In this document: positions 1 to 64,000 of the stretch, piece by piece
Position numbering within the stretch: the stretch's first letter is position 1
How the letters are laid out: each line of letters opens with the position of its first letter
Assembly: GCA_002840535.1 (NCBI GenBank)
Contig: PHBH01000024.1
Coordinates: 3,261-67,260, forward strand
Reading direction: 5' to 3'
Length of the DNA: 64,000 nt
Origin: Deltaproteobacteria bacterium HGW-Deltaproteobacteria-15
GTDB taxonomy: Bacteria > Desulfobacterota > DSM-4660 > Desulfatiglandales > HGW-15
Made by a program: the position numbers and the translations under genes
Notes under the pieces: generated by a model
Databases searched by the model: none
Told to the model about the DNA's origin: nothing
What the model saw: the letters and a program-made list of their open reading frames with translations, nothing else

Positions 1-231
1 TTCGTTAGAGCCACGGAGGACAGGCCGCTCTACCCATCCTACTTCACTTGGTTTTGCAGGTAGGCGAAATTAAAGATTTCTCCCGCAGTTTATCCCTCGC
101 GTCGCGGGAGTCGAAATGACAGGAGACATGATCGGCTATGATTGCGAAATACAGTCTGCTTCGCGGGAACGGTAGATTGTAAAACCCAGACGAAATGCCG
201 CACCAGCCACTTTGCGCACGAAGCCAGGCTG

Positions 232-1278
232 TCATATCACCAGGTTCAATTCCTGAACTGCGCCTGCGGAACCATCCTCCTTAATATAGATTCCGGTTTC
301 CTTCACTTCTCCCAGCAATTCGTTCTCTGCATTCTTGAGGGCAAAGGGTGTAGCGATTCTGCCTGTGTAGACAGCGCCGATCCCGACATCTTCCAGCTGG
401 ACCATCTGCTCATTCCCCTCAGGGTCCTTGCTCCAGACGCCGAGGTCTTTGAAGCCTGGATCGTTTTCGTCGACCCACCCGTTTCCGTCCTTATCCAGTC
501 CTGCAAGCTCCAGGAAGCCATTCCCCAGACTCGGGCCGAACAATTCGCTCCCGTCGGTGATTCTTCCATCCCCGTTCTTGTCCATCGCCAGGAAGCCTTT
601 GCCCGGACCAAGGGACGCCATTTGCTCCTCTACCCCATCCGAGTTGATATCAAAGGAGAAGGTGGCATCGGTCAGGATTGCGCTCCGGCCATTCAGGTTC
701 ACCACGAGCGGATCCATTTTCCGCGCATCGCCAAGCCGTATCGACGTATACTCAGTGGTTGAAAAAGAGTGCTCCATCTCCAGCTGCAGCTCAAATCGGA
801 TCTCCCTGCCTTCCTCGGTGAGAAGCACTCCGCGGGATACGAACTGGAGGCTCTGGGTTTCACTGTAATGTTCATATCGGTCATACGCCAAGCCGAAGCC
901 GGCGGATGCAGGACCGTTTGTCGCCGGGCGGTCCTCCTGCGGCTCTTGCTCCCCCTGGCTGTGTACCGGTTCAAAGTCGCTTGACTCCAGGATCTTGATT
1001 TTTCTTCCTGTCAATCTCTCCAGGAGCAGCCGGATGATCTCGTTCCTGACATCCTTGCCCGCCAATTCCTCTCCCTCGCACTGAAGGGTTTCCTCACTCC
1101 GGCAGGAGGATGAAAGGGTCACCTTATCTTCTATCTGAAAGAAGGGCGATTCCTGCGCCGCCTCATTGGTGGAGGGATCGCCGTCTCCCACCCAGACACG
1201 CAGCGACTCCTGAAGCTCATACCGCTCTGCGGAAAGAACCTGAGACGCCATTTGGATTTGGGACTGCTGAACTCTCAT
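232..1278 (-). CDS. hypothetical protein with two EF-hand-like Ca-binding loops (DKNGDGRITDGSE, DKDGNGWVDEND)
   Basis: Long ORF. The start was moved to the internal ATG at 1278, which has an upstream AAAGGAGAGGG SD (5-nt spacer). The D-x-[DN]-x-D-G loops are visible in the translation. Confidence 0.5.
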   Translation of the reverse strand: MRVQQSQIQMASQVLSAERYELQESLRVWVGDGDPSTNEAAQESPFFQIEDKVTLSSSCRSEETLQCEGEELAGKDVRNEIIRLLLERLTGRKIKILESSDFEPVHSQGEQEPQEDRPATNGPASAGFGLAYDRYEHYSETQSLQFVSRGVLLTEEGREIRFELQLEMEHSFSTTEYTSIRLGDARKMDPLVVNLNGRSAILTDATFSFDINSDGVEEQMASLGPGKGFLAMDKNGDGRITDGSELFGPSLGNGFLELAGLDKDGNGWVDENDPGFKDLGVWSKDPEGNEQMVQLEDVGIGAVYTGRIATPFALKNAENELLGEVKETGIYIKEDGSAGAVQELNLVI

Positions 1279-1508
1279 GACCCTCTCCTTTCTTTCTCGG
1301 GACCCTTTCTTCGTATTCCCGAATGAGTTTTCGGGGATCAACTCCTGCTGAACCATTCATCGGCTGAACGGTTCCAACCCTTTAAGCAATTTTCGATTTC
1401 ACGTGCTGCTGGACAACCCCGCATCCATCGAATAGTCTGTGTACGAAATGCAAAGAAGCGATGGACGCGACGCACCACACGAGTGTGTGAAAACTTCGTC
1501 CCCCGGGG

Positions 1509-2213
1509 GTGATAATGGCCAAACTCCAATATTCTGCAGAAGACGGTATTGCGTTGATCTCCATGGACGACGGCAAGGCGAATGCCATGAACTTTGACTT
1601 CTTCTCTGAGATGGGAGAGGCCCTTGACCGCGTCCAGAAAGAAGGTGTCAGGACGCTGATCATCACCGGCAGGCCGGGCTATTTTTCAGGTGGTCTGGAT
1701 GTCCGGCTGCTCACGTCCCTTCCGCCGCAGGAGGTAAACAGGCTCGCCGATACCTTCGCCCGAGCCATGCTGCGGGTTTTTTCCTTGCCCATCCCGACCA
1801 TTGCGGTCCTCAGCGGGCATGCCGTAGCGGGTGGCGCCATGCTGTCATTCGTGTGCGATCTCCGGTTTGTCGTTGAAGGTACTTACCGGATCCAGATGAA
1901 CGAGTCGGTGATCGGCATACCTTTGCCGACATGGATGCTGATGATAGGCCGCGCGGTGATCCCGGCCCAATGGCTGGCTGAAGCATTTCTGCAGGGCAGG
2001 GCTTACGTCCCGGATGAAGCTCTCGGAAGAGGACTTGTTCACGGCCTGATCGGGAAGGATGAAGATCCTATTGCAAATGCAAAAAGTAGAACAGAGCATC
2101 TCAAAAGCGTGAATCTCCAGGCCTACCAGACCGGCAAGGCCCGGCTGCGCGATGCCGATGTTCGACAGGTGCTGGAGCTTCTCAAAGGCGAGCTGCCGTT
2201 CAGCAGCTTGTGA
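1509..2213 (+). CDS. enoyl-CoA hydratase/isomerase (crotonase) family protein
   Basis: Crotonase-fold signature regions (ITGRPGYFSGGLDV, oxyanion-hole-like AVAGG) in the translation. Confidence 0.55.
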   Translation: MIMAKLQYSAEDGIALISMDDGKANAMNFDFFSEMGEALDRVQKEGVRTLIITGRPGYFSGGLDVRLLTSLPPQEVNRLADTFARAMLRVFSLPIPTIAVLSGHAVAGGAMLSFVCDLRFVVEGTYRIQMNESVIGIPLPTWMLMIGRAVIPAQWLAEAFLQGRAYVPDEALGRGLVHGLIGKDEDPIANAKSRTEHLKSVNLQAYQTGKARLRDADVRQVLELLKGELPFSSL

Positions 2214-2796
2214 AGAGGTCCTCCACCGCTTTCCTGTATTCGGTAAGGAGCATCTGAAAGCCTCGGTGCTCCGTATCCGCTGAAAGGCTTTCTGCAAGAG
2301 TGCGGTAATACCACTCCTGCTGTTCTTTTCCTCTTCTGAATCTGCCCCACACCCCATTGCCGATTTCTTTCATCGAACCCTCGATCGTTCTCACATTGTG
2401 CAGTTTGTCGGCACAGACCACCATTTTCACCTCGAGAGGGGCCGTCTTGACCGACTCCACCGTGTGACTCTTTCGCTCTTCCCAGGGGAGAGATCTGTCG
2501 GGTTCAGATGCGGATTCCACTATGGATGCCACCGTTTCTCCAAATTCGCGCCGGATATCCTCCAAGGTCACGGAGGTATCCTCCACCGTATCATGGAGGA
2601 TGCCGGCGATAATGACCTCTTCCGAACATCCTGCCCTTGCAAGGATGATCCCTACGGCAAAAGGATGGGTGATAAAGGGCAAATCCTCTGATTTCCGATT
2701 TTGATTTCGATGAGCCCTGGCAGCAACGTTGATCGCCCGGACGATCATCTCAGGAAGGATTTCGCGTATGACGGCTTCAGCCAAACTCTCCTCCAT
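2200..2796 (-). CDS. stand-alone HD-domain (p)ppGpp hydrolase-like protein (SpoT/RelA hydrolase domain, small alarmone hydrolase type)
   Basis: HP..VA..L...(D)...I.AGILHDTVEDT motif typical of the RelA/SpoT HD hydrolase domain. About 198 aa with no synthetase part. Confidence 0.6.
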   Translation of the reverse strand: MEESLAEAVIREILPEMIVRAINVAARAHRNQNRKSEDLPFITHPFAVGIILARAGCSEEVIIAGILHDTVEDTSVTLEDIRREFGETVASIVESASEPDRSLPWEERKSHTVESVKTAPLEVKMVVCADKLHNVRTIEGSMKEIGNGVWGRFRRGKEQQEWYYRTLAESLSADTEHRGFQMLLTEYRKAVEDLFTSC

Positions 2797-2843
2797 GATT
2801 TCGACGGATGCTCTTCCCTTTCGCCGGGCGGCTCAGGAGCCCG

Positions 2844-4034
2844 TTATATCTCCAGGATCTTCTTCGGCGTGCGATGCAGGCTCTCGCCCGGACCCTTTTC
2901 CGTGATCAGGTAGTTGTCGCAGGTCGTTGCCCAGATCCGATCGTCGACCACAAACGGGTGGACGGTCAGGTTCATGCCGGCCTGAATTTTCATCGGCTCG
3001 TCATCACGTATGGCCGGGCGTTCAACCAGGTCGTATCCCTGGCCATGGGCATAGAGACGCCTTTCAGGCTTGAACCCGTGGCGGGACAGGAACTCGTTAT
3101 TGGCATCCCAGACCGTCTTGGGATCCGTTCCCGGCCTGAGCAATTTGAGGCTGACTTCCTGCGCCTCCACTGAAAGCGCATACGCCTCCTGCAACTGCTG
3201 CGGGGCTTTGCCCAGGCAGAACATGCGGCCGATCTCCGTATAAAAACCGGCAGGTCCATTGGTTTCTATCAACACGGCTACGCGATCCCCTTTGCGGATC
3301 ATCCTGTTCTGAAAATGCCTGAACTGGTATCTGGCCGTGCTCTCGGGGGGCGCCGAGCTGACAAGGATCAACTGACGCTCGCTCCCGTTGCGCACAACCG
3401 AGTATTGGGCTTCAGCCAGCACCTCGAAGTCCCTCATGCCGGGCCTGATCGTCTTCCTGAGATGCTCCATGGCAGCGTCCTGAAGAGCGGCCGTTTTCCT
3501 GATCCACTCCTGCTCCTCCGGGCTCTTGATGACCTTGAACCGATCGATCTCTTCCGTGACGTCCACCCACTTGTGTCCAACCAATCGCTGGACAAGAAAA
3601 TCATGAAAGGGCGCTGGAATGAACGAAAGCCCGACAAAGCCGACAGTGGCGTTTTTCTTTTTCGACAGGACCCCCGCTGCGAGCTCTGCATCCATGGTGT
3701 TCGTATAATGGATGGATGGAAAATAGGGCGCCGCCAGCCGGCTCTTTACCCCGCGAACGGCAAACGGAGGCGGAAAGGGTTCTCCCGGCGGTTTGGGCCC
3801 GCATGTGATGGTGGTCATTTCGTCATCCACCGGGAAGATGACGGTATACGGATAACTGTGTCGTGCGGAGAAATCGGAAAACCATTTTACATAACCGCCC
3901 AGGAACTCTTCGTCGTTCCGCATGATCAGGAAATCGATGCCGCGCTCGCGCATCATCTCTCTGGCCGCCTTCCAGCGGCGCTCCAGTTCTTTTGTGGAAA
4001 TACAGGCAGTCAGCCTCTCCCTTGGATCTTCCAT
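2844..4034 (-). CDS. M24 family metallopeptidase (Xaa-Pro aminopeptidase / creatinase-like)
   Basis: Pita-bread fold motifs (HGxGxxxHE-like HGQGYDLVERP, creatinase N-domain). The start was set at the ATG at 4034, preceded by AGGAGGA; the upstream part of the ORF has no support. Confidence 0.7.
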   Translation of the reverse strand: MEDPRERLTACISTKELERRWKAAREMMRERGIDFLIMRNDEEFLGGYVKWFSDFSARHSYPYTVIFPVDDEMTTITCGPKPPGEPFPPPFAVRGVKSRLAAPYFPSIHYTNTMDAELAAGVLSKKKNATVGFVGLSFIPAPFHDFLVQRLVGHKWVDVTEEIDRFKVIKSPEEQEWIRKTAALQDAAMEHLRKTIRPGMRDFEVLAEAQYSVVRNGSERQLILVSSAPPESTARYQFRHFQNRMIRKGDRVAVLIETNGPAGFYTEIGRMFCLGKAPQQLQEAYALSVEAQEVSLKLLRPGTDPKTVWDANNEFLSRHGFKPERRLYAHGQGYDLVERPAIRDDEPMKIQAGMNLTVHPFVVDDRIWATTCDNYLITEKGPGESLHRTPKKILEI

Positions 4035-4291
4035 GTTTCCTCCTGTCCTGTTACTCGGCAGTGACAGCCACAAGATCATGGCCGTACTACCGGAATTGCG
4101 CAACCCAGATGCTCCGGCAGAATAATGCAAGGGGCACGGCCGGACAAGCGAATTCGTCCACTCCGGCGGACCGTTTTTCAGCAACCGCGCCACCCGGTTT
4201 CCGTTGACTTGCCCTCCCCCTTATTTTAGCATTGCACCGCATTTGGAGACATATCGATGAACAATTGTAAACCTTTACTGGAGGATCATCC

Positions 4292-5266
4292 ATGAGACGT
4301 TTTCATATTGCGATTCACCTGCTCGTCTTCATCATGATTTCTGTTTTCGCTGCACAGACCGCCCATGCACAGGCTTATCCGAATCGTCCTATCCAGCTCA
4401 TCATCGCCATCCCCGCAGGCGGCGGCGGTGATGTAAATGCCCGTCTCATCATCGATGAGATTGCAAAGAACGTCGGCACCCAGGTCATTCCCACGAACAA
4501 ACCCGGCGCCTCCGACACGGTCGGAACAGACGCCCTGGCCAAGAGCAAGAACGACGGGTACACCATCGGCTATACCAGCGGCGCTGCCATGGTCTACTTC
4601 CGGCTGACCAATCCGGATGCGGTTCACTACGATCCCATTAAGGATTTCGACCCGCTGGGCCTTCACACCTTTTTCCCGCTTTCGGTTGCCGTTCAGGCCG
4701 ATTCCCCCTGGAAAACCTTTAAGGAGTTCGTGGAATACGCAAAACAAAATCCCGGAAAGCTCCGCGTCAGCACTGCAGGTGTGGGAAGCGCGGCGAATTT
4801 CAACGTTCAGATCACGCAGTCCCTCACAGGCGCTCAATTCACCCACGTTCCCTTCAAAGGCGGCGAGGCGGTCGTAACCGCGCTGCTGGGGGGGCACGTT
4901 GAGGTGAGCTTCGATATCGTGGGCAAATTCCTGCCCCATGTAGAGGCTGGAAAGCTCAGGATTTTGCTGGCCAGCACGAAAACGCCCGTGCTCAAGGATG
5001 TTCCCACTTTGAAGGAATTGGGCTACCCGCGAGATCTGCTCTCTGGATGGCATGGACTGTTTGCCCCGGCAGGAATTTCTGCAGAGGCGAAGAAGGTTCT
5101 CCTTCCGGCTGTCGAGAAGGCGATCAAGAGCCCTGATGCCAAGGCGAAGATTGAAAAGATTGGGTATGTGGTGAACTACAAGGACCCCGAGGATTTCAAG
5201 AAACTCATTAATGATGATTTCGCGACTGCAAAGGAAATCGCCGCCAAGCTTAATCTGGGCAAGTGA
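4292..5266 (+). CDS. tctC: tripartite tricarboxylate transporter substrate-binding protein (TctC/Bug family)
   Basis: Signal peptide followed by a Bug-family fold. GGAGGA SD 6 nt upstream. Followed by tctB and tctA. Confidence 0.8.
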   Translation: MRRFHIAIHLLVFIMISVFAAQTAHAQAYPNRPIQLIIAIPAGGGGDVNARLIIDEIAKNVGTQVIPTNKPGASDTVGTDALAKSKNDGYTIGYTSGAAMVYFRLTNPDAVHYDPIKDFDPLGLHTFFPLSVAVQADSPWKTFKEFVEYAKQNPGKLRVSTAGVGSAANFNVQITQSLTGAQFTHVPFKGGEAVVTALLGGHVEVSFDIVGKFLPHVEAGKLRILLASTKTPVLKDVPTLKELGYPRDLLSGWHGLFAPAGISAEAKKVLLPAVEKAIKSPDAKAKIEKIGYVVNYKDPEDFKKLINDDFATAKEIAAKLNLGK

Positions 5267-5393
5267 AGTTGATCAGTTAGTTTCGACCCGTTCGCCCTGG
5301 GTATCGAAGGGCGACGGGAATTTCGGGATTCGATACCTCAGCACGAACGGAACTCTCCAGGTTGTTTTCTTTGCGTCCGAGGAAAAGAAGCGA

Positions 5394-5852
5394 ATGGGAA
5401 AGGCGGACAGGGTAAGCGGCATCTTCTGGCTCATCTTTTCTGTTGCCGTAATGGCGGCATCCTACCGTTTGGGGCTGGGCTCTTTGCGAAGGCCCGGCCC
5501 CGGCTTCTTCTTTTTCTGGGCCGGTTTATTCATGGCGATCCTGGCGCTGATCGTCTTTGTTCAGGCTTTGGCAAAAAGGAGGAGGGAGAGTGCACCCGAA
5601 TACCTTTTTCGAGGAAGGAACATCCTCAAGATCGTTCTGGTGCTGGCCTCAGTCTTCCTTTACGCCCTTTTCATAGAGCAGCTGGGATTCCTGGCGGTCA
5701 CTTTTCTGCTTTTCATTTTCCTCCTGGGCTTTATGGAGAAGAAGGGATTCTTTTTTGCTGTTCTGACGAGTCTGCTGGTCACGGCTTCGGCATACATGAT
5801 CTTCAAGGTTCTTTTGAAATCCCAGCTCCCGATGGGCTGGTTGGGATTTTGA
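5394..5852 (+). CDS. tctB: tripartite tricarboxylate transporter small permease TctB
   Basis: About 150-aa 4-TM protein between tctC and tctA. The start was chosen at the internal ATG 5394 with a GAGGAAAA SD. Confidence 0.6.
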   Translation: MGKADRVSGIFWLIFSVAVMAASYRLGLGSLRRPGPGFFFFWAGLFMAILALIVFVQALAKRRRESAPEYLFRGRNILKIVLVLASVFLYALFIEQLGFLAVTFLLFIFLLGFMEKKGFFFAVLTSLLVTASAYMIFKVLLKSQLPMGWLGF

Positions 5853-5879
5853 GTTCAATAACGACTCGGTAGCGGCTGC

Positions 5880-7373
5880 ATGGACGTACTCAATAATGTT
5901 CTCTATGGTTTTCAAGTTGCCCTTCAGCCGATAAATCTCCTCTACTGCTTTATGGGGACATTGGTCGGAACCCTGGTCGGCGTTCTTCCCGGCCTTGGAC
6001 CTCCGGCAGCCATCGCCCTTCTGCTTCCCACCACCTTTCACACCAACCCGGTCTCCGCAACAATCATGCTGGCCGGCATATATTATGGCGCCATGTACGG
6101 CGGTTCCACCACCTCTATCCTCGTGAACATCCCGGGTGAGGCGGCGGCGGTCGTCACCTGCCTCGACGGACACAAAATGGCCCTTCAAGGGAGGGCCGGC
6201 CCTGCACTCGGTATAGCCGCCTTCGGCTCCTTCATTGCCGGGACTTTCGGTGTGATCGCCTTGACACTCCTTGGCCCCCTCTTGTCCGGAGTGGCCCTGA
6301 AATTCGGACCGCCGGAGTACTTTTCCCTTATGATCGTCGGCATTACGGTCCTGACTTACCTCAGCAGCGGCTCCATGATCAAAGCATTGATTTCGGCAAC
6401 GGCCGGCCTCGTCCTGGGCGGGGTCGGCATGGACGCCATAAGCGGGAAATATCGTTTCACGGGGGGACTCCAGATCCTGGCCGACGGGGTCGGGCTCGTG
6501 CCAATGGTAATGGGGCTTTTCGGTATCGCCGAGGTGCTTCAAAACCTGGAGAAGGAATTCAAGAGAGAGGTTGTAAAGGCGGAGTTCAAACGGCTCCTGC
6601 CCAGCGCCAAAGACTGGAGAGATGCCATCGGCGCAATTCTGCGCGGAACCGGCTTGGGATTTTTCATGGGGCTGATCCCGGGCGGGGGGGCGATTGTCGC
6701 ATCTTTTGCCTCGTATGCGATTGAGAAGAAGATCTCAAAACACCCGGAACAATTCGGCCACGGAGCCATTCAGGGTGTCGCGGCCCCGGAAGCGGCCAAC
6801 AACTCCGCGGCAAGCGGCAACTTCATCCCCCTTCTTACCCTCGGCATCCCATGCAATGCTGTCATGGCCATCCTGCTGGGTGCTCTGATGATCCATGGCC
6901 TCCAGCCCGGACCTCTCCTCATGACCAAAGCGCCGGATGTCTTCTGGGGAACCATCGTGAGCATGTATCTCGGGAATGCCATGCTTCTCGTGCTCAACCT
7001 CCCCCTTATCGGCCTATGGGTAAAGGTCCTCAAGGTTCCCTATTTTCTGCTTTATCCGCTGATCCTTCTCTTTTGCGTGATAGGCGCTTACAGCATAGCG
7101 AATAACGCAGGGGATGTTGTGCTGATGCTGATCTTCGGCGTTGTGGGGTATCTCATGAGGAGATTCCAATACGACGCGGCCCCTCTGGTCCTCGCGGCAG
7201 TGCTCGGGCCCATGCTCGAAGAGGCCTTCCGCCAGTCCCTCATGCTTTCCCAGGGAGAATTCTCCATTTTTGTCTCCCGTCCCATCTCGGTCGGCTTTCT
7301 CATTGTAGCCGCACTCCTTTTCATCATTCCCGTGATCACCCAGCGCAAAAAGCTAGCGGCCCTGAAGGAATAG
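5880..7373 (+). CDS. tctA: tripartite tricarboxylate transporter large permease TctA
   Basis: 497-aa polytopic membrane protein with conserved TctA N-terminal region ([12 protein letters not shown]..., G-rich repeats). Confidence 0.85.
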
Positions 7374-7469
7374 GTAGTCGAAACAATCATAGCCACTGCG
7401 CTGAGTGCATGATAAAATCCTTGTTTTTTAAAGAATCACTTTTTCATTGGGCGGGTGACAAGATTAGAC

Positions 7470-7919
7470 ATGCGAATCTGGAGTCTACATCCGAAGTACC
7501 TGGACGGTCGCGGACTCGTTGCTTTGTGGCGGGAAGCTCTTCTTGCCCAGGCCGTGCTTAAGGGAGAAACGAAAGGGTATGTTCACCACCCTCAGCTTGT
7601 GCGTTTTCGTACCGGGTCGCAATCCGTCGGGTTCATTGCGGAGTATCTGAGGACCGTTCACAAGGAGGCGTTGAACCGGGGCTACCGTTTTGCGGCCGAA
7701 AAGATCAGCAGCTTGCGAGCACCGAGCTTTCTCACTGTCACCTGCGGACAGATCGAGTTCGAATGGCAGCACCTGATGAAAAAGCTGGCAAAGCGCGATC
7801 CGAAATGGCTGTCTCGCATACAGGAAATGGAGCCTCCAAACCCGCACCCGCTCTTCCGGGTTGTAAGCGGCAGTGTTGCCCATTGGGAAAAAGGCGCGTC
7901 AGCGACCAGGGACATATAA
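7470..7919 (+). CDS. pyrimidine dimer DNA glycosylase-like protein (Pyr_excise family)
   Basis: N-terminus MRIWSLHPKYLD...GLVALWREALLAQ resembles the conserved start of the bacterial Pyr_excise family. The assignment is from memory of the family and not verified. Confidence 0.45.
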   Translation: MRIWSLHPKYLDGRGLVALWREALLAQAVLKGETKGYVHHPQLVRFRTGSQSVGFIAEYLRTVHKEALNRGYRFAAEKISSLRAPSFLTVTCGQIEFEWQHLMKKLAKRDPKWLSRIQEMEPPNPHPLFRVVSGSVAHWEKGASATRDI

Positions 7920-8104
7920 CAAAAAGAACCCAGGATGTCTCCAGCGTCCAGCGAGCGACTGCAGAGCATTGAAGACAATCTCTGGACGAGCAGGCACCTC
8001 ATGCACTCAGGACGGACGAATGAACCATACAAAGAGTAAGCCTTACATGAATTCTGAGGAACTCCATACCCGATGCTGCGGCCCGACGAAAGGAGAGGAT
8101 TGAC

Positions 8105-8668
8105 ATGAAAAAATCGTTTGGCGCCAAAACACTCATTTTTCCTGCGCCGGTCTGGTGCGTGGGATCGTACGACGCCAATGGGAATCCCAACGTGATGACC
8201 ATCGCCTGGGGCGGCATCTGTTGTTCCCAGCCGCCCTGTGTGACCATATCTCTCCGCAAGGCTACCTATACCTATGGCAATATCATGGCGAGACAGGCGT
8301 ATACATTGAGCGTTCCATCCGTCAACTATGTTCAAGCTGCCGATTATTTTGGAATGGTATCCGGGCGCAAGGCCAATAAATTCCAGGAAACCGGCCTTAC
8401 GCCGGTCACATCCGAACTGGTGGACGCCCCTTACGTGGGGGAATTTCCGATGATCCTGGAATGCAGGGTGATTCATCACTACGAGATCGGTCTGCACACC
8501 CATTTTGTCGGCGAGATCCTGGATGTCAAAGTGGATGAAGCTGTGTTAGATGTTGATGGTGTGCCGGATATCGAAAAGCTCCGTCCATTTGTCTACAGCC
8601 CCGAAGCTCAACGATATCATGGTATCGGATCATTTGTAGGAAAGGCTTTCGAGGTCGGCAGATCGTGA
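8105..8668 (+). CDS. flavin reductase-like (flavoredoxin) domain protein
   Basis: Flavin_Reduct-type sequence (PVWCVGSYDANGNPNVMTIAWGG). AAAGGAGAGG SD present. Confidence 0.7.
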   Translation: MKKSFGAKTLIFPAPVWCVGSYDANGNPNVMTIAWGGICCSQPPCVTISLRKATYTYGNIMARQAYTLSVPSVNYVQAADYFGMVSGRKANKFQETGLTPVTSELVDAPYVGEFPMILECRVIHHYEIGLHTHFVGEILDVKVDEAVLDVDGVPDIEKLRPFVYSPEAQRYHGIGSFVGKAFEVGRS

Positions 8669-8761
8669 TCAGCCATGCCGTGTGGGCTCTGTGGAAGAAA
8701 GTAATCAGTGGATGTGAAGAGCCGTCAGTTGCTGGTTTTCAATTCGAAAGTCGCGTGAGGG

Positions 8762-9097
8762 TTGGAGGATGAAGTGACGGTGAAAGGGACATTGCTTGAA
8801 GGCATACCGGTTCAATTGCCGGAAGAACTCCTTGAAACAATCTGCTCATCGGGGAGTGTGAAGATAGAGCGGATAGTTTCACGGGGACACGCTTCGCCTG
8901 AAGGGTTTTGGTACGATCAGGAAAGGAGTGAGTTTGTTCTGGTTGTGCGGGGGAGTGCAGGGCTGAAGATCGAGAACGAAGAGGATATCGCGGTCCTGAA
9001 GGCGGGTGATTACCTGAACATCGGCGCTCATGTGAAACACCGGGTCGAGTGGACCGATCCCGCATGTGAAACGATCTGGCTGGCAGTCTATTATTGA
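8762..9097 (+). CDS. cupin domain protein
   Basis: Small double-stranded beta-helix signature. The start may instead be the GTG at 8773 (GGAGG 5 nt upstream). Confidence 0.55.
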   Translation: MEDEVTVKGTLLEGIPVQLPEELLETICSSGSVKIERIVSRGHASPEGFWYDQERSEFVLVVRGSAGLKIENEEDIAVLKAGDYLNIGAHVKHRVEWTDPACETIWLAVYY

Positions 9098-9246
9098 AGA
9101 GATATCGGCTGATAAGAGTGGAGCACTTATTACGGAGTGCAGAAAAAAGTTTCTATTTATCTCGCAAAGCCCACAGAGCGTGTTGGTACTCGATCGACGG
9201 CAGAACCGAAATGTCGCTTATAGCTCTTGCCCCCGAAGGGTGAAGT

Positions 9247-9277
9247 TTGTCCTGTTTTTTGAAAAAAAACAGGACAA
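9247..9277. repeat. near-perfect 31-bp AT-rich palindrome (cttgtcctgtttttt-ga-aaaaaaacaggacaag)
   Basis: Read directly from the sequence. Lies between the cupin and the OMP gene. Could be a bidirectional terminator-like hairpin or a protein-binding operator. Confidence 0.6.
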
Positions 9278-9410
9278 GTTGGCACTCTCCAGAACTCTGT
9301 GCCCTCAAGCGAAGCGGGCGAGAGACGCTCTTTGTGAAACAAGCAAGCAATTATGTGCTCCGCTCAATAATACGAATTGACAATTTCCTGCTTACGAAAG
9401 GAGCGTGAAA

Positions 9411-10073
9411 ATGACTCGAATTGTAAGGATCGTCGGTGTTTTGGCTGCGGTTTGGTTGATGGGCGAAATGGCGCACGCCGCCCCGGGTGACGTCGGATCG
9501 TCTTCTAATTGGTCCGGCCCGTATATCGGGGCTTTTGCAGGCTATTCCTGGGTTGACTTGGATTACTCTGAACCGGATTTTCCCGGAAGCGAGCGCAACC
9601 CGACTATCAACGGCGTCACCGGCGGCGCTTTCCTGGGCTACAATCATCGGTTTGAACGGATCCTGCTGGGCATCGAGGCCGATGTAGGCCTGGGTGATCT
9701 CGACGAGGGTCGCGACGAGACCGCGTGGAATAATTACTCGGCGTTCGACATCGATTGGAACGCGCATTTTCGTGCGAGACTAGGCTTTGTTTCCGGCTCA
9801 ACGCTGATCTATATCGCCGGCGGCCTGGCGTTTGCCAAAGTGACGGTCGATGATACGGACCCGGGCTGGGGCGAAGACGACGCCACCCATGTCGGCTGGA
9901 CGGCAGGCGCCGGCGTCGAGCATGCCTTCACCAGGAATCTGCGGGCACGCATTGAATATCTCTATGACGATTACGGCAAAGAGGACTATTCAATAGATGG
10001 TTTTTTCACGTACAGGTCGGATGTCGATTTGACTGCGAACACTGTTCGCGTCGGCTTGTCCTATCAGTTTTAG
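9411..10073 (+). CDS. outer-membrane beta-barrel protein (OmpA-like TM / OmpW-like), C-terminal YQF
   Basis: Signal peptide, alternating hydrophobic beta-strand pattern and a terminal aromatic residue. AAAGGAG SD 8 nt upstream of the ATG at 9411. Confidence 0.65.
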   Translation: MTRIVRIVGVLAAVWLMGEMAHAAPGDVGSSSNWSGPYIGAFAGYSWVDLDYSEPDFPGSERNPTINGVTGGAFLGYNHRFERILLGIEADVGLGDLDEGRDETAWNNYSAFDIDWNAHFRARLGFVSGSTLIYIAGGLAFAKVTVDDTDPGWGEDDATHVGWTAGAGVEHAFTRNLRARIEYLYDDYGKEDYSIDGFFTYRSDVDLTANTVRVGLSYQF

Positions 10074-10143
10074 TCTTATCAACAGGAAGAGACACAAGAT
10101 CCTGCCCCGACATCCGGGGTGGGACATAACGAGGTAAGCACCT

Positions 10144-11103
10144 GTGCACACATCACTCGAAGATATCGAGTCGGCTTGCCGTATCGTCTATTCGAATATG
10201 CAGGCGACACCGCAATATTGCTGGCCCCTGCTCTGCGAACGGTTGGGTACGGAAGTGTGGGTCAAGCACGAGAACCACACGGTTGTCGGCGCGTTCAAAA
10301 TCCGCGGAGGACTGGTCTATTTCGATCACCTGTCCAAATCTGCCGGGATGGTCCAAGGCGTGATCAGTGCGACCCGTGGAAACCATGGCCAGTCGGTTGG
10401 ATACGGTGCCCGCCGCTACGGGATTCGGGCTACTGTAGTCGTGCCCCATGGCAATAGTGTTGAAAAAAATGATGCCATGCGCGCGCTCGGCGTGGAGTTG
10501 ATCGAGCACGGCGATGACTTCCAGGCGGCCCGCGAGCACGCAGAGAGCCTCGCCGGCAAGAGGTCGCTGCACATGGTGCCGTCGTTTCACCCGCTGCTGA
10601 TAGCGGGTGTGGCCACGTACAGCCTGGAGCTGCTGAGGGCCGTCAGGGATGTCGATATCGTCTATGTGCCCATCGGGCTCGGCTCAGGCATCTGCGGAAT
10701 GCTCGCTGCAAGGGACGCGCTGGGTGTAAAAGCCGAGATCGTCGGAGTGGTATCTTCTCATGCCCCGGCCTATGCTGAATCCTTCAGCGCCGGACGGTCG
10801 ATCGATTCCCCTGTCACCACAAGACTTGCCGACGGCATTGCCTGCCGCACGCCGGAGCCTGCCGCTCTGGACCTTATCTTGAAAGGCGTAGAACGGATTG
10901 TTCAGGTCACGGATGACGAGGTGGCAGCGGCAATGCGCATGCTGTTCGAATGCACTCACAACGCGAGCGAAGGCGCGGGTGCTGCTGCAGTTGCAGCAGC
11001 GGCAAAGGAAAAATCCCTGATTGCCGGCCGCAAAGTGGCCGTTGTCCTGTCGGGCGGCAACGTCGACCGGGAGGTTTTTGCCTCCGTTCTCGGCAGCCGA
11101 TGA
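10144..11103 (+). CDS. PLP-dependent threonine/serine dehydratase (threonine ammonia-lyase family)
   Basis: Lys-containing PLP motif (VGAFKIRGG) and glycine-rich loop (GLGSGICG). GTG start with a GAGGT SD. Confidence 0.75.
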   Translation: MHTSLEDIESACRIVYSNMQATPQYCWPLLCERLGTEVWVKHENHTVVGAFKIRGGLVYFDHLSKSAGMVQGVISATRGNHGQSVGYGARRYGIRATVVVPHGNSVEKNDAMRALGVELIEHGDDFQAAREHAESLAGKRSLHMVPSFHPLLIAGVATYSLELLRAVRDVDIVYVPIGLGSGICGMLAARDALGVKAEIVGVVSSHAPAYAESFSAGRSIDSPVTTRLADGIACRTPEPAALDLILKGVERIVQVTDDEVAAAMRMLFECTHNASEGAGAAAVAAAAKEKSLIAGRKVAVVLSGGNVDREVFASVLGSR

Positions 11104-11180
11104 TTCCGGAAGAATATTGCATTCCATCTCTCAAAAGGGTATGAGGGCTTGTCTCTCTTTCTCAAGTAGTAACCTTAAGC

Positions 11181-13070
11181 ATGATCAAGAAACGAAACAT
11201 CCTTACTGTATTGGTTTTTGCCTGCTTTTTGCTTTTCTCCCGCAGCGTTTTGGCAGAAACCGTTGCCCTTCCGCTTTCCCTCGATTCTCAACTGCTCAGA
11301 TCCATGATCATCAAAGCCGCCTACACAGACGAGGGAAGGACTGCCGTTTTGGCCGGACATCGGGGGGGCTGCAAGTCCATTGTCCTCTCTGAGCCGAGAT
11401 ACGTCATCCGGGATAACAGCCTCGTCTTTGAAACGAGGGTCTTCATCCAGGCGGGATTCAGCATCGGCGAGACCTGTATCCTGCCCACCTCATGGGAAGG
11501 ATATGTTGCTCTCACCCAGGTTCCTGTCATAGACGACCGATGGGTCCTCTCTTTCAGGACGATCGAATCCGAGGTCTACAACCAGGACCATGAGCCTGCC
11601 CGTGTCATGGGTTTTTTCTGGAACTTGATCAAATCGCATGTCTTCGAATACCTGAGCCAGATCACGATCAATCTTGCTCCCCCTGTGGAAGACCTCCGGC
11701 TATTCACCAGGGACGTGTTTCCTGCAGCATTGCAGGAAAATGCCCGGAGAATCCTGGACAGCTTCAGGCCCGGAAAAGTGGAAACGCGTGAGGAGAGCAT
11801 CACAGTCGAAATCCTGGCGGAAGTCGGTCAAGAGGAGAGAGAAGGAAAATCCGACGAAGAGGTCCTCGAGCAGGAAGAGGTGGATAGATTCATTACCCTG
11901 TGGGAGACATGGGACGCGTATTTTGTGCAGATGATCACCGCTCTCCCGAGAGAAAAATTGAGTGCCGGTGAAAGGGAGCTTATCCTGGATGTGCTCCTTG
12001 ATGCCAGGCACGGCTTCGAGGATGAGCTTCTTGAGTCAGGAGGAAAAACCGATTTTGTCAGGAAGCAATTTATAGAGGCGTGGGGCCGCCTCTCGCCGAT
12101 TTTCAGAAAAAGGATGAGCGACGATCCTGCCCGGCCTGTTCTCGACTATCTTGCCTTTTTCACGGCCTCCGATGCCCTTGTTGCGCTGGACAAACTAGGG
12201 CCTGGGCTGGGAATCGAGATCAGCCGAAACGGCTTGATACATCTGGCCCGCCTCATCAGCAGCAAAGATATTACCGATCTTCCATACGCGTTTGTGGTGG
12301 ATGAGGATCTGAGGTCCATCCTTGGGCTTGGCGATCCACTTCCCCTTACCGAGCCTTCTTTTGACGGGGAATCCATCGAGATCGCCCCGGAAGAGTTCAA
12401 GCCCGAGGAAAAGGAGTGGCTCCTGCACGTGAAGGGTTTCTTCATCGCCACGGCCTGGGCCGGAACCGATCCAAAGCAAGCCTTCCGTGACCGTATTACC
12501 CCCTGGCTGGTCCCAAAAGGCGATGTCATGGCCTATCTCAATAGGGTCAAACTCCTCTTGAACGAAGCCTCAACCAAGGTTTTTTCCAAAACCGATCTGG
12601 ACAGGGGGCTCAGCGAGTTCTACAATCTCCTCGTTCTTTCCACCGCATGGCAGGAAACCTGCTTCCGACAATTCGTGATAGAGAGAGGCAAGGCGACGTA
12701 CCTGCGGTCGTATAACCACACGTCTGTAGGGATCATGCAGATCAACGAACGCGTGTGGCGAGGCATCTATGATCTGAACCACCTGCGCTGGGATATCGTA
12801 TACAACGCCACGGCCGGTTGCGAGATCCTCAGTTTATATCTGAAGAAATATGGTCTGCCGGATACAGAGAAGACAGGATCGGGAAAGCCGCCCGATCATG
12901 AGACCCTTGCCAGATCGGTCTATGCCGTGTACAGCGGGGGTCCGGGTCATTTGCGGAAATGGAAAGACGCTCTGGCCAAAGGACGGCCCGGCGTCATCGA
13001 CAAATTGTTCCTGGAAAAGTATCGATGGGTCTGCAGCAGCCAATGGGAACAAATAGGGGGATGTTTGTGA
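11181..13070 (+). CDS. secreted protein with C-terminal lytic transglycosylase (SLT) catalytic domain
   Basis: N-terminal signal peptide. C-terminal ...STAWQETCFRQF...SVGIMQIN... matches the SLT catalytic E-S / GLMQ region. Confidence 0.6.
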   Translation: MIKKRNILTVLVFACFLLFSRSVLAETVALPLSLDSQLLRSMIIKAAYTDEGRTAVLAGHRGGCKSIVLSEPRYVIRDNSLVFETRVFIQAGFSIGETCILPTSWEGYVALTQVPVIDDRWVLSFRTIESEVYNQDHEPARVMGFFWNLIKSHVFEYLSQITINLAPPVEDLRLFTRDVFPAALQENARRILDSFRPGKVETREESITVEILAEVGQEEREGKSDEEVLEQEEVDRFITLWETWDAYFVQMITALPREKLSAGERELILDVLLDARHGFEDELLESGGKTDFVRKQFIEAWGRLSPIFRKRMSDDPARPVLDYLAFFTASDALVALDKLGPGLGIEISRNGLIHLARLISSKDITDLPYAFVVDEDLRSILGLGDPLPLTEPSFDGESIEIAPEEFKPEEKEWLLHVKGFFIATAWAGTDPKQAFRDRITPWLVPKGDVMAYLNRVKLLLNEASTKVFSKTDLDRGLSEFYNLLVLSTAWQETCFRQFVIERGKATYLRSYNHTSVGIMQINERVWRGIYDLNHLRWDIVYNATAGCEILSLYLKKYGLPDTEKTGSGKPPDHETLARSVYAVYSGGPGHLRKWKDALAKGRPGVIDKLFLEKYRWVCSSQWEQIGGCL

Positions 13071-13109
13071 TCAGGATGAGATCATGAAAGAGAATTCGGA
13101 GATCTGGTG

Positions 13110-16100
13110 ATGAAGTGCCTTAAATGCGGATCCGAGAACCATGCGGAGGCAAAGTTGTGCGGAGAATGCGGGTCCGGCCTGGAGAGCCGTTGTCCAGGCT
13201 GCGGGAATGGTTATCCGGTTCATTTCAAGTTCTGCAGCGAATGTGGCCATAAGCTGCAGACATCCGCTGAATCCGCTTCGATCGATTATTCCCAACCTCA
13301 ATCTTATACCCCAAAGTTCCTTGCTGAAAAGATCCTGACCCAGCGCTCCTCCATCGAGGGTGAGCGGAAGGTCCTGACCGTCATGTTCACTGACGTGGCG
13401 AACTTCACGCCGCTCTCCGAGCGGGTCGGCCCCGAGGTCGTCCACCAGATCATGGACGGGTGCTTTCGCATTCTGCTTGAGGAAACCCATCGGTACGAAG
13501 GGACCATCAACCAGTTCACCGGCGACGGCGTCATGGCGCTCTTTGGTGCCCCGGTAGCCCACGAAGACCATGCTGTTAGGGCCTGCCATGCGGCCCTGGC
13601 CATCCAGAAGGCGCTCAAACCCTTCGGCGAGGATCTGAAGAGGAGGTACGGCGTGGATTTCAGGATGCGCGTCGGCCTCAACTCCGGGCCGGTCATAGTA
13701 GGGGCGATAGGAGACGACCTGCGGATGGACTACACGGCCGTGGGGGACACTACCAACCTGGCCGCACGCATGGAACAAATGGCCGAGCCCGGAAAGATCC
13801 TCCTCACGGCCAGCACCTGCCGGCTCGCGAGGGATTTCTTCGAATTTCAGGAGCTCGGAAAGAAGAAGGTCAAGGGGAAGCAGGAGGAACAGGAGATCTT
13901 CGAGCTCATCCGGGTCGGGGACTTCTCTTCCCGGCTCGACGCAGCCGCGGCCAGGGGGCTCACCCCCTTCATCGGCCGGGAGCAGGCTGTCGGGGAGCTG
14001 ATGAGGGGCTTCGAGAAGGTGCGGAGCGGCGCCGGCCAGGTGCTCGGGATTGTGGGGGAGGCGGGGGTCGGGAAGTCCAGGCTGCTCCTCGAATTCCGAG
14101 GCCGCCTCCCAATGGGGGAGTACTGCTACCTCGAAGGCCGATGCATCCGCTTCGGCCACGCCATGGCCTATCTTCCCATCCGGGAGATCGTCCGCTCCTA
14201 TTTCGGGATCGTGGAAGGCGAGCCCGACGGAACCCGCACGGAAAAGATTGCAGGTGGATTGTCAAGCCTGGACGAAGAGCTCCGGCCTTCCCTGATCCCT
14301 TTGCAGGAGCTGCTGGGCATCAAGGTTGAGGACCCCTCGTGGCTCGCCTTGGAGCCCCGAGAGAAGAGGGAAAGGATCTTCAGGTCCGCCGGGGACCTGC
14401 TTCAGGGGGAGAGCCGGTCGAGACCCTTGGTGATCGCGGTCGAGGACCTCCACTGGATCGACAAGAGCTCCGAGGAATTTCTGGACTACTTCATGGGCTA
14501 CCTCAAAGGCGTGAGGATCCTGCTCCTGCTCCTTTATAGGCCGGAATACCACCACGACTGGGGGAAGAACCCCTTCTTCCGGCGAGTCAGCACAGACCAG
14601 CTTCCCTCCGAGAGCGGCGCCGCACTAGTCAGCGCCCTCCTGAAGGGGGGGGAAGTCGTGCCCGAACTGGCCGACCTCATATACAGCCGCTCGGGCGGAA
14701 ATCCGCTCTTCATGGAAGAGCTCACCAGGACGCTCCTCGAAAGCGGCGCCGTCCGCCGGGTAGACCATCGCTACACCCTCGCAGACCGCTCTTTCGCCAA
14801 GCAGGTGCCGGAGACGGTCCAGGGGATCATCGCGGCCAGGATGGACCGGCTCTCCGACAGTCTCAAGGTGACTCTCCAGGCTGCCTCCGTTATCGGCCGG
14901 GAATTCGAGGTTGACCTCCTGGGCTGCGTTAACAGGCGCGGGCAGGAGCTGATATCGGGCCTCTCCGAGCTTCAGGGGCTTGAGTTCGTCCATATGAAGA
15001 GCGGTTCCCCGGAGCCGGCATACTTTTTCAAGCACGCGCTGACCCAGGAGGTGGCGTACAACAGCCTCCTGATCGCAAAGCGAAAGGAGATCCACCAGAG
15101 GATCGGGGATGCCATCGAGGAGCTCTACCCCAACAGGCTGGAGGAGTTCTACGAAGTGCTTGCCGCCCACTACTCCAAGGGGCAAAGCCTGGAAAAAGCC
15201 GCAAGGTACATAAGGCTTTCAGCTGAGAAGGCGTTGAAGAGCAATTCGCTCTGGGTGGCTCTTCGTCTTTACAAGGAGTTGCTCGCGCTGCTCGATCAGG
15301 AGCATGAGGCGGATGAGCGAAAAAAAGAGAAGATCGAAGTCCTTGTCTCCATGATCCCCATTCTGAGGGGTCTGGGATTTCCTGAAGATCCGGCCGACAT
15401 CCTCCAGGAGGGGGCACGACTCTGCAAAGGGGTTCAGGATAAACGGAGCATGGCCGTCATACATGCCTATGCGGCTATGGCCTTCACCTACAGGGGGGAC
15501 GCGGCGCTTGGAGTGGATTACCTGGAGCAGACCTATCTCAGGGCTGTAACATCACAAGAGTTTGATATCATTAAGGAAGTTGTAGTTGGCCTCATTCCGA
15601 ACTATGTCCTGCGCGGAGAATTCCGCAAGGTTGTGGATGTGGCCTCCAACGTTTTTCACCTATTCGAAAAAGCCCATCCTACGTCCAAGGACTTCGGCAT
15701 GCCCGTTGATCTTCATGTTACTCTCCTCCTCAACCGTGGATCCGCAATGGGATTCCTGGGGGATTTTGAACATGGCGAGGAAGAGTGCAGGAAGGCGGTC
15801 TCCATTTCCAGTAACATCGGCCGCGCTTTCAGCATCGGCGACGCGGAGCTTTCTTATGGAACCCTTCTGACCCAATGGGGAAGAACCGGCCAGGCGACAG
15901 CCCATCTCCAGAAAAGCATTGAGAATTACGAGAAATCCCAGGGGACCATCTGGCTGCCTACTGCTTGGAGCTACCTGGGGCTGGCCCACAGCTTTGAAGG
16001 CGATGGTTCCAGGGCGCTCGAGTGTCTGGAGAATGCATTGCGAATGCAGGTTGAGAGCGGCCTCCCCTCCCTTCTCTCCCTCCACCACTGCAACATGAGC

Positions 16101-16475
16101 TCAGTGCATCTGGAGTTGGGGGATTCTGATAAGGCGCTATTTCACGCAGGAGAAGCGATAAGACTCGCAGAGGCAAACGATGGGAAACATCACGAGGCGC
16201 TCTCTCTTATATACCTGGGATTGGCGGAATGGAGAATCCGGAGGATCCCGAATCAGGAAGCGGAAGAAAGGCTGGGAAAGGCGATCGAAAAGCTCAAGGG
16301 CCTTGGATTGAAACCGTGGGAGGCCCAGGGAAACCTCCACCTCGGTGCTCTCCTTGCCGAGTCAGGGGAGCCTGAGAAGGCCAGGCAAAGGATCGGAACT
16401 GCCGAAAGCATGTTTCTGGAGATGGGGATGGATCACTGGACCGCAAGGGCGCGGAGCGCCTTGAAACGAATCTAG
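13110..16475 (+). CDS. STAND-type signalling protein: double zinc-ribbon + class III adenylate/guanylate cyclase + P-loop NTPase (AAA_16/NB-ARC-like) + TPR array
   Basis: CxxC x4 N-terminus; cyclase motifs (FTDVANFT, FTGDGVMALFGAP); Walker A GEAGVGKS; long C-terminal TPR-like repeats. Confidence 0.8.
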   Translation: MKCLKCGSENHAEAKLCGECGSGLESRCPGCGNGYPVHFKFCSECGHKLQTSAESASIDYSQPQSYTPKFLAEKILTQRSSIEGERKVLTVMFTDVANFTPLSERVGPEVVHQIMDGCFRILLEETHRYEGTINQFTGDGVMALFGAPVAHEDHAVRACHAALAIQKALKPFGEDLKRRYGVDFRMRVGLNSGPVIVGAIGDDLRMDYTAVGDTTNLAARMEQMAEPGKILLTASTCRLARDFFEFQELGKKKVKGKQEEQEIFELIRVGDFSSRLDAAAARGLTPFIGREQAVGELMRGFEKVRSGAGQVLGIVGEAGVGKSRLLLEFRGRLPMGEYCYLEGRCIRFGHAMAYLPIREIVRSYFGIVEGEPDGTRTEKIAGGLSSLDEELRPSLIPLQELLGIKVEDPSWLALEPREKRERIFRSAGDLLQGESRSRPLVIAVEDLHWIDKSSEEFLDYFMGYLKGVRILLLLLYRPEYHHDWGKNPFFRRVSTDQLPSESGAALVSALLKGGEVVPELADLIYSRSGGNPLFMEELTRTLLESGAVRRVDHRYTLADRSFAKQVPETVQGIIAARMDRLSDSLKVTLQAASVIGREFEVDLLGCVNRRGQELISGLSELQGLEFVHMKSGSPEPAYFFKHALTQEVAYNSLLIAKRKEIHQRIGDAIEELYPNRLEEFYEVLAAHYSKGQSLEKAARYIRLSAEKALKSNSLWVALRLYKELLALLDQEHEADERKKEKIEVLVSMIPILRGLGFPEDPADILQEGARLCKGVQDKRSMAVIHAYAAMAFTYRGDAALGVDYLEQTYLRAVTSQEFDIIKEVVVGLIPNYVLRGEFRKVVDVASNVFHLFEKAHPTSKDFGMPVDLHVTLLLNRGSAMGFLGDFEHGEEECRKAVSISSNIGRAFSIGDAELSYGTLLTQWGRTGQATAHLQKSIENYEKSQGTIWLPTAWSYLGLAHSFEGDGSRALECLENALRMQVESGLPSLLSLHHCNMSSVHLELGDSDKALFHAGEAIRLAEANDGKHHEALSLIYLGLAEWRIRRIPNQEAEERLGKAIEKLKGLGLKPWEAQGNLHLGALLAESGEPEKARQRIGTAESMFLEMGMDHWTARARSALKRI

Positions 16476-16646
16476 TGTAGTGTCTCACTGATAACTTGTC
16501 ATCTCTACCCCCGCGACTCGCGCGGATAAACTCCGGGAGAGATCTTTAACTCATGCAAAAGCAGGATTTCTCACCCCGTTCGAAATGGCATCATATTCAG
16601 CCGATCCCTGAGACACTACAATGCTATGAAATAGCAGGAGGCGCAC

Positions 16647-16937
16647 ATGATTCATAAACAAGAAAAACGGTTCTCCCATGACGCGATCAAACTGATGGTT
16701 CGGCAATCGCACTTGCGGTCGCAGCAGAGGCAGGATGCCCTTTATAACCAGGACGTCCTACAGGCCCTCCATGATGTGACCGGTCTGCCTCTTTCAGAAC
16801 TGGCGGAAATAGGGCTCCGCGTTGAGGGGGAGAAAGACCCGGCGTTTTTTTCGGTCAAACAGCAGGCCATGTTGGCAACTGGGTTCCTGATCGGCATCAC
16901 CGCTATTTTATTCTTCGCAACCCGCCTGTTGTGGTAA
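16647..16937 (+). CDS. hypothetical small protein with C-terminal TM helix
   Basis: AGGAGG SD 6 nt upstream. No recognisable family. Confidence 0.4.
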   Translation: MIHKQEKRFSHDAIKLMVRQSHLRSQQRQDALYNQDVLQALHDVTGLPLSELAEIGLRVEGEKDPAFFSVKQQAMLATGFLIGITAILFFATRLLW

Positions 16938-17100
16938 AGACCTTGTATCCGCGCATTACCACACTGCTTCTGAAGATATCAGACAGTCTCCCTATATTCT
17001 CCTCCGTTGATAATCATTAAGATAAGCGGAAAAACGGGTCCCTTTCCCTTCAGAACTCCTGGTGTGGAATAGAGAGATCCGAAAAAAGGAGGAATTCACT

Positions 17101-17259
17101 GTGGACGAGCATGAACAGAGGCTAGTATGGGTGAAGGACAAGGCGGGCAACGAGTATGTATGCCGCGTCATGGACCTGAAGGACCCCAGCCGCGTCTCCG
17201 ATGACGATCTCAGAAACTGCGTTGATGATGCCTCCAGAGCCATCAACGTCGGAGACTGA
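17101..17259 (+). CDS. hypothetical small acidic protein (about 52 aa)
   Basis: GTG start with an AAAGGAGG SD 8 nt upstream. Followed by an intrinsic terminator. Confidence 0.35.
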   Translation: MDEHEQRLVWVKDKAGNEYVCRVMDLKDPSRVSDDDLRNCVDDASRAINVGD

Positions 17260-17291
17260 CGAACTGGTTTTTTCTTTGAAAATTGGATGCG

Positions 17292-17326
17292 GCCCTTCGA
17301 CTCTCCTGCTCGAAGGGCTTTTTTGC
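17292..17326 (+). terminator. rho-independent terminator (GC stem cccttcga/tcgaaggg + T6)
   Basis: Hairpin followed by CTTTTTT, read from the sequence. Confidence 0.6.
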
Positions 17327-17335
17327 CTCTTCCTC

Positions 17336-17500
17336 AATTCCCAAATCCGAATATCGAATACCGAAATTCGAAACAAACCCGAAAACCCAAATTCTCAAAT
17401 GATCTAAACCCCAACCGTTCATTTGAGTGGATCGTTTTGTTTGGGGCTTTTCGATTTCTGGGTATCTGAACTTGTTTCGGATTTCGTGCTTTGGATTTCT
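17336..17500. repeat. AT-rich region with an inverted pair of 'AAATCCGAA..CGAAAT(A/C)CGAAACAA' motifs. Further copies at 42296-42345 and, more weakly, 58575-58605.
   Basis: Direct comparison: 17340-17375 (+), rc of 17462-17500, and 42305-42340 share about 25-30 nt. Confidence 0.55.
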
Positions 17501-17536
17501 AGATTATTCCTGGGTGTGTCACCAAGTTATGGGGAA

Positions 17537-17552
17537 TGTTTCACGTGAAACA
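17537..17552. promoter_or_regulatory. parS: parS centromere site, perfect TGTTTCACGTGAAACA
   Basis: Exact match to the canonical 16-bp parS palindrome, 300 bp upstream of parA. Confidence 0.85.
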
Positions 17553-17852
17553 TCCAGCCGATGAATGGTTGTCAATCCTGATTCGACACTCCAGCGCCCG
17601 CCCTCAGTCTGATCCTCAGTCTGATCTTTACCCACACTTGACACAGTGGGAAGTGGGAGGGCTGGAGCCAGGGCTCGGGGTGGTCTTCGGAGAAGAGGTC
17701 ACGTCCCCTGCCGGGGCTCTCTTGAACGTTTTTGCTTTCCTCAAGAAGGAGTTTGTGCTAACAGCACCCAAAACGGGAAGCGAGGCGGTTCGCAGCCGCC
17801 CCTTCCGCTATCGCCCTCCAAGTAGCGGAGTTCAAAGGAAATCAACTTCTTC

Positions 17853-18629
17853 ATGGGACATGTGATCGCCGTTGTCAACCAGAAGGGTGGCGTGGGCAAG
17901 ACCACGACTGCCGTAAACCTCTCCGCCTCCCTGGCGGTGGCGGAAAAAAAATGCCTTCTGGTGGATTGCGATCCCCAGGGAAATGCCACCACCGGACTGG
18001 GGCTTAACCGAACGGAACTCGAAAAGGGCGTCTACGATCTCCTAATCGCGTCTATTCCGCTCGAAGAGGCGGTCACCACAACAGGGCTTCCCGGTCTCGA
18101 TCTCCTGCCCGCCACACCGAACCTCATCGGGGCGGAGGTGGAGATCGTCTCAATGGCCGAAAGGGAGTATCTGCTCAAGAAAGGGCTCGCGCCAAGCAGG
18201 CGTGGCTACGACTTCATCCTGCTCGACTGCCCTCCTTCTCTGGGTTTTCTGACTATCAATGCCCTTGCTGCCTCGGATTCCGTGCTCGTCCCCCTCCAGT
18301 GCGAATATTACGCTCTAGAGGGGATCACGCAGCTTCTGAAGACGATCAAAGCCGTGAAACAGGGACTCAATCCGTCGCTACACATCGCGGGGATCCTGCT
18401 GACCATGTTCGACTCCCGCAACAATCTCTCCCTGCAGGTTGCGGAGGAGGCCCGCACCCACTTTGGGGATACGGTGTTCAGGACCATAATACCCCGCAAC
18501 GTTCGTTTGAGTGAATCTCCCAGCCATGGGAAACCGGCCATTCTCTACGATATCAAATCGACCGGGGCGCAAAGCTATCTTGCCCTGGCAAAAGAACTCA
18601 TATCAAGGGGATCAACAGATCATGGTTAA
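17853..18629 (+). CDS. parA: chromosome partitioning ATPase ParA/Soj
   Basis: Deviant Walker A NQKGGVGKTTTAVNL; typical ParA length. Confidence 0.9.
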   Translation: MGHVIAVVNQKGGVGKTTTAVNLSASLAVAEKKCLLVDCDPQGNATTGLGLNRTELEKGVYDLLIASIPLEEAVTTTGLPGLDLLPATPNLIGAEVEIVSMAEREYLLKKGLAPSRRGYDFILLDCPPSLGFLTINALAASDSVLVPLQCEYYALEGITQLLKTIKAVKQGLNPSLHIAGILLTMFDSRNNLSLQVAEEARTHFGDTVFRTIIPRNVRLSESPSHGKPAILYDIKSTGAQSYLALAKELISRGSTDHG

Positions 18630-19467
18630 GCACAAAGCCCTTGGAAAAGGACTCTCAGCGCTCATTCCCGAGGGAGTGGATATCGGGCGCGAGGAGAACG
18701 AGTATTTTCAGTGTCCCGTTGAGTCGATCGAGCCGAATCCCTATCAGCCTCGCCAGAAATTCGTCGAGCAGGAAATCCAGGAGCTCGCGGATTCCATACG
18801 GGAAAACGGCATTCTGACCCCCCTTCTTGTCAGCCGGTTCGAGCACGGGTATCGTCTCATCGCCGGAGAAAGACGCTGGCGCGCAGCGCAGAAGGCCGGT
18901 CTCAAGCGCGTTCCCGTGGTAGTCAGGGAGACCACGCCTGTCGAGAGCCTCGAATTGGCCCTCGTTGAGAATATCCATCGGAGCGACCTGAACCCGCTTG
19001 AGGAGGCTCTGGCCTACAGCCGGTGGCTGGAAGACACTCACAACACCCAGGACGCCCTTGCAAAAAGACTGGGCAAGGATCGCTCGACCATCACAAACAT
19101 GCTCAGGCTCCTGAAGCTTCCCAGGTCTATACAGGAAGACCTGCTACAGGACCGGCTGAGCATGGGGCATGCTCGGGTCCTTGCCGGTCTCAAAACGGAA
19201 GGCGAGCAGATGCGGCTGAGGGACCTGATTCTCAAAAAAGGTCTTTCCGTTCGCCAGGCAGAGGCACGTCTCAAGAAGACCAGGGATGTCCAAACCCCTA
19301 AATCGGAAGACCCCGAGAAAGCATTTTATATGCGAACGCTCTCGGAGGATTTGAAGAGATCGCTCGGCACCAAGGTGGAGATCCGAAGCAAGGGCGGCAA
19401 GGGATCCGTCATCATCCATTTCTATTCCGACGAGGAACTGGGACGTTTGCTGGAACGGCTGTCTTAA
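18622..19467 (+). CDS. parB: chromosome partitioning protein ParB/Spo0J
   Basis: ParB box motifs (GERRWRAA, LVENIHR). The start at 18622 overlaps the parA stop. Confidence 0.9.
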   Translation: MVKHKALGKGLSALIPEGVDIGREENEYFQCPVESIEPNPYQPRQKFVEQEIQELADSIRENGILTPLLVSRFEHGYRLIAGERRWRAAQKAGLKRVPVVVRETTPVESLELALVENIHRSDLNPLEEALAYSRWLEDTHNTQDALAKRLGKDRSTITNMLRLLKLPRSIQEDLLQDRLSMGHARVLAGLKTEGEQMRLRDLILKKGLSVRQAEARLKKTRDVQTPKSEDPEKAFYMRTLSEDLKRSLGTKVEIRSKGGKGSVIIHFYSDEELGRLLERLS

Positions 19468-19639
19468 AAGACGCATAGCGCAAAGAGCAAAGACGAGATC
19501 CAGGCGTTACACTGTCTTCTTATCTGGACTCCGGCTGGTGACGGAAAGGTAGCATCAAGCATCGACTGACTGTCCCGCAGGTCCCTGATACCCCCACAAT
19601 TCCCCTCGTACCTGTAAAACTTCTACACTCTGCCCTATC

Positions 19640-19725
19640 CCCTTTGCGCTTTGGGTTCTCTTCCTGTTCGCTATGCGGTTCTATTCGCTTTGCGCTATGC
19701 TCTATGCGCTACGCGGTTCTCTTTC
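19640..19725. repeat. imperfect tandem repeats (GCGCTTTG / GCGCTATG / GCGGTTCT units) in the convergent parB-plsY spacer
   Basis: Read from the sequence. Confidence 0.4.
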
Positions 19726-20338
19726 TCTCCCTCCACTTCCTTTCCGTACCCGAAAGAAGGCGGTGCAGATTATCCTTATGTTTCAGGCAAATGAGACCGG
19801 CTGCAACAAGAGAGGCCGCTATCATCATCCCGGGTCTCGCGAAAACAGCAAGGAAAACCGGCAGGCTGAATGAAGCCAGGATGGAACCGAGAGAAATAAA
19901 GTCCCACAGGTAGACTGTTATGAGGAAGACACAAAGGGCAAGGATGGTCGCAGGTGGAGAGACTGCCATAAAGAAGCCGAGCGCCGTGGCGACTCCCTTT
20001 CCACCGTGAAAACCGAGAAAGGGAGTAAACTGATGTCCAAGCAGGGCGCAGAGTCCCACAAGAGAAAGTCCAAGGGGGGATTCCGGGTACATGAACCGAA
20101 ATGCCAGCGCAGGCACGAGCCCCTTGCTCAAATCGAGTATCAGGGTGAGAACGCCCCATTTCATGCCGATTTCCCTGGCCACATTGGTCGCGCCGATATT
20201 CCTGCTTCCTCTTCTGGTGATGTCTGTCTGGGCGACACGCCTGCTGATGATGCGGCCGAAGGGTATCGACCCCAGGATATAAGCGGATGCGAAGAGCGGA
20301 AGCCAGTAGTGGTTCCATGTCCATGTGTCTGCCGACAT
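19709..20338 (-). CDS. plsY: glycerol-3-phosphate acyltransferase PlsY
   Basis: Conserved PlsY N-terminus (AYILGSIPFG), GATN motif, and 5-6 TM helices. Confidence 0.85.
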   Translation of the reverse strand: MSADTWTWNHYWLPLFASAYILGSIPFGRIISRRVAQTDITRRGSRNIGATNVAREIGMKWGVLTLILDLSKGLVPALAFRFMYPESPLGLSLVGLCALLGHQFTPFLGFHGGKGVATALGFFMAVSPPATILALCVFLITVYLWDFISLGSILASFSLPVFLAVFARPGMMIAASLVAAGLICLKHKDNLHRLLSGTERKWRERKRTA

Positions 20339-20478
20339 AAACTCAAACCCCACACTTGAGACTCACGGTGGCGGAGCCTCTGTTGTCAGCCCGGTAAAAA
20401 GAGTGTAGTATACCACATTACTCAATCAGCGTAATCTGCGCAATCCAAGGTTCTGCGTTAACGGATCGGAGTGACTTC

Positions 20479-20895
20479 ATGGTTGTGATGGTCATGGACG
20501 GGCAGGGAGGCGGCATCGGCGCAGTCATCATCAAGAGTCTGCGGGAACAGCTGACTCGGGATTATGAAATCCTTGCGCTCGGTACCAATTCTTCAGCCAC
20601 CGCCAGAATGATGAAAGCAGGGGCCAATCGTGGGGCCACAGGGGAGAACGCCATTGTTCGGGCAAGCCTGTGCGCAAATATCATCGTCGGACCCCTGGCC
20701 ATAATCATGCCCAATTCCATGATGGGGGAAGTGACCACTCCGATGGCGGAGGCGGTCAGCTCCTGTGAAGCCAGGAAAATCCTGATACCCCTCTCACAGG
20801 AAAAGGTAACGCTTGCCGGTTTTACCGGAGAGCCCCTGCCTCACCTGGTAAATCACGCAGTACAACGAGTTAAGGAGTTGATAAACGATGTGTGA
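20479..20895 (+). CDS. DUF3842-like protein
   Basis: N-terminal DGQGGGIG motif as recalled for DUF3842. Alternative start at the ATG at 20488. Confidence 0.45.
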   Translation: MVVMVMDGQGGGIGAVIIKSLREQLTRDYEILALGTNSSATARMMKAGANRGATGENAIVRASLCANIIVGPLAIIMPNSMMGEVTTPMAEAVSSCEARKILIPLSQEKVTLAGFTGEPLPHLVNHAVQRVKELINDV

Positions 20896-21076
20896 AGCAG
20901 CCGCTTTTTTACTGAAGGATCAAAAAGAGGAACTCCTCCTGGAGTCCGTGGAAGTGATCGAGACAGGAGAAAACGATGTAACCCTCGTCAACATCTTCGG
21001 TGAACGGAAGGTCATCAGGGCGAAGATCAAGTCGTTCTCTCTGGTTGATCATAAAATCGTGCTTGAACCCATGTGA
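20888..21076 (+). CDS. CooT-family putative nickel-binding protein (Met-Cys N-terminus)
   Basis: 62 aa beginning with MC; hydrophobic beta pattern similar to CooT. AAGGAG SD 9 nt upstream. Overlaps the previous gene. Confidence 0.45.
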   Translation: MCEAAAFLLKDQKEELLLESVEVIETGENDVTLVNIFGERKVIRAKIKSFSLVDHKIVLEPM

Positions 21077-21129
21077 CGGACTGCCGACCGGTGAACGTCT
21101 GTTCTGAACGCAGCGGGTGGATTTCGCTT

Positions 21130-21190
21130 ATCCACACACTGGAATGATGGGATGGAATGATGGAATGATGGAATTTTGGAATAATGGGTT
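21130..21190. repeat. tandem 8-9-bp repeat (GGAATGATGG x about 5)
   Basis: tggaatgatgg-gatggaatgatgg-aatgatgg-aattttgg-aataatggg read from the sequence. Confidence 0.55.
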
Positions 21191-21576
21191 TAATGTGACG
21201 TGGAAATGCTGACCCTCTAGCCAGGTTAGAGACAATCGACTCAGCCGGAAAATATGTCCTTGGAATATTGGAACAATGGAATTGCAGGAAGATGGGTCTC
21301 AAACCGCATAAGGCACTTGCACAACATTCATCTCCCGGTTTTTGGGTGATTACTTCCCAATACTCCATCATACGAGAGGACTTTCTTCACGGCTGAGCCG
21401 ACCGTTGTCACAAATCCTTTGTAAATTCACATACATACTCCTTTTCTTCCCTGTTTTTCCCCCGTCGCCTTGATCTCTGGCCCATTGTTTAGTAGGATGC
21501 CGGCGCATTTGAAATCCAGATCTTCGTACTCTTGATCTTTCCGGATTCCTGAAACCCGTTTATGAAAGGAGCCGAA

Positions 21577-22200
21577 ATGAGTTTATTTGGCAGAATGATA
21601 ACTGTGATCTTCTTCAGCGCCGCCCTCTTTGCCGCGAGCGGCCGGCCCTGTCTTCCTCAAGAGAGTAACGTCCGCGCCAAAATCGGGATTCTCGTCAAGT
21701 CAGGTGACCAGATCGTCCGGGCCAGATCCATGGACCGCGTGAAGGCCGGAGACCTCATTCGCATTTACGTGCATCCTGAAGCCAGCTCCTATGTTTATGT
21801 GATCCACACCGACCAGAAGCGGGTCACCATGCTCAACATGGTGGAGCAGAAGATCCATAGCTCTACACTGGTGCTCCCTTCCCTGCAGGAATTCTACCAG
21901 GTGGACGGGAACAGCAAAGTGGAGAGCTTTACCGTCATCTGCAGTTCTGAAGAGGTCAAGGAGGTGTCGAGTCTCCTCACTTCCCAGATGGATCACGAGA
22001 AATGGACGTCACTCCAAAAGGATCTGGTCAAGAAGGGGGAGATCGACCTGGGGCAACAGACCGAGCGGCCTTTTGGGATTGCCGGGAACGTCCGTGGCAC
22101 TGCCGACGCCGGCGGCGATCCTTTTGTCAAAGAGCTACAGATCTTCTCCGGGAAAAAAGTTCTCGTGAAACAATATGAGTTTAGCGTTAAGAAGCAGTAA
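21577..22200 (+). CDS. secreted hypothetical protein (possibly DUF4384/FecR-like)
   Basis: Signal peptide. AAAGGAG SD upstream of the ATG at 21577. Precedes and overlaps the CHASE2 cyclase gene. Confidence 0.45.
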   Translation: MSLFGRMITVIFFSAALFAASGRPCLPQESNVRAKIGILVKSGDQIVRARSMDRVKAGDLIRIYVHPEASSYVYVIHTDQKRVTMLNMVEQKIHSSTLVLPSLQEFYQVDGNSKVESFTVICSSEEVKEVSSLLTSQMDHEKWTSLQKDLVKKGEIDLGQQTERPFGIAGNVRGTADAGGDPFVKELQIFSGKKVLVKQYEFSVKKQ

Positions 22201-24367
22201 ACTGCTGACTTTCATAGGCATCGCCGGAGCAGGGATCCTGGCCGCCGCCACTCTTCTTCTCTCTGCCCGGGGTACTGTGTGGACCCAGTACGATTACAAG
22301 GTTCTGGATCTTTACTACCGCGCTGCCGTTGCGAGCGGGCGCGGGCCCGCCCAATCGCCCCGGATCGTCATCACGACGATCACCGATAAGACCTATGACT
22401 ACTTTCAAAAGAACACCCTCGATCGCAGCGATCTTGCAGAGGTCAATGACGCTCTCGCTCGCCTGGGCGCGGAGGCGCTTGGCTATGATGTGATCTTTGC
22501 CCGTGCAAGCAACGAGCAGTCCGACACAAGATTCGCAGAATCCATACGAAAACATGGGGCCGTCTATCTTCCCATAGGACTTGCGTTCTCCGACCAGCCC
22601 AGGTCTTTTCGATGGGAGGAAGGCAGGGCATACGAGAGATTCCGTTCAGATTTTCTGCGAAGACCGGTCGAGCGGGGGGAAGCCAATCCCTACCATGCCA
22701 CGCGAGCACTCATGCAGTACGACCTCTTCTCCGAAGAGGCTTTCAACTCGGGGCATATCAGCGCCTACAGCGACCCCGATGGGGTGTACCGGCACCTTCT
22801 CATGCTTCTCAAGGTGGATGAGGAATACTTTCCCACCATAACCCTTTCCATATTTCTGGATCATGTTGGGATACCCTTTGAAAAGGTGCTGGTGGAATGG
22901 GGGAAGAGGATCGTCATTCCTGCGTCCAAAGAAGGCTTCCTGGAAAAGGACCTGATCATTCCCATCGACGAAAGAGGCCGCGCCGTCATCCCCTATCCCG
23001 CCGCGTGGGATCGCGCGTTCAAGAAGATGGAGGCCAATGCCCTCCTGAACTATCTGAAGGACGAGAACCTGCAAGGAAACCTCGCAGATTTCTTTGAGGG
23101 GAAGTTTGTTCTGATCGGAGATATCTCCATAGGAACAGCGGACCTCGGACATACGCCCCTTGAAGGTGATGCCCCTCTGGTTCTCCTCCATGCAGCCATG
23201 CTGAACGGCATGCTCACAAATACCTTTTTCTCAAAGTGGTCGCTTATGGAAGCGATAGTGGTCCTCTGGGGGATGTCCATTCTTCTCGGCCTTTCCGCAG
23301 CCATAAGGTCTTCATGGACCCTCTACGCAACAGGCGGTGCAGTGGCAGTTTTCCTCGCAGGGTTCACGTGGACGGAATTCATCGGGTTTCAGCTTTTCCC
23401 TGTTGCCACGGTCGGCGGAAGCGTGCTCCTCGTTTTTCTGGGTCTCCTGGCCACGCTCGAATTGGCAGTGGGGAAGGAGCGATCCTTCATCAAAAAAGCG
23501 TTTTCGAGATATTTGCCTGGAAAGGTCGTCGACACGCTCCTCTCCAACCCGGAATTGCTGAAGCTTGGCGGCGAAGAAAGAGTGATGTCCGTGCTTTTCT
23601 CAGACCTGGCAGGCTTCACATCAATCTCGGAACGCATGGCGCCCTCTCAGCTGGTCCGCCTCTTGAATGAGTATCTGACGAATATGACGGATATCGTGCT
23701 TGCGGAAGGAGGAATCATCGACAAGTTCGAAGGGGATGCCATCATGGCGGAATTCGGCGCACCTCTGCCCATGGACGATCATGCGGACAGGGCTGTGAGG
23801 GCCGGCCTCCTGATGCAGAACCGCCTCAGAGAGCTTCGAAGTGTCTGGGCGGCCCGGGGGCTTCCGGAGTTGAAGTGCCGCGTGGGCATCAATACGGGAA
23901 CCATGATCGTCGGGAACATGGGCTCCGACCAGGTCTTTGATTACACGGTGATCGGGGATTCGGTGAACCTCGCCTCCAGGCTGGAAGGGGCGAACAAAAG
24001 ATATGACACCGCGCTGATGATCTCCGAAGCCACGTTTACCAGCCTTACGCCCGGCCTTTTCAGGACGAGGGTTCTGGATCTGATCAAGGTCAAAGGAAAA
24101 TCCAGGGCCGTGAAAGTTTTCGAGGTTCTGGGCGAAAACAGTCTCGCTTTGAAACCGAATGAGGAGCTCTATTACCAGGCGTATGAGGAGGCATTCGCAG
24201 CATACCTGTCCCGGGATTTTCATCCTGCACGTGCCAAGTTCCAGAAGGCGCTCTCCTTGAGACCGAATGACCCTGCTGCAAAGGACATGCTTGAGCGTAT
24301 CGAAAACCTCGACCCCGACACCCTCCCCCCCGACTGGGATGGATCCATCTCTCTTACCAGTAAATAG
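22175..24367 (+). CDS. CHASE2 sensor domain + class III adenylate/guanylate cyclase
   Basis: N-terminal TM, periplasmic CHASE2-like region, 3 TM helices, then cyclase motifs (LFSDLAGFT, FEGDAIMAEFGAP). Confidence 0.8.
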   Translation: MSLALRSSKLLTFIGIAGAGILAAATLLLSARGTVWTQYDYKVLDLYYRAAVASGRGPAQSPRIVITTITDKTYDYFQKNTLDRSDLAEVNDALARLGAEALGYDVIFARASNEQSDTRFAESIRKHGAVYLPIGLAFSDQPRSFRWEEGRAYERFRSDFLRRPVERGEANPYHATRALMQYDLFSEEAFNSGHISAYSDPDGVYRHLLMLLKVDEEYFPTITLSIFLDHVGIPFEKVLVEWGKRIVIPASKEGFLEKDLIIPIDERGRAVIPYPAAWDRAFKKMEANALLNYLKDENLQGNLADFFEGKFVLIGDISIGTADLGHTPLEGDAPLVLLHAAMLNGMLTNTFFSKWSLMEAIVVLWGMSILLGLSAAIRSSWTLYATGGAVAVFLAGFTWTEFIGFQLFPVATVGGSVLLVFLGLLATLELAVGKERSFIKKAFSRYLPGKVVDTLLSNPELLKLGGEERVMSVLFSDLAGFTSISERMAPSQLVRLLNEYLTNMTDIVLAEGGIIDKFEGDAIMAEFGAPLPMDDHADRAVRAGLLMQNRLRELRSVWAARGLPELKCRVGINTGTMIVGNMGSDQVFDYTVIGDSVNLASRLEGANKRYDTALMISEATFTSLTPGLFRTRVLDLIKVKGKSRAVKVFEVLGENSLALKPNEELYYQAYEEAFAAYLSRDFHPARAKFQKALSLRPNDPAAKDMLERIENLDPDTLPPDWDGSISLTSK

Positions 24368-24523
24368 CTGAAGGCCCCCGCCTCAACAAGTCGGCATGTC
24401 AAAAGTTCATTAACGAGCCTTCTCCATTCAGAGTTCATTGATGGCTTCGTAAAAAGTCTCTCTTCTTGTCGCACACTTTTTGAGCATTACGCCCGAAATG
24501 ACAGGTACGCTCAACTGACTTTT

Positions 24524-24681
24524 TACGAGAGTGTCAATGTGGACAAACTCGTTAAAAGTCGTCATTCCGGCGAAGGCCGGAATCCAGATATCTGCAAGGG
24601 CCCGAAAATACTGGATCCCGGCCTTCGCCGGGATGACGAAAAAGGGTATTTTCGACTTCTTACGAGACCGGCAATGTTGGA
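24524..24681. repeat. twin GC-hairpin element: hairpin 1 (24563-24585) and hairpin 2 (24614-24639) are reverse complements of each other with one compensatory base-pair change. Flanked by 22-bp imperfect direct repeats (ttacgagaNNNNcaatgt.ggac).
   Basis: tcattccggcgaaggccggaatcc versus gatcccggccttcgccgggatgac. Direct repeats at 24524-24545 and 24659-24681. Confidence 0.6.
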
Positions 24682-24709
24682 CGTTCGACGTTCACCCTGT
24701 CTTGATTCT

Positions 24710-25129
24710 CTATTTCTTCGGCCCTTCCTCCGCTTCCTCGTAGACATTGCAGATGCAGCACAGGAACTGGCCCGGTTCATTGCCCATGTTTCTCATTCCA
24801 TGCGGTTCCATGCTTGGGATAAAGACCGATGTGCCCGGGCCGCAGACTCTCTTTTCTTTAGGTTCATCTGTATGCGGGTCGAAAGACCGGCACTCAAATT
24901 GCCCTGACAGTATGTACATGGTCTGGTGATAGAAGTGATTGTGTATAGGGATTTGTCCGTCGGGCTGAATCGTGAAAAGACGCAAACCATATTCAGGATA
25001 GCCATTTCCGTCGTCGCCATACTTCGAAAGCCACCTTACGCTGGTCCCTTTCACCTCCAGCATTTGACCCTTGTAGGGAAACTTGTCGATCTTCTTGTCC
25101 TCGCATTCTTTCCAGTTCAACACTTCCAT
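24710..25129 (-). CDS. cupin domain protein
   Basis: Cupin motifs with His-rich metal-site-like residues (HNHFYHQ..., PHGMRN). Confidence 0.6.
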   Translation of the reverse strand: MEVLNWKECEDKKIDKFPYKGQMLEVKGTSVRWLSKYGDDGNGYPEYGLRLFTIQPDGQIPIHNHFYHQTMYILSGQFECRSFDPHTDEPKEKRVCGPGTSVFIPSMEPHGMRNMGNEPGQFLCCICNVYEEAEEGPKK

Positions 25130-25155
25130 TCTGTCCTCCGGGTGTATTTTGTGAA

Positions 25156-26652
25156 TTATCTTTTTCCGATAAAGAACAGGAACTCGCCTTCCCCTTCCAG
25201 TCTGCCGTAGAGGGGGGTTTGGGCCTGGTTGGAGGCTTCCGAGACTACCGGTCTGATGTAGGCGCCAAGCTCCGTTCCGGTAACCACACCGTCCTTGTCA
25301 ATGTCCGCCTCACCGTCCAGGGCCTTGAGCAGAAATCCCGTGAAGAGACCCTGTCCCCCCTTCTCCTGGGCCTGCTCCCCGCTGCCTCCTGCAGTGACGA
25401 TCTGAACGGCCCTCATAGATGCCACCTTCCGAAGGAATCCTGAAACAGCCTGCGAGGTCCCGATGGATCTGGAAAGCCCGAGTCCCGAATAGCAGGAATC
25501 CATCACAAAGAGGATATGCTTTGCCCGGATTCTGCTCGACAGGCTTCGCACCTGTTCCATCGAAATGGAGGTGCTTGCATACGCAGCCGTATCCCCGTCA
25601 ACCGGGATGATGTACCCCTTCTTCGCCCCTCCCTCGACATCCTCGGTCTGGCCATGGCCTGCAAAGTAAAAAAGGACCCGATCATTGGGACCGACTTTTC
25701 CGGGAAGGGTGTGGAAAAGCTCGGTGAGGATTCTCCCCTGCGTCGCCTGCTTGTCCAGGACCAGAGTGATCTCCTGGAAGCCGGTTTCCCTGAGCCTTTT
25801 CTCCACGTCTTTCGCGTCCTTAACGGCGAACTCCAGGGGCGGCCATTTCTCATATTGGTCAATCCCGATGATCACTGCAAACGACTTCCCATAGAAATCG
25901 GCAGGACCCGTTCCCGTTAGAGGAAGCTGGGTTCCCGCCCTTTCGAAGGTGATCGATTGAGTGGATCGGTTTCCAAGCCGGTCGGATGCCTCCACCACAA
26001 TAGTGTTGGTTCCGGCCTGGACGGAAATGTCCCTGATAAAATGGCCGGAGTCCTCCAGCGAAGCTTCCTGCTGGTTGACCCTGACCCAAGCAACACCGCT
26101 CTTGTCGGTCGCAATGCCGCGAACACTCAGGTTTTCATGCGTCAGCACCATGCTCAGGCCCCGGGTTCCTGCAGGTTCGAGCATGATGAGCCTGGGTCCG
26201 TCCCGATCCATAACCGCTTCGATCTTCCCCTTGAGCTCCAGTGCCTCTTTGTAATCCTTCTGTATGGACAAGGACTTCATCACATGCCTGTGCGCCTCAT
26301 CATGCTCGTTCCTTTCAAAGAGAAGTGACGCAAGGAGATGGTAGAGTTTGTAATTGTTGCTTCCGAGCTCTGCCGCCTTGGTGAAGGCGGCAATGGCCGT
26401 ATCTTTCTTGCCCTCATTACGATAGAGGTTGCCAAGGATCTCATAGCTTCGAATGTAGCCGGGACAGCTCTCGATGGCATCGAGGCAGAGCTGGACAGCT
26501 TTTGTTTTGTCTTTTGCAAAACGGGCCTTTGCCGTGAGATGCGGCGCCCGCTCGCAACCTTCTTCAGCCTGAAGGGCGGGGTTTCCCAGAAAAAGCGCCG
26601 GCAGAAAAATTGAAAGGAATGCACATGCACGAGCGTTCTTTGATTGTCCCAT
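25156..26652 (-). CDS. secreted TPR + caspase-family (peptidase C14, orthocaspase) protein
   Basis: Signal peptide, N-terminal TPRs, and a caspase His/Cys dyad context (YFAGHGQ ... FVMDSCYSG). Confidence 0.75.
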   Translation of the reverse strand: MGQSKNARACAFLSIFLPALFLGNPALQAEEGCERAPHLTAKARFAKDKTKAVQLCLDAIESCPGYIRSYEILGNLYRNEGKKDTAIAAFTKAAELGSNNYKLYHLLASLLFERNEHDEAHRHVMKSLSIQKDYKEALELKGKIEAVMDRDGPRLIMLEPAGTRGLSMVLTHENLSVRGIATDKSGVAWVRVNQQEASLEDSGHFIRDISVQAGTNTIVVEASDRLGNRSTQSITFERAGTQLPLTGTGPADFYGKSFAVIIGIDQYEKWPPLEFAVKDAKDVEKRLRETGFQEITLVLDKQATQGRILTELFHTLPGKVGPNDRVLFYFAGHGQTEDVEGGAKKGYIIPVDGDTAAYASTSISMEQVRSLSSRIRAKHILFVMDSCYSGLGLSRSIGTSQAVSGFLRKVASMRAVQIVTAGGSGEQAQEKGGQGLFTGFLLKALDGEADIDKDGVVTGTELGAYIRPVVSEASNQAQTPLYGRLEGEGEFLFFIGKR

Positions 26653-26667
26653 TCATTGACCTCGAGC

Positions 26668-27456
26668 TCAGATTTCTTGTTCGATAATCGCGTCCGCCGA
26701 ATTGATGATGAAATTATCGAATACCACAATAAATGGAGAACCTGCTCCAATCTCCTTCCGTCTTGGAGCGAAATTCTGCGCCCTGAGCGTGACAAGGACT
26801 TCATTCGCCTGTTGAACGAATCGGCCCAACTCTTTCCATTCGCTCTCCCCCTTTTTCCTGAACATGGTCGTCGCCCTGATTCCTTTTCTGGAGATCCTGA
26901 GACTCCCATCGAAATCGTCGACTTCCCGTCTAACAGGCCGGTGGATCCGGCCTTTCTGGCGATAAAAGGCAACTAATTGGGGATTTGCCTGGCCCAGTTT
27001 GAAAATATTGATGTTGATGCTCTCAATCTCAGTATCGCTCAGCTCCTTGCTCATGTCCCGGAGATTGAAGGACAGGAGCTGATCCATATCCCGGGCGCTC
27101 TTTACAAACTCCACCTTGCAGTCCACCTGGATGTCGAAGTCGCCCTTTAGCGCGAAATTCGACCCAACCCCGCCAGCGCTGTAGCAACCGGTTCTTGTTT
27201 CGATCCTCAGCTGTCCATCCTTCACCCTCATGTCGGCCAATTTGAAGTTCTCCCCTATAATCTCCTCCTGCGGTATGTATCCGGCAACATTCCAGAGATC
27301 TTCCCTGAATTTGTCGAAGGTATCGCTGTAGCGGGAGAGTTCACTGGGGCTCAACCCTTTTTCGACTTTAGGGGCAGGGCTGCCCGTGACGCATGAGGAA
27401 AAGATGAAGAGACCGCCAATGAATCCAAGGAGTAAGCAGCACGATCGAGTCTTCAT
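26668..27456 (-). CDS. hypothetical lipoprotein
   Basis: Lipobox LFIFSSC after the start at 27456, which has an AAAGGAG SD. Immediately upstream of the caspase gene. Confidence 0.5.
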   Translation of the reverse strand: MKTRSCCLLLGFIGGLFIFSSCVTGSPAPKVEKGLSPSELSRYSDTFDKFREDLWNVAGYIPQEEIIGENFKLADMRVKDGQLRIETRTGCYSAGGVGSNFALKGDFDIQVDCKVEFVKSARDMDQLLSFNLRDMSKELSDTEIESININIFKLGQANPQLVAFYRQKGRIHRPVRREVDDFDGSLRISRKGIRATTMFRKKGESEWKELGRFVQQANEVLVTLRAQNFAPRRKEIGAGSPFIVVFDNFIINSADAIIEQEI

Positions 27457-27602
27457 TCCGTCTGCTCCTTTCAAAAGAAGTCTGGGAAAGACGAGCACAC
27501 CCAATACCATTTCCGGGAATTTTGCTCAAGAGACTTGCAGGAGAGAGCAACCACGATCCAGGATGCAATGCGGGTGCTAAAGAGAGGAGCCATGCACGCG
27601 CT

Positions 27603-28448
27603 CTAACGCCTGTGCGCTTGCTCTCCTTTGATCAGATCCGGGATCCGGAGGTACTCGTCCCCCTCCTCGACCCTGCCCCTTTTGATACAGCCCCTTCCGT
27701 AGATGCCGCACTTGAGAGCCAGTTCCTCGAACACGGCATTAAGCTGGTGATCTTTTAGCGTGCCGCTCCGGATCAGCTTCACCATCGCTCTGATCCTGTA
27801 CTGATCGAGTCCCTCTACGGTCGCGGAGAGCTGGTCCGAAGAACCGCCTTCCTTGATAAGCAGCGCCGAGCTGATGAGGTGAATCGGATAACGGCAGGAG
27901 ATCCTGAGCCAGAGATCATAGTCCTCGCAGGCTGGAAGGGATTCGTCAAACATCCCCACCTCCTCCAGGACCTGCCGCCTGAGCATCACGGCCGACGGGC
28001 TCACAAGGCAGAGTTTCAAAGAAGGTTCAAAGATTATCCCCGAGGGCTTCGCGTGTTTTCTCATGGGATTCACGCGTCTTCCCCTGCGCAACCAGATCTC
28101 CTCGGTCTGGCAGGCAACCGCATCGGGATGCAATCGAAAGAAGTCGACCTGCGTTGTCAATTTATCGGGCAGCCAATGGTCGTCGGAATCAAGAAATGCA
28201 ATGAGGGAAGAGTGCGAGGCCAGGATCCCGGTGTTCCTCGCAGCGGAAACGCCCCTGTTTTCCCCATGAAAAAGGACCTGTATGCGCGGGCCGAAGTGTT
28301 GGAGGACCTCTCGCGTCCGGTCTCTTGAGCCGTCGTCCACCACGATGATTTCATAATCCCGGAAGCTCTGGTCAAGCACCGAGCCGACAGCCCTGGCGAC
28401 CTTGGCGGCTCGGTTATAAGTTGGGATGATGACGCTGACCGCTGTCAT
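27603..28448 (-). CDS. family 2 glycosyltransferase
   Basis: GT2 motifs (VSVIIPTYN, DDGSRD, DSDD). The start ATG overlaps the stop of the upstream IspH-fusion gene (ATGA). Confidence 0.75.
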   Translation of the reverse strand: MTAVSVIIPTYNRAAKVARAVGSVLDQSFRDYEIIVVDDGSRDRTREVLQHFGPRIQVLFHGENRGVSAARNTGILASHSSLIAFLDSDDHWLPDKLTTQVDFFRLHPDAVACQTEEIWLRRGRRVNPMRKHAKPSGIIFEPSLKLCLVSPSAVMLRRQVLEEVGMFDESLPACEDYDLWLRISCRYPIHLISSALLIKEGGSSDQLSATVEGLDQYRIRAMVKLIRSGTLKDHQLNAVFEELALKCGIYGRGCIKRGRVEEGDEYLRIPDLIKGEQAHRR

Positions 28449-30178
28449 GAGAGGCTGTGCGAGATCAGGGCCAGGAACCCTGCGAGAAAGAGATTCCCCT
28501 CCAGCATGGCTTCGAGCCGCATACCCGGGTACAGCCACCTTCTTTCATAGGCGAGAATTGTAAGCCTCAAGCCTATAAAGCAGCATACAAGAAGATACGA
28601 AACCGAACCTATCGGAACGGCCAACGGCGCAAAGATCAGCAGCAGGACGCCCGCGAGGATGATTCCCTTCAGAAGATAGAGGGCTTTCTTTTCGCCGATT
28701 ACAATGGGAAGAGTCTCCCTTCCCACGATCATATCCCCCTGGAGCTCGAAAATTTCAAAGAGTCCGCCCCTCACATAGACGAGGGCAAAAACGAAGAAGA
28801 AGGAGACCAGTGCAGGACTCCATGCAACTTCCCGTTGCTCCAGCAGGGGCAAAAGGCCCATGAGAGCGGCCCATGCAAGGGCCTGGGAGAGGGTTTTGGA
28901 ACCCGGGATATCCTTGATCTTCGAAAACTGCCACATTTGCCGCAGCCCCTTGGGCACAATGGGGATGCTGTAGATCATGCCGAGCAGGCTCAGCCCCGCC
29001 GTTCCAAAAAGGACGGCATCGCCCAGATCATTGGAAAGGATGAGGGCGGCGGCCATCGCTCCCACCCCGGTTAGAAACAGGGCCGTTTTGTGTTTCCTGT
29101 AGAAGTTCGCCCTTTCCGGATCATTGTATGCACTTGCACCCTTGTCCAGAAAGCGATTGAGGACATACATCGCGTAAATATAGAAGAACGCAAGGGTGGG
29201 GTGCACGAGATCGGGGACTCTCCCCGCCAGGATCATGGACGCACAGGTAAGGGAAAAGGCGCCAAGCGAAACCATGACGTTTCCGAGAAAAAGAAGCTTC
29301 AGCGAGCGACTGACCAGTCGGTGAAGCCGCGATTCCCTCGGACTGCGGATGGACTCGATCCGTTGCACGACACTACGGATCATCCAATTGGGGGTCGATG
29401 CTCCGGCCGTCACGCCGATGACCTCCATATTCGAGAGTCTGTCCTTGTTGAGCTCTTCCTCGGTTTCCACATGAAAGGCGGGTATTCCGGCTTCCTGGGC
29501 AACCTGGACAAGGCGTCGGGTGTTTCCGCTGTGAAACCCCCCCACCACAACGAGCCCATCAACCTGGGGAGCCAGGGATTTCACTTCCTCCTGGCGGCTG
29601 GTAGTGGCATCGCAGATGGTTTCATGGACCTGCGCGTGAGGGTACCTTCTCCGGATGGCATCCACTACTTCCTTATACTTGTCCACATCCTGGGTAGTCT
29701 GGGCGACGACGACGAGCCTCTCCATGTCCGGCAGTTCGCTCACCTGGCTGCTCTCCTCGATAACGTGCACGCGCCCGTTCCCGTACCCGACCAGACCGAT
29801 GACCTCCGGATGGCTGGACTCACCGACGATCACGGCGCGATATCCCTTGCCGGTGTGATACCGGATAATAGACTGCACATGGGCCACATGGGGGCAGGTC
29901 GCATCGATGATCCGCATTCCTGAAGCTTTGAGGATCTTTCGCTGCTGGGGCGGGATACCGTGCGCCCGAATGATGAGGGTGCCCTCTTTTAAATCGGAAT
30001 CGCTTTCGATAACACCGACGCCCTTGGATTCCAGCAGGTCCATGACCTGCTTGTTATGGATCACGGGACCAAAGGTGAATATGGGACCCTTGCTCCTGTT
30101 CGTCTCCAGGAGCACGATCTCGATTGCCCTGCGAACACCCATGCAGAAACCTGCAGTCTTGGCAAGCTTCACCTTCAA
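28445..30178 (-). CDS. ispH: IspH/LytB (HMBPP reductase) fused to a C-terminal approximately 290-aa polytopic membrane domain
   Basis: N-terminal 275 aa carry IspH hallmarks (GFCMGVRRAI, ATCPHV, conserved Cys x3). Continuous ORF into 8 or so TM helices. TTG start overlapping the dus stop (TTGA). Confidence 0.7.
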   Translation of the reverse strand: MKVKLAKTAGFCMGVRRAIEIVLLETNRSKGPIFTFGPVIHNKQVMDLLESKGVGVIESDSDLKEGTLIIRAHGIPPQQRKILKASGMRIIDATCPHVAHVQSIIRYHTGKGYRAVIVGESSHPEVIGLVGYGNGRVHVIEESSQVSELPDMERLVVVAQTTQDVDKYKEVVDAIRRRYPHAQVHETICDATTSRQEEVKSLAPQVDGLVVVGGFHSGNTRRLVQVAQEAGIPAFHVETEEELNKDRLSNMEVIGVTAGASTPNWMIRSVVQRIESIRSPRESRLHRLVSRSLKLLFLGNVMVSLGAFSLTCASMILAGRVPDLVHPTLAFFYIYAMYVLNRFLDKGASAYNDPERANFYRKHKTALFLTGVGAMAAALILSNDLGDAVLFGTAGLSLLGMIYSIPIVPKGLRQMWQFSKIKDIPGSKTLSQALAWAALMGLLPLLEQREVAWSPALVSFFFVFALVYVRGGLFEIFELQGDMIVGRETLPIVIGEKKALYLLKGIILAGVLLLIFAPLAVPIGSVSYLLVCCFIGLRLTILAYERRWLYPGMRLEAMLEGNLFLAGFLALISHSLS

Positions 30179-31152
30179 AACGTTTCCATCTCCAGTGAGG
30201 AAAGGTAATGGTCCACGATGGCAATAAGGCTCTGCGCATCCCTGATTTTTGTGATGCTTTCCCGAAATCGGGCGCAGTTTCTAAGCCCCTTGGTGTAGAA
30301 AAGCATGAGGCTTCGCATGCCAAGAGCCGCCTTGTGTTCACCGGCGGTCTCGGAGAGAAATTGAAAATGCTCCATAATGAAAGATCTGCGCTCCGAGAGA
30401 TCAGGCTCCGCGAAGGGAACTCCCTTCTCCAGGCCAAGGATCTGCCGGAAGATCCAGGGATTCTTCAGGGCTCCCCTCCCGATCATGACCCCGTCGCAGC
30501 CGGTTCTTTTTCTCATCTCCAGCGCTGCATGGGGTTCGAAGATGTCGCCATTCCCGATTACCGGTATTTTGACCCTCTCCTTTACGCGCGATATCCAGCC
30601 CCAGTCCGCGAGCCCGGAAAATCCTTGTGAGGCAAATCGCGGGTGCACGGTGACGGCATCGGCGCCGGAGTCCTCGGCTATCCTGGCCACCTCGCATGCA
30701 ACGGGCGCGTCGGGGGACCATCCAGCGCGGATTTTCACCGTCAAAGGAACGCTGCAGGCCAGCCGCACAGCCTTGACCACCTGCTCGACCCCTTGGAGAT
30801 CCCTGAGGAGCGATGCTCCGGCGCCTGTCCTGACCACCTTCTTGACAGGACACCCCATGTTGATGTCCACGAGATCCGCGCCCGCCTCCACCGCAAGCTG
30901 GGCCGCCCGCGCCATCACCTCCGGCCTCGAGCCGAAAATCTGGACCGACAACGGCCTCTCCGAAGGGTGGGATTTCAGATACTGAAGCGTCTTTTTCTGC
31001 CCCAGCGCCAGTCCCATGGCGCTGATCATCTCCGTGGTCACCAGCCCGGCCCCAAGTTTCTTGACCATTAAACGAAACGGCAGGTTGGTGTAGCCTGCCA
31101 TCGGGGCCATGATGAGGGGATTGGCTATTTTCAGGTTACCTATCTGCAGCAT
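30175..31152 (-). CDS. tRNA-dihydrouridine synthase (Dus family)
   Basis: LAPMAGYTNLPFR N-terminus, catalytic Cys (NMGCP) and TIM-barrel motifs. Confidence 0.85.
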   Translation of the reverse strand: MLQIGNLKIANPLIMAPMAGYTNLPFRLMVKKLGAGLVTTEMISAMGLALGQKKTLQYLKSHPSERPLSVQIFGSRPEVMARAAQLAVEAGADLVDINMGCPVKKVVRTGAGASLLRDLQGVEQVVKAVRLACSVPLTVKIRAGWSPDAPVACEVARIAEDSGADAVTVHPRFASQGFSGLADWGWISRVKERVKIPVIGNGDIFEPHAALEMRKRTGCDGVMIGRGALKNPWIFRQILGLEKGVPFAEPDLSERRSFIMEHFQFLSETAGEHKAALGMRSLMLFYTKGLRNCARFRESITKIRDAQSLIAIVDHYLSSLEMETF

Positions 31153-31229
31153 GAACTCATTTTATCGGACTTACACAGCAGATACAACGGCTTTCCCGGC
31201 CTGCAAAGAGGACTAGACGACGGATTCAT

Positions 31230-32771
31230 CTACTGATCATCTTTAGCGGGCTTATTCATACTCTTCATATCCCCCAGAAACTTGGGGAGGTCCAGTCCCG
31301 CCATTTCGGCGATGTCATGGAGAGGCGGCAGGCTCTTGACAAAGCCTGAAAGAAAATTGGCTGTCGTGGTGCCGCCGCCGTTCTCTTTTCCTGAATCCCA
31401 AACGGTAATCTTGTCGATTTTGAGATTCTTGATGGCCTCAACCTGCAAGTTCACCAGGTCCTGCAGTTTCTCAATCATCAGGAATGTGCCGGCGGCCTTG
31501 GCATCCCCGCTGCAGCTCTTGACCAGGTCGGAATAACCGGCAGCCTTGCTTTCAAGGACCTTCCTGACGCCTTCAGCCTCTGCCTGGTATCTTAAAAGGA
31601 TCGCGTCGGCCTGACCCTTTGCCACCCTTCGGACCCGTTCGGCCTCTGCTTCCGCCGCAATTTCGATCTTCTGTTTTTCGATTTCCTTCTGGACCACTTC
31701 CTCGGCTATCAACCGTTCACGCTCGGTATTGTACTGGGCTTTTTGGATCTCTTCCATGGCCTTCCGATTGGCCACCTCGCCACGCATATAAGCGTCCGCC
31801 TTCTTGACGGCCAGCTGGGCCTGGGATTCCGCAATATCCGCCTTGGCCGTGTTTTCACCTGCAACCGCCTCTGCCTCCTGCTGCTGCACGTAGATACGTT
31901 TATCGGCTTCGGCCTTTTTCTTGCCTTTTTCTGCTTCTGCAGCATTTTCGGCCACGCGTATGTCTTTTTCCTTGTTCGCAGTGGCTTCACCGATGGTGGC
32001 GGATGTCTCCTGCTGCTGGACAAAAACTCTCCGTTCCGCATCGGCCTTCTTTTTTCCCTTTTCCGCCTCTGCCAGGTTTTCCGCAACGCGGATCTCTTTT
32101 TCCTTGGAAGCCATGGATTGACCGATGGCCCCCAGTTTTTCCTGCTCCGCCACATCGATCTTTGCCTGGTTGATCGCTTCTGCCGCGGCCTTTTTGCCGA
32201 TACTCTCGATGTAGTCGGAAGAATCCGTGATATCCGTAATATTCACATTGATGAGGTACAATCCGATCTTATTGAGCTCCGGAGCCACATTTTTTCGGAT
32301 CTCTTCGAGGAATTTTTCGCGATCCTGGTTGATCTGTTCAATGGTCAGGGACGCAACGGTGAGCCTGAGCTGGCCGAAGATGATCTCCTTGGCCATCTCC
32401 TCGATATCCGTCTGGGGCAGATTCAGGAGCCTTTCCGCTGCATTGTTCATTATGCCTTCTTCAGTGCTGATGCCCACCGTAAATGTGCTGGGGACATTGA
32501 TGCGGATATTCTGCATTGAAAGGGCATTCTGCAGGGGAATGCTGATGGTCATGGGCGTGAGGTCCATGTAAGCATAGTCCTGAATCAGTGGTATGACCAA
32601 CGCGCCCCCGCCGTGGATACATTGGGCTGACTGGCCTTCCCCGACCCTGCCGTAAATCACCAGAATTTTATCAGACGGACACCTTTTGTACCGCGATGCA
32701 AGGAACAGCAAGACCATAAAAATCAATGCCAAAGCTGCAATTATCACCCACAACCAGACTCCGAGTCCCAT
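31230..32771 (-). CDS. flotillin-like SPFH/band-7 protein
   Basis: N-terminal TM, SPFH domain, and a long EA-rich coiled-coil repeat region. Confidence 0.8.
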   Translation of the reverse strand: MGLGVWLWVIIAALALIFMVLLFLASRYKRCPSDKILVIYGRVGEGQSAQCIHGGGALVIPLIQDYAYMDLTPMTISIPLQNALSMQNIRINVPSTFTVGISTEEGIMNNAAERLLNLPQTDIEEMAKEIIFGQLRLTVASLTIEQINQDREKFLEEIRKNVAPELNKIGLYLINVNITDITDSSDYIESIGKKAAAEAINQAKIDVAEQEKLGAIGQSMASKEKEIRVAENLAEAEKGKKKADAERRVFVQQQETSATIGEATANKEKDIRVAENAAEAEKGKKKAEADKRIYVQQQEAEAVAGENTAKADIAESQAQLAVKKADAYMRGEVANRKAMEEIQKAQYNTERERLIAEEVVQKEIEKQKIEIAAEAEAERVRRVAKGQADAILLRYQAEAEGVRKVLESKAAGYSDLVKSCSGDAKAAGTFLMIEKLQDLVNLQVEAIKNLKIDKITVWDSGKENGGGTTTANFLSGFVKSLPPLHDIAEMAGLDLPKFLGDMKSMNKPAKDDQ

Positions 32772-32797
32772 AGGTGTCTCCTTCCTTGAAGATGCTA

Positions 32798-33370
32798 TTA
32801 TATGGATTCTACGACCAGGACATTGCCATCTACCCAGACAACCCTGACAGGCGTCCCTGTCTTAATGCCCTTCTTGTCATTTGACATGGCGTCATATTCA
32901 CGCAGACTGCTGTGGACTTTGATCAGCACTCTCCCGTTGCCGTTTTCCGGGATATTGGTATAGACCTCGCCCTGGGCACCGACGGTGTTGTCGATGGTAA
33001 TGGTGCCGCTGGATTTTAGCCCGGCAATCATGGCGAAAAGCTTACCCATAACCCAGATGCACAATAATCCGGCAGCTGTCCCTCCAATGACGGCTATCAG
33101 GGTCCCCACCCCGCTCTCATGATGGAGGGCAAGCCCCACCAGGCCGAACATCATAAGAAAAGAGGTGATGCCCTGGAGAGACAGGGCTCTGAAACCCACA
33201 TCCGAATCCGAATGATGGGCGTCTATGTCATGCCCTCCCATGTCCATGTGGGTATCCACATCGTGGTCCATACCCATAAACTGCGCTATCAATTTGAGGA
33301 GTACAAAGAAGCCTCCAATGACGGCACAGATCAGGAAAAAGACTTCAACCCCATTGTATTGAGAGAACAT
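32798..33370 (-). CDS. NfeD-like membrane protein (flotillin partner)
   Basis: TM helices plus a C-terminal OB-fold-like beta region. Start at the ATG at 33370 with a GAGGAGGG SD. Genomic pairing with flotillin. Confidence 0.6.
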   Translation of the reverse strand: MFSQYNGVEVFFLICAVIGGFFVLLKLIAQFMGMDHDVDTHMDMGGHDIDAHHSDSDVGFRALSLQGITSFLMMFGLVGLALHHESGVGTLIAVIGGTAAGLLCIWVMGKLFAMIAGLKSSGTITIDNTVGAQGEVYTNIPENGNGRVLIKVHSSLREYDAMSNDKKGIKTGTPVRVVWVDGNVLVVESI

Positions 33371-33670
33371 ACCACCCTCCTCACACCAATTGCTTCCAAT
33401 CTTGATTCTCCGGTGAACACAAACCTGAAACGGTGCGAGTGTAGTGCGAAAATGCAAAGAACCGTTGGACGCACCGCGCTAGCGCAAGTTGGCCGCTGAT
33501 TTTAGGAAACAGATGGTACAACCTTAAAAGGATATTCGGTAATATGATGATACAGGTTTAGTAGAATTTTGAAGAGGCGGCTCTGGTTATTGTCTTTTCG
33601 TTCGAGATAATAGTTGTTCTCGCCTTAATATCAACAGAATTTATGTGGCATGGGCGAAAGACCGCTGCTC

Positions 33671-34381
33671 TTATTCCAGATCATTGGCTGGGCCTGAAGC
33701 GGGCTGTTTCGGTTCCCGCGGATCGGCCTCATCCGGTGTCAAGGACGATTTTAGGCCTTCAAATTCCTTTTCAATTTCTTCATCCTCCAGAAGTGTGTCG
33801 AACTCGGATTCCAGCCTGGTCTTTCCGGTATAGCGGGCACCGGATTCTATACTCTCGAGGCGCTTTTCCATTTCCTCAAACCGAAGCACGGCATCGGTGC
33901 TCTCCATGCTGCGGATTTTCTGTTGCGCACGCATCCTGCCGTTGGCATAAATCTGGCGGTGAACCAGGGTGCGTTGTTTTTCCCTGGCATTTTGGAGTCT
34001 GTCTGTCAGTTCCCGAATGTCTTCCTGATACCGTGCGACGAGCGCATTGTGGTCGTCCAGCTCTTTCCTAAGGTTCTCTCCCTTGTTTGTGAATCGACGT
34101 TTCTGGACCAGCGCTTCTCGTGCAAGGTCATTCCGGCCTTTTTTGACAGCCAGCACTGCCCGTTCATCCCACAACTTCTCCCGCTCGCCGGTTTCCATGG
34201 TCTGCCGCTGGATCTTCCTGCAGCCGGCCATGCCGCGGGCACAGGATGCCTTAAGCTCCACCAGGGTGTCTTCCATTTCCCGGATGATGATTTTGACCAG
34301 CTTCTCAGGGTCTTCTGATTTGTCCAGCATGGAATTGATATTTGAACTGATGATGTCCCTGAACCTCGTGAAAATTCCCAT
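33671..34381 (-). CDS. pspA: PspA/IM30 family (phage shock protein A)
   Basis: Conserved N-terminus [27 protein letters not shown]; coiled-coil protein. GGAGG SD. Confidence 0.8.
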   Translation of the reverse strand: [236 protein letters not shown]

Positions 34382-34802
34382 GGTATAATCCTCCGTAAAT
34401 TTTCACTCGCTGCCTTCCTCATCTCGATTTCTTATCCAAGACTGAAGCATTGAACATGCCGGACTTGGTTCCTGCGATATAGATCACCTGTTATCAACGA
34501 GATACGGCTTTAAAGATTCTCCCAGTCACGGGTAGTTGAAACCGAATATAGGCCAATGAATCCAAATAGTGACATTTTATACCATTCCTTTTTCAAAAGA
34601 AATGCCACAAAGGCCCGGGAAACACAGACAGAAAAGTCAGGAGCCAGAAGACAGGAGTCAGAAGACAGAAGAATCCGGCAAGGGGCAAGAAAAGGTCTGT
34701 GTCCTTTGGTAAGGCACGGCTGGCGTCCGGAGTCGTTAACTCTACAAACGTCGGAAGCTGGCAGGTACAACAGTTTTCCCGGATTGAAATTTTTATTGAC
34801 GC

Positions 34803-34850
34803 ACACTATATATTGGGCTTAAAAAGATCTTTGTGCCCATATATAATGTA
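34803..34850. promoter_or_regulatory. tandem NrdR boxes (acactatatattgggc and tgcccatatataatgt), centres about 32 bp apart, upstream of nrdJ
   Basis: Box 1 matches the acaCwAtATaTwGtgt consensus at about 14/16. Box 2 (minus strand) is weaker at about 11/16. Three-helical-turn spacing is typical for NrdR operators. Confidence 0.65.
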
Positions 34851-34927
34851 TCTTGCGGTCCGGATAACTTGTATCTCTTTGATGTTTTCACCTTTTTCGG
34901 CCACAAATCTCTTTAAGGAGGACTCGC

Positions 34928-37420
34928 ATGTCAAGGGAGACCAAGATCCTGGTAACGGAAGAAGGCGTATTCGATCTTGCCTCCTACAGGTGGGACGACC
35001 GGCTCTTCTCTGACCTTCTTACCAGGGAAAATCCTATTGACACAGACCAGGCCATGCTCATCAGCAAGTCCCTGAGGGACGAGATCCGAAGGATGGAGCT
35101 GCAAACCATCCCCGTCCCCCTCCTTGAAAAGATCATCGAGAATAAGCTGCTGGAATACGGACTCGCCAAGCCCTCCCCGGTGAAGCTGGAGAAATCGATT
35201 TTCGTGAAAAAGCAGGAATTGGAACTCTCCGACAACGCACGAACAGTGCTCAAACGAAGGTATCTCAGAAAGGATGAAGGGGGCAGGATAATCGAAACCC
35301 CGGAAGAGATGTTCAGGCGGGTATCGAGGCATATCGCCCTTGCTGAAAAAAACTTTGGTGCAGACGATCGATTCCTGAACGAGATGGATGAGCGGTTCTA
35401 TGCGCTTATGACGGATTTCCGGTTCCTGCCGAATTCTCCCACGCTCATGAACGCCGGTCGAAGACTCGGTCAGTTGGCAGCCTGTTTCGTCCTCCCCGTA
35501 GACGACAGCATGGACGGCATATTCGATGCTTTGAAGAATGCGGCCCTGATTCACAAGTCCGGCGGAGGAACAGGTTTTTCCTTTTCACGGCTGCGGCCCA
35601 AGAACAGCAAAGTCGGCACGACCGGAGGAGTGGCATCCGGACCGGTCTCCTTCATGAAGATCTTCAACACGGCCACGGAGCAGGTAAAACAGGGCGGCAC
35701 CAGGCGGGGAGCCAACATGGCCATCCTCCGTGTGGACCATCCGGATATCCAGGAATTCATTACCTGCAAGAAGACCAACCGGGAGCTGAACAACTTCAAC
35801 ATCTCGGTGGGAGTCACGGATCTTTTCATGCAAGCCGTGCGGGCAGGGAAATCCTATGATCTGATCGACCCGCGAACCCGGGACAAAGTGGGTGAGCTGG
35901 ATGCTTCGGAGGTCTATCACAGCCTTGTTTTTCATGCGTGGGAAAACGGGGACCCGGGGGTGGTGTTCCTGGACAAGGTCAACAAGGACAATCCCACCCC
36001 GGCGCTGGGTGAGATTGAGAGCACCAATCCGTGCGGCGAGCAGCCTCTCCTGCCAATGGAGGCATGCAATCTCGGATCCGTCAATCTGGCAAAGTTCGTC
36101 ACATCCTCCCATAACGGGCCTGCAGTGGATTGGGCCGGTCTCAAAGAGACGGTGTGGCTCTCGGTGCGCTTTCTGGACAATGTGATCGAAAGGTCTCTCT
36201 ACCCCCTGCCGGAGATTGAGGCCATGGCGAAGGGAAACAGGAAGATCGGCCTGGGGGTCATGGGTTTTGCGGATTTGCTGTACCATCTTAGAATACCTTA
36301 CAACTCGGACAGAGCGATCCAAACCGCAGAGGAGGTCATGAGCTTCATTCAGAAGGAATCGCATGAAGCATCCAAATCCCTCGCGGAAGAGCGGGGGACC
36401 TTCCCCAATTTCGACAGGAGCATCTTTAGAAAGAGGGAGGGTAGCAGGTTCAGAAATGCCACCGCCACGACCATTGCCCCTACCGGCACCCTTTCCATCA
36501 TAGCGGGGTGCTCCAGCGGAATAGAACCCCTCTTCGCGCTCAGTTTTGTGAGGAGGGTGATGGACAATGACGAGCTCTTGGAGGTGAACCCCATTTTCGA
36601 ACAGGTCGCAAGGGAAAGGGGATTCTACAGCCGGGAGCTCATGGATGCGGTGGCCAGGGACGGAAGCATCAGGGATCTGCCCGGCATCCCTGAAGATGTG
36701 AGACAGGTCTTTGTGACCGCTCACGACATCGTCCCTGAGTGGCACGTTCGGATGCAGGCGGCGTTTCAAAAGTACACGGACAACGCGGTTTCCAAAACCG
36801 TGAATCTCCCCAGGGATGCTTCGGTCGAGGACGTCAGGAAGGTGTATGCCCTTGCTTATGAGCTGGGTTGCAAGGGAGTGACGATCTACCGGGACGGCAG
36901 CAAGGAGAACCAGGTCCTCAGTTATGACCACAAAACGGAGGACGCGGCGGGCGGCATCAGTGATGTGCGCGATCGCCCGGAAACGCTGGAAGGCTTTACC
37001 ACCAAGCTGCTGACCGGCATGGGCAATCTCTATGTGACCGTGACCGAGATGGATGGAAAGCCCTTCGAGGTATTCGCAACCATAGGGAAGTCGGGAAAGT
37101 CCACTATGGCAAAAACAGAGGCCATCGGCAGACTGGTGTCTCTCGCCCTGCGATCCGGAGTGAATGTTGCGAAGATCGTCGAGCAGCTGAAAGGGATCTG
37201 CGGCGAGCATCCCGTCTTCCAGAAGGACGGATTGATCCTGTCCATCCCCGATGCCATCAGCAAGGTGCTTGAGAAGAGATATCTGAAGGATGGGAAAGAC
37301 CGAATCAAGAAACACGAAAACAGCCTCCTCGGGGAAACCTGTCCAGAGTGCGGCCAGAAGATCAGCTTCGAAGAGGGCTGCATGACCTGCCATTTCTGCG
37401 GCTACACCAGATGCGGGTAG
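34928..37420 (+). CDS. nrdJ: adenosylcobalamin-dependent ribonucleotide reductase (class II) with C-terminal zinc ribbon
   Basis: TNPCGEQPL..EACNLGS active-site region and class II architecture. AAGGAGG SD. Confidence 0.9.
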   Translation: MSRETKILVTEEGVFDLASYRWDDRLFSDLLTRENPIDTDQAMLISKSLRDEIRRMELQTIPVPLLEKIIENKLLEYGLAKPSPVKLEKSIFVKKQELELSDNARTVLKRRYLRKDEGGRIIETPEEMFRRVSRHIALAEKNFGADDRFLNEMDERFYALMTDFRFLPNSPTLMNAGRRLGQLAACFVLPVDDSMDGIFDALKNAALIHKSGGGTGFSFSRLRPKNSKVGTTGGVASGPVSFMKIFNTATEQVKQGGTRRGANMAILRVDHPDIQEFITCKKTNRELNNFNISVGVTDLFMQAVRAGKSYDLIDPRTRDKVGELDASEVYHSLVFHAWENGDPGVVFLDKVNKDNPTPALGEIESTNPCGEQPLLPMEACNLGSVNLAKFVTSSHNGPAVDWAGLKETVWLSVRFLDNVIERSLYPLPEIEAMAKGNRKIGLGVMGFADLLYHLRIPYNSDRAIQTAEEVMSFIQKESHEASKSLAEERGTFPNFDRSIFRKREGSRFRNATATTIAPTGTLSIIAGCSSGIEPLFALSFVRRVMDNDELLEVNPIFEQVARERGFYSRELMDAVARDGSIRDLPGIPEDVRQVFVTAHDIVPEWHVRMQAAFQKYTDNAVSKTVNLPRDASVEDVRKVYALAYELGCKGVTIYRDGSKENQVLSYDHKTEDAAGGISDVRDRPETLEGFTTKLLTGMGNLYVTVTEMDGKPFEVFATIGKSGKSTMAKTEAIGRLVSLALRSGVNVAKIVEQLKGICGEHPVFQKDGLILSIPDAISKVLEKRYLKDGKDRIKKHENSLLGETCPECGQKISFEEGCMTCHFCGYTRCG

Positions 37421-37594
37421 GTAGATTTATCCACAGATTCGAAAGAAGGGCCGCAAAGCGAAAGCCGCGCAGTTGCTGATCTCCGACCTCCGATCTCTGA
37501 CCATCTCTATCCGTGTTCATCCGCGTCCCAATTCTTATTTTTCTTTTATGCACCTGCAGACCTCTGGCCTCCGACCTCACTCCCGTTCCCTTTC

Positions 37595-37622
37595 TTGACA
37601 TACCGTCGACCCTGATTATATT
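37595..37622 (+). promoter_or_regulatory. sigma70-like promoter TTGACA-N16-TATATT upstream of hsp20
   Basis: Read from the sequence. About 60 nt upstream of the hsp20 start. Confidence 0.5.
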
Positions 37623-37680
37623 GCATGCCAAGGATTTTGGGTTCAAACCCTTAGAAAACGTGGATAGGAGGTGGTCAGCT

Positions 37681-38127
37681 ATGACAACTGCTCTCGAAAA
37701 AAAGATGAGGAGACCGTCTTGGATGACCCCGTTCGGCGAAGAAGGGTTAGGCGATGTTTTCTTTGACAGACTTTGGCCGGAGTGGCGACGAGACATGGGT
37801 GAAGAATGGACTCCGACTGTGGACCTTTTTGAAAAGGAAGGAAATTATCACCTCAAAGCGGAACTCCCAGGCTTCAATAAGGAGGATATTTCGGTAAGCT
37901 TGAGCGAAGGAACGGTTACCCTGACTGGAAAGAAAGAGTCCAGCCATGAAGAGAAGACCGAGGAATACCATATCAAGGAAATGTCATCCGGTTCGTTCAC
38001 CAGGAGTTTTGAATTGCCCGGCGAAGTCGACGAGGAGAAGATCGACGCCAATTACAAGGACGGGGTCCTGACGGTGATCATGCCCAAGAAGAATGGTTCA
38101 AAGGCCAAGAGAATAGAAGTTCACTGA
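37681..38127 (+). CDS. Hsp20/alpha-crystallin small heat shock protein
   Basis: Alpha-crystallin domain (P.VDL.E......L.AELPG....D) and C-terminal I/V-x-I/V. GGAGGTG SD. Confidence 0.85.
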   Translation: MTTALEKKMRRPSWMTPFGEEGLGDVFFDRLWPEWRRDMGEEWTPTVDLFEKEGNYHLKAELPGFNKEDISVSLSEGTVTLTGKKESSHEEKTEEYHIKEMSSGSFTRSFELPGEVDEEKIDANYKDGVLTVIMPKKNGSKAKRIEVH

Positions 38128-38144
38128 TAACGTCTTCATGAAGA

Positions 38145-38186
38145 AACGAGGGCCATGCTCATGTGAGCATGGCCCTCGTTATTTAT
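38145..38186 (+). terminator. rho-independent terminator (16-bp perfect stem aacgagggccatgctca / tgagcatggccctcgtt, then TTATTTAT)
   Basis: Read from the sequence immediately after the hsp20 stop. Confidence 0.7.
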
Positions 38187-38285
38187 GGGTATCCTGCCGT
38201 TCACGGGTTTGCGTTCACGGCGGCGGTTTTAGCTCTATCGACATCACGAACGTCCGACTTGAGGAGAAAAACGCAAAAGCATGCT

Positions 38286-38315
38286 TTGACAAACTCGTCC
38301 CGATCGCCCTAAAAT
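38286..38315 (+). promoter_or_regulatory. sigma70-like promoter TTGACA-N18-TAAAAT; the -10 ends 7 nt before the ycgN ATG (possibly a leaderless transcript)
   Basis: Read from the sequence. Confidence 0.45.
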
Positions 38316-38321
38316 CTCATC

Positions 38322-38747
38322 ATGAGCCCCAGGACAAGTCCCTTTTGGGAAAAAAAGACGCTTCGACAGATGACCCGGCGCGAATGGGAGGCCCTCTGCG
38401 ACGGATGTGGAGCCTGCTGCCTCGAAAAGCAGGTGAACATGGTCACAGGCCTGATCACCGTGTTCTCTGTTTGTTGTGAATATCTGGATGTAAAGAGTTG
38501 CCGCTGCACGATCTACAAGGAGCGCGCTGTGAAGAATCCGGAATGTATCACGATTACACCCGGGAATGTCGGCAGGATGGGCTGGCTCCCTCAGACATGT
38601 GCATACCGGCTATTATCTGAAGGCAAAGACCTGGAGTGGTGGCATCCACTCCTTTCCCGGAATCCGGATACCGTTCACCAGGCAGGAATATCGATCCGAA
38701 ATCGCGCTGTCTCGGGAAAATTTGTGCATCCGGAGGATCTGAAATGA
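38322..38747 (+). CDS. ycgN: YcgN-family (UPF0260) cysteine-cluster protein
   Basis: PFW..KTL..M...EWE.LCDGCG.CCL ... EWLP.TCAYRLL.EGKDL..WHPL matches E. coli YcgN closely (from memory). Confidence 0.7.
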   Translation: MSPRTSPFWEKKTLRQMTRREWEALCDGCGACCLEKQVNMVTGLITVFSVCCEYLDVKSCRCTIYKERAVKNPECITITPGNVGRMGWLPQTCAYRLLSEGKDLEWWHPLLSRNPDTVHQAGISIRNRAVSGKFVHPEDLK

Positions 38748-40012
38748 GAGTCCTTTTGATATCCGCAAATACGGAGACCTTCGGGATGCCCGTTCTTCCC
38801 ATCGGCCTCGGGGCAGTGGCGGCTGCCACTGAAAAGGCAGGGCATGATGTGAGGACGCTTGACTTGCTCGGCGTGGATGACCCGGAACTTTCGATCAGGA
38901 AGACTGTGGAGGAGTTCGATCCGGAGGTCACGGGTATCTCAGTGAGAAACATCGACGACCAGAGCAAGGCAAACCCGAGATTCCTGCTGAGGAACGTGAA
39001 AGAGGTCGTCTCCTGGTGCAGGAACCTCTCGCCCGCGCCTGTTGTCGTCGGTGGATCGGGGTACAGCATCTTTCCTGAAAGCGCCTTAGCCTATCTGGGA
39101 GCGGACATGGGGATTCAGGGCGAAGGGGAAAACGGCTTCACGGTTCTCCTCTCTCGGATGCGGGAGGGGTCCGATCTTTCGGGTGTGCCGGGTCTTTACC
39201 TGCCGGGCCGAGGCAGAAGCGGACCGAGGCAGTTCGCAAAATGCCTGGATGACCTGCCTTTGCCCGAACCTCGACTCTGGGTTTCATCAGAGGACTTGGA
39301 CGAGTGGGTTCCCTTTCAGACGAGGAGAGGATGTCCCATGAGGTGCAGTTATTGCTCCACGGCATCCATTGAAGGCGATACCCTCCGGAAGCGGGATAAA
39401 AAGCTTGTGGCTGAATCCATAGCGAAATATGTGGAAACCGGGTTCACCAGATTTCATTTCGTGGACAATCTTTTCAATCTTCCCCCATCTTACTCCCTGG
39501 ATCTCTGCAGGGAACTCATACAGCGGGACCTTGGAATCTCCTGGCGGGCAATCGTCTACCCTGGAAAACTCAGCCGCGAACTGGTTGCAGCCATGAAGAA
39601 GGCCGGCTGCACAGAGGTGAGTCTCGGGTTCGAAAGCGGGTCGGACCGGGTTCTTCGCTCTATGCACAAGATGTTCAGCAGCAGTGAGGTTCGTCGCGCC
39701 TCGGACTTGTTCCGCGAAAATGGAATTCGCCGAATGGGTTTTCTTCTCCTCGGCGGCCCGGATGAGTCCCGGGAAACCGTTGAAGAAAGCCTTGCTTTTG
39801 TGGATTCCCTGGGTCTCGATGCGCTGAGGGTGACAATCGGGATCAGGATTTATCCATTCACCTCCCTGGCTGAAACGGCGCGCCGGGAAAACATGGTTGA
39901 TGCTGAGGACGATCTGCTGTTGCCCCGGTTTTATCTGAAACCGGGTCTCGAGGATTGGCTGAGGAAAACAGTACGAGAGTGGGCTGCAGGGCGGCCTTTT
40001 TTCATTACTTAG
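38744..40012 (+). CDS. B12-binding domain radical SAM protein (class B)
   Basis: N-terminal cobalamin-binding Rossmann region, CPMRCSYC radical-SAM cluster motif. The start overlaps the ycgN stop (ATGA). Confidence 0.8.
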   Translation: MRVLLISANTETFGMPVLPIGLGAVAAATEKAGHDVRTLDLLGVDDPELSIRKTVEEFDPEVTGISVRNIDDQSKANPRFLLRNVKEVVSWCRNLSPAPVVVGGSGYSIFPESALAYLGADMGIQGEGENGFTVLLSRMREGSDLSGVPGLYLPGRGRSGPRQFAKCLDDLPLPEPRLWVSSEDLDEWVPFQTRRGCPMRCSYCSTASIEGDTLRKRDKKLVAESIAKYVETGFTRFHFVDNLFNLPPSYSLDLCRELIQRDLGISWRAIVYPGKLSRELVAAMKKAGCTEVSLGFESGSDRVLRSMHKMFSSSEVRRASDLFRENGIRRMGFLLLGGPDESRETVEESLAFVDSLGLDALRVTIGIRIYPFTSLAETARRENMVDAEDDLLLPRFYLKPGLEDWLRKTVREWAAGRPFFIT

Positions 40013-40238
40013 CAGGGTGCTGAAAAACGCCCATCTGCGTCGTTGCCCTCATCCTTCGTCGTTGCGACGTACTGGTATATACGTCTCACTCCTCCGGATT
40101 TGTCCGTCAGGGGCACGGACACCCCACCCTGCGGGTGGGTCCCCATTTTCGGGCGCTCCCGCGAATAGCGGGATTGAAAGGGCACAACTTGCAGATGGGC
40201 ATTTTTGAGCGCCCTGCTACTCATTACAAGGGACACTC

Positions 40239-40643
40239 ATGTCCGAGAAGATAACCATTGAAGAGCTCCCGGTGACGGATCTTTTTCTCCGCCGGAAGCG
40301 GCTGATTCAGGAACGCGGTGTGCTTGCGCTCATCGAGGATGGGGTTTCCATTCGCCACCTGGGGTATTTCAGCCTGAAAAAAGGACCGGATTATTTTCGC
40401 GGTGGACACTTTCATGAAAAAAAGATAGAGCGCTTCTATATCATCAGCGGCAGGCTCAGGGTGGAATTCGTGGATCTCGAAACTGGAACCCCGGGCGAGG
40501 TTGAGGTGCGTGAAGGAATGCGCGTAGCTATTCATCCTAACTGCGCCCATCGCTTCAGGGCAGAAGAAGATGCGCAGGTGATCGAATATTACGACTCCGA
40601 CTATGATCCCGACGATGATAAAAGGTATGATTTCCCGCGATGA
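40239..40643 (+). CDS. cupin domain protein
   Basis: Small beta-barrel with a GGHFH motif. Weak SD. Confidence 0.5.
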   Translation: MSEKITIEELPVTDLFLRRKRLIQERGVLALIEDGVSIRHLGYFSLKKGPDYFRGGHFHEKKIERFYIISGRLRVEFVDLETGTPGEVEVREGMRVAIHPNCAHRFRAEEDAQVIEYYDSDYDPDDDKRYDFPR

Positions 40644-41433
40644 AGGGGTAGAGGAAAGCCTGAGACCATTGGGAAACAATTCGTATCTTGCTGCAGCGAT
40701 CCTCCTGTCCCTTCTCCTGTCGGCGCTTGCGACGGGGTGCGGAGGGAAGGCGCCAAGAGCCCCTGCGCCGCCGGTCAGGGCAGAGTTGGTCCGAATGGGC
40801 TATTCCGTTCAGGTGGGCGCTTTTTCCGATGTCCACAAGGCCATTCGTCTTGTAGAGGCCCTCGCTCGCCGGTCCGTCACCGCCTACTATTTCAGAGATT
40901 CCTCAGGTCTTTTCAAGGTTCGGTTCGGCGACTTTCCCACTGTTGAAGAGGCCCATACCGCTGCCGATACTCTTGCCCATGCCGGTGTGATCGGCGCCTT
41001 TCAAATAATCCGCCCTGAAGATTATGCCGTAGCAAAGACGAGGTTATACGGGATCAGTTGTCTCAGAAAGGAAATCGTGACTACTGCCGAGAATTTCATA
41101 GGCACCGGGTATCAGTGGGGCGGGCAATCGCCGGAAGAGGGGTTTGACTGCAGCGGTCTGGCTGTGGCGGTTTATCAGTTGAACGGCTTGAATCTGCCCC
41201 GTACCTCGAGGGAACAATATTTGGCGGGCGCTCCCGTGAAACGGGGTCGCCTGGACAAAGGAGATCTTGTCTTTTTTGCGATCAAAAAGGATAAAAGGGT
41301 CAACCACGTAGGGCTCTACGCAGGACAGGGAAGATTCATCCATGCCCCCGGGAGGGGCAAACCCATCCGGTACGATCTGCTCGAACATGCCTACTATTCT
41401 TCGAGGTATGTCGGAGGGAGGACGTATTTGTGA
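40627..41433 (+). CDS. SPOR-domain + NlpC/P60 (C40) peptidoglycan endopeptidase lipoprotein
   Basis: Lipobox LATGC; SPOR-like region (YSVQVGAFSD...); NlpC/P60 Cys-His (DCSGL...HVGLY). The start is uncertain between 40603 and 40627. Confidence 0.7.
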   Translation: MISRDEGVEESLRPLGNNSYLAAAILLSLLLSALATGCGGKAPRAPAPPVRAELVRMGYSVQVGAFSDVHKAIRLVEALARRSVTAYYFRDSSGLFKVRFGDFPTVEEAHTAADTLAHAGVIGAFQIIRPEDYAVAKTRLYGISCLRKEIVTTAENFIGTGYQWGGQSPEEGFDCSGLAVAVYQLNGLNLPRTSREQYLAGAPVKRGRLDKGDLVFFAIKKDKRVNHVGLYAGQGRFIHAPGRGKPIRYDLLEHAYYSSRYVGGRTYL

Positions 41434-41456
41434 GGGAAATGAACATCGAACCTTGA

Positions 41457-41879
41457 ATGGAAAAACCAATGAGAGAAGAAATCAGGAGAAGGATACTGGA
41501 GGCGAGCAAGGCGATCCCAACCGGGTATCTGAGTGACACCGTCATCAAGGAGACAATCCGATGCGTGCTCTTCGGAATCCTGAAAGAACAAGGGCTCATC
41601 CCTGTACCGGCATTTCGCAACCCACGCTACCCGGAGGGGGCGGTGGATATCGTAGGCGTCACCATCGGCCAGGAAAAGCTTCCTGCCATTGAAATGGCCT
41701 TTTGCAGCAATCCGGTAATCGAATTGGAAGACGTCAAGAAACTCGATCGCGTGCCCTGCGAGAAAAAGATGATCATCACTTTTTCCAGGGACAGGAAGAA
41801 GGTCGATATGACCAGGTTCTTTCTAAAGCCGGGAATCGACCACATTCATGTGCATGAGGAAACGGTCAAGAAGGCATAG
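41457..41879 (+). CDS. hypothetical protein
   Basis: ORF only, with no family recognised. Confidence 0.35.
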   Translation: MEKPMREEIRRRILEASKAIPTGYLSDTVIKETIRCVLFGILKEQGLIPVPAFRNPRYPEGAVDIVGVTIGQEKLPAIEMAFCSNPVIELEDVKKLDRVPCEKKMIITFSRDRKKVDMTRFFLKPGIDHIHVHEETVKKA

Positions 41880-41885
41880 TAACGG

Positions 41886-41921
41886 AAGGCAGGGAGGAGA
41901 AAAGCCTCTCCTGCCTTCCGG
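41886..41921. terminator. GC-rich hairpin between convergent genes (cggaaggcagggaggag-aaaagc-ctctcctgccttccg)
   Basis: Read from the sequence; no clear U-tail on either strand. Confidence 0.4.
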
Positions 41922-41954
41922 ACGCGTCGCACCTCAAGTGGTGAGGAATTATAC

Positions 41955-42116
41955 TCAACAGCAGCAGGGGTCCATGAAGAATTGACAGCCGGATTCTCCA
42001 TCCTCGCACGGTTCCACGGGATAATAACATGTGCAAGGATCATTCAGCTCCCGGCAACAGTCTTCGCCCGACATCTTCATGGAAGTTTCCTCCTGTTCCA
42101 TATCCTTCACAGTCAT
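41955..42116 (-). CDS. unannotated 53-aa cysteine-rich small protein (MTVKDMEQEETSMKMSGEDCCRELNDPCTCYYPVEPCEDGESGCQFFMDPCCC)
   Basis: Not in the ORF track (below its length cut-off). The ATG at 42116 is preceded by AAGGAGGTG (6-nt spacer). 9 Cys in the last 34 residues; acidic N-terminal half. Confidence 0.5.
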   Translation of the reverse strand: MTVKDMEQEETSMKMSGEDCCRELNDPCTCYYPVEPCEDGESGCQFFMDPCCC

Positions 42117-42371
42117 GAGAGTCACCTCCTTCCATCCAAGGCCTCGCCGCGGACTTCAAAACCCCGATCAGGCCAAGCAGCTTTGATTCTCAAGGAGGGC
42201 TTCAAATCGGCGATGCACTTGCTTTTTAAGCTAAGGATGAAACATCGAATCGCAAGACGGCGCAAGTGAGTCTCCACCCCCCGAGGGGGGCTCATGCGAG
42301 GGGATATGAATAAATCCGAAATCCGAAGCACGAAATACGAAACAATGCGACACTAGAGAGGAGAATCGACA

Positions 42372-42956
42372 ATGACGCAAACAATAGAGAGAACGGCACT
42401 CTACTTCAAGAAGAAGGGGCCTTCCAATACGGACAAAACGCTCGATGTCGCCCTTTCATTCTGCAAGGAGCAGAGTATCCGTAAGATAGTAGTGGCGTCC
42501 TCCACAGGCGAGACCGCCCTCAAGTGTCACGAAAAAGCGGGTTCCATGCAGATCGAGATGATTGCTGTGACTTATGGGGCCGGAACCAAGTATCGGGAGG
42601 AGGTGGAGGCCTTCAACCGAAACCACCAGCCACTTCTCAATAAAGGTATTCGGGTTGTCCGAGGGCTCCACGCATTGAGCGGGGTGGAGAGGACTTTCGA
42701 AAATCGCTACAAGTCCGGGTTTATTCCATTGAATGTGGTTGCCGATACTCTGCGGATGTTCTCTCAGGGAATGAAGGTATGCGTGGAGATCTCCATCATG
42801 GCGGCCGAGGCCGGCTACATCACCCCGGACGAGGACATAGTGGCGGTGGGCGGAAGCGGTACCGGGGCGGACACCGCGGTGCTGATCCGATCGGGGTATG
42901 CAGCCTCTCTCTTCGACACCAAGATCAAGGCCATCCTCTGCATGCCGGCTGGATGA
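42372..42956 (+). CDS. hypothetical protein, possibly pyruvate-kinase alpha/beta (PK_C)-like domain
   Basis: IVVASSTGETA...IEMIAVTY resembles the PK_C pattern; weak. Confidence 0.35.
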   Translation: MTQTIERTALYFKKKGPSNTDKTLDVALSFCKEQSIRKIVVASSTGETALKCHEKAGSMQIEMIAVTYGAGTKYREEVEAFNRNHQPLLNKGIRVVRGLHALSGVERTFENRYKSGFIPLNVVADTLRMFSQGMKVCVEISIMAAEAGYITPDEDIVAVGGSGTGADTAVLIRSGYAASLFDTKIKAILCMPAG

Positions 42957-43073
42957 GACGCGAGTTTTTCGCTTTTGAAAAAAGACCCCCATGCCCAAAC
43001 CCTGCGCCATTTTCAAAGAGCTAAAGGGTTACCATCTTTCTTTCCAACGTTCCATTATTCCCCGGAGGATTAA

Positions 43074-43910
43074 ATGCTCTCCAAGTTCTGGCTCCATGAA
43101 TTGACACGTCCTGCATTCGAAGAATGGCTGGAGAATGAACCCGATCCCGTTATCATCGTCGGTGTGGGCAGCCTGGAGCAGCACGGCCCTCACCTGCCCC
43201 TTGGCACGGACAGCCTCACCATCCGGGAATACATCCACGCGGTCGCGAAACGCACCAACAGCGTTTGTGTTCATCCCTGTTTTCCGGGCTACTCACCGCA
43301 CCATATGGGTTTCAAGGGAACGATTACATTTCGGGAAAGCACTTTAATTGCAGTCCTGATGGACACACTGGGCAGCCTCGCAAATCACGGGATCAAACGC
43401 TTCGTGCTCATGAATGGGCATGGAGGAAACACCAACATCGTCAATCTCACGATCCAACTGGCCAGGAGGGAATTCAAGGTCATGGTGGCGGCCCCGGAAG
43501 GCCCGGCCGACACGGATACAGCGAGAGCGCGCATAAACAGGCAGCGGAAACACTGGGACGTCCATAGCGGCCCCACAGAGACCAGCACGGCTCTTCACCT
43601 GTTTCCGGATCTGGTGGAGATGGGGAGACTGGAAGGCTGGAAACCGACCCTGAACATGCATCCTGACGTTATAGGATTCCTCAATCCGGAAAGAGAGGAT
43701 TACGCGCTTGCCGGCCAGGTGTTCCGGGCATGCACCGAACCGGACACCCATCACTTCACGAGCAGCGGTATATACGGCAACAACGATCCACGCGACGCCG
43801 ACACCGACGAGGCAACTGCCCGCTTTCATGAAAAGGTGGATTTTATTGTGGATTTCATTCGCATGTGGAAGGCCGTGCCCATTCCTCCTGCTTTCAGGAA
43901 CTGCACATGA
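43074..43910 (+). CDS. creatininase-family amidohydrolase
   Basis: SLEQHGPHLPLGTD and GHGGN motifs. GGAGGA SD. Confidence 0.75.
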   Translation: MLSKFWLHELTRPAFEEWLENEPDPVIIVGVGSLEQHGPHLPLGTDSLTIREYIHAVAKRTNSVCVHPCFPGYSPHHMGFKGTITFRESTLIAVLMDTLGSLANHGIKRFVLMNGHGGNTNIVNLTIQLARREFKVMVAAPEGPADTDTARARINRQRKHWDVHSGPTETSTALHLFPDLVEMGRLEGWKPTLNMHPDVIGFLNPEREDYALAGQVFRACTEPDTHHFTSSGIYGNNDPRDADTDEATARFHEKVDFIVDFIRMWKAVPIPPAFRNCT

Positions 43911-45193
43911 ATGTCATCTTCTTCACAATCGTTATGGTCTCCTTTCTCACATCCGCCTGGCAGCAGCTTGTCTGGATCCCGCTGGGGGGCCGAAAAAGCC
44001 CGATGGAAGCGCTTTCCACTGCTGTTGTGGACTCTGCGGCAGGATCCGTCGAACTGGCCCTCGGCCTCATCGGGGTGATGACCCTTTTTCTGGGACTCAT
44101 GAAGGTAGCGGAAGAGGGAGGAATTCTGAAGATTCTGGCGAGGCTCATCCGCCCTCTCATGGTCAGACTGTTCCCCGATGTGCCCCCGGAGCATCCCGCA
44201 ATGGGGGCCATGGTCCTGAACCTCTCCGCCAATGCCATGGGACTCGGAAATGCGGCCACTCCTTTCGGCATAAGAGCCATGCAGGAGCTTGAAAAACTCA
44301 ACCCAAGGCCCGGAACGGCAACGGATGCCATGGCCCTTTTTCTTGCCATCAACACCTCGAGCATCACCCTTCTTCCCACTGGTGTAATCGCCTTGCGCGC
44401 GGCTGCAGGGTCCACGGATCCTGCCGGCATCCTGCCGACCACACTCTTTGCGACTCTCTTCTCCACCGCGATCGCCATCCTTTCCGCTAAGCTTTATCGG
44501 CGGCTCCTCGGAAGAGATGCTGCTATGGCAGGGCCGGGAGTCGAACAAGATCCCGCGGCGCCCCCTGACGCGCCTGTTGAATCCACAGGAAAACCCTATC
44601 CGTTGTGGGTCAGCCTGGCCGCGCTGGTTATGGTTCTTGCCATGGTTCCGGTGACCGTGGTCTACGGCAGGGCCATCTCTCCGTGGGTCATTCCTTTTCT
44701 TGTAGCCGGGTTCCTGGTGTTCGGGATCGCAACGAAAGTCCGGGTCTATGAGGTCTTTGTGGAAGGGGCCAAGGACGGATTTCAGGTTGCTGTCAAAATC
44801 ATCCCCTATCTGGTGGCCATCCTGGTTGCGGTAGGGATGTTCCGCGCCAGCGGCGCCATGGACTTCATGGTCAAATGGCTGGGCCCCCTGACCGGCAGGC
44901 TCGGGCTGCCTCCTGAAGCATTGCCCATGGCACTCATGCGGCCCCTCTCCGGATCAGGCGCATACGGCATCATGGCCTCCATCATAAAGGACCCTGCCGT
45001 TGGTCCTGACAGTTACACGGGCTATCTGGTTTCCACGCTTCAGGGGTGCACGGAGACAACATTCTATGTCATGGCCGTATATTTCGGGGCCGTCCAGGTC
45101 CGCCGGGTCCGATACACCCTGGCAGCAGGGCTCACTGCCGACCTGGCCGGGATTGCAGCCTCTGTGGGTGCCTGTCTTTATTTGTACGGCTGA
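43907..45193 (+). CDS. nucleoside-recognition (Gate) domain membrane protein, SpmA/SpmB-like fusion
   Basis: Two Gate-domain halves. Start ATG 43907 overlaps the creatininase stop (ATGA). Confidence 0.6.
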   Translation: MNVIFFTIVMVSFLTSAWQQLVWIPLGGRKSPMEALSTAVVDSAAGSVELALGLIGVMTLFLGLMKVAEEGGILKILARLIRPLMVRLFPDVPPEHPAMGAMVLNLSANAMGLGNAATPFGIRAMQELEKLNPRPGTATDAMALFLAINTSSITLLPTGVIALRAAAGSTDPAGILPTTLFATLFSTAIAILSAKLYRRLLGRDAAMAGPGVEQDPAAPPDAPVESTGKPYPLWVSLAALVMVLAMVPVTVVYGRAISPWVIPFLVAGFLVFGIATKVRVYEVFVEGAKDGFQVAVKIIPYLVAILVAVGMFRASGAMDFMVKWLGPLTGRLGLPPEALPMALMRPLSGSGAYGIMASIIKDPAVGPDSYTGYLVSTLQGCTETTFYVMAVYFGAVQVRRVRYTLAAGLTADLAGIAASVGACLYLYG

Positions 45194-45353
45194 CAGGTTG
45201 AGCCAATTACTGACAGGAGCTCAAAATAGTTTGCACTCCGACGAGGCCGGCCCATTCTCCCATGCCATGCATGACAAAACGCAAACTATTTTGTGCTCCC
45301 CTCAATATCTTCACTCAGTGTGGGGGGCGCGACATCTCGGTGGTACTTTGACT

Positions 45354-46394
45354 ATGATCTTACGACGCACGCAGGAATCCGGCATCTTTATGCGGCTTGG
45401 CATACTCCTGACCGTCCTGGCTGCCGTCTGCGGTTCGGTAGACCCTTGCCATTCGGCGGAGGACGGTCCGCTGGTCAGCATTCAATTCGAAAACGATTTT
45501 TTCGGAGGTGGCACCGACAGGCATTTCAGCCATGGCTCGCGCATCGAGGTCCTGACAGGAAATATCGACTGGATAGCGGACACGGCGGATAAACTCCCAC
45601 GGTTCAAGACGAGGAGGCCACAGACAGATCCGGAGAAAGAGCTGAAGGCAAGAGTCAGCTTTTCCATCGGCCAGAACATCTATACGCCTGAGGATACGTA
45701 CACATCGGAGCTCGTCCGGGAAGATCGGCCCTATGCAGGGTGGCTCTATTTTGGGGTTGGATTGGTCGCCAACCAGGAGGGCAGTCGATATGACAAGCTC
45801 TATCTCGAGGTTGGGACGGTGGGTCCACACTCCTTTGCAGAGGATGTCCAGACTTACTGGCACTCTCTTTTTGGCCTGCATGTTCCCGAGGGCTGGGACA
45901 ACCAGCTGGAGAATGAACCCGGTGCAGCCCTTTACTACGAACAGGCCAGACGCTTTCCCCGGCCTTTCCTGTTTGGCCTGGGAATGGACATGATCCCTCA
46001 CTTTGGTGGAAGTGTGGGGAATGTCCTCACACACGGTGCTGTGGGACTCACCCTGCGAATCGGTGAAGATCTCGGGAAGGACTTCGGACCCCCGCGAATC
46101 CGCCCCAGTATGCCGGGAGGGACCTTCTACAGCCCTGGAGGAGGGTTCAAATGGTACATCTTCACCGGAGTGGAGGGTCGTGCCGTTCTCTACAACATCT
46201 TCCTCGACGGCAATACCTTTTCAGACAGCCATTCCGTGGACAAGAGACCCTTCGTGGGGGATGTCCAGGCAGGATTGGTGCTCCAGTGGAACCGTTTTCG
46301 ATTCAGCTATACCCAGATCCTCAGAACAAAGGAGTTCGAGGGTCAGGGGGATCCGGACATCTTCGGTTCACTCAGCCTATCCTACCACTTCTAG
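45354..46394 (+). CDS. outer-membrane protein, possibly lipid A deacylase LpxR-family (DUF2219-like)
   Basis: Signal peptide (MRLGILLTVLAAVCGS), ENDFF N-terminal motif, beta-barrel pattern ending in F. The start could be 45390. Confidence 0.4.
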   Translation: MILRRTQESGIFMRLGILLTVLAAVCGSVDPCHSAEDGPLVSIQFENDFFGGGTDRHFSHGSRIEVLTGNIDWIADTADKLPRFKTRRPQTDPEKELKARVSFSIGQNIYTPEDTYTSELVREDRPYAGWLYFGVGLVANQEGSRYDKLYLEVGTVGPHSFAEDVQTYWHSLFGLHVPEGWDNQLENEPGAALYYEQARRFPRPFLFGLGMDMIPHFGGSVGNVLTHGAVGLTLRIGEDLGKDFGPPRIRPSMPGGTFYSPGGGFKWYIFTGVEGRAVLYNIFLDGNTFSDSHSVDKRPFVGDVQAGLVLQWNRFRFSYTQILRTKEFEGQGDPDIFGSLSLSYHF

Positions 46395-46407
46395 AACACA
46401 AAGGCAG

Positions 46408-46652
46408 TTTCACCGCAGAGACGCAGAGCACGCAGAGAGAAGTATTCTTTTCCAATGGCGGGAGATACCGCCATTGGAAAACCCTCGCCCCTGCGCGGGA
46501 GGGGTTTCCTTTTCGCGCTGGTGGAACACTTCGGCAGAGTATTGACTGAGTTCTATATCAGAGAAGAAGATGAGCGAGCCTTTTTGTCTGCGGTCGTCTC
46601 CCCGCAGACAAAAAAGAATTCACTCTGCGCCCTCTGCGTCTCTGCGGTGAAA
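46408..46652. repeat. MITE-like structured repeat, copy 1 (TIR tttcaccgcagagacgcagag / ctctgcgtctctgcggtgaaa; two internal hairpins)
   Basis: Terminal inverted repeats and internal palindromes (ttccaatggcgg...ccgccattggaa; ttgtctgcgg...ccgcagacaa) are shared with 49331-49585 and 63166-63418. Confidence 0.75.
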
Positions 46653-46689
46653 CCCTCTTGCATGCTGGATACTGAATCCTTGAACTGAA

Positions 46690-46718
46690 TTTGACAGGGG
46701 CACGGCAGCCCCGTAGAA
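46690..46718 (+). promoter_or_regulatory. sigma70 promoter TTGACA-N17-TAGAAT upstream of the aldo/keto reductase gene
   Basis: Read from the sequence. Confidence 0.55.
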
Positions 46719-46780
46719 TGAACATCATCCAGTGATTATTGATCCGGCAGGCAGTTGCGGCCCACGCGGAGGTTTGAAGC

Positions 46781-48010
46781 ATGGCTGAGAATGGAATCAG
46801 CAGAAGAAAGTTCATAATGACCGGTGCAGCCGGCATGGCTGCAGTCGGCCTGGGAGGGTTGACCGGTCGATCGGCCGCCAAGGAATCCTCCGGCGCGCCC
46901 GAGATCGTCACCCGGACCCTCGGCAGAACCGGTCTCCAGATTCCCGTGGTGAGCTTCGGGGTCATGAATTCCGACAGTCCGGATCTTATCCGGAAGGCCA
47001 TCGACTTAGGCATAAGACACCTGGACACGGCCCATCTTTACCTTAGGGGGAACAGTGAGACCGTTATCGGCCTGATCCTTGAGGAACGCCAGTGCCGCGA
47101 AAAGATGATTGTGGCCACGAAGATGTACTTCGATCGGGACAAATATCGGAAGGTCTTCCTCCCCGAAGGCGGGGGGCGGGGCTTTCCCGCCTCCGAGGCC
47201 GGCTTTGACGAGCAGCTCGCGTTGAGCTTGAAGCGGTTGCGAACGGACCACGTGGATATCCTGTATCTTCACAGTTGTGAAGGGCCGCTTATGGCCGCAT
47301 ACGAACCCATGATGAAGATCTTCACCAAGGCAAAAGAGGCAGGGAAGACACGATTCATCGGGATCACCACGCATGCTCAGGAGCCTGAGACCATCCGCGC
47401 CGCAGCCGATACAGGGGTTTGGGACGTCGTTCTCACCTCTTATAACTTCATGCAGAAACATCGGGAAGACGTCAGGGCGGCCATAAAGTATGCCGCCGCA
47501 AAGGGAGTGGGCATTGTGGCGATGAAGACTCAGGGCGGCGTGCAAATGAACAGGGAAAGCCCTGCGCAGGTGAACCACCGCGCAGCCCTCAAGTGGGCGC
47601 TCAACGACAGGAATGTCTGCACTGCAATCCCGGGTATTACCGCGTTCGATCAGATGGATCTTGATTTCGCGGTCATGAAGCACCTCTCCCTGACCCCGGA
47701 TGAGGAAGAGGTTCTGAGAAAATCGGCCGCAGCCACAGGGAGCGTGTATTGCCAGCAATGCGGATCATGCCTGGGATCCTGCCTGCAGAGGGCGCAGATC
47801 CCCACCCTTATGAGGGCCTACATGTATGCCGAGGCTTACCACAATCTCATTCAGGCAGAGATCGCCATGGCTGAAATCCCCGAGGGGCAGGGTCTTGATG
47901 CTTGCGGGGGCTGTGAGGAGTGCTCCGCTGTCTGCCGCTTCGGAATCCCTATCCCGAGCCGCATCCAATCCCTTGCGGCCATGGGGTTCCCCGGCAGAAG
48001 GATCGCATAA
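46781..48010 (+). CDS. Tat-secreted aldo/keto reductase with C-terminal Cys-rich (Fe-S-like) extension
   Basis: RRKFIMTGAAGMAAVG twin-arginine signal; AKR core; C-terminal CQQCGSC...CGGCEEC. Confidence 0.7.
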   Translation: MAENGISRRKFIMTGAAGMAAVGLGGLTGRSAAKESSGAPEIVTRTLGRTGLQIPVVSFGVMNSDSPDLIRKAIDLGIRHLDTAHLYLRGNSETVIGLILEERQCREKMIVATKMYFDRDKYRKVFLPEGGGRGFPASEAGFDEQLALSLKRLRTDHVDILYLHSCEGPLMAAYEPMMKIFTKAKEAGKTRFIGITTHAQEPETIRAAADTGVWDVVLTSYNFMQKHREDVRAAIKYAAAKGVGIVAMKTQGGVQMNRESPAQVNHRAALKWALNDRNVCTAIPGITAFDQMDLDFAVMKHLSLTPDEEEVLRKSAAATGSVYCQQCGSCLGSCLQRAQIPTLMRAYMYAEAYHNLIQAEIAMAEIPEGQGLDACGGCEECSAVCRFGIPIPSRIQSLAAMGFPGRRIA

Positions 48011-48949
48011 GTGGTCCCCTCTTCTCTCCTGACAATGATCCTGGCCCTATTCCTGTCCCTCTCGGCCGTAAGCCGGTCCATGGCCGAAGCGGACCTCTCC
48101 GGCTCCGGCTCGAACGAAAAGGAGAGTCTCCTGGCGCTTCTGCCGAAGAAGGAGGAAATCCCGGAGATCAAGGAAAGCTCGGTTCCGGAATTCTACGGAC
48201 CTCAGAATCTCTTCGACTACATCAACGGCGAGGCCGAGACCTATCTGGATTATGGTTTTAATCTCTTGCTCACAAGGGAATACCTCGACAAAGAAGGCTC
48301 GATCATCACCATTGAGATCTACCGGATGAAAAGTCCTCTGCACGGATTCGGCATCTATGCTGCGGAGCGCACCCCGGATGACAAGGTGGTGGACATCGGC
48401 ACCCAGGGAATTCAAGGTGGAAATATCGTGGCGTTCTGGAAAGGAGGTTACTATTGTAAAATCCTTTTCCACCGGATGTCGCCGGGTCTGGACTCGGTCC
48501 TCCTGAAGACAGCGAGACTCATTGCCGGCAAGATCGAAGGAGACTACTCCCTGCCCGAGCTCTTTTCTGTTTTTCCTGAAAAGCACAGGGTGAAAGGGAG
48601 CGAACGATTCATCCCCAGGAACTTCCAGGGGCAACCCTATCTGAGAAACGGCTATCGGGTGGATTATGAAAGAGAGGGAAAGAGATTCCAGGTCTTTCTC
48701 GTTCACCCGGGCTCCATGGAAGCGGCTAAGGAGACATATTTGAAGTACCAGGAGTTTCTTAGGACCGAGCACGCGAATCCCTCCCGGATAGAAAGCGGCG
48801 AGTACGAGATGGCCCGCGTTCCCGGTGAACAGGAGAAACTGCTTTTCAGGTATGGCACATTCTGGGGCGGGGTGCTTGGTGAAAAGGATTTCAGCGCTGC
48901 TGAAAGAATTGTCCAAAAAATGGTTGAGAAACTGAAGCCACGAAATTGA
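48011..48949 (+). CDS. secreted hypothetical protein
   Basis: Signal peptide; no family recognised. Confidence 0.4.
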   Translation: MVPSSLLTMILALFLSLSAVSRSMAEADLSGSGSNEKESLLALLPKKEEIPEIKESSVPEFYGPQNLFDYINGEAETYLDYGFNLLLTREYLDKEGSIITIEIYRMKSPLHGFGIYAAERTPDDKVVDIGTQGIQGGNIVAFWKGGYYCKILFHRMSPGLDSVLLKTARLIAGKIEGDYSLPELFSVFPEKHRVKGSERFIPRNFQGQPYLRNGYRVDYEREGKRFQVFLVHPGSMEAAKETYLKYQEFLRTEHANPSRIESGEYEMARVPGEQEKLLFRYGTFWGGVLGEKDFSAAERIVQKMVEKLKPRN

Positions 48950-49320
48950 AACTGAACAACAGGGAATTCGACAGGATAGTGAAAGGTGCGGTGATGCGCA
49001 TCCCTGAGGAGATCCGGCAGCATCTCGAGAATATCGTGATTTCCGTGCAGAAGAGACCCTCTGCGGAACTCCTCGAGGAAATAGGATTTGATGCCGAAGA
49101 CGAGCTTCTGGGGCTCTTTCAAGGTACCTCCCAAATCGAGCGCTCCATTACGTCGCCTCCACTGTTTCCGGACACCATCCTCCTGTTCCAGGAGCCTCTT
49201 GAGGAAATTTGCGAAACCGTGGAGGAGCTGGAGGAAGAGATCGAAATCACCATCGTGCATGAGATCGCCCATGCACTCGGCATGAGCGAAGAGAAGCTGG
49301 CCGAGCTGGGGTATGAGTAA
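48946..49320 (+). CDS. metallopeptidase-family protein (HExxH; DUF1025-like)
   Basis: IVHEIAHALGM motif; family-like N-terminus. TTG start overlapping the upstream stop (TTGA). An alternative ATG at 48994 has an AAAGGTG SD. Confidence 0.6.
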   Translation: MKLNNREFDRIVKGAVMRIPEEIRQHLENIVISVQKRPSAELLEEIGFDAEDELLGLFQGTSQIERSITSPPLFPDTILLFQEPLEEICETVEELEEEIEITIVHEIAHALGMSEEKLAELGYE

Positions 49321-49330
49321 GAGACAGGAG

Positions 49331-49585
49331 TTTCACCGCAGAGACGCGGAGGGCGCAGAGAATATATCTTTTTTGTCCGCGGGGAGACGACCGCGGACAA
49401 AAAGGATCGCTCAGCATCCCATTGTTCATTTTAAGGGCCCTCGAGGACGAACTCCTACGCCATCTATAGCAAGAGTTTTAAGAACCCGACTCGCCAGCGC
49501 AACGGCAGATCTTTTCCAATGGCGGTATCTCCCGCCATTGGAAAAATGTTTGTCTTCTCTGCGTGCTCTGCGCCTCTGCGGTGAA
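49331..49585. repeat. MITE-like structured repeat, copy 2 (inverted relative to copies 1 and 3)
   Basis: Same TIRs and the same two hairpins in reversed order. Confidence 0.75.
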
Positions 49586-49656
49586 TAATTCTTTGCATTT
49601 AGGCCGGCTTTACAGGCATGATCGTGCATTCCAGTCTACACCGGAGTAAAAACTGA

Positions 49657-50211
49657 ATGGACAAAGTAGTCATTTCCATACTGGGACGGGACAGGCCCGG
49701 CATTGTGGGGGCCGTGTCCAGGATTCTCCTCGACAGAGGCTGCAACATCGAGGATGTGACCCAGACGAGTCTTCAGGCGGAGTTCGCCGGCATCTTCATC
49801 GCATCGATGCCCGATAATCTCGCACCCTCCACCCTCCTTGCGGCCTTGAAAGCCGGCTTGGCGCCTTTTGGAGTCGATGTGCTGGTGAAGCGGCTCGAAC
49901 GCAGGCCCGCGCATTCATCCCCAAGCAGTGCCGAACCCTTCGTTATCACGACCATGGGACCGGACAGGATGGGCCTCGTAGCCGGGGTGACGGAGGTCAT
50001 GGCGCGGTTCGGAGTCAATATCACAAACATGAAGGCCGTGTTTCGAGGAGGAACGGACCCCTTCCGGAACATCATGATCTACGAAGTGGACGTGGACCGG
50101 CAGATAGACCACGCCGCCTTCCGCACCGCTCTTCGCGAAAGAGCACAGGAGCTCGATCTCGACATCACCATCCAGCACCGGCGCATATTCGAGGCCATCA
50201 ACAGGGTGTAG
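49657..50211 (+). CDS. tandem-ACT domain protein (UPF0237-like)
   Basis: Two ACT-like halves (ISILGRDRPGIVGAVS..; TTMGPDRMGLVAGVT..). Confidence 0.7.
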   Translation: MDKVVISILGRDRPGIVGAVSRILLDRGCNIEDVTQTSLQAEFAGIFIASMPDNLAPSTLLAALKAGLAPFGVDVLVKRLERRPAHSSPSSAEPFVITTMGPDRMGLVAGVTEVMARFGVNITNMKAVFRGGTDPFRNIMIYEVDVDRQIDHAAFRTALRERAQELDLDITIQHRRIFEAINRV

Positions 50212-50280
50212 CAGGTTGCTGAAAATGTCCCCCTCCACAAGTGGCGGGAAGCCTCGAGCTGCGTTGCCCCGGCATGGCCT

Positions 50281-50342
50281 CTGGTTGTTTGTTGCGGGTA
50301 GTTGGTGGGAAAAACAACCAACGACCAGCCACCTGCTACCCG
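50281..50342 (+). promoter_or_regulatory. four contiguous 14-mers in A-B-loop-A'-B' order (A'=rc A and B'=rc B, each 12/14). Two mutually exclusive hairpins, giving a candidate RNA switch/attenuator or 4-site operator upstream of the UPF0210 gene.
   Basis: A ctggttgtttgttg; B cgggtagttggtgg; loop gaaaaa; A' caaccaacgaccag; B' ccacctgctacccg. A separate hairpin at 50352-50369. Confidence 0.5.
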
Positions 50343-50421
50343 CTGATTTCTCCCCCGGCTTTCTCGGGGGTCGAAATACACTTTGTTGAATGAACTTAAC
50401 TTTAATCCTCGGAGTTTTTAG

Positions 50422-51795
50422 ATGTTAAGCGACAGAGAAATCCTCAGCACCCTGGAGATGTTGAAAAATGAGCACCTGGATGTCCGCACGGTGACTCTTG
50501 GCATCAGCCTGATGGACTGCATCAGCCACGATCTCGAGCGTTTCAGGGAGCAGGTCAGGACAAAGATCCGAGCCCTGGCCGGCTCGCTGGTCCCGGTTTG
50601 CAACGAAATCGGGGATAAGTACGGTATCCCTGTGGTGAACAAGCGGATTGCCGTGAGCCCCATCTCCCTCGCCGGCGCATCCTTTTCTTCGGCCGAGCTC
50701 GTGAAGGTGGCCCAGACACTCGACGAGGCTGCTGCAGAGGTTTCCGTGGATTTCATCGGAGGCTACACCGCTCTCGTGGAAAAGGGGTTTTCGCGGGGGG
50801 ATCTCGCCTTGATCGAGGCTCTGCCCGAGGCTCTTTCCACGACGGGAAGAGTATGCGCCTCCGTGAATGTCGCCTCCACCAGGGCGGGAATCAACATGGA
50901 TGCCGTGAATCTCATGGGCCGCATGATCAAATCCGCAGCGGAAATGACCGCGGAAGCCGACGGCGTCGCCTGCGCAAAGATCTGTGTCTTTGCCAATATC
51001 CCACAGGATATACCGTTCATGGCAGGCGCATATCTGGGAGTGGGGGAACCTGATACGGTCATCAACGTGGGTGTGAGCGGACCGGGGGTGGTGAAAAAGG
51101 CGATTGACAGGGCCCTAGCCGCAAACCCCTGTCTCACTCTCGGGCAGCTCTCCGACCTCATCAAGAAAACCGCCTTCAAGGTAACCAGCGTGGGAGAACT
51201 GATCGGCAGGGAAGTGGCCGAACGGCTGGAGGTACCCTTCGGGATCGTGGACCTTTCCCTGGCGCCCACCCCGAACGTGGGAGACAGCGTAGGCGAGATT
51301 TTTCAAAGCCTGGGATTGATCGGCATCGGCGTGCCGGGATCCACGGCCTTGCTCGCCCTGCTCAACGATGCTGTCAAAAAAGGCGGCGCCTTTGCGAGCT
51401 GCTATGTGGGCGGGCTGAGCGGTGCATTCATCCCCCTGAGCGAGGATCTCCACATCTCGGAGGCCGCCCGGAAAGGGTACCTCTGTCTCGAAAAGCTCGA
51501 GGCCATGACGAGTGTCTGTTCCGTCGGTCTGGACATGATTGCCATTCCCGGAGATACCTCTGCGGGCACTATTGCAGCCATTATCGCCGATGAGATGGCC
51601 ATTGGAGTGATGAACAAGAAGACGACGGCCGCAAGGCTGATCCCCGTCCCCCGAAAGAAGGCGGGCGAAAAGGCCTTTTTCGGAGGCCTTCTCGGGGAGG
51701 CAACCATCATCCCGGTCCAGAACAGCGGAGGGTCCGAGAACTTTGTCCGCCTGGGTGGAAGAATACCGGCACCCATACAGAGCCTTGTCAATTAG
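50422..51795 (+). CDS. UPF0210 / PFL-like (DUF711) family protein
   Basis: Conserved N-terminus (ILSTLEMLKNEHLDVRTVTLGISL), about 455 aa. Known pairing with an ACT-domain protein. Confidence 0.75.
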   Translation: MLSDREILSTLEMLKNEHLDVRTVTLGISLMDCISHDLERFREQVRTKIRALAGSLVPVCNEIGDKYGIPVVNKRIAVSPISLAGASFSSAELVKVAQTLDEAAAEVSVDFIGGYTALVEKGFSRGDLALIEALPEALSTTGRVCASVNVASTRAGINMDAVNLMGRMIKSAAEMTAEADGVACAKICVFANIPQDIPFMAGAYLGVGEPDTVINVGVSGPGVVKKAIDRALAANPCLTLGQLSDLIKKTAFKVTSVGELIGREVAERLEVPFGIVDLSLAPTPNVGDSVGEIFQSLGLIGIGVPGSTALLALLNDAVKKGGAFASCYVGGLSGAFIPLSEDLHISEAARKGYLCLEKLEAMTSVCSVGLDMIAIPGDTSAGTIAAIIADEMAIGVMNKKTTAARLIPVPRKKAGEKAFFGGLLGEATIIPVQNSGGSENFVRLGGRIPAPIQSLVN

Positions 51796-51909
51796 TTCTC
51801 AGTTTTATTCGGATTTTCAAGCGTCCCCTCCAAACCCTCTCTGCCTGTAAACCTTCCTCTTCCCTGGAGCGTCTAAAAGGGCAAGAAAGCGCGAAAAGGG
51901 GGGAGCAGC

Positions 51910-52230
51910 ATGAAGAAGCATCTGATTACGGCAGGGGCGGCATTGGCATTTTTCCTGATGTGGACCGGGGTTTCCGATGCAGGAGGCAGGATTGCTTACC
52001 ACTCCTCGTCCCCAATAGTGATTCACTCCCCACACCACGCTGTTGTTGTTCACGGCCGGCCGTATGCACACCCGGCATGGAAGAACCGCCATCATTACGA
52101 CCGTTATGACAGGTACCGCCACAGGCACGCAGGCAGGAACGTGCATTACGATCGTCGCGGACACTTTTCACGCCACGTGCCCGGTGCATGGTACCGGCCC
52201 GGATTCTCCTTCTCCATCGGTGTCTGGTAA
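51910..52230 (+). CDS. small secreted His/Arg/Tyr-rich protein
   Basis: Signal peptide, AAGGGGGGAG SD, and clusters of H (HSPHHAVVVHGRPYAHP, HHYDRYDRYRHRH). Confidence 0.5.
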   Translation: MKKHLITAGAALAFFLMWTGVSDAGGRIAYHSSSPIVIHSPHHAVVVHGRPYAHPAWKNRHHYDRYDRYRHRHAGRNVHYDRRGHFSRHVPGAWYRPGFSFSIGVW

Positions 52231-52361
52231 CAGGTGCTTTTGGCCGGAAGGGTTTGATGGTATACTATGAGCCGGTGCGAATGCCGGGAGCGAAGCTCCC
52301 GTCTGGATGCCCCTGAATCTGCCTCCAGGCAGAGACAAAGCGATGAAAAAGGGGTGATGCT

Positions 52362-53003
52362 TTGGATAGAGGAACGGGGGCGCTCCCATTGCAGGAGGAT
52401 GAACTCGAAAACCCGGTTTCTGACCTTGAACTGGTCGAGCGGGCAAAGAGGCGGGAATCGGCTGCCGCGGAAGAGCTCGTCCGGCGCTACCATGAAAAGG
52501 CGTATGCCGTTGCATATCGAACCTGCTCAGGCGACGTGGAAGAGGCAAAGGATTTCACTCAGGAAGCCTTTCTCAAGGCGTTTCGAAGTCTCCACCAGTT
52601 CAAGGGCCAGGCTTCTTTTTACACATGGCTCTATCGGATCGTGGTGAACACATGCCTCGACGGTGTACGACGACAAAAGCGGCGCAAAGGGTTTTTTTCA
52701 TCCTGGCGGGCAGAAGAAGCGGGGAAGGGGATCAGGGATGAGATTGAACAAAGCCCGGATCTCAATATCCAGAGTAATCCTGCAGCCACTTTGAACCGAA
52801 AGGAGTTGAGGGCTCAGGTTCAGAAAGCGCTTGAAGGGCTGTCGAGCAGCCAGCGCATGATTTTCGAGCTGAAGATCTTCGATGAAATGAGCATATCCGA
52901 GATTTCAAAGGCGGTTAATATAGCTGAGGGGACGGTTAAAAGTCACCTTTTCCGGGCTACCCGGCATATCCGAAAAGCCCTGAGTGAATGGTCGGAGAAT
53001 TGA
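52362..53003 (+). CDS. ECF (sigma-24 family) RNA polymerase sigma factor
   Basis: Region 2 (LVRRYHEKAYAVAYR...DFTQEAFLKAF) and region 4 (SISEISKAVNIAEGTVKSHLFRA). Apparent TTG start. Confidence 0.8.
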   Translation: MDRGTGALPLQEDELENPVSDLELVERAKRRESAAAEELVRRYHEKAYAVAYRTCSGDVEEAKDFTQEAFLKAFRSLHQFKGQASFYTWLYRIVVNTCLDGVRRQKRRKGFFSSWRAEEAGKGIRDEIEQSPDLNIQSNPAATLNRKELRAQVQKALEGLSSSQRMIFELKIFDEMSISEISKAVNIAEGTVKSHLFRATRHIRKALSEWSEN

Positions 53004-53017
53004 AGGAGGTGCGCGAC

Positions 53018-53593
53018 ATGAAGAGCTGCGCGGAGTACAAGGAAATCCTTTTCCTGGACCTTTACGGAGAACTGGATTCCGCCTCCCGTTCCGAATGGCT
53101 GGCCCATCTCAGGGAATGCGCAGCCTGCAAAGAAGAACAGGCGAGGATGCTGAGCCTGGTTGGAAAGGTGAAGGAGGTCATGGCTTCGCCGCCACTCATT
53201 CACACTGAATCCCAAACGCTGATCAAAGCTGTCCGAGCCGAGATGATCCAAGGAGAAGAAAGAAAATTCAAGGCCGGGTGGCTCAGCCGATACTGGAGGT
53301 TCTCTCCCGCTCTGGCAACCGCCTGCGTTTTTGCGGCCATTATCTCCATCTGGAGTCTCGGGACCTTTGATTCCTTCTTGAACAACGAAAGAAACGCGGC
53401 AAAGGAATCCTCGCAGGAGATGCGAGCGGAAGATCTGGAGATTATCAGAAACTTCGATCTCTTGAAGCAAATGGATTCAGTGGAAAAGCTCGTGCAAACC
53501 CTTGACGAACCCGAAGACGATCCTTCCTCGCCTGAACCAGATTCCAAGACCCAGGAGATGACAAGTCATGAGAAAAGGGTCCATTACTCATAA
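53018..53593 (+). CDS. anti-sigma factor (zf-HC2-like, single TM)
   Basis: HLRECAACKEE zinc-finger-like motif, one TM helix. Strong GAAGGAGG SD. Immediately downstream of the ECF sigma gene. Confidence 0.65.
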   Translation: MKSCAEYKEILFLDLYGELDSASRSEWLAHLRECAACKEEQARMLSLVGKVKEVMASPPLIHTESQTLIKAVRAEMIQGEERKFKAGWLSRYWRFSPALATACVFAAIISIWSLGTFDSFLNNERNAAKESSQEMRAEDLEIIRNFDLLKQMDSVEKLVQTLDEPEDDPSSPEPDSKTQEMTSHEKRVHYS

Positions 53594-54023
53594 ATTGGCG
53601 TGCCGGCTGTGCGGCTCTGCTCCGGTCTGGATACTGTTGTTTTTTGCGCTGCTCTTCTCTTCTCCGCCGGCGACGGCATCCCTGCCCACCGGTGGGCCAG
53701 GCACCGTCACATTCGCGGTACGAGAATCCGGGATCACCTTCACAGCTCCCCTTCAGGTGGCTCAGCGCAACCCTCAAAATGAACGCACCGGGAACAGGTA
53801 CGAGCAATGGCAGAAAATGAAGCCGGATGAGAAGGAAACCCTCAGGCGCCGTAATAACCGGTGGAAGCAGATGGCCCCTCAGGATCGGCAACGTTATCAA
53901 CAGAGATTTGAACAATGGAAGAATCTCTCACCGGACGAGCAGCGGCAGATCGATCGAAAGCTGGAGAACTGGAAGGATCTCTCCCCTTCGGAGAGAGAGG
54001 ATGTGAGGAAGAAATTCCGGTGA
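53568..54023 (+). CDS. DUF3106-like periplasmic repeat protein
   Basis: Signal peptide and repeated W..LSP.E motifs. The start may be the TTG at 53595. Confidence 0.5.
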   Translation: MRKGSITHKLACRLCGSAPVWILLFFALLFSSPPATASLPTGGPGTVTFAVRESGITFTAPLQVAQRNPQNERTGNRYEQWQKMKPDEKETLRRRNNRWKQMAPQDRQRYQQRFEQWKNLSPDEQRQIDRKLENWKDLSPSEREDVRKKFR

Positions 54024-54027
54024 ACTC

Positions 54028-54969
54028 CTACGTCTTTTCTTGCCCCTCCAAAGAAATCTCTATTAACCGGTCCAGAAGATCCGACATGCTCATTCCGGCA
54101 GCCCTTGCAGCCAGGGGGACGAGACTCGTCGCGGTCATCCCGGGAACGGTGTTGGTCTCAAGGATATAGATCTTGTCGTCCTGGAGTATCATATCCGTTC
54201 TGCTCCAGACACTGCACCTGAGAACCCGGTGCGCCTCTTTGGCACAGAACTCCATATCCTTTCTCTCATCCTCCGATATCGAGGCAGGGCAGATCTCTTT
54301 TGAAGCGCCGGGCGTATACTTTGCTGTGTAATCGAAAAAGGGATGCTCGGGATTGGGGATGATCTCTACGATGGGAAGCGTTTCGAGAACCGTGTTCCCC
54401 AACACGCAACACGTGAACTCCCTCCCCTGGACAAATCTCTCTATCATGATCTCGTTATCGTGGTGAAAGGCCTCTTCTATCCCCTTTGAAAGCTCTTCAG
54501 GGGAACGGCAAATGGACATCCCGAGGCTGGACCCCTCCGACACCGGCTTTACAACCAGGGTGTTGCCGAGTGACGCGACGATTCCCCCTGCTGAAAACAC
54601 CTCTCCCCTGGTGAGCATCGCATCCTCTGCGACCCTCAGGCCGGCCAGCCGATAGAGGTCCTTGGACATCTTCTTGTGGATTGCCATCGCACTTGCAAGA
54701 ACGCCGGAGCCTACAAAAGGGATATCCAGAAGCTGAAGAAAGCCCTGGATGCACCCGTCCTCACCGAATCTGCCATGGAGTAACACAAAAGCGAGATCGA
54801 TCTTTTCCCTGTCATGGATCAGACCGATCAGATCATCGCGGGGATCATACCTGCTCACGTCATACTTTTTCCTGTCCAGGGCCTCGTAGACTGCATCTCC
54901 GCTTCGGAGAGAGACTTCCCTCTCACCGGAACGGCCCCCAGCTATCAAGGCGATTCGGAGCTTGTCCAT
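54028..54969 (-). CDS. ddl: D-alanine--D-alanine ligase
   Basis: ATP-grasp Ddl motifs (IALIAGGRSGEREVS, HGRFGEDG, ETNTVPGMT). Confidence 0.85.
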   Translation of the reverse strand: MDKLRIALIAGGRSGEREVSLRSGDAVYEALDRKKYDVSRYDPRDDLIGLIHDREKIDLAFVLLHGRFGEDGCIQGFLQLLDIPFVGSGVLASAMAIHKKMSKDLYRLAGLRVAEDAMLTRGEVFSAGGIVASLGNTLVVKPVSEGSSLGMSICRSPEELSKGIEEAFHHDNEIMIERFVQGREFTCCVLGNTVLETLPIVEIIPNPEHPFFDYTAKYTPGASKEICPASISEDERKDMEFCAKEAHRVLRCSVWSRTDMILQDDKIYILETNTVPGMTATSLVPLAARAAGMSMSDLLDRLIEISLEGQEKT

Positions 54970-55495
54970 GGATCACGCCCTTTCTGCCTTTGAAAATTTT
55001 TGGCACACCATATCCCACGCATGGAAAGATGACAACGCTATTTCCAGAGCTTTTTCTGCACAAAACCTGTGAGGCGCGTCCTCCGGGGCTTCCATCGAAA
55101 TCAGAGGATTGGGCCCCGGAAAAATGAAATGGTTCAAAGCAAAAAACAGCAAAAATGAGTGAAAAAGCGAGAAAGTCGTAGATTGCCCGGTGTGGAAATT
55201 TTTTTGAACCATGCGAACGACCAAGAAGAAGCCCACGATTTCAGGGAAAAAACACCCAGAAAAGCTTTAGGCTCTTCTGACCGGCTTTTCCAACCATTGC
55301 AATGGAATCAGCTTAGTCTTCAGTAAGTTACTTGGTGTCGAAAAAGGGAGAAAGGCTAAGTCGCCTCTGCGCTCAATCAGCGTTGACAGGGTTACACTCC
55401 TTCAGGTAGAAGGGCACCTGCAAATTGAGAAGGGACTAGGATTTGATCGGCCACACGGAATCACCTGCAACGGAAAAACCTGAATTGAGGCTGCA

Positions 55496-56842
55496 ATGAA
55501 CAATGTCTGGGAATCGTTGAAGGAGGCTCTCCGGTCCAAGGTGCCCGAGAAAAGCTACTCGCTCTGGATCAAGCCAATCACCCTTCTCGAACACAAAGAA
55601 AGCACCCTTCTCCTGGGGTGTCCCAACAAGTTCTCCCTGAACTGGGTCATGGAGAATTATGGCGAGATCATGGAGGAGCGGCTTCGAGAAATCTCGGAGG
55701 GCAGTTGCAGCTTCCACCTGAAGGTCATGCCCGCACCGAAGAACGTCCCGAAGCAGGCCCTGAAGGATGAACCACAGTTGGTCCTTCCCCACGTGCCCGT
55801 GACTCCCCGAAGGGGCTGGAGGACCCTGAATCACGATTTCACGTTCGACCGGTTCGTGGTAGGGAAATGCAACGAATTCGCCTATTCGGCATCCAAAGCT
55901 CTCGCGCTGGAGTCCAGCTTCCCCTATAACCCCCTTTTCCTTCTGGCAAACACCGGGTTGGGAAAAAGCCATCTCTCTCAGGCCGTCGGCCATGCCATGC
56001 TCCAGAACAAACCCGACCTCAGGGTTTATTACATCACAGCAGAAGACTTCGTAAACGAAATGATCTGGGCACTCAAGAACAACTCCATCGAGGAGTTCAA
56101 AGGAAAATACCGCAGATCCTGCGATGCATTGCTCCTCGAAGAGGTGCACTTCCTGAGCGGCAAGGAGAAGACGCAGGTGGAACTGGGATACACCCTGGAC
56201 GCCCTGGCCGATGACCATAAGAAGATCATTTTCACGAGCTCGGTCCTTCCCAAGGATATCCCCAATCTGTCAAAGGAGCTTTACTCTCGCTTCAACTCAG
56301 GGCTGATCGCCACCCTGGACATGCCCGACTATGACACGCGGTTGAAGATTCTGGAAAAAAAGGCCTCTGAGCAGAACCTCCACCTGTCGGATGAAATCGT
56401 CCACCTGCTCGCAGAGAAGCTCCCCGGAGACATTCGTCAGATGGAGAGCGCCCTTCGCTGCTTGAAGGCCAAATCCGAACTCCTGAAAGCCAAGATCGAC
56501 ATGGACCTGGCGAGAGAGGTTCTGCAATGCCATGTCTCCGAGGAGAGCGGCTCGAATCAGGAAGACATCAGGGCGCTCGTCTGCCGGTATTTCAAAATAG
56601 ATCCATCCGTGCTGCAATCTAAATCGAGAAAAGCAGCCCATTCGTATCCCCGGAATGTGTATGTCTACCTCTGCCGCAGGCACACCAGCATGACCCTGGA
56701 GCAGATCGGGCAGTCCATCAACAGGAATCATTCCACCATCGTGTATGCCTGTGAGGTGATCGAGCGAAAGATGAAGGCCGATGCAAAGGTGAAGAACCAG
56801 ATCGCTTTTTTCGGCCAGAGGCTCAGAGGAGTACAGGCATAA
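55496..56842 (+). CDS. dnaA: chromosomal replication initiator DnaA
   Basis: AAA+ Walker A/B, DnaA signature, and C-terminal DNA-binding helix (VYVYLCRRHT..SMTLEQIGQ). Confidence 0.95.
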   Translation: MNNVWESLKEALRSKVPEKSYSLWIKPITLLEHKESTLLLGCPNKFSLNWVMENYGEIMEERLREISEGSCSFHLKVMPAPKNVPKQALKDEPQLVLPHVPVTPRRGWRTLNHDFTFDRFVVGKCNEFAYSASKALALESSFPYNPLFLLANTGLGKSHLSQAVGHAMLQNKPDLRVYYITAEDFVNEMIWALKNNSIEEFKGKYRRSCDALLLEEVHFLSGKEKTQVELGYTLDALADDHKKIIFTSSVLPKDIPNLSKELYSRFNSGLIATLDMPDYDTRLKILEKKASEQNLHLSDEIVHLLAEKLPGDIRQMESALRCLKAKSELLKAKIDMDLAREVLQCHVSEESGSNQEDIRALVCRYFKIDPSVLQSKSRKAAHSYPRNVYVYLCRRHTSMTLEQIGQSINRNHSTIVYACEVIERKMKADAKVKNQIAFFGQRLRGVQA

Positions 56843-56861
56843 CGCTTACCGCCGTCGCGAT

Positions 56862-57095
56862 ATGAAACGTTACACCCTTTATTTACTCATTCTCTTCGGG
56901 GCTTTGATCTCAGGGGCCGTTCTGTTTCTTGGCATCCTCTCCGTGCTGATAGGAATCTCACACCAGGACATGGACGGCTTCCTCACCCCCGTTCTCGTGG
57001 GATCGTTCGGTTCGGTCCTGGTCCTTTATCTTTTCTTTCGTTTCTCCAGGTATCTCTTCCGCCAGATGAATCGCACAGATTCCCTCGACCTTTAG
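56862..57095 (+). CDS. hypothetical small membrane protein
   Basis: Two TM helices; weak SD. Confidence 0.3.
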   Translation: MKRYTLYLLILFGALISGAVLFLGILSVLIGISHQDMDGFLTPVLVGSFGSVLVLYLFFRFSRYLFRQMNRTDSLDL

Positions 57096-57127
57096 CGTCG
57101 TCTTTCTGAATACAGGGACTCAGGACG

Positions 57128-57325
57128 CTAGCTCATCTCCGGACTTTTCCCTTCTCTGTAGAACGAGACCAGCGCTTCCTCTTCGAGCGGTGAAAGATTG
57201 AACTTTCGGCAGGCCTCCTGAATGAGCTTCAGTTTTGACTTTGAAGGATCCTCCTGGAGCTCCGCGGAAATATATTTCACTGCCTGCCTGACCTTCTCTC
57301 CCTTTGGTTGGATCGTCGCCATATT
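57128..57325 (-). CDS. hypothetical small protein (65 aa)
   Basis: AAGGAG SD 6 nt upstream of the internal ATG at 57325. Confidence 0.4.
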   Translation of the reverse strand, partial: NMATIQPKGEKVRQAVKYISAELQEDPSKSKLKLIQEACRKFNLSPLEEEALVSFYREGKSPEMS

Positions 57326-57411
57326 CACTCCTTCTGTCTTGTTTTGTAGTTCATACCATCTTGCAGGTTTAACATCCAAATGTGATATGCTCAAGAGCGT
57401 AAGGCGGCGGC

Positions 57412-58527
57412 ATGGCTTATCCTATGATACGAAGCTTGGCAAAAGTGGCAATCCTTGCAGCAATGTTGTTGGGGCTTCCTCTTCTGGGAATCCTCCTTGC
57501 CTCCATGCCCCTGCAGCCTTATCTGGAGTTCCCTCCTGCCACCCTTTACGTTACCCACGCGCCTTTTTCCTGGGTTGTTTTCCTGGCCTATGCCCTTTTT
57601 GTCCTTCTGATAGTTACGCCCTTCCTCAGGAGGAATCTTGCAGTAAATGGCGCGGCCGAATCTTCGACGGTCGGACCCGCGACCAGGTTCCCCTGGTGGG
57701 GATGGCTGGGGCTTGTCTTCGGAGTTCTTTCCTGGATCCTTGCCTGGACCCGCTTCCCGTGGTTTGAAGCGCTTCAGACCCACACCTTCACCCCCCTTTG
57801 GCTATCCTACGTCATCACCATGAATGCGTTGGCCTATCGGAGAACCGGGACTTGCCTCCTCATCGACCGTCCTATCGCTTACCTGCTCCTTTTTCCTGTG
57901 AGCGCCATTTTCTGGTGGTTCTTCGAGTACCTGAACAGGTTTGTTCAGAACTGGTACTATGTGGGCCCACCGCTGAATCCTATCGAGTATTTCTGGTACG
58001 CCACTCCCGCCTTTTCGACGGTTCTGCCCGCCTTCACCGCTACCCGGGAGTGGGTTCTTTCCTTTTCATGGCCGAAGAGATTCCACCATTTTCTTCCGAT
58101 CTCCGTACCAAGACCAAAGACGATAGGCGCCCTGGTGCTGATGATTGCCGCACTGGGGCTCGCGGGTCTTGGGGTGTTCCCCGATTATCTTTTCGCGCTC
58201 TTATGGATTTCCCCTCTGCTCATTCTGGTCTCCCTGAAGGCCATGTTCGGGGAGCATCATATCTTCTCCAACCTGAACCACGGCGACTGGAGTCTCGTGA
58301 TCGCCTCCGCGGTCTCCGCCCTCGTTTGCGGGTTCTTCTGGGAGATGTGGAATTTCTTCAGCCTTGCGAAGTGGATTTATCAGGTCCCTTTCGTTGCGAG
58401 GTTTCACATCTTTGAAATGCCCTTGATCGGTTATGCCGGGTATCTCCCATTCGGGGTGGAGTGTGCGGTGATCGTGGAGATGGTGATGAGGAAAGATACA
58501 AGATCCAGGTTACATGATGCAGGATAA
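57412..58527 (+). CDS. polytopic membrane protein, function unknown
   Basis: About 9 hydrophobic segments, rich in W/F/Y. Confidence 0.5.
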   Translation: MAYPMIRSLAKVAILAAMLLGLPLLGILLASMPLQPYLEFPPATLYVTHAPFSWVVFLAYALFVLLIVTPFLRRNLAVNGAAESSTVGPATRFPWWGWLGLVFGVLSWILAWTRFPWFEALQTHTFTPLWLSYVITMNALAYRRTGTCLLIDRPIAYLLLFPVSAIFWWFFEYLNRFVQNWYYVGPPLNPIEYFWYATPAFSTVLPAFTATREWVLSFSWPKRFHHFLPISVPRPKTIGALVLMIAALGLAGLGVFPDYLFALLWISPLLILVSLKAMFGEHHIFSNLNHGDWSLVIASAVSALVCGFFWEMWNFFSLAKWIYQVPFVARFHIFEMPLIGYAGYLPFGVECAVIVEMVMRKDTRSRLHDAG

Positions 58528-58745
58528 AAGATTCAGGATGCACGATGCAGGATGAAAAGACAAAGAGTAGAAGACTTCTTGGACGCGGATTTTACGGATT
58601 CACACGGATTTGAAAAGATTTTCTTGTCGAACCAAAAGAGACTTATCCGTCTTCATCTGTGTTCATCCGTGTCCCAATAATCATGTCCTTTTTCCTCTTA
58701 TCCTGAATCCCCTCATCTTGGATCTTGCATCCTTCATCATTCCAA
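58505..58745. repeat. inverted pair of 'GATGCAGGAT' repeat blocks (58505-58555 forward, 58695-58745 reverse) flanking a 140-bp insert
   Basis: Same block type as 63105-63160 and 63465-63520. The insert carries the tgtgttcatccgtgtcccaat motif, also found at 37513-37533. Confidence 0.6.
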
Positions 58746-59549
58746 GCGCAGGGATACATCGCCGCAGAGGATCTTTCTTCTGACGCCACTTTCCAGTTCG
58801 AGAATCAGAGCACCCGTCTGATCTATTCGGACTGCCCTGCCTCTTATCGTCTCAGCGCCGGTCTCGACCATGACATTTCTGCCCAGGATCAGCGAAAGGT
58901 CGTTCCATTTCGAATAAATGAGATGCGTATCTCCATTGAGAAAAGCGCCGTAGCTGTTCTCGAATTCCTTCAGGATCCGGACAAGGAGGTCGGCCCTTGG
59001 AAACACCTTTCCTGTTTCCATCCTGACGCTGGTGGCAGGACCCCTGATTTCTTCTTGCCCGGCCGGATGCCACTGAACGTTCAGCCCCATACCCAGGACC
59101 ACATAATCGACGGAACTGCCTTTGACGCCGAATTCAGTGAGAATGCCCGCGAGCTTTCTTTGGCCCGCATAAAGATCGTTGGGCCATTTGATCCGAGCGG
59201 CAACACCCGTTCTCCTGTGGAGGACTTCAGCGGCCGAGACTGCCAGGATCATGGTTAGAGCGAAGACTTGTTCGGGTTCAACACGGGCCCGGAGAAGAAT
59301 GGAGAAAAGAAGATTGGCGCCGGGCAGGGAAAGCCAGCTTCTTCCCACTCGCCCTCTACCCCCGGTCTGTGCATCGGCCACCACAACCGTGCCGTCAGGC
59401 GCGCCGTTTGCGGCAAGGGATTTTAAGAGGCTGTTGGTCGATTCCAGGGTAGCGTGATATCGGAGGTCGACCCCGAAAAAGGTCCCGGATAACGCGCGCC
59501 GAAGCTCCTGGGGGTCAATCGGGTCGGATGGGCGGGGGTCATTGGTCAT
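58737..59549 (-). CDS. birA: biotin--[acetyl-CoA-carboxylase] ligase (group I, no HTH domain)
   Basis: GGRGRVGRSW biotin-binding motif, KWPNDL. Confidence 0.8.
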   Translation of the reverse strand: MTNDPRPSDPIDPQELRRALSGTFFGVDLRYHATLESTNSLLKSLAANGAPDGTVVVADAQTGGRGRVGRSWLSLPGANLLFSILLRARVEPEQVFALTMILAVSAAEVLHRRTGVAARIKWPNDLYAGQRKLAGILTEFGVKGSSVDYVVLGMGLNVQWHPAGQEEIRGPATSVRMETGKVFPRADLLVRILKEFENSYGAFLNGDTHLIYSKWNDLSLILGRNVMVETGAETIRGRAVRIDQTGALILELESGVRRKILCGDVSLRLE

Positions 59550-59555
59550 TTATGC

Positions 59556-60578
59556 CTAGTATTCCGGTTCGGCCCGAAGTACCCTCGTCATCAGATCCTT
59601 CATGGCTTCCTTCGGGTTTTTCCCCTCGTAGAGCACCCGATACACTTGCTCGACGATCGGCATCTGTACCTCTGTCTTCAAGGCGAGGGTTCTCGCGGAG
59701 AGTGTCGTCTTCACCCCTTCCGCCACCGTGTTCATGCCTTTCACAATCTGTTCGAGACGCATCCCCCGGCCGATCTGGAGCCCCACGCTCCGGTTTCTGC
59801 TAAGATCCCCTGTGCAGGTCAGTACGAGATCTCCCATGCCCGCCAGTCCGGCAAATGTGGCGGGCCTGGCGCCGAGGCCGATACCCAGTCTCGTCATCTC
59901 TGCAAGCCCGCGGGTGATCAGGGCGGCCCTGGTGTTGGTACCAAGATCCAACCCGTCCGAGATGCCCGCGGCAATGGCGAACACGTTCTTGAGTGCACCG
60001 CAAAGTTCCACGCCCACCAGGTCGTCGGTGGTATAGACCCGAAAGACGTCGTCCGCGAAAAGCACCTGGAGTTGCTGCGCCCGGCTCAGGTCCCCGCAGG
60101 CAATCGTGACGACTGTCGGGCGTCTCATGGAAACCTCCCTCGCAAAGCTTGGGCCCCCCAGGGATGCAAACACCAGGCGGGATTCCCCGGGCAGTAGTGA
60201 TTCGGCTACCTGGGACATGGTCATGAGCGTGTCGTTTTCTATGCCTTTGGCAAGATTCAATACCGTGGCACCCGGCTTCAGGTGGACCCTCACCCCTTTG
60301 AGGACCTCCCTGAACACATGGGACGGAACGGCCATCAACACCAGATCCCTTCCCGAAACCGCTTCTTCGTAGGCCCGCACGGGTTTGAGCCCGGGGGAAA
60401 GATCGATCCCGTCCAGAAAGGTCCTGTTCATTCTCTCTTTCAGGATCTGTTGATATACCTCCTCTTCCCTGATCCAGAGGGCGACATCATGCCCCTTCCG
60501 AACAAGAAAATTGGCGAGGGTGGTCCCCCACGCCCCTGCGCCGATGACGCCAATGCCCTCGATTCCGACTTCCGACAT
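59556..60578 (-). CDS. gpsA: NAD(P)H-dependent glycerol-3-phosphate dehydrogenase
   Basis: GVIGAGAWGT Rossmann motif and GpsA core. Start set at the internal ATG at 60578. Confidence 0.85.
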   Translation of the reverse strand: MSEVGIEGIGVIGAGAWGTTLANFLVRKGHDVALWIREEEVYQQILKERMNRTFLDGIDLSPGLKPVRAYEEAVSGRDLVLMAVPSHVFREVLKGVRVHLKPGATVLNLAKGIENDTLMTMSQVAESLLPGESRLVFASLGGPSFAREVSMRRPTVVTIACGDLSRAQQLQVLFADDVFRVYTTDDLVGVELCGALKNVFAIAAGISDGLDLGTNTRAALITRGLAEMTRLGIGLGARPATFAGLAGMGDLVLTCTGDLSRNRSVGLQIGRGMRLEQIVKGMNTVAEGVKTTLSARTLALKTEVQMPIVEQVYRVLYEGKNPKEAMKDLMTRVLRAEPEY

Positions 60579-60664
60579 GTACAGATCCTTTACCTTATTC
60601 ACTGAGTAAATCATGCCTTCCAGGCAAGATACCGTGTTCTCCACAGGCGAGCGCTCATTGACAA

Positions 60665-63085
60665 CTAATCTTCGACCACCTTCGCCACAGCTACCACCTT
60701 CTCTCCCTCTGCAAGGTGGATCAGTCTGACACCCTGGGTGTTTCGGCCGATCACCTTGATGTCGCTTGCCCTCAGCCGGATGATCTTGCCGCTTCCGGTA
60801 ATGATCATCAGCTGATCCAGATCGCTTACCTGGTACGCGTACACCACAGGGCCGTTTCTCTCAGAGGTCTTGATGGTCAGAATGCCTCTTCCTCCCCTTC
60901 CCTGCTTCCGGTACTCATCGGTCTTGGTCCGCTTTCCATAGCCGTTCTCGGTCACGGTAAGGATGCTGGCCCCTTCATCCAGGGCCTCCATTCCGACCAC
61001 CTCGTCGTCCTTGTCCATCCTGATCCCGATGTTGCCGGCAGTCACCCTGCCCATCTCCCGTATCTCGGATTCATGAAAACGGATGGACTTGCCCTGGCGG
61101 GTGGTCAGGAAGATGTCCTGGCCGCCGCTGCTGACGCGAACGGCAATCAGTTCATCGTCCTCGTTGAGCTTGATGCCCATGATGCCCCCGGCCCGCGGAT
61201 GGCTGTAGGAGACGAGCTCGGTTTTCTTGACCAACCCCTGTTTGGTCGCCATGACAACGTATTTTCCCTTTTCGAAATCCCTGATGGAGAGCGTTGTGGT
61301 CACCTGTTCTCCCAATTGCAGTTCCAGGAGATTGACAATCGCCTTTCCTCTCGACGCGCGGCTTGCCTCCGGGATTTCGTGCACCTTCTTCCAGTAGACC
61401 CTCCCCTTGTTCGTGAAGAAGAGGAGATGATCATGCGAAGAGGCCACGAAGAGCATCTCCACAAAATCTTCCTCTTTCGGCTTGACCCCGGTCATCCCTT
61501 TTCCGCCCCGGCGCTGAGCCCTGTAAAGGCTTACCGGGCTTCTCTTGATGTATCCGTCGTGGCTGATGGTGACCACCATGTCCTCTTCTGCGATCAGGTC
61601 CTCCACATCGATTTCCCCGGACTCGGCCAGGATCTCGGTCCTCCGCTCGTCACCGTGCTCCTTCTTGATCGCCTCCAGCTCCTCTTTGATGAGTTGGAGA
61701 ACCATGGCCGGACTTCCCAGGATGGCCCTGAACCTCTCCATGTTCTTGAGAAGCTCTTCATACTCCGACGTGATCTTCTCCCTCTCCATTCCGGTGAGTC
61801 TCTGCAGCCTCATGTCCAGGATGGCCTGGGCCTGTATCTCGGACAGGGAAAAATCGCTCATCAGTCTTGCCCTTGCCTCTTTCGGGTCGGAGGAGGATCG
61901 AATGACCTCGATCACATCGTCCATGAAATCGAGGGCGATCTTGAGACCTTCGAGGATATGGGCGCGGGCTTCCGCCTGCCTCAGCTCATAGGTCGTCCTG
62001 CGGATGATGATGTCTTTGCGATGAATGAGGAAGCTCTGAAGGATTTCCTTCAGGGTGAGGACATGGGGTCTGCCATTCACGATTGCAAGAAGAATGATGC
62101 CGAAGGAGACCTCCATCTGCGTGTACTTGTAGAGGCGGTTGAGGATGACCAATGCCTTGGCATCCCTGCGGATCTCCAGAACCACCCTCAAACCGTCCCT
62201 GTCCGACTCGTCCCGGATGTCGGTTATGCCGTCGATCTTCTTCTCCTTGACGAGCTCTGCAATGCGTTCCAGCAGCTTGCTCTTGTTGATCTGAAAGGGG
62301 ATCTCGGAGATGATGATCCTCTCCTTGTTCTGGGCCTGCTTTTCGACAAAAGCCCTTGCCCGAACGCGAATGACTCCTCTTCCAGTCTCGTAGGCCTCAC
62401 GGATCCCTTTGGAGTAAATGATGAACCCGGCCGTGGGGAAGTCCGGCCCGGGAATGATCTTCATCAGCTCGCCCACGGTAGTCTCCGGGCGTTCGATGAG
62501 GCGGACAATGGCGTCACACACTTCCGAGAGGTTGTGCGGCGGTATGTTGGTGGCCATGCCGACTGCGATGCCGGAGGAGCCGTTGATGAGAAGGTTCGGA
62601 ATCGAGGTGGGGAGAATAACCGGCTCCATTATCGAGCCGTCGTAGTTCGGTGTAAAATCTACCGTCTCTTTGTCGATGTCGTCCAGAAAGTTCTGGGTGA
62701 GCCGCGTCATGCGGACCTCGGTGTACCGCATGGCGGCGGGGGGATCGCCGTCCACCGACCCGAAATTCCCCTGACCGTCCACCAGAGGGTATCGCAAAGA
62801 GAAATCCTGCGCCATGCGCACGATGGTGTCGTACACGGCCGAATCCCCGTGGGGATGGAACTTTCCAATAACGTCGCCAACCACCCTTGCGGACTTCTTG
62901 TAAGGACGGTTGAAATAGTTCTTCATCTCGTGCATCGCGTACAGAACACGCCGATGCACGGGTTTCAGGCCGTCCCGGATATCCGGCAGGGCCCTGCCGA
63001 CGATGACGCTCATCGAATACTCGAGATACGACTTCTTCATCTCGTCTTCGATGTTGACAATGTCGGGCAGCAGAGTTGCAACCAT
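60665..63085 (-). CDS. gyrA: DNA gyrase subunit A
   Basis: Active-site Tyr region (AAMRYTE), QRDR-like segment, and C-terminal beta-pinwheel repeats. Start at ATG 63085 with GGGAGA upstream; the alternative is 63100. Confidence 0.95.
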
Positions 63086-63165
63086 GGTTGTTTCTCCCAT
63101 TCAAAATGCAGAATACAGGATCCAGGATTCAGGATGCCAAGACAGGATGCAGGAACAGAAAAGAT

Positions 63166-63418
63166 ATCACCGCAGAGTACGCGGAGAGAGACTCATTCTT
63201 AAATGGCGGAGATGCCGCCATTTAAAAAGACTCAGCCTGCTTTAATGAGCCGGTTGTCTCCGGCCTGTGCCCTTGATGCTGCGTAGACGGAGTGCGCTTT
63301 ACGAGCCGAAAAGATTAAAGACGGGAGTTGATCTGTGAGCGCCCCTTCTTGTCTGCAGTCGTCTCCCTGCAGACAAGAAAGAGAGTTCTCTCTGCGAACT
63401 CTGCGTCTCTGCGGTGAA
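63166..63418. repeat. MITE-like structured repeat, copy 3, in the gyrB-gyrA spacer
   Basis: TIR tcaccgcagagtacgcggagag / ctctgcgtctctgcggtga. Hairpins carry compensatory changes (ttaaatggcgg..ccgccatttaa). Confidence 0.7.
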
Positions 63419-63517
63419 TACCTTGTTGTTTTCAACCCTTTCGCGTCTTTGCGTGAAACCCCTTCTCTTTTATCCTGCGTCCTGCAACTTGGATCCTGAA
63501 ACCTGCATCCTTCAGTA

Positions 63518-63999
63518 TTAAATATCCAGCTCCCTGACTTCCAGTGCGTTTGTCTGGATAAAGTCCCTTCTGGGCTCTACCTTGTCGCCCATGAGAATGG
63601 TGAAGATCTCATCGGCCTCCACCACGTCTTCCACTTTGACCTTCAACAGCGTCCTCTTGTCCGGGTCCATGGTGGTTTCCCACAGCTGACCCGGGTTCAT
63701 CTCTCCAAGGCCTTTGTATCTCTGGATCGTCAATCCCTTTTTCCCTTTTTCCTGAAGAAAGTCGAAGAGCGCCCTCAACCCCTTCAGTTCTTTTCCATCC
63801 CCGTCGCCGGAGAGTACAAACGTGGCGCCGTTCCAGTCCTTGAACCGCTCCCCAAGGACCATGATGCGTTTGAGCTCAGGGGAGGAGATGACCTCCCAGT
63901 TCACATCCATGGTTCTTCCCTGGTTGAACTGCTCGGTCACGCTGAATTCGTAATATCCCCTTCCTTCCTGGTCCAGCCGTTTCTCTTCTACCCTGTAAC
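63518..63999 (-). CDS. gyrB: DNA gyrase subunit B, C-terminal part (gene continues beyond the window edge)
   Basis: C-terminal GyrB motifs ([17 protein letters not shown]). The reading frame stays open to the window end. Confidence 0.9.
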
Positions 64000-64000
64000 C

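Follow-up and report, generated by a model that had tools for sequence, protein, structure and literature searches.

Layout of the locus

The window is a 64,000-nt stretch of contig PHBH01000024.1 from Deltaproteobacteria bacterium HGW-Deltaproteobacteria-15, and all positions below are counted from its first letter. A sequence-only reading of this DNA had described a plus-strand gene pair opposite minus-strand genes for a lipoprotein, a caspase-like protein and a cupin, and all five open reading frames are found at the coordinates that it gave. The features of the locus are:

21562/21577-22200, plus strand: p212, a secreted DUF4384-type protein with predicted Ig-like fold, ~207 aa (reading frame opens at 21562; Met6 at 21577)
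22069-22098, plus strand: loop motif PFGIAGNVRG of p212, checked by translation (R178 codon at 22093-22095)
22175-24367, plus strand: CHASE2 receptor class III nucleotide cyclase, 730 aa (Pfam)
~22250-23290, plus strand: CHASE2 domain of the receptor (PF05226, residues 26-372)
~23585-24109, plus strand: cyclase domain of the receptor (PF00211)
24368-24709, no strand: spacer between the convergent genes with a ~310-nt structured insertion (twin hairpin at 24559-24639)
24710-25129, minus strand: Cupin_2 protein, 139 aa (Pfam Cupin_2, E=3e-13)
25156-26652, minus strand: secreted TPR - Ig-like - Peptidase_C14 (orthocaspase-type) protease, 498 aa
25654-25656 and 25492-25494, minus strand: codons of the catalytic residues His333 and Cys387, respectively (coordinates checked by translation)
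26668-27456/27510, minus strand: lipoprotein with a concanavalin-A-like (GH16-like) jelly-roll and a Cys after the signal sequence

The start of the cyclase gene overlaps the end of p212 by 26 nt, and the minus-strand genes are separated by gaps of 15 nt (lipoprotein to caspase) and 26 nt (caspase to cupin). The p212/cyclase arm and the caspase arm are convergent here and are not co-transcribed. The housekeeping genes that surround the locus are syntenic in relatives.

The receptor cyclase, the small secreted protein and the exported protease

Domain searches confirm the two assignments whose failure would, by its own account, have refuted the sequence-only reading, a CHASE2-sensor cyclase and a peptidase-C14 protein. 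The cyclase matches CHASE2 (PF05226) with 117.8 bits against a cut-off of 26.3 (E=7.7e-34) and Guanylate_cyc (PF00211) with 82.3 bits (E=4.4e-23). Its hydropathy peaks at residues 10-28, 359-377 and 407-425 by a simple window method, which did not separate the fourth helix that is likely to lie at 378-406. With one membrane helix on its N-terminal side and several on its C-terminal side, the sensor faces outward. The cyclase domain carries the motifs FSD (D477), GDA (D521) and VNLASR (N598, R602) together with K517 and T591; by the roles established for the family, D477 and D521 are the metal-binding Asp pair and N598 and R602 the transition-state Asn and Arg. Its best solved relatives are adenylate cyclases (e.g. 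3r5g and 1wc1), which along with the Lys517/Thr591 signature suggests that the product is probably cAMP.

The 498-aa protein matches Peptidase_C14 (PF00656) over residues 257-480 with 60.6 bits against a cut-off of 21.4 (E=2.4e-16), and it is indeed the signal-peptide-bearing TPR protein with YFAGHGQ and MDSCYSG motifs that had been described. Ahead of the protease domain are TPR repeats and an Ig-like part (Glucodextran_B, E=8.6e-10), and a signal-like segment for export spans residues 9-27. The catalytic dyad is intact: H333 (YFAGHGQ) and C387 (MDSCYSG), like the Cys pair C33/C63, do not vary across 27 homologues. The model for EACC1-associated caspases, NF047832, scores 73.6 bits, under its cut-off of 140. 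Orthocaspases are described as cleaving after Arg/Lys (PMC6426788), and by analogy with these published properties we assume Arg specificity for the caspase of this locus.

The adjacent lipoprotein, in which the Cys following the signal sequence is conserved, has the jelly-roll of the concanavalin-A-like lectins/glucanases (DUF1583_C, DUF1349, GH16-like). By inspection, we rejected the idea of an active GH16 glycosidase because the catalytic ExDxxE (ExDxE) motif is missing from the sequence, and from its conserved columns as well. A conserved acidic cluster, GDFDIQVDC, is present.

The small protein p212 starts with a hydrophobic export signal, and Met6 (codon at 21577) is the Met that is conserved across its family. 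It had been labelled both DUF4384-like and FecR-like. The former label is faint for the protein of this locus (PF14326, 14.1 bits against a cut-off of 27, E=0.053) and holds at the level of the family: PF14326 is matched by 20 of 32 homologues at E<=0.1 (best 2e-5), and its threshold is exceeded by more distant p212-like proteins encoded in caspase operons (e.g. 45.7 bits in L013), which the p212 family profile picks up at 1e-9 to 1e-12. The FecR label has no sequence support, given that PF04773 matches neither p212 at E<=10 nor any of the 32 homologues at E<=0.1, and it is ruled out by these searches together with the predicted model, an Ig-like beta-sandwich. A solved relative, MtxA included, was likewise rejected, since searching PDB sequences with the p212 profile returned nothing meaningful (best E=0.13) and left MtxA and other solved chains undetected.

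The best-conserved feature common to the p212 subfamilies is a loop with the nearly invariant consensus PF.I(A/G)GNVRG. Its residues P170, F171, G175, V177 and R178 do not vary among 32 homologues, and GNVRG is kept in p212-like proteins that are ~25% identical overall. The loop falls within a low-confidence segment of the p212 model (residues 163-184); going by the model, this segment is probably flexible and the loop exposed. We regard the loop as a candidate cleavage or receptor-contact site. GNVRG tracks with CHASE2 linkage, being absent from caspase-adjacent DUF4384 proteins whose genes have no CHASE2 gene after them (L003, L017, L118), and therefore it may be a receptor-contact motif instead of a cleavage site.

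Recurrence of the gene set

Neighbourhoods were compared at 162 loci in all, 82 seeded on p212 and 36 with an orthologue of the TPR-Ig-C14 protein. In 32 of 34 of the orthologous loci the caspase gene is immediately preceded by the lipoprotein gene or fused with it, and downstream of the caspase on the same strand there is a p212-like gene in 12/30 and a CHASE2 cyclase gene in 12/24. The caspase loci with p212-like or CHASE2 genes cover several caspase sub-clades (70-94% domain identity); one caspase clade has neither p212 nor cyclase nearby. Clustering of all neighbours at the caspase loci yielded no further recurrent family. The p212/cyclase pair of this locus and the pair that other loci have within their caspase operons belong to different subfamilies (~25-30% identity).

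In the p212-seeded set, the gene immediately downstream of p212 is a CHASE2 gene at 51 of 66 loci, usually with an overlap of ~20 nt, and a clan-CD protease gene is present in 23 of 82. Sixteen of the p212 loci have long flanks; nine of these encode a clan-CD protease (C14 or CHAT) no more than ~4 kb away, and seven have none nearby. At least six architectures are represented among the proteases (TPR-Ig-C14, Ig-C14, C14 alone, C14-PEGA-FGE-sulfatase, WD40-C14 and TPR-CHAT), and each of the 13 protease neighbours whose complete N-terminus was read has a signal peptide or lipobox. As a control, p212 was found in none of 43 loci with other C14 architectures. Two loci from related genomes (L081 and L163) keep the order ParAB-PlsY-DUF3842-CooT-p212-cyclase with no caspase within 10 kb. 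Where p212 has no CHASE2 gene downstream, the next gene encodes a protein of ~960 aa, by eye a putative pyruvate phosphate dikinase.

The sequence-only reading had argued for a coherent module and against a chance neighbourhood, and the conservation that it proposed to look for is seen: the gene families recur together in varied orders and orientations and with varied clan-CD protease architectures. The recurrent set consists of four genes, encoding the lectin-fold lipoprotein, the TPR-Ig-caspase, p212 and the CHASE2 class III cyclase. The cupin, which had been counted in, falls outside it. Of the 162 loci, just L080 and L083 have cupin homologues; the other 36 orthologous caspase loci lack the gene, and the cupin itself has no hydrophobic N-terminus and no export signal. 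Being confined to the closest relatives and cytoplasmic, it was rejected as a member of the module and is a lineage-specific passenger.

The twin hairpin noted between the two arms is real as a structure, with inverted repeat arms at 24559-24587 and 24611-24639 (29 nt, 93% complementary) and a fold z-score of -7.3. The insertion that carries it is missing from L080 and from L083, where p212 and the caspase are 98% and 97% identical to those of this locus; the corresponding spacers measure ~96 nt and ~30 nt. Since a 98%-identical relative lacks the insertion, the hairpin is not part of the system, and as a strain-specific insertion it was rejected as the regulatory element of the module. Rfam gave no family at gathering score for the hairpin element, only weak matches to miRNA models far below threshold, and promoter and terminator scans produced counts near shuffled expectation, the top terminator-like match being one arm of the inserted hairpin. 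L118 and L080 carry short copies resembling the hairpin arms, at unrelated sites.

Proposed protease control of a CHASE2 receptor and related systems

Because the same trio of exported protease, p212 and CHASE2 cyclase recurs in many other bacteria, it probably represents an undescribed envelope signalling system that would work via protein cleavage. In its full form this would be a four-part system for protease-controlled CHASE2 signalling, a reading that builds on the linkage of the genes, with cleavage as its conjectural step, and to which we give somewhat less than an even chance. p212 would be produced together with the receptor, because their genes overlap, and would serve as a periplasmic partner or pro-ligand of CHASE2. 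The lipoprotein may hold the protease complex at a membrane, and the caspase would recognise a target or trigger via its repeat domains, TPR and Ig-like domains being interaction domains. The protease would then alter the state of p212, most likely by a cut between the Arg and the final Gly of the GNVRG loop, and the altered p212 would switch the CHASE2 receptor and with it the cyclic-nucleotide output. Contact between the parts, cleavage and its site, the direction of regulation and the nucleotide made are what we infer.

A generalisation of this scheme, which we put forward more tentatively and hold to be rather doubtful, is that secreted clan-CD proteases of caspase or CHAT type, each equipped with particular recognition domains, serve as sensors outside the cytoplasm that cut the dedicated pro-ligand p212 at that same bond and thereby gate CHASE2. 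If true, this would be the first general input mechanism for CHASE2, it would give bacterial caspases a signalling role without cell death, and it would be the bacterial equivalent of relays that run from a protease to a receptor, such as Spaetzle/Toll. In such relays a small secreted protein, once converted by an exported protease, controls a membrane receptor; the likeness lies in the proposed mechanism only, with no homology between the parts.

It is possible, if unlikely, that the locus combines two independent systems that often come to lie side by side, a self-contained sensor in which p212 is the periplasmic accessory of the CHASE2 cyclase, and the lipoprotein with an envelope protease. 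The caspase could then serve, for example, in the processing of matrix, surface proteins or glycoconjugates, and the genes would have become neighbours because envelope genes cluster or through rearrangement. The tightest links are indeed those within the pairs (32/34 for lipoprotein and caspase, 51/66 for p212 and CHASE2), links between the pairs exist in only about half of the loci, the sensor pair occurs without a caspase in L081 and L163 just as one caspase clade lacks the sensor pair, and at this locus the arms converge. However, the pairs co-recur in varied orders and orientations, and the protease involved has at least six unrelated architectures, a pattern for which drift or synteny does not account. 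Moreover, these neighbourhoods share no further recurrent gene family, and p212 never occurs in loci with other C14 architectures. A similarly improbable scenario is that the protease makes the signal, in that the lipoprotein and the TPR, Ig or WD40 domains capture an external or surface protein, the caspase cuts it and p212, acting like a periplasmic binding protein, presents the peptide to CHASE2. Such an external substrate is purely hypothetical, and the generic Ig-like model of p212 shows no evident ligand pocket. Nonetheless, the variety of associated domains (TPR, WD40, PEGA-FGE-sulfatase, Ig) would be expected for target recognition, and CHASE2 cyclases of S. meliloti answer to a proteinaceous signal (PMC13001267). 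That GNVRG follows CHASE2 linkage fits a receptor-contact motif, but an invariant Arg in a flexible loop is just as compatible with cutting by an Arg/Lys-specific protease.

Roles in cell death and defence have been proposed for many bacterial caspase homologues, and the cyclase could in principle make an alarm nucleotide for programmed cell death or anti-phage defence. We consider this very improbable for the present locus. The caspase is exported, as indicated by its signal peptide and conserved Cys pair, and cytoplasmic targets are therefore out of reach. It stays at 73.6 bits against the cut-off of 140 for the EACC1-type model, neighbour clustering revealed no recurrent defence-type neighbour, and the setting is one of housekeeping genes that are syntenic in relatives. 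PADLOC does return domain-level matches (4e-18 for the caspase, 1e-24 for a Pycsar-type cyclase), but these reflect shared folds only, and a defence system was rejected on this ground.

Protease-controlled CHASE2 signalling would touch on two large groups of proteins. CHASE2 is a widespread bacterial sensor domain whose characterised inputs are protein signals in one rhizobium only, and bacterial caspase homologues are numerous and mostly discussed for cell death or defence, with very few substrates known. The locus provides a concrete three-protein hypothesis, namely an exported caspase/CHAT protease, a DUF4384 protein with an invariant Arg loop and a CHASE2 cyclase. A functional tie between a caspase-type domain and a CHASE2 sensor is also seen in the metacaspase-CHASE2 fusions of Trichodesmium erythraeum and in EACC2-caspase-CHASE2 proteins (PMC3501461, PMC8195603). 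In these fusions a single polypeptide is predicted to have its caspase on the cytoplasmic side, with CHASE2 on the outer side, whereas here the genes are separate, the caspase is exported to the compartment of CHASE2, a DUF4384 protein stands between them and the output is a cyclase.

A small exported protein encoded immediately before a CHASE2 receptor is likewise known from a LysM-FecR protein with a CHASE2 histidine kinase in Burkholderia (PMC5192318) and from MtxA, which has Ig-like and TPR-like parts, with a CHASE2 adenylate cyclase in Magnetospirillum, where deletion of mtxA gave no phenotype (PMC4439547). The MtxA operon also shares with this locus the Ig-like domain in the exported protein and the cyclase as receptor. 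Unlike here, no protease partner has been reported for either operon; p212 has no Pfam FecR match, and its profile misses MtxA. Among CHASE2 cyclases, an input is known only for CyaD1, CyaD2 and CyaK of S. meliloti, which, with the outer-membrane protein NsrA, make cAMP on an extracytoplasmic protein signal (PMC13001267). These are CHASE2 class III enzymes too, and their signal passes through an accessory envelope protein, yet NsrA is a beta-barrel of the outer membrane, p212 is an Ig-like periplasmic protein, and no protease has been implicated in S. meliloti. Finally, a clan-CD protease is paired with a DUF4384 partner in type III-E CRISPR systems, where CHAT-type Csx29 cleaves Csx30, some Csx30 C-terminal domains being DUF4384, and the cut releases a regulator (bioRxiv 10.1101/2022.08.17.504292). 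That system is cytoplasmic, RNA-guided and has a sigma-factor pathway as its target, whereas the present one would be extracytoplasmic and lead to a receptor cyclase. DUF4384 is often fused to proteases (bioRxiv 10.1101/2022.08.17.504292), and the link between protease, p212 and CHASE2 suggests a reason for this frequent association.

Genes and domains of the region

ORF calling and Pfam searches bear out the gene content that a sequence-only reading had assigned to the 21.5-27.5 kb region of the window. Five ORFs with the expected domains are present, in two convergent arms:

21562/21577-22200, plus strand: p212, a small secreted DUF4384-type Ig-like protein, 207/212 aa (ORF)
22069-22098, plus strand: p212 loop motif, residues 170-179, within a low-confidence loop of the model
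22175-24367, plus strand: CHASE2 cyclase, 730 aa (ORF, Pfam)
24368-24709: spacer with twin hairpin, 342 nt, between the convergent stop codons (alignment, fold)
24710-25129, minus strand: cupin, 139 aa (ORF, Pfam)
25156-26652, minus strand: caspase, 498 aa (ORF, Pfam)
26668-27456/27510, minus strand: lipoprotein, 262/280 aa (ORF)

The p212 and cyclase ORFs overlap by 26 nt, and the minus-strand ORFs are separated by gaps of 15 and 26 nt. In Pfam, the 730-aa protein matches CHASE2 (7.7e-34) and Guanylate_cyc (4.4e-23), the 498-aa protein TPR repeats, the Ig-like domain Glucodextran_B (8.6e-10) and Peptidase_C14 (2.4e-16), and the 139-aa protein Cupin_2 (3e-13). On their own, p212 and the lipoprotein of the window give faint matches, to DUF4384 (E=0.053) and DUF1583_C (E=0.083), respectively. 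By simple hydropathy analysis, p212, the caspase and the lipoprotein each possess one N-terminal hydrophobic segment, and the CHASE2 domain of the cyclase is flanked on both sides by membrane segments. Since the cyclase carries metal-binding Asp residues, a Lys517/Thr591 pair and an Asn/Arg motif, and since its closest solved relatives are adenylate cyclases, we infer from what is known of class III cyclases that its predicted product is cAMP.

Hundreds of full-length caspase homologues with 58-77% identity were found by database search, and those with a source name stem mostly from Desulfobacterota MAGs. All 27 sequences of an alignment keep His333 and Cys387, and also two Cys residues of the TPR region (C33/C63), which would fit a disulfide in the exported caspase. 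Against the NCBIfam model of EACC1-type caspases the protein scores 73.6, under the cut-off of 140. Three homologues of 737 aa (P0024, P0080 and P0104) have an extra N-terminal domain that aligns with the window lipoprotein and are thus products of a gene fusion joining lipoprotein and caspase; the fused lipoprotein-TPR-Ig-C14 arrangement is seen at loci L005, L011 and L015 of other genomes, and at some loci (L013, L018 and L022) the lipoprotein gene is doubled in tandem. DUF1583_C is matched by 18 of 31 homologues of the lipoprotein, a concanavalin-A-like jelly-roll protein in which no GH16 catalytic motif was found by inspection; we take it for a lectin-like partner or anchor, not for an enzyme. 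A protein 100% identical to the window lipoprotein is recorded for 'Deltaproteobacteria bacterium HGW-Deltaproteobacteria-15', probably the organism from which the window derives.

Two further loci of the window deserve mention. At a second cyclase locus (11145-16472), the gene for a 641-aa protein (11145-13067), whose N-terminus is signal-like and which has no match in Pfam, directly precedes that for a 1131-aa protein (13080-16472) made up of double zinc ribbon, Guanylate_cyc, AAA_16 and TPR domains; L080, a related locus, has a large cyclase of a similar kind. In a single ORF of 577 aa (28445-30178, minus strand), LytB/IspH (E=4e-94) is joined to a UbiA prenyltransferase domain, a fusion called in L080 too.

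Genomic linkage of caspase, p212 and CHASE2 genes

The claim that caspase, DUF4384 protein and CHASE2 cyclase form a coherent module is supported by recurrent genomic linkage. When one genome per species was scanned, 79 caspase loci were obtained, 36 of which encode full-length TPR-Ig-C14 orthologues, and the ORFs at these loci were annotated with iterated profiles made from the window proteins. The lipoprotein gene lies directly upstream of the caspase gene, or is fused to it, at 32 of the 34 loci whose upstream sequence was long enough. A p212-like gene directly follows the caspase gene on the same strand at 12 of 30 loci (a thirteenth case sits on a truncated contig), and a CHASE2 cyclase gene follows within 1.5 kb at 12 of 24; DUF4384 and CHASE2 plus Guanylate_cyc were verified with Pfam in example loci. 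At one locus (L003) another kind of DUF4384 protein comes after the caspase. Clustering of all neighbouring ORFs revealed no further family in more than 7 caspase loci. The four-gene loci are spread over several caspase sub-clades (70-94% domain identity); one clade is without this arrangement and has unrelated genes after the caspase. No p212 was found at the 43 remaining loci, whose C14 proteins have other architectures.

The linkage also emerges from the p212 side, in 80 loci from a metagenome scan supplemented by individual homologue look-ups. A CHASE2 gene directly follows p212 in 51 of the 66 loci with downstream sequence, typically with an overlap of ~20 nt. A gene for a clan-CD protease (C14 or CHAT) is present in 23 of 82 p212 loci, and in 9 of the 16 with long flanks (at least 3 kb upstream and at least 5.5 kb downstream), each time no more than ~4.2 kb away. 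These proteases are of diverse architecture (Ig-C14, C14 alone, C14-PEGA-FGE-sulfatase, WD40-C14 and TPR-CHAT, each confirmed by Pfam), their genes are placed upstream, downstream or divergent of p212, and all 13 with a complete N-terminus start with a signal peptide or lipobox. Since the linkage persists despite changes in gene order, strand and protease family, it indicates that the genes are connected in function and not just kept together by inherited synteny.

Individual loci show further variations. In L098, a CHASE2-SpoIIE (PP2C phosphatase) receptor gene followed by a TPR-CHAT protease gene (4283-9601, minus strand) is divergent from a p212 and CHASE2 pair, suggesting that the protease link reaches CHASE2 receptors with other outputs. 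The sensor pair of L118 is preceded by two different cysteine proteases, in the order secreted C14 protease, Peptidase_C1 (papain-like)-DUF4384 protein, p212 and CHASE2 gene (5245-9357). The contig of L017 (12536-16544, minus strand, and 1-2977, plus strand) bears a lipoprotein-caspase pair and, 7 kb upstream of it, a pair of p212 and CHASE2 cyclase genes; a further cluster, on the opposite strand, consists of two C14 lipoproteins and a 284-aa DUF4384 protein.

The window's own lineage

Full synteny with the window, extending to the cupin and the convergence of the two arms, is seen in two relatives: L083, whose p212 and caspase are 98% and 97% identical to those of the window, and L080, whose caspase is 77% identical. 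In two others, L081 and L163, the order ParAB-PlsY-DUF3842-CooT-p212-cyclase is kept, but no caspase was found within 10 kb. Moreover, the p212/cyclase pair of the window is only ~25-30% identical to the pair in the caspase operons of other genomes. Thus, while the general caspase-p212-CHASE2 association is strong, the coupling of the window's two particular arms is less certain. The DUF3842-CooT gene pair upstream of p212 (20479-21076 in the window) keeps its synteny with ParAB and PlsY throughout the four close relatives and accompanies p212/cyclase even without the caspase arm.

Neither the cupin nor the twin hairpin, both described with the module in the sequence-only reading, withstood comparison. 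Among 162 loci, cupin homologues are limited to L080 and L083, and hydropathy analysis detected no export signal or N-terminal hydrophobic segment in the protein. The hairpin (29-nt arms, 93% complementary; fold z-score -7.3) belongs to a highly structured ~310-nt insertion that alignment with L083 and L080 shows to be peculiar to the window strain, missing even from the 98%-identical L083. In Rfam, the spacer matched no family at the gathering score. Short sequences resembling the arms occur elsewhere, in unrelated surroundings, in L118 (4775-4802) and L080 (19798-19858), which suggests a dispersed repeat; the insertion may be a small repeat of this kind or be MITE-like. The ORFs called within the insertion, such as 24531-24743, are probably spurious.

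A proposed role for protease and CHASE2 receptor in the cell envelope

How could an exported protease act on a CHASE2 receptor? The p212 family, for which a profile picked out 377 members among 1.84 billion representatives, consists almost entirely of stand-alone proteins of ~200 aa. DUF4384 was matched at E<=0.1 in 20 of 32 homologues (best 2e-5); FecR, to which p212 had also been likened, was absent from the Pfam families reported for these 32 at the same threshold. Two p212 subfamilies with otherwise little sequence alike have the loop motif E(R/K)P(F/I)xI(A/G)GN(V/L)RG in common. The Arg of the motif is common to all 32 aligned sequences and gives way to His once among further sequences examined, and the motif is missing from caspase-adjoining DUF4384 proteins that no CHASE2 gene follows. 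An orthocaspase specific for Arg/Lys could cleave p212 at this loop, or else the loop could be a receptor-contact motif. The most likely function of the gene set, whose genomic linkage is shown, is protease-controlled signalling via the CHASE2 cyclase in the cell envelope, with a predicted proteolytic step. This hypothesis is directly testable.

In the literature searched, the coverage of which was incomplete, we found no description of a gene set of exported caspase or CHAT protease, DUF4384 protein and CHASE2 cyclase. Caspase-CHASE2 fusion proteins are known, but their caspase is cytoplasmic (PMC3501461, PMC8195603). Secreted accessory proteins encoded before a CHASE2 receptor have precedents in a LysM-FecR protein with a kinase (PMC5192318) and in the Ig/TPR-like MtxA, encoded before a CHASE2 adenylate cyclase (PMC4439547), and the CHASE2 cyclases of S. 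meliloti answer a protein signal via NsrA (PMC13001267). DUF4384, for its part, is described as often fused to proteases and as the C-terminal domain of some Csx30 proteins, the substrates of the CHAT protease Csx29 (bioRxiv 10.1101/2022.08.17.504292).

Follow-up and report, generated by a model that had tools for sequence, protein, structure and literature searches.

The window, the 64-kb stretch of DNA analysed here, contains a triad of minus-strand genes in which a fusion of IspH (HMBPP reductase) to a UbiA-like membrane domain lies between dusB and a family-2 glycosyltransferase (GT2) gene:

30175..31152, minus strand: dusB, tRNA dihydrouridine synthase B, 325 aa (PF01207, E=3.9e-85)
28445..30178, minus strand: ispH-ubiA fusion gene, 577 aa plus stop, TTG start
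27603..28448, minus strand: GT2 gene (MTAVSVIIPTYN...), 281 aa (PF00535, E=9.6e-37)

The identity of DusB is confirmed by TIGR00737 (357.7 bits, cut-off 293.3). The dusB TGA stop and the fusion TTG start have TG in common within a 4-nt TTGA overlap, and the TGA stop of the fusion overlaps the GT2 ATG as ATGA. Both overlaps, described in an earlier note on this DNA, were read directly and are conserved in the window's clade, where the −4 overlap of dusB and fusion is maintained and that of fusion and GT2 spans 1-19 nt in 12 of 14 scorable loci. An intermediate clade has 75-334 nt between fusion and GT2; the overlapping triad is confined to the window's clade, and both neighbours are missing in other clades. 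The three genes are probably co-transcribed and translationally coupled in the window's clade. A promoter and terminator scan of 26400-34600 gave site numbers that matched or came close to the shuffle expectation, with nothing informative around the triad, and the 64-kb window holds no second ispH or UbiA gene. The fusion neighbourhood is made up of origin-proximal core genes (dusB, DUF3842, plsY, parAB, dnaA); its conserved neighbours c2, c4, c5 and c7 were rejected as pathway partners because they are parB, parA, plsY and DUF3842, which points to origin-proximal housekeeping synteny.

The 577-aa fusion product is identical to NCBI PKN64278.1 and is found on four contigs from different sources (NCBI, Logan, ENA), and the same uninterrupted frame recurs at 34 genome loci, which settles the frameshift check that the earlier note had proposed. 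For the same fusion in other genomes, a check also proposed there, two protein searches listed 120 clusters (90% identity) each, and all 240 carry both Pfam domains, nearly all at full length (559-585 aa) with no gap at the junction. The first search listed matches with 57-97% identity to the window protein, and the second a clade that aligns to it at 39-43%. Relatives with the fusion come from Desulfatiglandales, Desulfobacteraceae and Syntrophobacteria MAGs, and Leptospiraceae MAGs carry it as well. Searching with the UbiA-type domain recovered 418 cluster representatives (50% identity) at E<1e-10; the best 150 of these comprise 79 full fusions and 30 truncated fusions, with the remainder mostly fragments, and short matches to the UbiA subfamily are mostly fusion fragments that retain the IspH C-terminus VTAGASTPNW. 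In hundreds of lineages a single conserved frame encodes both IspH and the UbiA-like domain.

That separate ispH and ubiA-like genes were joined by a frameshift or in assembly is excluded by the four contigs, the 240 listed clusters and the 34 loci. The hundreds of gapless homologues of 559-585 aa leave such an artefact a negligible probability, as does the independent publication of the architecture from cultured genomes, which include Desulfobacula toluolica, Desulfobacterium autotrophicum, Desulfobacca acetoxidans as well as Thermodesulfatator (PMC4746011). That publication also overturns the earlier view that the architecture was undescribed: Rao, O'Dowd, Li, Wang and Oldfield (Chem Sci 2015, PMC4746011) reported 47 IspH-UbiA "Rosetta stone" fusions from sulfate reducers. 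The fusion is thus real, widespread and known in its architecture since 2015, and the window protein, which comes from MAG HGW-Deltaproteobacteria-15, belongs as an ordinary member to the IspH-UbiA family published for Desulfobacterota (Thermodesulfobacteriota). This family is far larger (418 clusters against 47 sequences) and taxonomically wider than was reported in 2015, and the clade-restricted overlapping dusB-fusion-GT2 triad is a further point beyond that report.

The essential Fe-S enzyme IspH is a target for anti-infectives. The fusion protein joins it to the membrane domain through the following parts:

29354..30178, minus strand: IspH (HMBPP reductase) domain, residues 1-275
28448..29329, minus strand: UbiA-fold membrane domain, residues 284-577, nine predicted transmembrane helices
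29111..29158, minus strand: degenerate first Asp-rich motif, N341-RFL-D345-KGA-S349-AY-N352-D353-P-E-R356
28895..28915, minus strand: K422-D-I-P-G-S-K428 motif, placed in the helix 4-5 loop from helix positions
28712..28756, minus strand: second Asp-rich motif region, E475-IF-E478-LQG-D482-MIVG-R-E488-T489

Judged by its residues, the N-terminal part is a complete HMBPP reductase that lacks none of the cluster ligands or catalytic residues; the complete IspH half that the earlier note read in the 577-aa ORF, with its strings GFCMGV and ATCPHV, and the YNDPERANF string further on are all present. Pfam LYTB (PF02401) matches residues 3-275 (E=4.2e-94; 315.2 bits against a GA of 24.5), and TIGR00216 (302 bits, cut-off 187.85) and NF002187 (283.5 bits, cut-off 276) agree. 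The [4Fe-4S] ligands Cys12, Cys95 and Cys189 align with the cysteines of E. coli (C12, C96, C197) and A. aeolicus, and are invariant in 11 diverse fusions and in the family alignment. The substrate and proton-relay residues His41, His73, His123, Glu125, Thr161, Ser217, Asn219 and Ser261 are all present (in E. coli H41, H74, H124, E126, T167, S225, N227 and S269), and the catalytic residues are invariant in every clade, Leptospiraceae fusions included. This half has the trefoil three-domain alpha/beta fold, and its conservation exceeds that of the UbiA domain in every comparison (64/55, 53/38, 48/33 and 39/25% identity for IspH/UbiA).

The C-terminal 294 residues are modelled as a nine-helix UbiA fold. 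AlphaFold2 gives the fusion two confident domains (pLDDT 89.2, pTM 0.84), of which the UbiA-like half is all-helical, with about nine transmembrane helices round a central cavity, one more than the roughly eight counted earlier. An HMM search of the C-terminal region supported the suspicion that the membrane half is of prenyl type, assigning residues 310-545 to the UbiA prenyltransferase superfamily (PF01040, E=1.1e-8), by a marginal pass (35.2 bits, with the gathering score at 34.2); homologues bear a precomputed PF01040 match. No curated NCBIfam model reached its cut-off on this domain (best 36 bits against 238), and phmmer with the single domain against PDB sequences gave no match, so that a family profile was needed to align it to PDB relatives. 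It clusters with fusion-type UbiA domains, which Rao et al. place in the PT_UbiA_5 subfamily (PMC4746011). One distant stand-alone relative of the subfamily adjoins a geranylgeranyl-reductase-family gene, a single and anecdotal case.

The first motif aligns with the ChlG motif NDFYDRDIDAINEPYR, and YNDPERANF, whose weak likeness to an Asp-rich motif had been noted before, corresponds to (I/A)N(E/K)PxRP, by which the first motif is extended in chlorophyll synthase and DGGGPS. The pattern N(D)xxDxxxD is nevertheless broken, reading N341-xxx-D345-xxx-S349: a census of position 349 gives Ser for 112 of 120 cluster representatives in the window's clade and Asp for 118 of 120 in the Desulfobacteraceae clade, where the middle Asp is in turn frequently missing (Gly in 71/120). 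The canonical second motif is DxxDxxxD. Here its DxxxD element is E478-xxx-D482 in the window protein, and position 478 is Gln (102/120), Glu (16/120) or Asp (1/120) in the window's clade and Asp throughout the Desulfobacteraceae clade (120/120). Going by the alignments, the window's clade has other residues in place of two of the four aspartates that canonically bind Mg in UbiA enzymes (S349; Q/E478). Because the aspartates are so unevenly retained, prenyltransferase activity is not to be assumed. Other positions hold firm: P425, S427 and K428 of the KDIPGSK loop (itself of low pLDDT, ~59-78, in the AlphaFold2 model) are nearly invariant family-wide, D482, G486, E488 and T489 vary hardly or not at all, and together with Y403, W436 and R470 they make up a set of nearly invariant polar residues that argues for a functional site over a plain anchor.

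The GT2 protein, 100% identical to P0391 of Deltaproteobacteria bacterium HGW-Deltaproteobacteria-15, matches PF00535 at 126.9 bits (against 23.3) and carries its DxD as D87-S-D89. A hydrophobicity scan found no segment at a transmembrane-like threshold, and its sequence is that of a soluble GT-A fold family-2 glycosyltransferase. No NCBIfam model matched at cut-off (best TuaG, 116 against 400), and among solved sequences chondroitin synthase K4CP (4e-28) comes nearest, with SpsA and PglI also found. The match to DPMS (5mlz) reaches only 1.3e-6 and that to the ArnC-type model NF007986 26.6 bits against 529; a polyprenyl-phosphate glycosyltransferase of the DPMS/GtrB/ArnC type was accordingly rejected, the similarity pattern being that of polysaccharide-type GT-A enzymes. 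GT2 adjoins the fusion in 19 of 34 genome loci, comprising 18 strong matches (near-complete or contig-truncated) and locus L004, where a 59-aa fragment stands at the contig end; three look-ups anchored on GT2 had the fusion as neighbour in all three. Orthologues are 63-100% identical over the 120 clusters listed, which is unusually conserved, and the Desulfobacteraceae, Desulfosarcina, Desulfococcaceae, Desulfobacca, L030 and Leptospiraceae loci have no GT2 within 10 kb of the fusion. By sequence, then, GT2 is a distinct, highly conserved Desulfobacterota orthogroup beside the fusion.

These observations are, in our judgement, likely to be best explained by a fusion of the published family in which a functional IspH is held at the membrane and the UbiA-like domain probably binds isoprenoid (di)phosphate. 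The IspH half would be active and may be the cell's main, housekeeping IPP/DMAPP enzyme, since its catalytic residues never vary and it sits in a stable origin-proximal core neighbourhood. UbiA proteins canonically have the N-terminus inside and both Asp-motif loops in the cytoplasm; by analogy, this topology would put IspH at the cytoplasmic face and hence the last MEP step at the membrane. The fusion may hold IspH directly above the UbiA cavity, in a docking geometry judged from the pTM of the model. The UbiA-like domain probably still binds an isoprenoid (di)phosphate, which it may pass on to some acceptor, with N341/D345/D353 and E475/E478/D482, together with K428 and R470, as a putative non-canonical metal site. 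GT2 may share a pathway with the fusion.

A UbiA-like domain that carries out no prenyl transfer and only tethers IspH to the membrane, for example near prenyl-consuming membrane enzymes or an electron donor, seems to us unlikely; such a role would be clearer in Leptospiraceae, whose fusions lack D345, D353, KDIPGSK and D478 yet keep a perfect IspH. The change of NxxxDxxxD to NxxxDxxxS and of DxxxD to Q/ExxxD in 112-118 of 120 clade representatives, the loss of different aspartates from clade to clade and the faster evolution of the UbiA half all fit a mere anchor. Set against this, the membrane domain has some ten polar or charged positions that scarcely vary over more than 390 sequences outside Leptospiraceae, a nine-helix fold of constant length is unnecessary for a tether, and D353 and D/E475 are conserved as possibly compensating acidic residues.

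The dedicated isoprenoid-lipid or polyprenyl-sugar module proposed in the earlier note goes unproven, with GT2 adjacent in about half of the loci and the UbiA aspartates partly replaced. A module of this kind, in which UbiA would make a prenylated lipid, or an intermediate linked to polyprenyl, from IspH-derived units for the coupled GT2 to glycosylate, is quite unlikely. It would account for the short overlaps in 12 of 14 scorable loci, for the conserved GT2 neighbour in 19 of 34 and for the geranylgeranyl-reductase-family gene beside the stand-alone UbiA relative, which fits an isoprenoid-lipid role; but GT2 is missing within 10 kb of the fusion in Desulfobacteraceae, Leptospiraceae and other clades, the intermediate clade has its gap of 75-334 nt, and dusB, a tRNA enzyme with no plausible isoprenoid link, is coupled just as tightly. 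The soluble GT2 is, moreover, nearest polysaccharide-type GT-A enzymes, with DPMS at only 1e-6, and the UbiA motifs are degenerate. More specifically, the IspH-UbiA/GT2 pair might make an undescribed glycosylated isoprenoid, the UbiA-like domain, through the non-canonical metal site (with Q or E at 478), taking the C5 product of IspH, or else HMBPP, straight from the active site fused to it; we regard this as very improbable, and if true it would amount to a substrate-channelled transfer of hemiterpene or short-prenyl units at the membrane.

Under the preferred reading of a functional IspH held at the membrane, the invariably intact IspH suggests that its membrane placement is the constant selected feature, and a membrane-fixed IspH beside a prenyltransferase-like cavity offers a natural experiment in metabolic channelling, for which the window's clade supplies a testable partner in the overlapping GT2.

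Among known systems, the polysaccharide GT-A enzymes K4CP, TuaG, SpsA and PglI have the GT2 fold signature and DxD in common with the window GT2, which differs in that it matched no curated equivalog. Unlike canonical IspH/LytB (E. coli 3ke8/3zgl, Aquifex aeolicus 3dnf), the window protein runs past residue ~278 into a membrane domain. That domain is 12-17% identical to the UbiA prenyltransferases ApUbiA (4od4), AfUbiA (4tq3), DGGGPS (6m31), chlorophyll synthase (9sau) and UBIAD1 (8djm), from which it differs in replacing the last Asp of motif 1 and the first Asp of DxxxD and in its fusion-family-specific KDIPGSK loop motif. The IspH-RPS1 fusions of Clostridia and Fusobacteria likewise carry a C-terminal extension about the size of IspH, and in the one case tested the IspH part was active with or without it (PMC4746011); their partner consists of soluble RNA-binding S1 repeats, whereas that of the window protein is a membrane domain, and the NCBIfam model PRK00087 matches its IspH part only (311 bits, cut-off 624). 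UbiA-like operons are discussed in the Aravind lipocone paper, which does not include the IspH-UbiA fusion, and in the literature after 2015 we found no functional work on IspH-UbiA or PT_UbiA_5. Closest are the fusions of Rao et al. (PMC4746011), who proposed that IspH feeds IPP/DMAPP to a membrane prenyltransferase and whose expression of a full-length IspH-UbiA protein failed. Their "two DXXXD repeats" do not hold for the window's clade (S349; Q/E478), but the architecture is the same, ~575-585 aa with an N-terminal IspH and a C-terminal 9-TM UbiA-like domain, and the host is again placed in Desulfobacterota, the fusions of Rao et al. being from sulfate reducers.

The IspH-UbiA fusion is a real feature, which an earlier note read correctly at the sequence level, and it belongs to a family published in 2015 (Rao et al. 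2015, Chem Sci, PMC4746011). It lies between two genes on the same strand:

30175..31152, minus strand, dusB, upstream neighbour (TIGR00737, 357.7 bits vs a cut-off of 293.3)
28445..30178, minus strand, ispH-ubiA fusion, 577 aa, TTG start
27603..28448, minus strand, family-2 glycosyltransferase (GT2), downstream neighbour (PF00535, E=9.6e-37)

The open reading frame was found as the note had claimed, and both overlaps it described can be seen in the DNA. The end of dusB reads ...GAA ACG TTT TGA, and the TTG of the fusion uses the TG of this TGA in a 4-nt TTGA overlap, and GGAG can be read 10 nt 5' of this start codon. At the other junction, the last codons of the fusion are ...CTC TCA TGA, and the GT2 start ATG (MTAVSVIIPTYN...) sits inside an ATGA overlap.

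A single reading frame carries an IspH half with a complete catalytic apparatus and a half with a UbiA fold. Pfam LYTB covers residues 3-275 (E=4.2e-94), and the N-terminal half scores 302 bits against the NCBIfam IspH equivalog TIGR00216, over the cut-off of 187.85. Pfam UbiA (PF01040) covers residues 310-545 (E=1.1e-8) at 35.2 bits, 1 bit over the gathering score, and the NCBIfam matches of the C-terminal half are assorted UbiA-type prenyltransferases, all sub-threshold (best PRK13591, 36 vs 238 bits). The polytopic membrane domain of the note stands, but its count of about eight helices gives way to nine in the structure model (284-317, 325-342, 364-385, 387-402, 427-446, 453-477, 496-520, 531-545 and 553-576). 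Structure matches (scores in brackets) include ApUbiA 4od4 (19.9), AfUbiA 4tq3 (19.2; AfUbiA entries have Foldseek E-values near 1e-5, namely 8e-6 for 4tq4 and 1.6e-5 for 4tq3), UBIAD1 (15.1), DPPR synthase (14.0) and DGGGPS (11.8), and a profile built from 35 diverse domains picks up DGGGPS 6m31 (E=4e-7) and chlorophyll synthase (E=7e-3).

A frameshift or an assembly join of two genes is ruled out by the occurrence of the window protein on four contigs (sources NCBI, Logan and ENA; the longest 242,566 bp) and by many full-length homologues. Among the matches listed, a search with the window protein gave 120 clusters (at 90% identity), 57-97% identical to it, nearly all 559-585 aa long and all with both Pfam domains; a second seed, a relative 42% identical, gave another 120. 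A scan of species-representative genomes found 34 loci with the full-length fusion, in Desulfatiglandales, Desulfobacteraceae, Syntrophobacteria, Desulfobacca, Desulfosarcina, Desulfococcaceae, an unclassified bacterium and three Leptospiraceae MAGs, the last taking the family beyond sulfate reducers. When the membrane domain was used by itself in an exhaustive phmmer search of 1.84 billion cluster representatives, 975 matched at E<1e-3 and 418 at the stricter E<1e-10; the best 150 comprise 79 complete fusions, 30 truncated fusions and 41 others, most of them visibly fragments and about three resembling true stand-alone proteins. In the fusion-type UbiA subfamily, a domain joined to IspH is the rule.

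The central novelty claim of the note fails because IspH-UbiA fusions were already described by Rao et al., who reported 47 sequences, mainly from Desulfobacterales, classed the membrane domain as CDD PT_UbiA_5 of unknown function, noted a separate MenA/UbiA in fusion-bearing genomes, obtained a nine-helix Phyre2 model, could not express the full-length protein and proposed that IspH is brought to the membrane by the UbiA part and supplies IPP/DMAPP there; the gene neighbourhood is not discussed (PMC4746011). We found no later literature on the function of the fusion, and public databases annotate the family, but as IspH only. Our additions are a broader set of hosts, a count of how the motifs have degenerated and, in one clade, an overlapping GT2 partner, which makes the function of the UbiA half a more testable question.

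In a profile alignment, the window's N341-RFL-D345-KGA-S349-AY-N352-D353-P-E-R356 lies opposite N-DFY-D-RDI-D-AI-N-E-P-Y-R of ChlG, and YNDPERANF, whose likeness to prenyltransferase Asp-rich motifs had been suspected, thus corresponds to the conserved end of the first such motif. The canonical UbiA aspartates are not kept uniformly over the 390+ aligned domains.

Residue census, 120 representatives per clade (window's clade; Desulfobacteraceae clade)
Position 345: Asp 120/120; Gly 71/120, Asp 48/120
Position 349: Ser 112/120; Asp 118/120
Position 478 (first Asp of DxxxD): Gln 102/120, Glu 16/120, Asp 1/120; Asp 120/120

The window protein itself has Glu at 478. Outside Leptospiraceae there is little or no variation at Y403, P425, S427, K428, W436, R470, D482, G486, E488 and T489, and selection on the membrane domain is therefore more specific than hydrophobicity, but the domain does not form a textbook UbiA active site.

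The ApUbiA and AfUbiA structures illustrate the established UbiA topology, with the two motif-bearing loops and the N-terminus on the cytoplasmic side, so a UbiA domain at the C-terminus of cytoplasmic IspH is geometrically natural; by analogy, the IspH active site would share a face with the UbiA cavity. The structure model suggests that IspH may be docked in a defined way on the UbiA half rather than loosely tethered (pTM 0.84). The reading we think likely as a whole, with less confidence in its last part, is that the fusion would act at the membrane as a functional IspH, and possibly as the main one in the cell; that membrane placement would be the constant, selected feature; and that the UbiA-like half, through a modified site, probably retains binding of an isoprenoid (di)phosphate, which it may pass on to some acceptor. 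The main rival, a non-catalytic anchor in the window's clade, strikes us as unlikely. The Leptospiraceae fusions, in which the KDIPGSK loop motif and the majority of UbiA motif residues are missing, hint that tethering alone may be the retained function. These proteins (L032, L034 and L035 (10001-11728); 576 aa, 30-31% identity) keep the IspH catalytic set wholly intact, and the genes upstream resemble type II secretion or pilus components.

Neighbourhoods were compared by tblastn and ORF clustering over the loci, plus three look-ups anchored on GT2 orthologues.

Gene order by clade
Window's clade (IspH domain at least 59% identical): dusB next to the fusion and the fusion next to GT2, usually with a 4-nt overlap at each junction
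Intermediate clade (L010-L018): order unchanged, dusB-fusion gaps of 54-292 nt and fusion-GT2 gaps of 19-334 nt, except L013
L013, L019-L030 and Leptospiraceae: neither dusB nor GT2 adjoins the fusion

The TTG start is kept in eight loci of the window's clade. Neighbours recurring across clades are parA, parB, plsY and DUF3842, with dnaA further out, an origin-proximal housekeeping block. DUF3842, plsY, parB and parA lie within a few kb of the fusion in L039, L040 and L022-L029 (dnaA too in L039), and in several lineages DUF3842 immediately adjoins either the fusion or GT2. The window holds further features around the three genes:

22175-24367, plus strand, 730 aa, CHASE2 sensor domain fused to a class III adenylate/guanylate cyclase domain
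24550-24650, intergenic REP-like inverted repeat (cattccggcgaaggccggaatcc ... ggatcccggccttcgccgggatgacg) between the CHASE2 cyclase gene and a cupin gene
25156-26652, minus strand, 498 aa, signal-like N-terminus, TPR repeats, Glucodextranase-B-like beta domain and caspase (Peptidase_C14) domain
26668-27510, minus strand, 280 aa, lipoprotein-like N-terminus (…LFIFSSC), separated from the upstream GT2 by 92 nt, same orientation
31230-32771, minus strand, flotillin/SPFH protein
32798-33457, minus strand, NfeD-like protein
33671-34381, minus strand, PspA/IM30
34928-37420, plus strand, ribonucleotide reductase large-subunit homologue, 830 aa, C-terminal TSCPD domain
37513-38127, Hsp20 gene, after the reductase homologue

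The PspA, NfeD and flotillin genes form a membrane-stress/microdomain cluster (31230-34381) that immediately precedes dusB in the same orientation and is not conserved beside the fusion in other loci. The 498-aa protein is, by its predicted domains, an unusual secreted or periplasmic caspase-family architecture; the 280-aa protein has no Pfam match and is conserved in none of the related loci. Spurious ORFs over the repeat encode 'PAKAGIQ / PAFAGMT' peptides, which are frequent in environmental genomes.

Putative co-transcription and translational coupling of dusB, the fusion and GT2 are well supported in the window's clade by this layout, in keeping with the coupling to GT2 that the note had proposed. 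Its further step, a dedicated isoprenoid-glycolipid module with GT2, we regard as quite improbable. A pathway shared by the fusion and GT2 is not well supported, since coupling of this kind extends to dusB as well. An isoprenoid-lipid role for the subfamily is weakly supported by a distant, apparently stand-alone fusion-type UbiA member that adjoins a flavoprotein gene of the geranylgeranyl-reductase family (L041, 1383-2267, protein P0254, and 2309-3364; TIGR02032 149 bits, slightly below the cut-off of 158.8). An unannotated 398-aa protein also adjoins P0254, its end overlapping the P0254 start. GT2 itself is predicted to be soluble, and its orthogroup is highly conserved, spanning 63-100% identity over 120 clusters among the matches listed; the 100% match is a protein of Deltaproteobacteria bacterium HGW-Deltaproteobacteria-15, the source of the window. 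The closest similarity of GT2 is to GT-A enzymes of the polysaccharide type (K4CP at 4e-28, also SpsA and PglI), whereas dolichol-P-mannose synthase is matched at only 1e-6.

Follow-up and report, generated by a model that had tools for sequence, protein, structure and literature searches.

The 53-codon reading frame on the minus strand at positions 41955 to 42116 of the window, by which we mean the whole 64,000-nt stretch of DNA that was analyzed, is with very high confidence a protein-coding gene under purifying selection. Judged by sequence comparison, its nine-Cys product constitutes a previously undescribed small-protein family, restricted to one narrow uncultured Desulfobacterales lineage in which 19 sequences make up three clades. 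No pathway is linked to the family. For the function we favor, at a probability of roughly 0.45, a cytoplasmic metallothionein-like metal-thiolate protein that would belong to a new sequence family, as suggested by the features described below. The gene, its product, and the signals around it are made up as follows:

41955 to 42116, minus strand: coding sequence of the 53-aa nine-Cys protein (stop codon TGA at 41955-41957), based on translation, homologues, and codon-level evidence
Residues 1 to 19 of the 53-aa protein: variable acidic N-terminal part
Residues 20 to 53 of the 53-aa protein: conserved core with three C-x4-[D/E]-P-C modules (C21-C28, C30-C37, and C44-C51) plus C20, C52, and C53
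42123 to 42131, minus strand: Shine-Dalgarno sequence AAGGAGGTG, 6 nt before the ATG, read directly
42117 to 42221, minus strand: putative 5′ untranslated region, ~105 nt if transcription starts ~7 nt past the −10 element, with the Shine-Dalgarno sequence inside
42228 to 42255, minus strand: promoter-like element, with −35 TTGCGA at 42255-42250, a 16-nt spacer, and −10 TAGCTT at 42233-42228
41883 to 41920, minus strand: GC-rich hairpin terminator, common to the convergent 140-aa gene ending at 41879

Translation of the minus strand from 42116 to 41955 gives MTVKDMEQEETSMKMSGEDCCRELNDPCTCYYPVEPCEDGESGCQFFMDPCCC, followed by TGA. The ATG occupies 42116-42114 and is separated from the Shine-Dalgarno sequence by the 6-nt spacer ACTCTC (42122-42117). 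A mechanical ORF listing begins at the in-frame GTG at 42125, which lies upstream of the ATG and inside the Shine-Dalgarno sequence; the credible start is the ATG at 42116 rather than this GTG. The original prediction of a 53-aa minus-strand ORF with AAGGAGGTG 6 nt before its ATG and a hairpin at its 3′ end could thus be read directly in the sequence, and the same holds true for the acidic N-half and the C-half with nine Cys residues that it had described. The nine Cys residues are located at positions 20, 21, 28, 30, 37, 44, 51, 52, and 53 and make up 17% of the protein, which has a net charge of −10 and a pI of 4.05. As none of its hydrophobic runs exceeds three residues, the protein contains neither a signal peptide nor a membrane segment. 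Across the family of 50- to 56-aa proteins, the Cys content is 16 to 18% and the net charge ranges from −8 to −12, and a signal peptide or hydrophobic segment is absent. Within the protein collection, the peptide sequence is found under JGI, ENA, and Logan but is absent from the NCBI source, in which the window neighbors of the gene have accessions (e.g., PKN64289.1). The earlier description of the ORF as unannotated is therefore correct for GenBank and incorrect for IMG.

The 19 distinct homologues, which are 50 to 56 aa long and fall into three diverged clades of uncultured Desulfobacterales, were collected by a word-indexed search and two profile searches, the first of them exhaustive. The profile search over 1.8 billion representative proteins contributed clades B and C and revealed no relatives outside clades A to C; two long eukaryotic matches of the profile search were rejected as repeat-protein artefacts. 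A scan of the GTDB species representatives with the peptide profile and with the PK_C-like neighbor described below gave no relatives, and a literature search for the motif DPCCC led to unrelated eukaryotic proteins only. Clade A, which includes the window protein and is represented by six loci in the codon analysis, has the C terminus ...FFMDPCCC, clade B (locus L013) has the C terminus ...MVMDPCCC, and clade C consists of P0025 (L015) and P0030 (L014). The identity of the window protein to members of clades B and C goes down to 43 to 60%. The number of Cys residues was exactly nine in all 19 variants. An alignment of nine representatives of the three clades showed that C21, L24, P27, C28, C30, Y31, Y32, P36, C37, D39, C44, D49, P50, C51, C52, and C53 are invariant and that the hydrophobic positions 46 to 48 are conserved. 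The core follows the pattern [C]C-x4-(D/N)-P-C - x - C-x4-(E/D)-P-C - x6 - C-x4-D-P-C - CC, and the motifs CC, CxC, and CCC are conserved in the family. Eight of the Cys positions are fixed, whereas the ninth Cys moves (CC, CxxC, or Cx5C) but is never lost, and this relocation without loss suggests selection on the number of ligands.

In the core of 29 codons, 2 first, 4 second, and 21 third codon positions were variable among the six clade A loci, and the corresponding numbers for all nine loci were 11, 8, and 27. The dN/dS ratio of the core was between 0.02 and 0.30 for those clade A pairs with unsaturated dS, and 12 of the 29 core codons varied synonymously only among the nine loci, including toggling between TGT and TGC at Cys residues. 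The N-terminal 19 to 28 residues evolve faster, with a dN/dS ratio of ~0.15 to 0.8. Indels among the homologues comprise whole codons. The peptide frame alone remains uninterrupted throughout the nine loci; three of them contain interruptions in the antisense frame that gives rise to a mechanical 95-aa ORF (41982-42269, plus strand). Selenocysteine read-through of the TGA stop codon was rejected, the sequence past the stop not being conserved. The check that had been proposed for the original prediction, a search for homologous small ORFs with attention to Cys positions and synonymous sites, therefore turned out in its favor: the 19 homologues contain nine Cys residues each, and third positions vary most. 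The notion of a real small gene with important Cys residues is further supported by the low dN/dS ratio of the core and by the conservation of the promoter-like element, the Shine-Dalgarno sequence, and the terminator.

A promoter-like element of the form TTGC[CG]N-N16-TAG[CGT]TT is located 52 to 164 nt before the peptide ATG in all nine loci from the three clades, within surrounding sequence that does not align. When the spacer was fixed at 16 nt, this element was the sole match on both strands, whether in the individual loci checked or across the 64-kb window; one further match, with a 15-nt spacer, lies within a gene. The element is absent from related loci without the peptide and falls under the threshold of a generic sigma-70 scan. 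It resembles a promoter of the sigma-70 family with a weak −10 element, and we infer its role as a promoter from its conservation. The −10 element is separated from the ATG by 111 nt in the window and by 52 to 164 nt in the other clades, and the 5′ untranslated region varies between the clades both in length and in sequence. Its fold showed no gain in stability over shuffled sequence (z score of +0.41), and Rfam gave no match for the 5′ untranslated region and the peptide region. In the minimum-energy fold, the pyrimidine tract CCCTCCTT can pair with the Shine-Dalgarno site. A riboswitch or thermosensor in the 5′ untranslated region was rejected based on the z score, the differences between the clades, and the Rfam result. 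The sequence GGAGGT(G/A), followed by 6 to 7 nt and the ATG, is kept in all nine loci. At the other end of the gene, 34 nt past the stop codon, the hairpin at 41883-41920 comprises 15 pairs with perfect 11-nt arms and has a fold z score of −4.3, with 1 of 200 shuffles being as good. Every orthologous locus contains a GGCAGGA...UCCUGCC hairpin with a different inner stem (z scores of −2.2 to −5.0), and on the peptide strand this hairpin is followed by a U-tract in six of the seven other loci that were folded (L002, L011, L012, L013, L014, and L015); the tail of the window hairpin, UUCCGUUACU, is U-poor. The conservation of the promoter-like element, the Shine-Dalgarno sequence, and the hairpin terminator argues that the nine-Cys gene is a monocistronic unit with conserved transcription and translation signals.

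The original prediction had also pointed to four features in the surroundings of the gene, each of which was located where it had been placed:

20888 to 21076: CooT gene (PF10133, E value of 5e-21), 21 kb from the peptide gene
38636 to 40012, plus strand: B12-binding radical SAM gene, ~2 kb from the peptide gene in clades A and B
42312 to 42345: AAATCCGAA..CGAAACAA motif in the divergent spacer between the peptide gene and the PK_C-like gene
42372 to 42956, plus strand: PK_C-like gene (PF02887, E value of 6e-10), divergent from the peptide gene across 255 bp

The CooT gene lies outside the conserved neighborhood of the peptide gene. The AAATCCGAA motif is missing from several orthologous spacers and thus does not belong to the conserved control region of the peptide gene. 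All genes between 34928 and 51795 are encoded on the plus strand except for the nine-Cys gene, the order being RNR, HSP20, YcgN, B12 radical SAM, cupin, NlpC/P60-SPOR, the 140-aa unknown, the peptide (minus strand), PK_C-like, creatininase, Gate, LpxR, and further genes. Exact-sequence comparison showed window proteins to be identical to PKN642xx/643xx entries of the metagenome-assembled genome (MAG) Deltaproteobacteria bacterium HGW-Deltaproteobacteria-15, and the members of their 90%-identity clusters are named as Desulfobacterales or Desulfobacteraceae MAGs. Clades A and B have a common gene order around the peptide. The clade C loci retain the PK_C-like gene (in L015 truncated where the contig ends), the peptide, a 131-aa protein, and NlpC/P60; YcgN, B12 radical SAM, and cupin are missing in both L014 and L015, which have a flavin reductase in their stead. 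A syntenic relative, L020, encodes a PK_C-like protein with 71% identity to that of the window and a 126-aa protein with 66% identity to the 140-aa protein of the window, but the slot of the peptide is filled by a co-oriented 161-aa gene without a Pfam match. As the neighbors are present in L020 without the peptide, the peptide gene represents a lineage-specific insertion and its neighbors are independent of it. More distant PK_C-like loci have different contexts and no peptide. A functional link to the PK_C-like and 140-aa neighbors is not supported: PK_C-like homologues with 65 to 71% identity occur in other contexts, or in this one with the peptide missing. Nor did we obtain evidence for overprinting of a decayed gene: tblastn searches of the peptide loci with the 161-aa protein of L020 and with the HD-domain proteins encoded upstream of PK_C-like genes elsewhere gave chance matches only (E values of >0.4). 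The peptide gene is single-copy and lineage-specific. It has no linked metal-responsive regulator, efflux pump, or known metal riboswitch, and no gene for a maturase, protease, exporter, or transporter is conserved near it in any clade.

Family and structure databases were searched with the window protein and with members of the family. Pfam gave no match for the window protein and 10 family members, and PF02069 was not hit at E values of up to 10. NCBIfam contained no family matching the window protein at an E value of ≤0.1, and the sole match for 10 family members was fulvocin_rel with an E value of 1.4. The family profile did not match any PDB chain at an E value of ≤10 in a HMMER search, including 1JJD and 6GV7. 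Structure prediction by AlphaFold2 with the nine-sequence alignment resulted in a pLDDT of 54 and a pTM of 0.24. This confidence is too low to be informative; it would fit a metal-dependent fold but is equally to be expected of a shallow alignment.

Metallothionein-like metal binding, one of the two functions envisaged in the original prediction, is the best fit with respect to composition (CC, CxC, and CCC motifs, 17% Cys, nine Cys residues, soluble), but it is not backed by a match to a metallothionein model. We infer metal binding by the Cys residues, and likewise the type of metal and the physiological role, from such features of the protein. The conserved C-terminal 34 residues would fold around a metal-thiolate cluster, with a stoichiometry that could be M3-4Cys9, by analogy with SmtA or a metallothionein beta-domain, or that of a Cu(I) cluster, and the protein might act as a metal buffer, store, or chaperone. 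In animal metallothioneins the M3Cys9 beta-domain, and in SmtA the Zn4Cys9His2 cluster, likewise contain nine Cys ligands. The points we counted for a metal-thiolate protein are the 17% Cys arranged in CC, CxC, and CCC motifs, a Cys number that stays at nine even when one Cys has moved, the soluble character without an export signal, the strong translation signals, the lack of linked processing machinery, and the local match to SmtA described below. Those counted against it are the lack of a match to a metallothionein model or any other Pfam, NCBIfam, or PDB entry and the lack of a linked metal regulator, efflux pump, or metal riboswitch. By the operational definition of metallothioneins, i.e., low mass, at least ~15% Cys, CC/CxC/CxxC motifs, and few or no aromatic residues, the family agrees in size, Cys content, and motifs (50 to 56 aa and 16 to 18% Cys) but departs in its aromatic residues, four in number, which include two invariant Tyr residues and, in clade A, Phe-Phe. 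Neither these aromatic residues nor the invariant Leu and Pro residues are typical of classical metallothioneins; they point to a defined mini-fold, which could have another purpose.

Several other explanations had to be weighed against a metal-thiolate protein. The least unlikely of them is a mini-protein with structural zinc that binds a partner as a regulator, inhibitor, or accessory subunit and whose Cys residues only hold the fold. The conserved residues L24, P27, Y31, Y32, P36, D39, D49, and P50 together with the hydrophobic positions 46 to 48 suggest an interaction surface or mini-core, nucleic acid mimicry or contact with a basic partner would be conceivable for the strongly acidic N-terminal tail, and a single-copy, lineage-specific gene with its own conserved promoter-like element would suit such a role. 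However, no partner can be named, as the PK_C-like and 126- to 140-aa neighbors co-occur without the peptide in L020, nine Cys residues exceed the need of two Zn(Cys)4 sites, and the structural prediction lends no support. Next in rank, and likewise unlikely, is an Fe-S or thiol-redox protein. Its Cys residues would either bind Fe, as one or two Fe-S clusters or in mononuclear form, or cycle between thiol and disulfide, and it would serve the electron transfer, redox sensing, or sulfur handling of an anaerobe. Fe-S proteins are abundant in anaerobes of the type represented by the host, a Desulfobacterales MAG, eight to nine Cys residues suffice for two [4Fe-4S] clusters, Fe ligation by adjacent Cys residues has a precedent in desulforedoxin, and the invariance of Tyr, Leu, and Pro residues is suggestive of a defined fold. 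On the other hand, the alignment contains no CxxCxxCxxxCP, CxxC-knuckle, or HiPIP-type spacing, no ferredoxin, rubredoxin, or other Fe-S model of Pfam or NCBIfam and no PDB chain was matched, and the motifs CC, CxC, and CCC are encountered more typically in metal-thiolate clusters than in Fe-S sites. That the ORF does not encode a functional protein at all, being either a leader ORF for attenuation at Cys codons or a chance ORF in a noncoding RNA or the 5′ region of a neighbor, is highly improbable. It is a short ORF with many codons for one amino acid that is followed by a hairpin, but there is nothing downstream on the peptide strand to be attenuated, and the hairpin is a terminator common to the convergent gene. 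Moreover, the amino acid sequence is conserved beyond the Cys residues while third positions vary, the Shine-Dalgarno sequence and ATG are kept in all clades, the PK_C-like gene is located on the opposite strand and has its own start, and no Rfam family matched.

The second function envisaged in the original prediction, a Cys-rich RiPP precursor, is disfavored, and we consider it improbable, below the Fe-S or thiol-redox protein in our ranking. Here, the acidic N-terminal part would serve as a leader and the Cys core would be cross-linked, for example by Cys-to-Asp/Glu thioethers, by a maturase encoded elsewhere in the genome. This would account for the two-part architecture of a variable acidic N-half and an invariant Cys-rich C-half and for the threefold C-x4-[D/E]-P-C unit, which places an acidic residue five positions past a Cys. 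This spacing is reminiscent of the Cys-to-Asp/Glu thioethers in freyrasin and of those in QhpC, the gamma subunit of quinohemoprotein amine dehydrogenase, and in ranthipeptides (reviews PMC8326336 and PMC10114670). A B12-binding radical SAM gene is found 2 kb off in clades A and B, but it sits in a convergent, oppositely oriented string of genes and is missing in the clade C loci L014 and L015 together with YcgN and cupin while the peptide is kept, and it was therefore rejected as the maturase. Furthermore, its best match was the lipid-type model TIGR04072 with 301 bits, which is below the 360-bit cutoff, and it stayed far under the cutoffs of the RiPP methyltransferase models. No other ORF with a CxxxCxxC radical SAM motif is present in the 64-kb window, no SPASM enzyme, protease, RRE-type protein, or exporter is encoded within 10 kb in any clade, and NCBIfam showed no match to SCIFF or other Cys-rich precursor models. 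The N-half that had been called leader-like is the least conserved and fastest evolving part of the protein and shows no conserved cleavage motif, in particular none of the GG/GA type, and the unrelated gene filling the slot in the syntenic relative indicates that the flanking genes are independent of the peptide. The loss of the B12 radical SAM gene in clade C and the lack of a conserved maturase, protease, or transporter thus speak against a RiPP precursor. A related idea, which we consider about as improbable, is that the protein might be the substrate of a novel, unlinked enzyme that cross-links each C-x4-[D/E]-P-C module, e.g., by Cys-to-Asp/Glu thioethers. If this were true, a stand-alone precursor gene of deep-subsurface Desulfobacterales, equipped with a dedicated promoter, would give rise to a triply bridged natural product or a cofactor-like peptide.

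To our knowledge, few families of small Cys-rich metal-binding proteins are known in bacteria. As of 2020, a function had been studied for two bacterial metallothioneins only, SmtA and MymT (PMC7387436). If the nine-Cys protein is metallothionein-like, it would represent a third bacterial metallothionein family, structurally distinct and the first from strict anaerobes. Such a family would bear on the handling of thiophilic metals by sulfate-reducer-like anaerobes of groundwater and sediments in sulfidic settings and, as a compact nine-Cys module, on the range of minimal metal-binding folds. The gene also shows that a strongly conserved small gene with its own promoter-like element and terminator can escape GenBank annotation.

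When compared to known systems, the nine-Cys protein shares with SCIFF, ranthipeptides, and QhpC a size of ~45 to 80 aa, several Cys residues with Asp or Glu downstream, and a conserved core. However, the genes of these precursors adjoin that of a SPASM radical SAM maturase, whereas the nine-Cys gene is without one in all clades, and its N-terminal part is not conserved as would be expected for a RiPP leader. SmtA (PF02069; 1JJD, Zn4Cys9His2) resembles the nine-Cys protein in its length (56 versus 53 aa), its nine Cys residues, its [D/E]-P-C-x-C motif, its cytoplasmic location, and its single small gene. In the nine-Cys protein, [D/E]PCxC is followed by a local segment, YYxxExCxDGx[S/T]G, that aligns with residues 28 to 42 of SmtA, a part of its zinc site (hhalign P value of 4e-4 and probability of 34% over 15 columns); the SmtA sequence was checked against 1JJD. 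As regards the zinc-finger-like core of SmtA/BmtA proteins (CxCxxCxC ... YCSxxCA helix), the similarity observed consists of this 15-column match. Out of 5000 composition-preserving shuffles, the real score with SmtA was reached by 9 for clade B, 116 for the window protein, and 532 to 775 for clade C. For the Pseudomonas metallothionein 6GV7 there was no signal, with 3037 to 4202 of 5000 shuffles reaching the score. In contrast to SmtA with its Cys9His2 ligands, the nine-Cys family does not have this set of His residues: one His is present in three of the four clade B sequences and none in clades A and C except for P0004. The 13-residue beta-hairpin loop of SmtA is also missing, the nine-Cys protein is far more acidic, and no gene for an SmtB-type repressor adjoins it. 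Membership in PF02069 (SmtA/BmtA) was rejected because there was no profile match, no Cys9His2 ligand set, and no similarity to 6GV7. As the local likeness to SmtA is accompanied neither by support from 6GV7 nor by significant support from clade C, we did not file the family under PF02069; the local resemblance is probably convergent or coincidental.

MymT, the Cu(I) metallothionein of Mycobacterium, is a cytoplasmic, lineage-restricted protein of ~53 aa with CxC-type motifs that was overlooked by genome annotation and has no broad family. None of the searches revealed sequence similarity between MymT and the nine-Cys protein. Both are nevertheless small, lineage-restricted, Cys-rich cytoplasmic proteins with CxC-type motifs that were missed by annotation, with MymT having Cys and His motifs and the nine-Cys protein having CC and CCC motifs together with three C-x4-[D/E]-P-C modules.

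The ORF at 55496-56842 encodes DnaA, which places the window close to the chromosomal replication origin. Between 34928 and 51795, the gene of the 53-aa cysteine-rich peptide is the sole exception to plus-strand orientation. The gene convergent to it encodes a conserved protein of 126-140 aa, which matched neither a Pfam nor an NCBIfam model and which adjoins NlpC/P60-SPOR in all related loci, whether or not these carry the peptide.

55496-56842, plus strand, DnaA ORF (PKN64305.1)
41457-41879, plus strand, conserved 126-140-aa protein gene convergent to the peptide gene (window copy)

In L020, a syntenic relative without the peptide, the peptide slot holds a 161-aa gene that had no match in a Pfam search and whose stop overlaps the start of the PK_C-like gene. 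In the more distant relatives L016-L019, this position is held by an HD_4-domain gene. On the clade C contig L014 the PK_C-like gene is broken into two ORFs (120 and 72 aa), as the result of a frameshift or of misassembly, and the peptide gene is undisrupted. A Tc-toxin-like gene with TcA/TcB domains (more than 2900 aa) was observed near these two genes.

L020 4519-5004, plus strand, 161-aa gene flanked by the 126-aa and PK_C-like genes
L014 1440-2017 and 4961-12528, split PK_C-like gene and nearby Tc-toxin-like gene

A gene for a YcgN-family Cys-cluster protein extends into the beginning of a B12-binding radical-SAM gene, whose top match, the TIGR04072 "lipid biosynthesis" model, scored 301 bits and thus fell below the 360-bit cutoff. 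This pair occurs together with a cupin gene in clades A and B of the peptide homologues, but not in the clade C loci. The DUF3842 and CooT genes, the 3′ end of the former overlapping the start of the latter (20479-21076), lie 21 kb away from the peptide, beyond the neighbourhood conserved around it.

38322-40012, plus strand, YcgN-family gene and B12-binding radical-SAM gene
20479-20895, plus strand, DUF3842 gene (E 1e-51)
20888-21076, plus strand, CooT nickel-binding accessory protein gene (PF10133, E 5e-21)

In the protein collection (entries P0010, P0023, and P0026), the peptide's 90%-identity cluster includes a 1312-aa Anopheles protein, and two long eukaryotic repeat proteins were also matched in the profile search. 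All three were rejected as relatives, being clustering and low-complexity artefacts.

A stretch of ~44 nt with the palindrome CCCCCCTCGGGGGG (42262-42305) is present in the window and in L006, which is identical to it, and missing in the very close relative L009; it is an indel of recent date within the divergent promoter region. The window also contains two copies, with none expected from shuffles, of a 34-nt element built of repeated CGAA units.

17343-17376, plus strand, copy 1, AAATCCGAA...CGAAA..CGAAACAA
42312-42345, plus strand, copy 2, AAATCCGAA...CGAAA..CGAAACAA

Both copies are preceded at ~20 nt by a GC-rich hairpin and followed ~25 nt downstream by an ATG, which for the copy at 42312 is the PK_C-like start. 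The orthologous spacers of L001, L002, and L012 lack the element. It is possibly a site for a regulator, or else a small promoter module that is mobile or repeated.

Follow-up and report, generated by a model that had tools for sequence, protein, structure and literature searches.

What are the three intergenic repeats of about 250 bp that lie in a metagenomic contig of Deltaproteobacteria bacterium HGW-Deltaproteobacteria-15, one of them between gyrB and gyrA? From sequence alone, they had been read as a MITE-like, non-autonomous repeat family with a DNA or RNA secondary structure under selection or, alternatively, as a structured small-RNA family. Here, we analysed the window, that is the whole stretch of 64,000 nucleotides in which they occur, together with relatives of the repeats in other genomes, metagenomes and viral contigs.

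Anatomy and setting of the three copies

All three copies that the sequence-only reading had placed at 46408-46652, 49331-49585 and 63166-63418 are present (Table 1), and its claims that copy 2 is inverted, that every copy is intergenic and that each carries two internal hairpins around a variable core held as well. The claim of 21-bp terminal inverted repeats (TIRs) held only in part, since the arms are longer. Each arm spans ~30 nt, in which TTCACC is followed by three tandem CGCAGAG units joined by purine linkers of 1-2 nt, and an inverted-repeat search on copy 1 returned 44-nt arms with 86% complementarity. The 20-mer CTCTGCGTCTCTGCGGTGAA, with up to 3 mismatches allowed, matches five of the six window-copy ends compared to none in 100 shuffles; the sixth, which is copy 3's left end, is one 8-nt sub-repeat short in the alignment of the copies. 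The core enclosed by the hairpins is not conserved among the three copies. All copies are non-coding and measure 243-254 bp. A fourth one lies just outside the window (L121:3319-3715), which brings to four the number found on this contig, and many relatives occur in metagenomes.

Table 1. Positions of the repeat copies, their parts and the modules around copy 3 (window coordinates).
Feature	Position	Strand	Description
Copy 1, whole element	46409..46651	+	243 bp; between LpxR and aldo/keto reductase genes; starts 14 nt past the LpxR stop codon, aldo/keto reductase gene 130 nt downstream
Copy 1, left terminal repeat	46409..46439	+	TTCACC then three CGCAGAG units
Copy 1, variant-loop hairpin	46448..46481	+	TTTTCCAATGGCGG / loop GAGATA / CCGCCATTGGAAAA; 14-bp stem
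Copy 1, variable core	46482..46580	+	no ORF; no detectable GxxExxY remnant
Copy 1, canonical-loop hairpin	46581..46614	+	TTTTTGTCTGCGG / loop TCGTCTCC / CCGCAGACAAAAA; 13-bp stem; loop is GGAGACGA on the inward-reading strand
Copy 1, right terminal repeat	46623..46651	+	three CTCTGCG units then GTGAA
Copy 2, whole element	49332..49585	-	254 bp, inverted relative to copy 1; between Zincin_1 and ACT-domain genes; starts 11 nt past the Zincin_1 stop codon
Copy 2, terminal repeat	49332-49362		
Copy 2, hairpin	49370-49403		loop GGAGACGA
Copy 2, hairpin	49512-49545		loop TATCTC
Copy 2, terminal repeat	49555-49585		
Outer CAGGAT-type heptamer-repeat palindrome, one arm	63106..63165	n/a	encloses copy 3 (nested)
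Copy 3, whole element	63167..63418	+	about 251 bp; gyrB-gyrA spacer
Copy 3, left repeat	63167-63190		one 8-nt unit missing
Copy 3, hairpin	63196-63228		loop AGATG
Copy 3, hairpin	63346-63379		loop TCGTCTCC
Copy 3, right repeat	63390-63418		
Solo CGCAAAG-type repeat arm	63438..63459	-	GTTTCACGCAAAGACGCGAAAG on the minus strand; directly flanks copy 3
Outer CAGGAT-type palindrome, other arm	63466..63512	n/a	

The copies are positioned between the stop codon of one gene and the ribosome-binding site of the next, either within co-directional gene pairs or at their borders, and both orientations relative to transcription are found among them. One of these pairs is gyrB-gyrA, which had been described as normally tightly linked; the two genes are indeed adjacent in this clade but not universally in bacteria. 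There, copy 3 is nested within two other repeat modules. In relatives, CGCAAAG-type arms are found in the same spacer (L296 and L298), L296 carrying both arms of one element. CAGGAT, CCGAAAT and CGCAAAG modules all occur in the window, as do many other tandem-unit arrays of similar kind.

Two known kinds of site were considered for the copies and rejected. An intrinsic terminator is excluded by the T runs that precede and the A runs that follow both stems on either strand, the consensus scan giving only incidental matches, and integron attC sites by end motifs that misfit the R''/R' consensus.

Hairpins are maintained by compensatory change and terminal arms as sequence

Copy 3 had been reported to carry stem-preserving compensatory substitutions. 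This held, and we found more such changes than those first given: in hairpin 1, copy 3 replaces C-G by T-A and C-G by A-T, while in hairpin 2 a T-A pair is replaced by C-G in copy 2 and a G-C pair by A-T in copy 3. The sequence-only reading had also proposed a covariation analysis across many copies. By collecting 55 distinct hairpins with a GGAGACGA loop, we found them to be 95% paired against 66.5% in shuffles, 222 both-sides-changed cells against 65, and a covariation score of 0.78 compared to 0.23 for shuffles and at most 0.17 for slid controls. Covariation is thus strong in the hairpins, which are maintained by compensatory change, and on this ground the claim of a structure under selection held.

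The loops are conserved as GGAGAYRN on the inward-reading strand while the stem sequence varies freely, and the hairpins sit about 50 nt inward of each end. In a set of 45 elements, the partner hairpin, on which no selection had been made, nearly always has a G(G)AGA-type loop that reads inward, the opposite orientation being found only once; its stem is unlike that of the first hairpin in 44 of the 45. The two loops are complementary to each other, and the two ends of the element are related by dyad symmetry.

Pairing was also examined in the terminal arms. Linker position 11 has 96 Watson-Crick pairs for 79.5 expected and a maximum of 102, and the linkers do not covary. G.T and A.C mismatches are equally frequent in the arms, without per-element strand bias (P = 0.88), a comparison that is a valid RNA-versus-DNA test on TIR arms. 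The pooled G.U and A.C count in the hairpins (13 against 17) is confounded by dyad symmetry. The terminal arms are therefore conserved as sequence rather than pairing, which points to protein recognition of DNA ends and not to a single structured RNA.

Distribution, turnover and the GxxExxY partner

The terminal 20-mer occurs in at least 120 stretches from more than 12 phyla, isolate genomes included (Algoriphagus sp. A40), and viral contigs supply 52 stretches in which it is found. At these loci, palindromic elements of 52-546 bp have the 20-mer at their ends. Most TIR-selected elements lack both hairpins and the ORF described below, so that the terminal repeat persists without either of them. 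The novelty of the family would have been refuted if its copies had shown no covariation and its TIRs had been unique to the three loci, which is far from the case, or if the copies had been fragments of a known IS or Rfam family. Rfam, which had been suggested as a check, gave no match at gathering score anywhere in the window, and for copy 1 at E ≤ 10 only spurious microRNA-hairpin matches far below threshold. The tRNA/tmRNA scan returned nothing, and BLASTN of copy 1 in distant mode found no match among PLSDB plasmids and INPHARED phages.

The spacers occupied by these elements undergo turnover from one close relative to another. The gyrB-gyrA spacer measures 432 bp in the window and 16 bp in the closest relative (96% GyrA identity), and in relatives at 89-95% GyrA identity it spans 215-342 bp filled by other repeat types. 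Similarly, the Zincin-ACT spacer is 336 bp long in the window compared to about 3-12 bp in L309. We did not find a clean filled-versus-empty pair for a single element, as the relatives lacked the whole composite or carried different modules.

Full-length relatives of 440-665 bp display the same ends and the same two hairpins around a gene for a protein of 125-135 aa. This protein is GxxExxY (TIGR04256/PF13366), of the PD-(D/E)XK nuclease fold, which resembles that of restriction endonucleases; its residue D67 never varies and E77 and K79 hardly do, which gives the PD...(D/E)xK motif. TIR-GxxExxY-TIR units were found in three loci, with ORFs matching TIGR04256 at E = 4.5e-44 and 6.7e-43, and a GxxExxY coding sequence, intact or decayed, is present in 10 of the 15 TIR pairs whose spacing is 330-2500 bp. 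Six loci have a GxxExxY ORF between these same two hairpins, and the ORF of L307, from a MAG labelled 'Deltaproteobacteria bacterium', is likewise set between two hairpins of this type, of which one has an enlarged loop. Thus, ORF-bearing and ORF-less forms have ends and hairpins in common, and by these features the window copies belong to the GxxExxY cassette family.

On viral contigs, five of seven GxxExxY genes, picked by protein similarity alone, are bracketed by inverted repeats of 46-56 nt, which are made up of lineage-specific tandem sub-repeats. In L042, the gene lies between two complete mini-palindromes and not within one TIR pair. The family comprises ~30,000 clusters at 50% identity, fused tandem forms among them, and many paralogues that are 84-90% identical come from very short contigs, a pattern that a multicopy repeat would produce. 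Searches of GxxExxY against the PDB by sequence and against PHROGs gave no match, and in the literature on GxxExxY, PF13366 and PDDEXK we found only a table entry reading 'unknown, multiple transfers'. No GxxExxY gene was detected in the window by tblastn, nor among the genes called on an additional ~10 kb of the contig, the host genome beyond the contig being outside the search. The copies were to be checked for an autonomous partner transposase according to the sequence-only reading; the ORF-bearing partner that we found, with the same ends and hairpins, encodes a nuclease-fold protein and not a known transposase. To our knowledge, 125-aa PD-(D/E)XK proteins are not known as transposases.

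Target-site duplications, another suggested check, were not found: there was none of fixed length in 185 non-redundant elements at offsets 0-5 and lengths 2-8, the strongest direct-repeat signal being 8 of the 185 elements for 1.1 expected.

Proposed origin, rival explanations and meaning

On balance, and with modest confidence, we favour the reading that the three copies are ORF-less, MITE-like derivatives of a small selfish cassette that encodes a ~125-aa GxxExxY nuclease-fold protein. They are classed as derivatives rather than full members because they hold neither an ORF nor a remnant detectable by tblastn. The proposal of a MITE-like, non-autonomous family is in this way supported and extended by the ORF-bearing partner, but the elements are not classical MITEs. 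In the mechanism that we infer, the ends would be recognition sites for a protein on DNA, probably a dimer; dimer recognition fits since fused tandem GxxExxY proteins exist. The nuclease would cut at or near the ends or the extruded hairpins, and cutting would cause the element to be copied to other intergenic locations with no target-site duplication. As for the copies in the window, they would be relics unless a master copy elsewhere in the genome supports them. Mobilisation by GxxExxY is inferred and not shown, given the absence of target-site duplications, a nuclease that is not a known transposase and the lack of a master copy in the window. It remains possible that GxxExxY is mere cargo travelling between two repeat modules, as L042 might illustrate. 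For the host, the copies are probably tolerated rather than useful, since they have no canonical intrinsic terminator and lie between a stop codon and the next ribosome-binding site.

A bolder version of the cassette reading, which taken as a whole we consider more apt to fail than to hold, is that GxxExxY cassettes form an unrecognised class of mobile elements found across phyla. The ~125-aa protein, as a dimer, would recognise ends made of tandem 8-9-bp sub-repeats together with loop-specific hairpins and would move or copy the cassette without target-site duplication. The heptamer- and octamer-repeat palindromes in the intergenic spacers of environmental bacteria would be its non-autonomous progeny, including the Geobacter 'global regulator sites' discussed below and the CAGGAT, CCGAAAT and CGCAAAG modules of the window.

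Several known systems resemble these elements in part. Like bacterial MITEs (e.g. Correia/NEMIS of Neisseria; class reviewed in PMC3184786), the copies are ~250 bp long, ORF-less, multicopy, intergenic and bounded by TIRs, longer relatives with the same ends carry an ORF, and nested insertions occur. Unlike them, they show no target-site duplication, their partner ORF encodes a PD-(D/E)XK nuclease fold rather than a DDE transposase, and their TIRs are arrays of tandem 8-9-bp sub-repeats whose sequence is shared across phyla instead of being confined to a single lineage. The intervening sequences (IVSs) of 23S rRNA in Coxiella and Leptospira, with an ORF for the four-helix-bundle protein S23p (PMC4990558), are likewise selfish, with about 430-760 nt, ~28-bp terminal inverted repeats, one ~120-aa ORF that is often decayed, a patchy distribution suggesting horizontal transfer and an unknown means of movement. 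However, their ORF belongs to another family, and they lie in defined rRNA helices and are known from excision by RNase III at the RNA level, whereas the elements described here are intergenic, with subterminal loop-conserved hairpins and no sign of RNA-pairing selection in the arms. A location in 23S rRNA helix 9, 25 or 45 does not apply, as the copies lie between protein-coding genes and Rfam detected no rRNA in the window. As to excision by RNase III, all that the copies offer is a predicted stem of about 30 bp.

The closest published arrays are the 'putative global regulator binding sites' of classes 1-3 in the deltaproteobacterium Geobacter metallireducens (Aklujkar et al. 2009, PMC2700814), paired and oppositely oriented sets of 3-5 tandem hepta- or octanucleotides with variable spacing, which are multicopy and intergenic. 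The class 2 unit TCTCCGTS[Y] (x3) is the complement of the CACGGAG-type arm, seen for example in L028. But the Geobacter work gives a catalogue and a guess at regulator sites, without a link that we could find to an ORF, mobility, hairpins or other phyla, and the CGCAGAG unit is absent from its listed classes (PMC2700814). The heptamer repeats called STRR in cyanobacteria were considered as a relative, and the literature search gave nothing more on them. When full texts were searched for the TIR strings, nothing relevant came up, only papers whose titles concern eukaryotic and clinical subjects. In the literature searched, there is thus no published description of this repeat family, only the generic paired tandem-octamer arrays of the 2009 study.

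Among the rival explanations, the copies could be cis-acting RNA structures of the host, in which the transcribed ~30-bp TIR stem and the hairpins serve as an RNase III site, mRNA stabiliser or insulator, as in an excised 23S rRNA IVS. The predicted RNA fold of copy 1 is very stable (-137.9 kcal/mol; z = -11.4 against shuffles as RNA, -13.8 as DNA), the copies accompany co-directional gene pairs such as gyrB-gyrA, the complementary loops could kiss, and RNase III cuts the Coxiella IVS, which is 428 nt long, contains a small ORF and has a terminal stem of 28 bp (PMC4990558). We nevertheless find this unlikely: covariation is absent from the variable positions of the TIR arms, G.U and A.C mismatches occur equally often without per-element strand bias, the dyad symmetry of the loops is expected of equivalent DNA ends and needless for a single RNA, both orientations relative to transcription occur, and 16 bp between gyrB and gyrA suffice in the closest relative. 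It does not exclude the cassette reading, since processing could be a side effect of insertion. Slightly less likely still, in our view, is that the arrays are binding sites of a host nucleoid or global regulator protein (IHF/HU or gyrase) that spread by recombination and not by an enzyme of their own. The G. metallireducens arrays were so interpreted, with global regulators, perhaps IHF/HU, as candidates (Aklujkar et al. 2009, PMC2700814), arms kept as sequence are consistent with protein binding, and the window holds many other such arrays. But this leaves unexplained the near-identical 20-mers across phyla and viral contigs, the close physical association with a single small ORF family and the rapid swap of array types at the same spacer in close relatives.

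We regard both remaining alternatives as very unlikely. If the elements were REP/REPIN- or IS200/IS605-like, an HUH tyrosine transposase, RAYT or TnpA, with its gene at another place in the genome, would move single-stranded hairpin DNA, and GxxExxY would be only a frequent passenger. The absence of target-site duplication, the apparent hairpin-based recognition with conserved loops and free stems, and the organisation as multicopy, intergenic inverted doublets speak for it. However, no HUH or RAYT gene was found in or next to any TIR pair examined (the host genome beyond the contig was outside the search), and GxxExxY is the only recurrent ORF there. REP and IS200 ends lack long TIRs of tandem sub-repeats with a sequence shared across phyla, and most family members have no hairpins at all. 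The TnpA/TnpB genes and asymmetric, TIR-less ends that define IS200/IS605 are likewise lacking, the ends here being inverted repeats with dyad symmetry and no such ORFs having been seen at the TIR pairs examined. The sequence-only reading had offered as its alternative a small-RNA family, here taken as regulatory RNAs with their own promoters. Covarying hairpins and a stable fold would suit it, but dyad symmetry and the non-covarying TIR arms disfavour it. In addition, the promoter scan found no promoter-like site within the copies, the stems, with T runs before and A runs after them, are not of the terminator type, the core is not conserved, and there is neither strand asymmetry nor an Rfam match. 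A single strong promoter-like site was seen (46691-46719), beyond the limits of copy 1; two of the three relatives examined (L308 and L309) retain it upstream of the aldo/keto reductase gene and have no copy 1.

Environmental genomes and MAGs abound in intergenic palindromes built of short tandem units, which interrupt assemblies and tend to be passed over or put down, by guesswork, as regulator sites. One such family now has a precise anatomy, a spread over more than 12 phyla and viral contigs, and a physically linked protein family, PF13366/TIGR04256, which has no known function. A common and unexplained type of intergenic repeat is in this way tied to a candidate mobile element, one that can occupy essential operons such as gyrB-gyrA and turn over there between strains with 96% GyrA identity. 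The lineage-specific sub-repeat units hint at a modular code of protein-DNA recognition. If the nuclease does mobilise these ends, a minimal enzyme would be performing transposition or homing by a new chemistry, a very large 'unknown' family would gain a function, and the spread of ORF-containing rRNA intervening sequences, a question open since the early 1990s, might be explained.

Copies in the window and their setting

The sequence-only reading had claimed three ~250-bp repeat copies with 21-bp terminal inverted repeats (TIRs), two internal hairpins each, compensatory changes in the stems and an inverted second copy. We found all three copies where it had placed them, with copy 2 inverted and both internal hairpins present in every copy. 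The claim on the TIRs held only in part, as the arms are present but longer, ~30 nt each. With up to 3 mismatches permitted, CTCTGCGTCTCTGCGGTGAA, the terminal 20-mer, matched five times in the window versus 0 in 100 shuffles, and alignment of the copies indicated that the sixth end (copy 3, left) misses one 8-nt unit. Arms consist of TTCACC and, after it, three tandem CGCAGAG units spaced by 1-2 purines; in a repeat search, those of copy 1 reached 44 nt at 86% complementarity. The alignment also confirmed the compensatory changes, with four pair changes among only three copies: C-G to T-A and C-G to A-T in hairpin 1 (copy 3 compared to the others), and T-A to C-G (copy 2) and G-C to A-T (copy 3) in hairpin 2. 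In the predicted fold of copy 1, both hairpins and a variable core sit inside the stem formed by the TIRs (-137.9 kcal/mol, z = -11.4 as RNA; -81.9 kcal/mol, z = -13.8 as DNA). In a fourth copy, the right arm is split by a ~36-nt insertion (CTCTGCGTCTC / CCGCGAAACAGCACACGGGATCTAAAAGGATCCGCG / GTGAA) and the second hairpin has a different stem, with the loop GCATCTCC.

Positions of the repeat copies, their flanking genes (Pfam) and other features (window positions unless a comparison locus, L, is named)
Feature	Position	Description
Copy 1	46409-46651	upstream LpxR 45000-46394 (+); downstream aldo/keto reductase 46781-48010 (+)
Copy 2	49332-49585	inverted; upstream Zincin_1 48946-49320 (+); downstream ACT-domain gene 49657-50211 (+)
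Copy 3	63167-63418	upstream gyrB C-terminus 63518-64000 (-); downstream gyrA 60665-63100 (-)
Fourth copy	L121:3319-3715	same contig, outside the window; longer
Internally deleted copy	L084:4481-4590	
Sigma-70-like promoter	46691-46719	TTGACA, 17-nt spacer, TAGAAT; 11/12 matches; between copy 1 and aldo/keto reductase gene
DnaA-family genes	55496-56842 (+); L121:4627-5883	
Direct repeat	31903-32146	112 nt x2, 132 nt apart, 72% identity; in long minus-strand ORF 31230-32771
Nested palindromes	58488-58740	209-bp spacer before gene 58737-59549 (-); outer CAGGAT-type heptamer arrays 58488-58556 and ~58700-58740; inner CGGATT/ATCCGT-type arrays 58585-58611 and 58645-58670
Inverted array pair	19468-19720	CGCATAG/CGCAAAG-type, GACGCATAGCGCAAAGAGCAAAGACGAG ... 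GCTTTGCGCTATGCTCTATGCGCTACGCGGTTC; fills 241-bp spacer of two convergent ORFs
7-9-nt tandem-repeat modules	17472-17509; 42308-42345; 21150-21282; 34626-34671; 37478-37578	intergenic; units CCGAAAT, GGAATGAT, CAGAAGA, CTCCGAC
Palindrome	24559-24639	81 bp, TCGTCATTCCGGCGAAGGCCGGAATCCAG ... CTGGATCCCGGCCTTCGCCGGGATGACGA; 29-nt arms, 93% complementary

The contig (JGI metagenome Ga0246098_00332) includes the dnaA-dnaN-gyrB-gyrA origin region, and the GyrA encoded in the window shows 100% identity to the one from “Deltaproteobacteria bacterium HGW-Deltaproteobacteria-15”. The contig carries two DnaA-family genes ~10 kb apart: one lies upstream of dnaN-gyrB-gyrA, the other (448 aa) inside the window. 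The promoter next to copy 1 is part of the gene rather than of the element, since it is kept in two relatives without copy 1 (L308 and L309). The direct repeat lies within an ORF and therefore suggests a repeated protein segment.

ORF-bearing relatives and spread of the family

In three comparison loci (L009, L033 and L084), both arms enclose an ORF of 124-125 aa, which in L009 (E = 4.5e-44) and L033 (E = 6.7e-43) matches the NCBIfam family TIGR04256 “GxxExxY protein”. A metagenome scan for left arms that have the window's hairpin loop, GGAGACGA, 15-45 nt after them gave many elements with the window's exact order: arm, GGAGACGA-loop hairpin, core, second hairpin (loop TCGTCTCC or TATCTCC), arm. 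The majority are ORF-less and 160-305 bp long. Elements of 566-665 bp (L123, L137, L173, L183, L194 and L204) have a GxxExxY gene, intact or decayed, between the two hairpins; the 540-bp L232 has one between the same arms. Also, GxxExxY coding sequence was found inside 10 of the 15 arm pairs spaced 330-2500 bp, and one such unit (L307) is part of a 118-kb contig whose MAG bears the label “Deltaproteobacteria bacterium”. The window copies are members of this family, whose ORF-less and ORF-bearing forms have common ends and hairpins.

We then considered an independent sample of seven GxxExxY genes on viral contigs, picked by protein similarity only. Inverted repeats of 46-56 nt bracket five of them. 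Their arms consist of tandem sub-repeats specific to the lineage, for example CACAAAG units or, behind a CGCTTCGCTTGAAA cap, 12-nt TTTTACTTAAAA units. Because this protein-chosen sample agrees with the arm-pair data, the arm architecture is a property of the GxxExxY gene family, and CGCAGAG is one dialect of it.

In L084, the internally deleted copy adjoins a full (frameshifted) TIR-GxxExxY-TIR unit, its first ~20 ORF codons being fused straight to the right arm. This could possibly be a snapshot of how ORF-less derivatives arise.

An alignment of 33 family members shows no variation at D61 and D67 and hardly any at E77 and K79; together with the GxxExxY motif, these conserved residues correspond to PD...(D/E)xK. 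The AlphaFold model was of moderate quality (pLDDT 68, pTM 0.58), PADLOC returned nothing but a weak Cas4 core match, sequence comparison gave no relative in PDB, and no PHROG matched. A profile search (E <= 1e-3) gave 29,987 clusters at 50% identity, including fused tandem duplicates (two full domains, ~270-295 aa), which suggest that the single-domain protein works as a dimer. Its nearest relatives come in swarms: paralogues that are 84-90% identical and sit on 0.5-2.5 kb contigs, as would be the case for a multicopy repeat that fragments assemblies. A 2012 survey of PD-(D/E)XK proteins gave PF13366, the Pfam family of this protein, no known function and noted “multiple transfers” (PMC3424549).

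The family is spread widely and horizontally. All abundances from the collection scans are lower bounds. With one genome per GTDB species, CTCTGCGNCTCTGCGGTGAA was found in at least 120 stretches, whose record titles include Chloroflexota, Acidobacteriota, Planctomycetota, Armatimonadota, Chlamydiae, Nitrospinota, Thermodesulfobacteriota, Bacteroidota (Algoriphagus, Chryseobacterium), Verrucomicrobia (Pedosphaera, Akkermansiaceae), Beta- and Gammaproteobacteria, Heliomicrobium, Gemmatimonadales, Desantisbacteria, Poribacteria and others; several matches come from contigs of megabase scale, and one from an isolate genome. At least 52 further stretches with the terminal motif were found in viral contigs of IMG/VR. 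In these loci, palindromic elements of 52-546 bp have this motif as one outer end and the mirrored TTCACCGCAGAGRCGCAGAG as the other, and sister types have the same layout with other units (CGCCAAG, CACAGAG, CATGAAG, CACAAAG, CACGGAG), often nested in each other. The two-hairpin subfamily is a minority of the TIR-selected elements (3-5/51) and, among labelled genomes, was found only in Desulfobacterota-type MAGs.

Selection, symmetry and turnover

The hairpins are under structural selection and the arms under sequence selection. Across the collected loci, unbroken stems of at least 8 bp, with 67 distinct sequences, close 118 GGAGACGA loops. For covariation we used 55 distinct hairpins pre-filtered at >=10/13 Watson-Crick pairs, a filter that inflates the paired percentage (95% of cells observed, 66.5% shuffled) but not double-sided changes (222 versus 65). 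The covariation score was 0.78, compared to 0.23 in shuffled and 0.17 or less in slid controls. Counted from the loop, every stem pair from 2 to 9 has three or four different Watson-Crick types; at 5, 8 and 9 all four are present. The terminal arms behave in the opposite way: their CGCAGAG units are nearly invariant, complementarity between arms at variable linker positions was not above chance (position 11: 96 Watson-Crick versus 79.5 expected, maximum 102), and G.T and A.C combinations were equally frequent, with no excess of either within single elements (P = 0.88). Since linkers do not covary and G.T equals A.C, the arms are conserved as sequence and not as duplex, with no strand favoured.

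The elements have dyad symmetry. In 45 elements picked via one end only, the other, unselected end had a G(G)AGA-type loop (GGAGACGA, GGAGACGG, GAGATA or GAGATG) on its own inward-reading strand in nearly all cases and in the opposite orientation in one; the stems of an element's two hairpins differ in 44/45. As unselected ends mirror selected ones, each end is an equivalent module, that is a sub-repeat array and a loop-specific hairpin. The loop complementarity that hints at a kissing interaction is yielded automatically by this symmetry.

Turnover is rapid: the compared spacers gain and lose modules over a few percent protein divergence.

gyrB-gyrA spacers in the window and in close relatives, with GyrA identity
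Locus	GyrA	Spacer	Content
Window	100%	432 bp	copy 3 + nested modules
L295	96%	16 bp	TAA ttcagggagaacaacc ATG
L296	95%	232 bp	CAGGAT half + complete CGCAAAG-type element
L297	93%	215 bp	CCGAAAT-type palindrome
L298	89%	342 bp	CAGGAT outer arms, CGCAAAG-type arms within

All these spacers retain the ribosome-binding site, and in the window a CAGGAT-type palindrome encloses a solo CGCAAAG-type arm and then copy 3. The Zincin-ACT spacer is ~3-12 bp in L309 versus 336 bp in the window, and holds a different element (CGCAAAG arms and a GGAGACGA hairpin) in L310. Between LpxR and the aldo/keto reductase gene, the TTGACA/TAGAAT pair is kept in the window, L308 and L309 while the modules upstream of it differ among all four loci. 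None of the relatives compared had a clean site empty of just one CGCAGAG element, so the exact insertion footprint is undefined. The conserved boundary is TT/CACC...GGTG/AA, with mildly A-rich left and T-rich right flanks, and no fixed-length direct repeat was enriched at any offset in 185 non-redundant elements.

Other spacers of the window also hold repeat modules. The nested palindromes have the same layering as the surroundings of copy 3, and the CGCATAG/CGCAAAG-type pair is likely another dialect of the same superfamily. The CCGAAAT-type module also fills the gyrB-gyrA spacer in L297. The 81-bp palindrome is of a different, unidentified repeat family; GGGATC/CCGGCATGAC palindromes resembling it fill spacers in L296.

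Known systems and proposed mechanism

Rfam had no family for the window elements, annotated plasmid and phage records contained no similar DNA, and a full-text literature search found no paper with the TIR strings. The same generic layout was catalogued in 2009 in Geobacter metallireducens as “putative global regulator binding sites”, namely paired, opposed tandem hepta-/octanucleotide arrays for which IHF/HU binding was guessed (PMC2700814). That catalogue made no link to an ORF or to mobility. Among described selfish elements, the 23S rRNA intervening sequence with an ORF comes closest in size and layout (428 nt, 28-bp terminal stem, S23p ORF, RNase III excision, mobility unexplained; PMC4990558). 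Compared to classical MITEs, the window family fails the target-site duplication criterion and its partner is not a known transposase; in contrast to REPIN/RAYT and IS200/IS605, no HUH enzyme is associated with it. A single functional RNA would not need the dyad symmetry, which is as expected of equivalent transposon-like ends recognised on DNA. We rejected hairpins as terminators, as the stems have T runs before them and A runs after them on either strand, and terminator and promoter scans of the window copies gave nothing convincing; that no terminator activity is expected fits with tolerated insertion inside an operon.

We infer that the arms and loops would be the recognition sites of a dimeric protein, which may be the linked GxxExxY nuclease, although whether this is the mobilising enzyme or mere cargo is unresolved. 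The nuclease would start to copy or move the element, possibly from extruded hairpins or cruciforms, with no staggered cut in the target. Copies in the window may be mobilised in trans or be relics; a master copy is putative, since only ~75 kb of the host genome could be searched. The parent GxxExxY cassette family has probably not been described as a mobile element, and the window elements are akin to the MITE/REPIN kind, as a variant not seen before.
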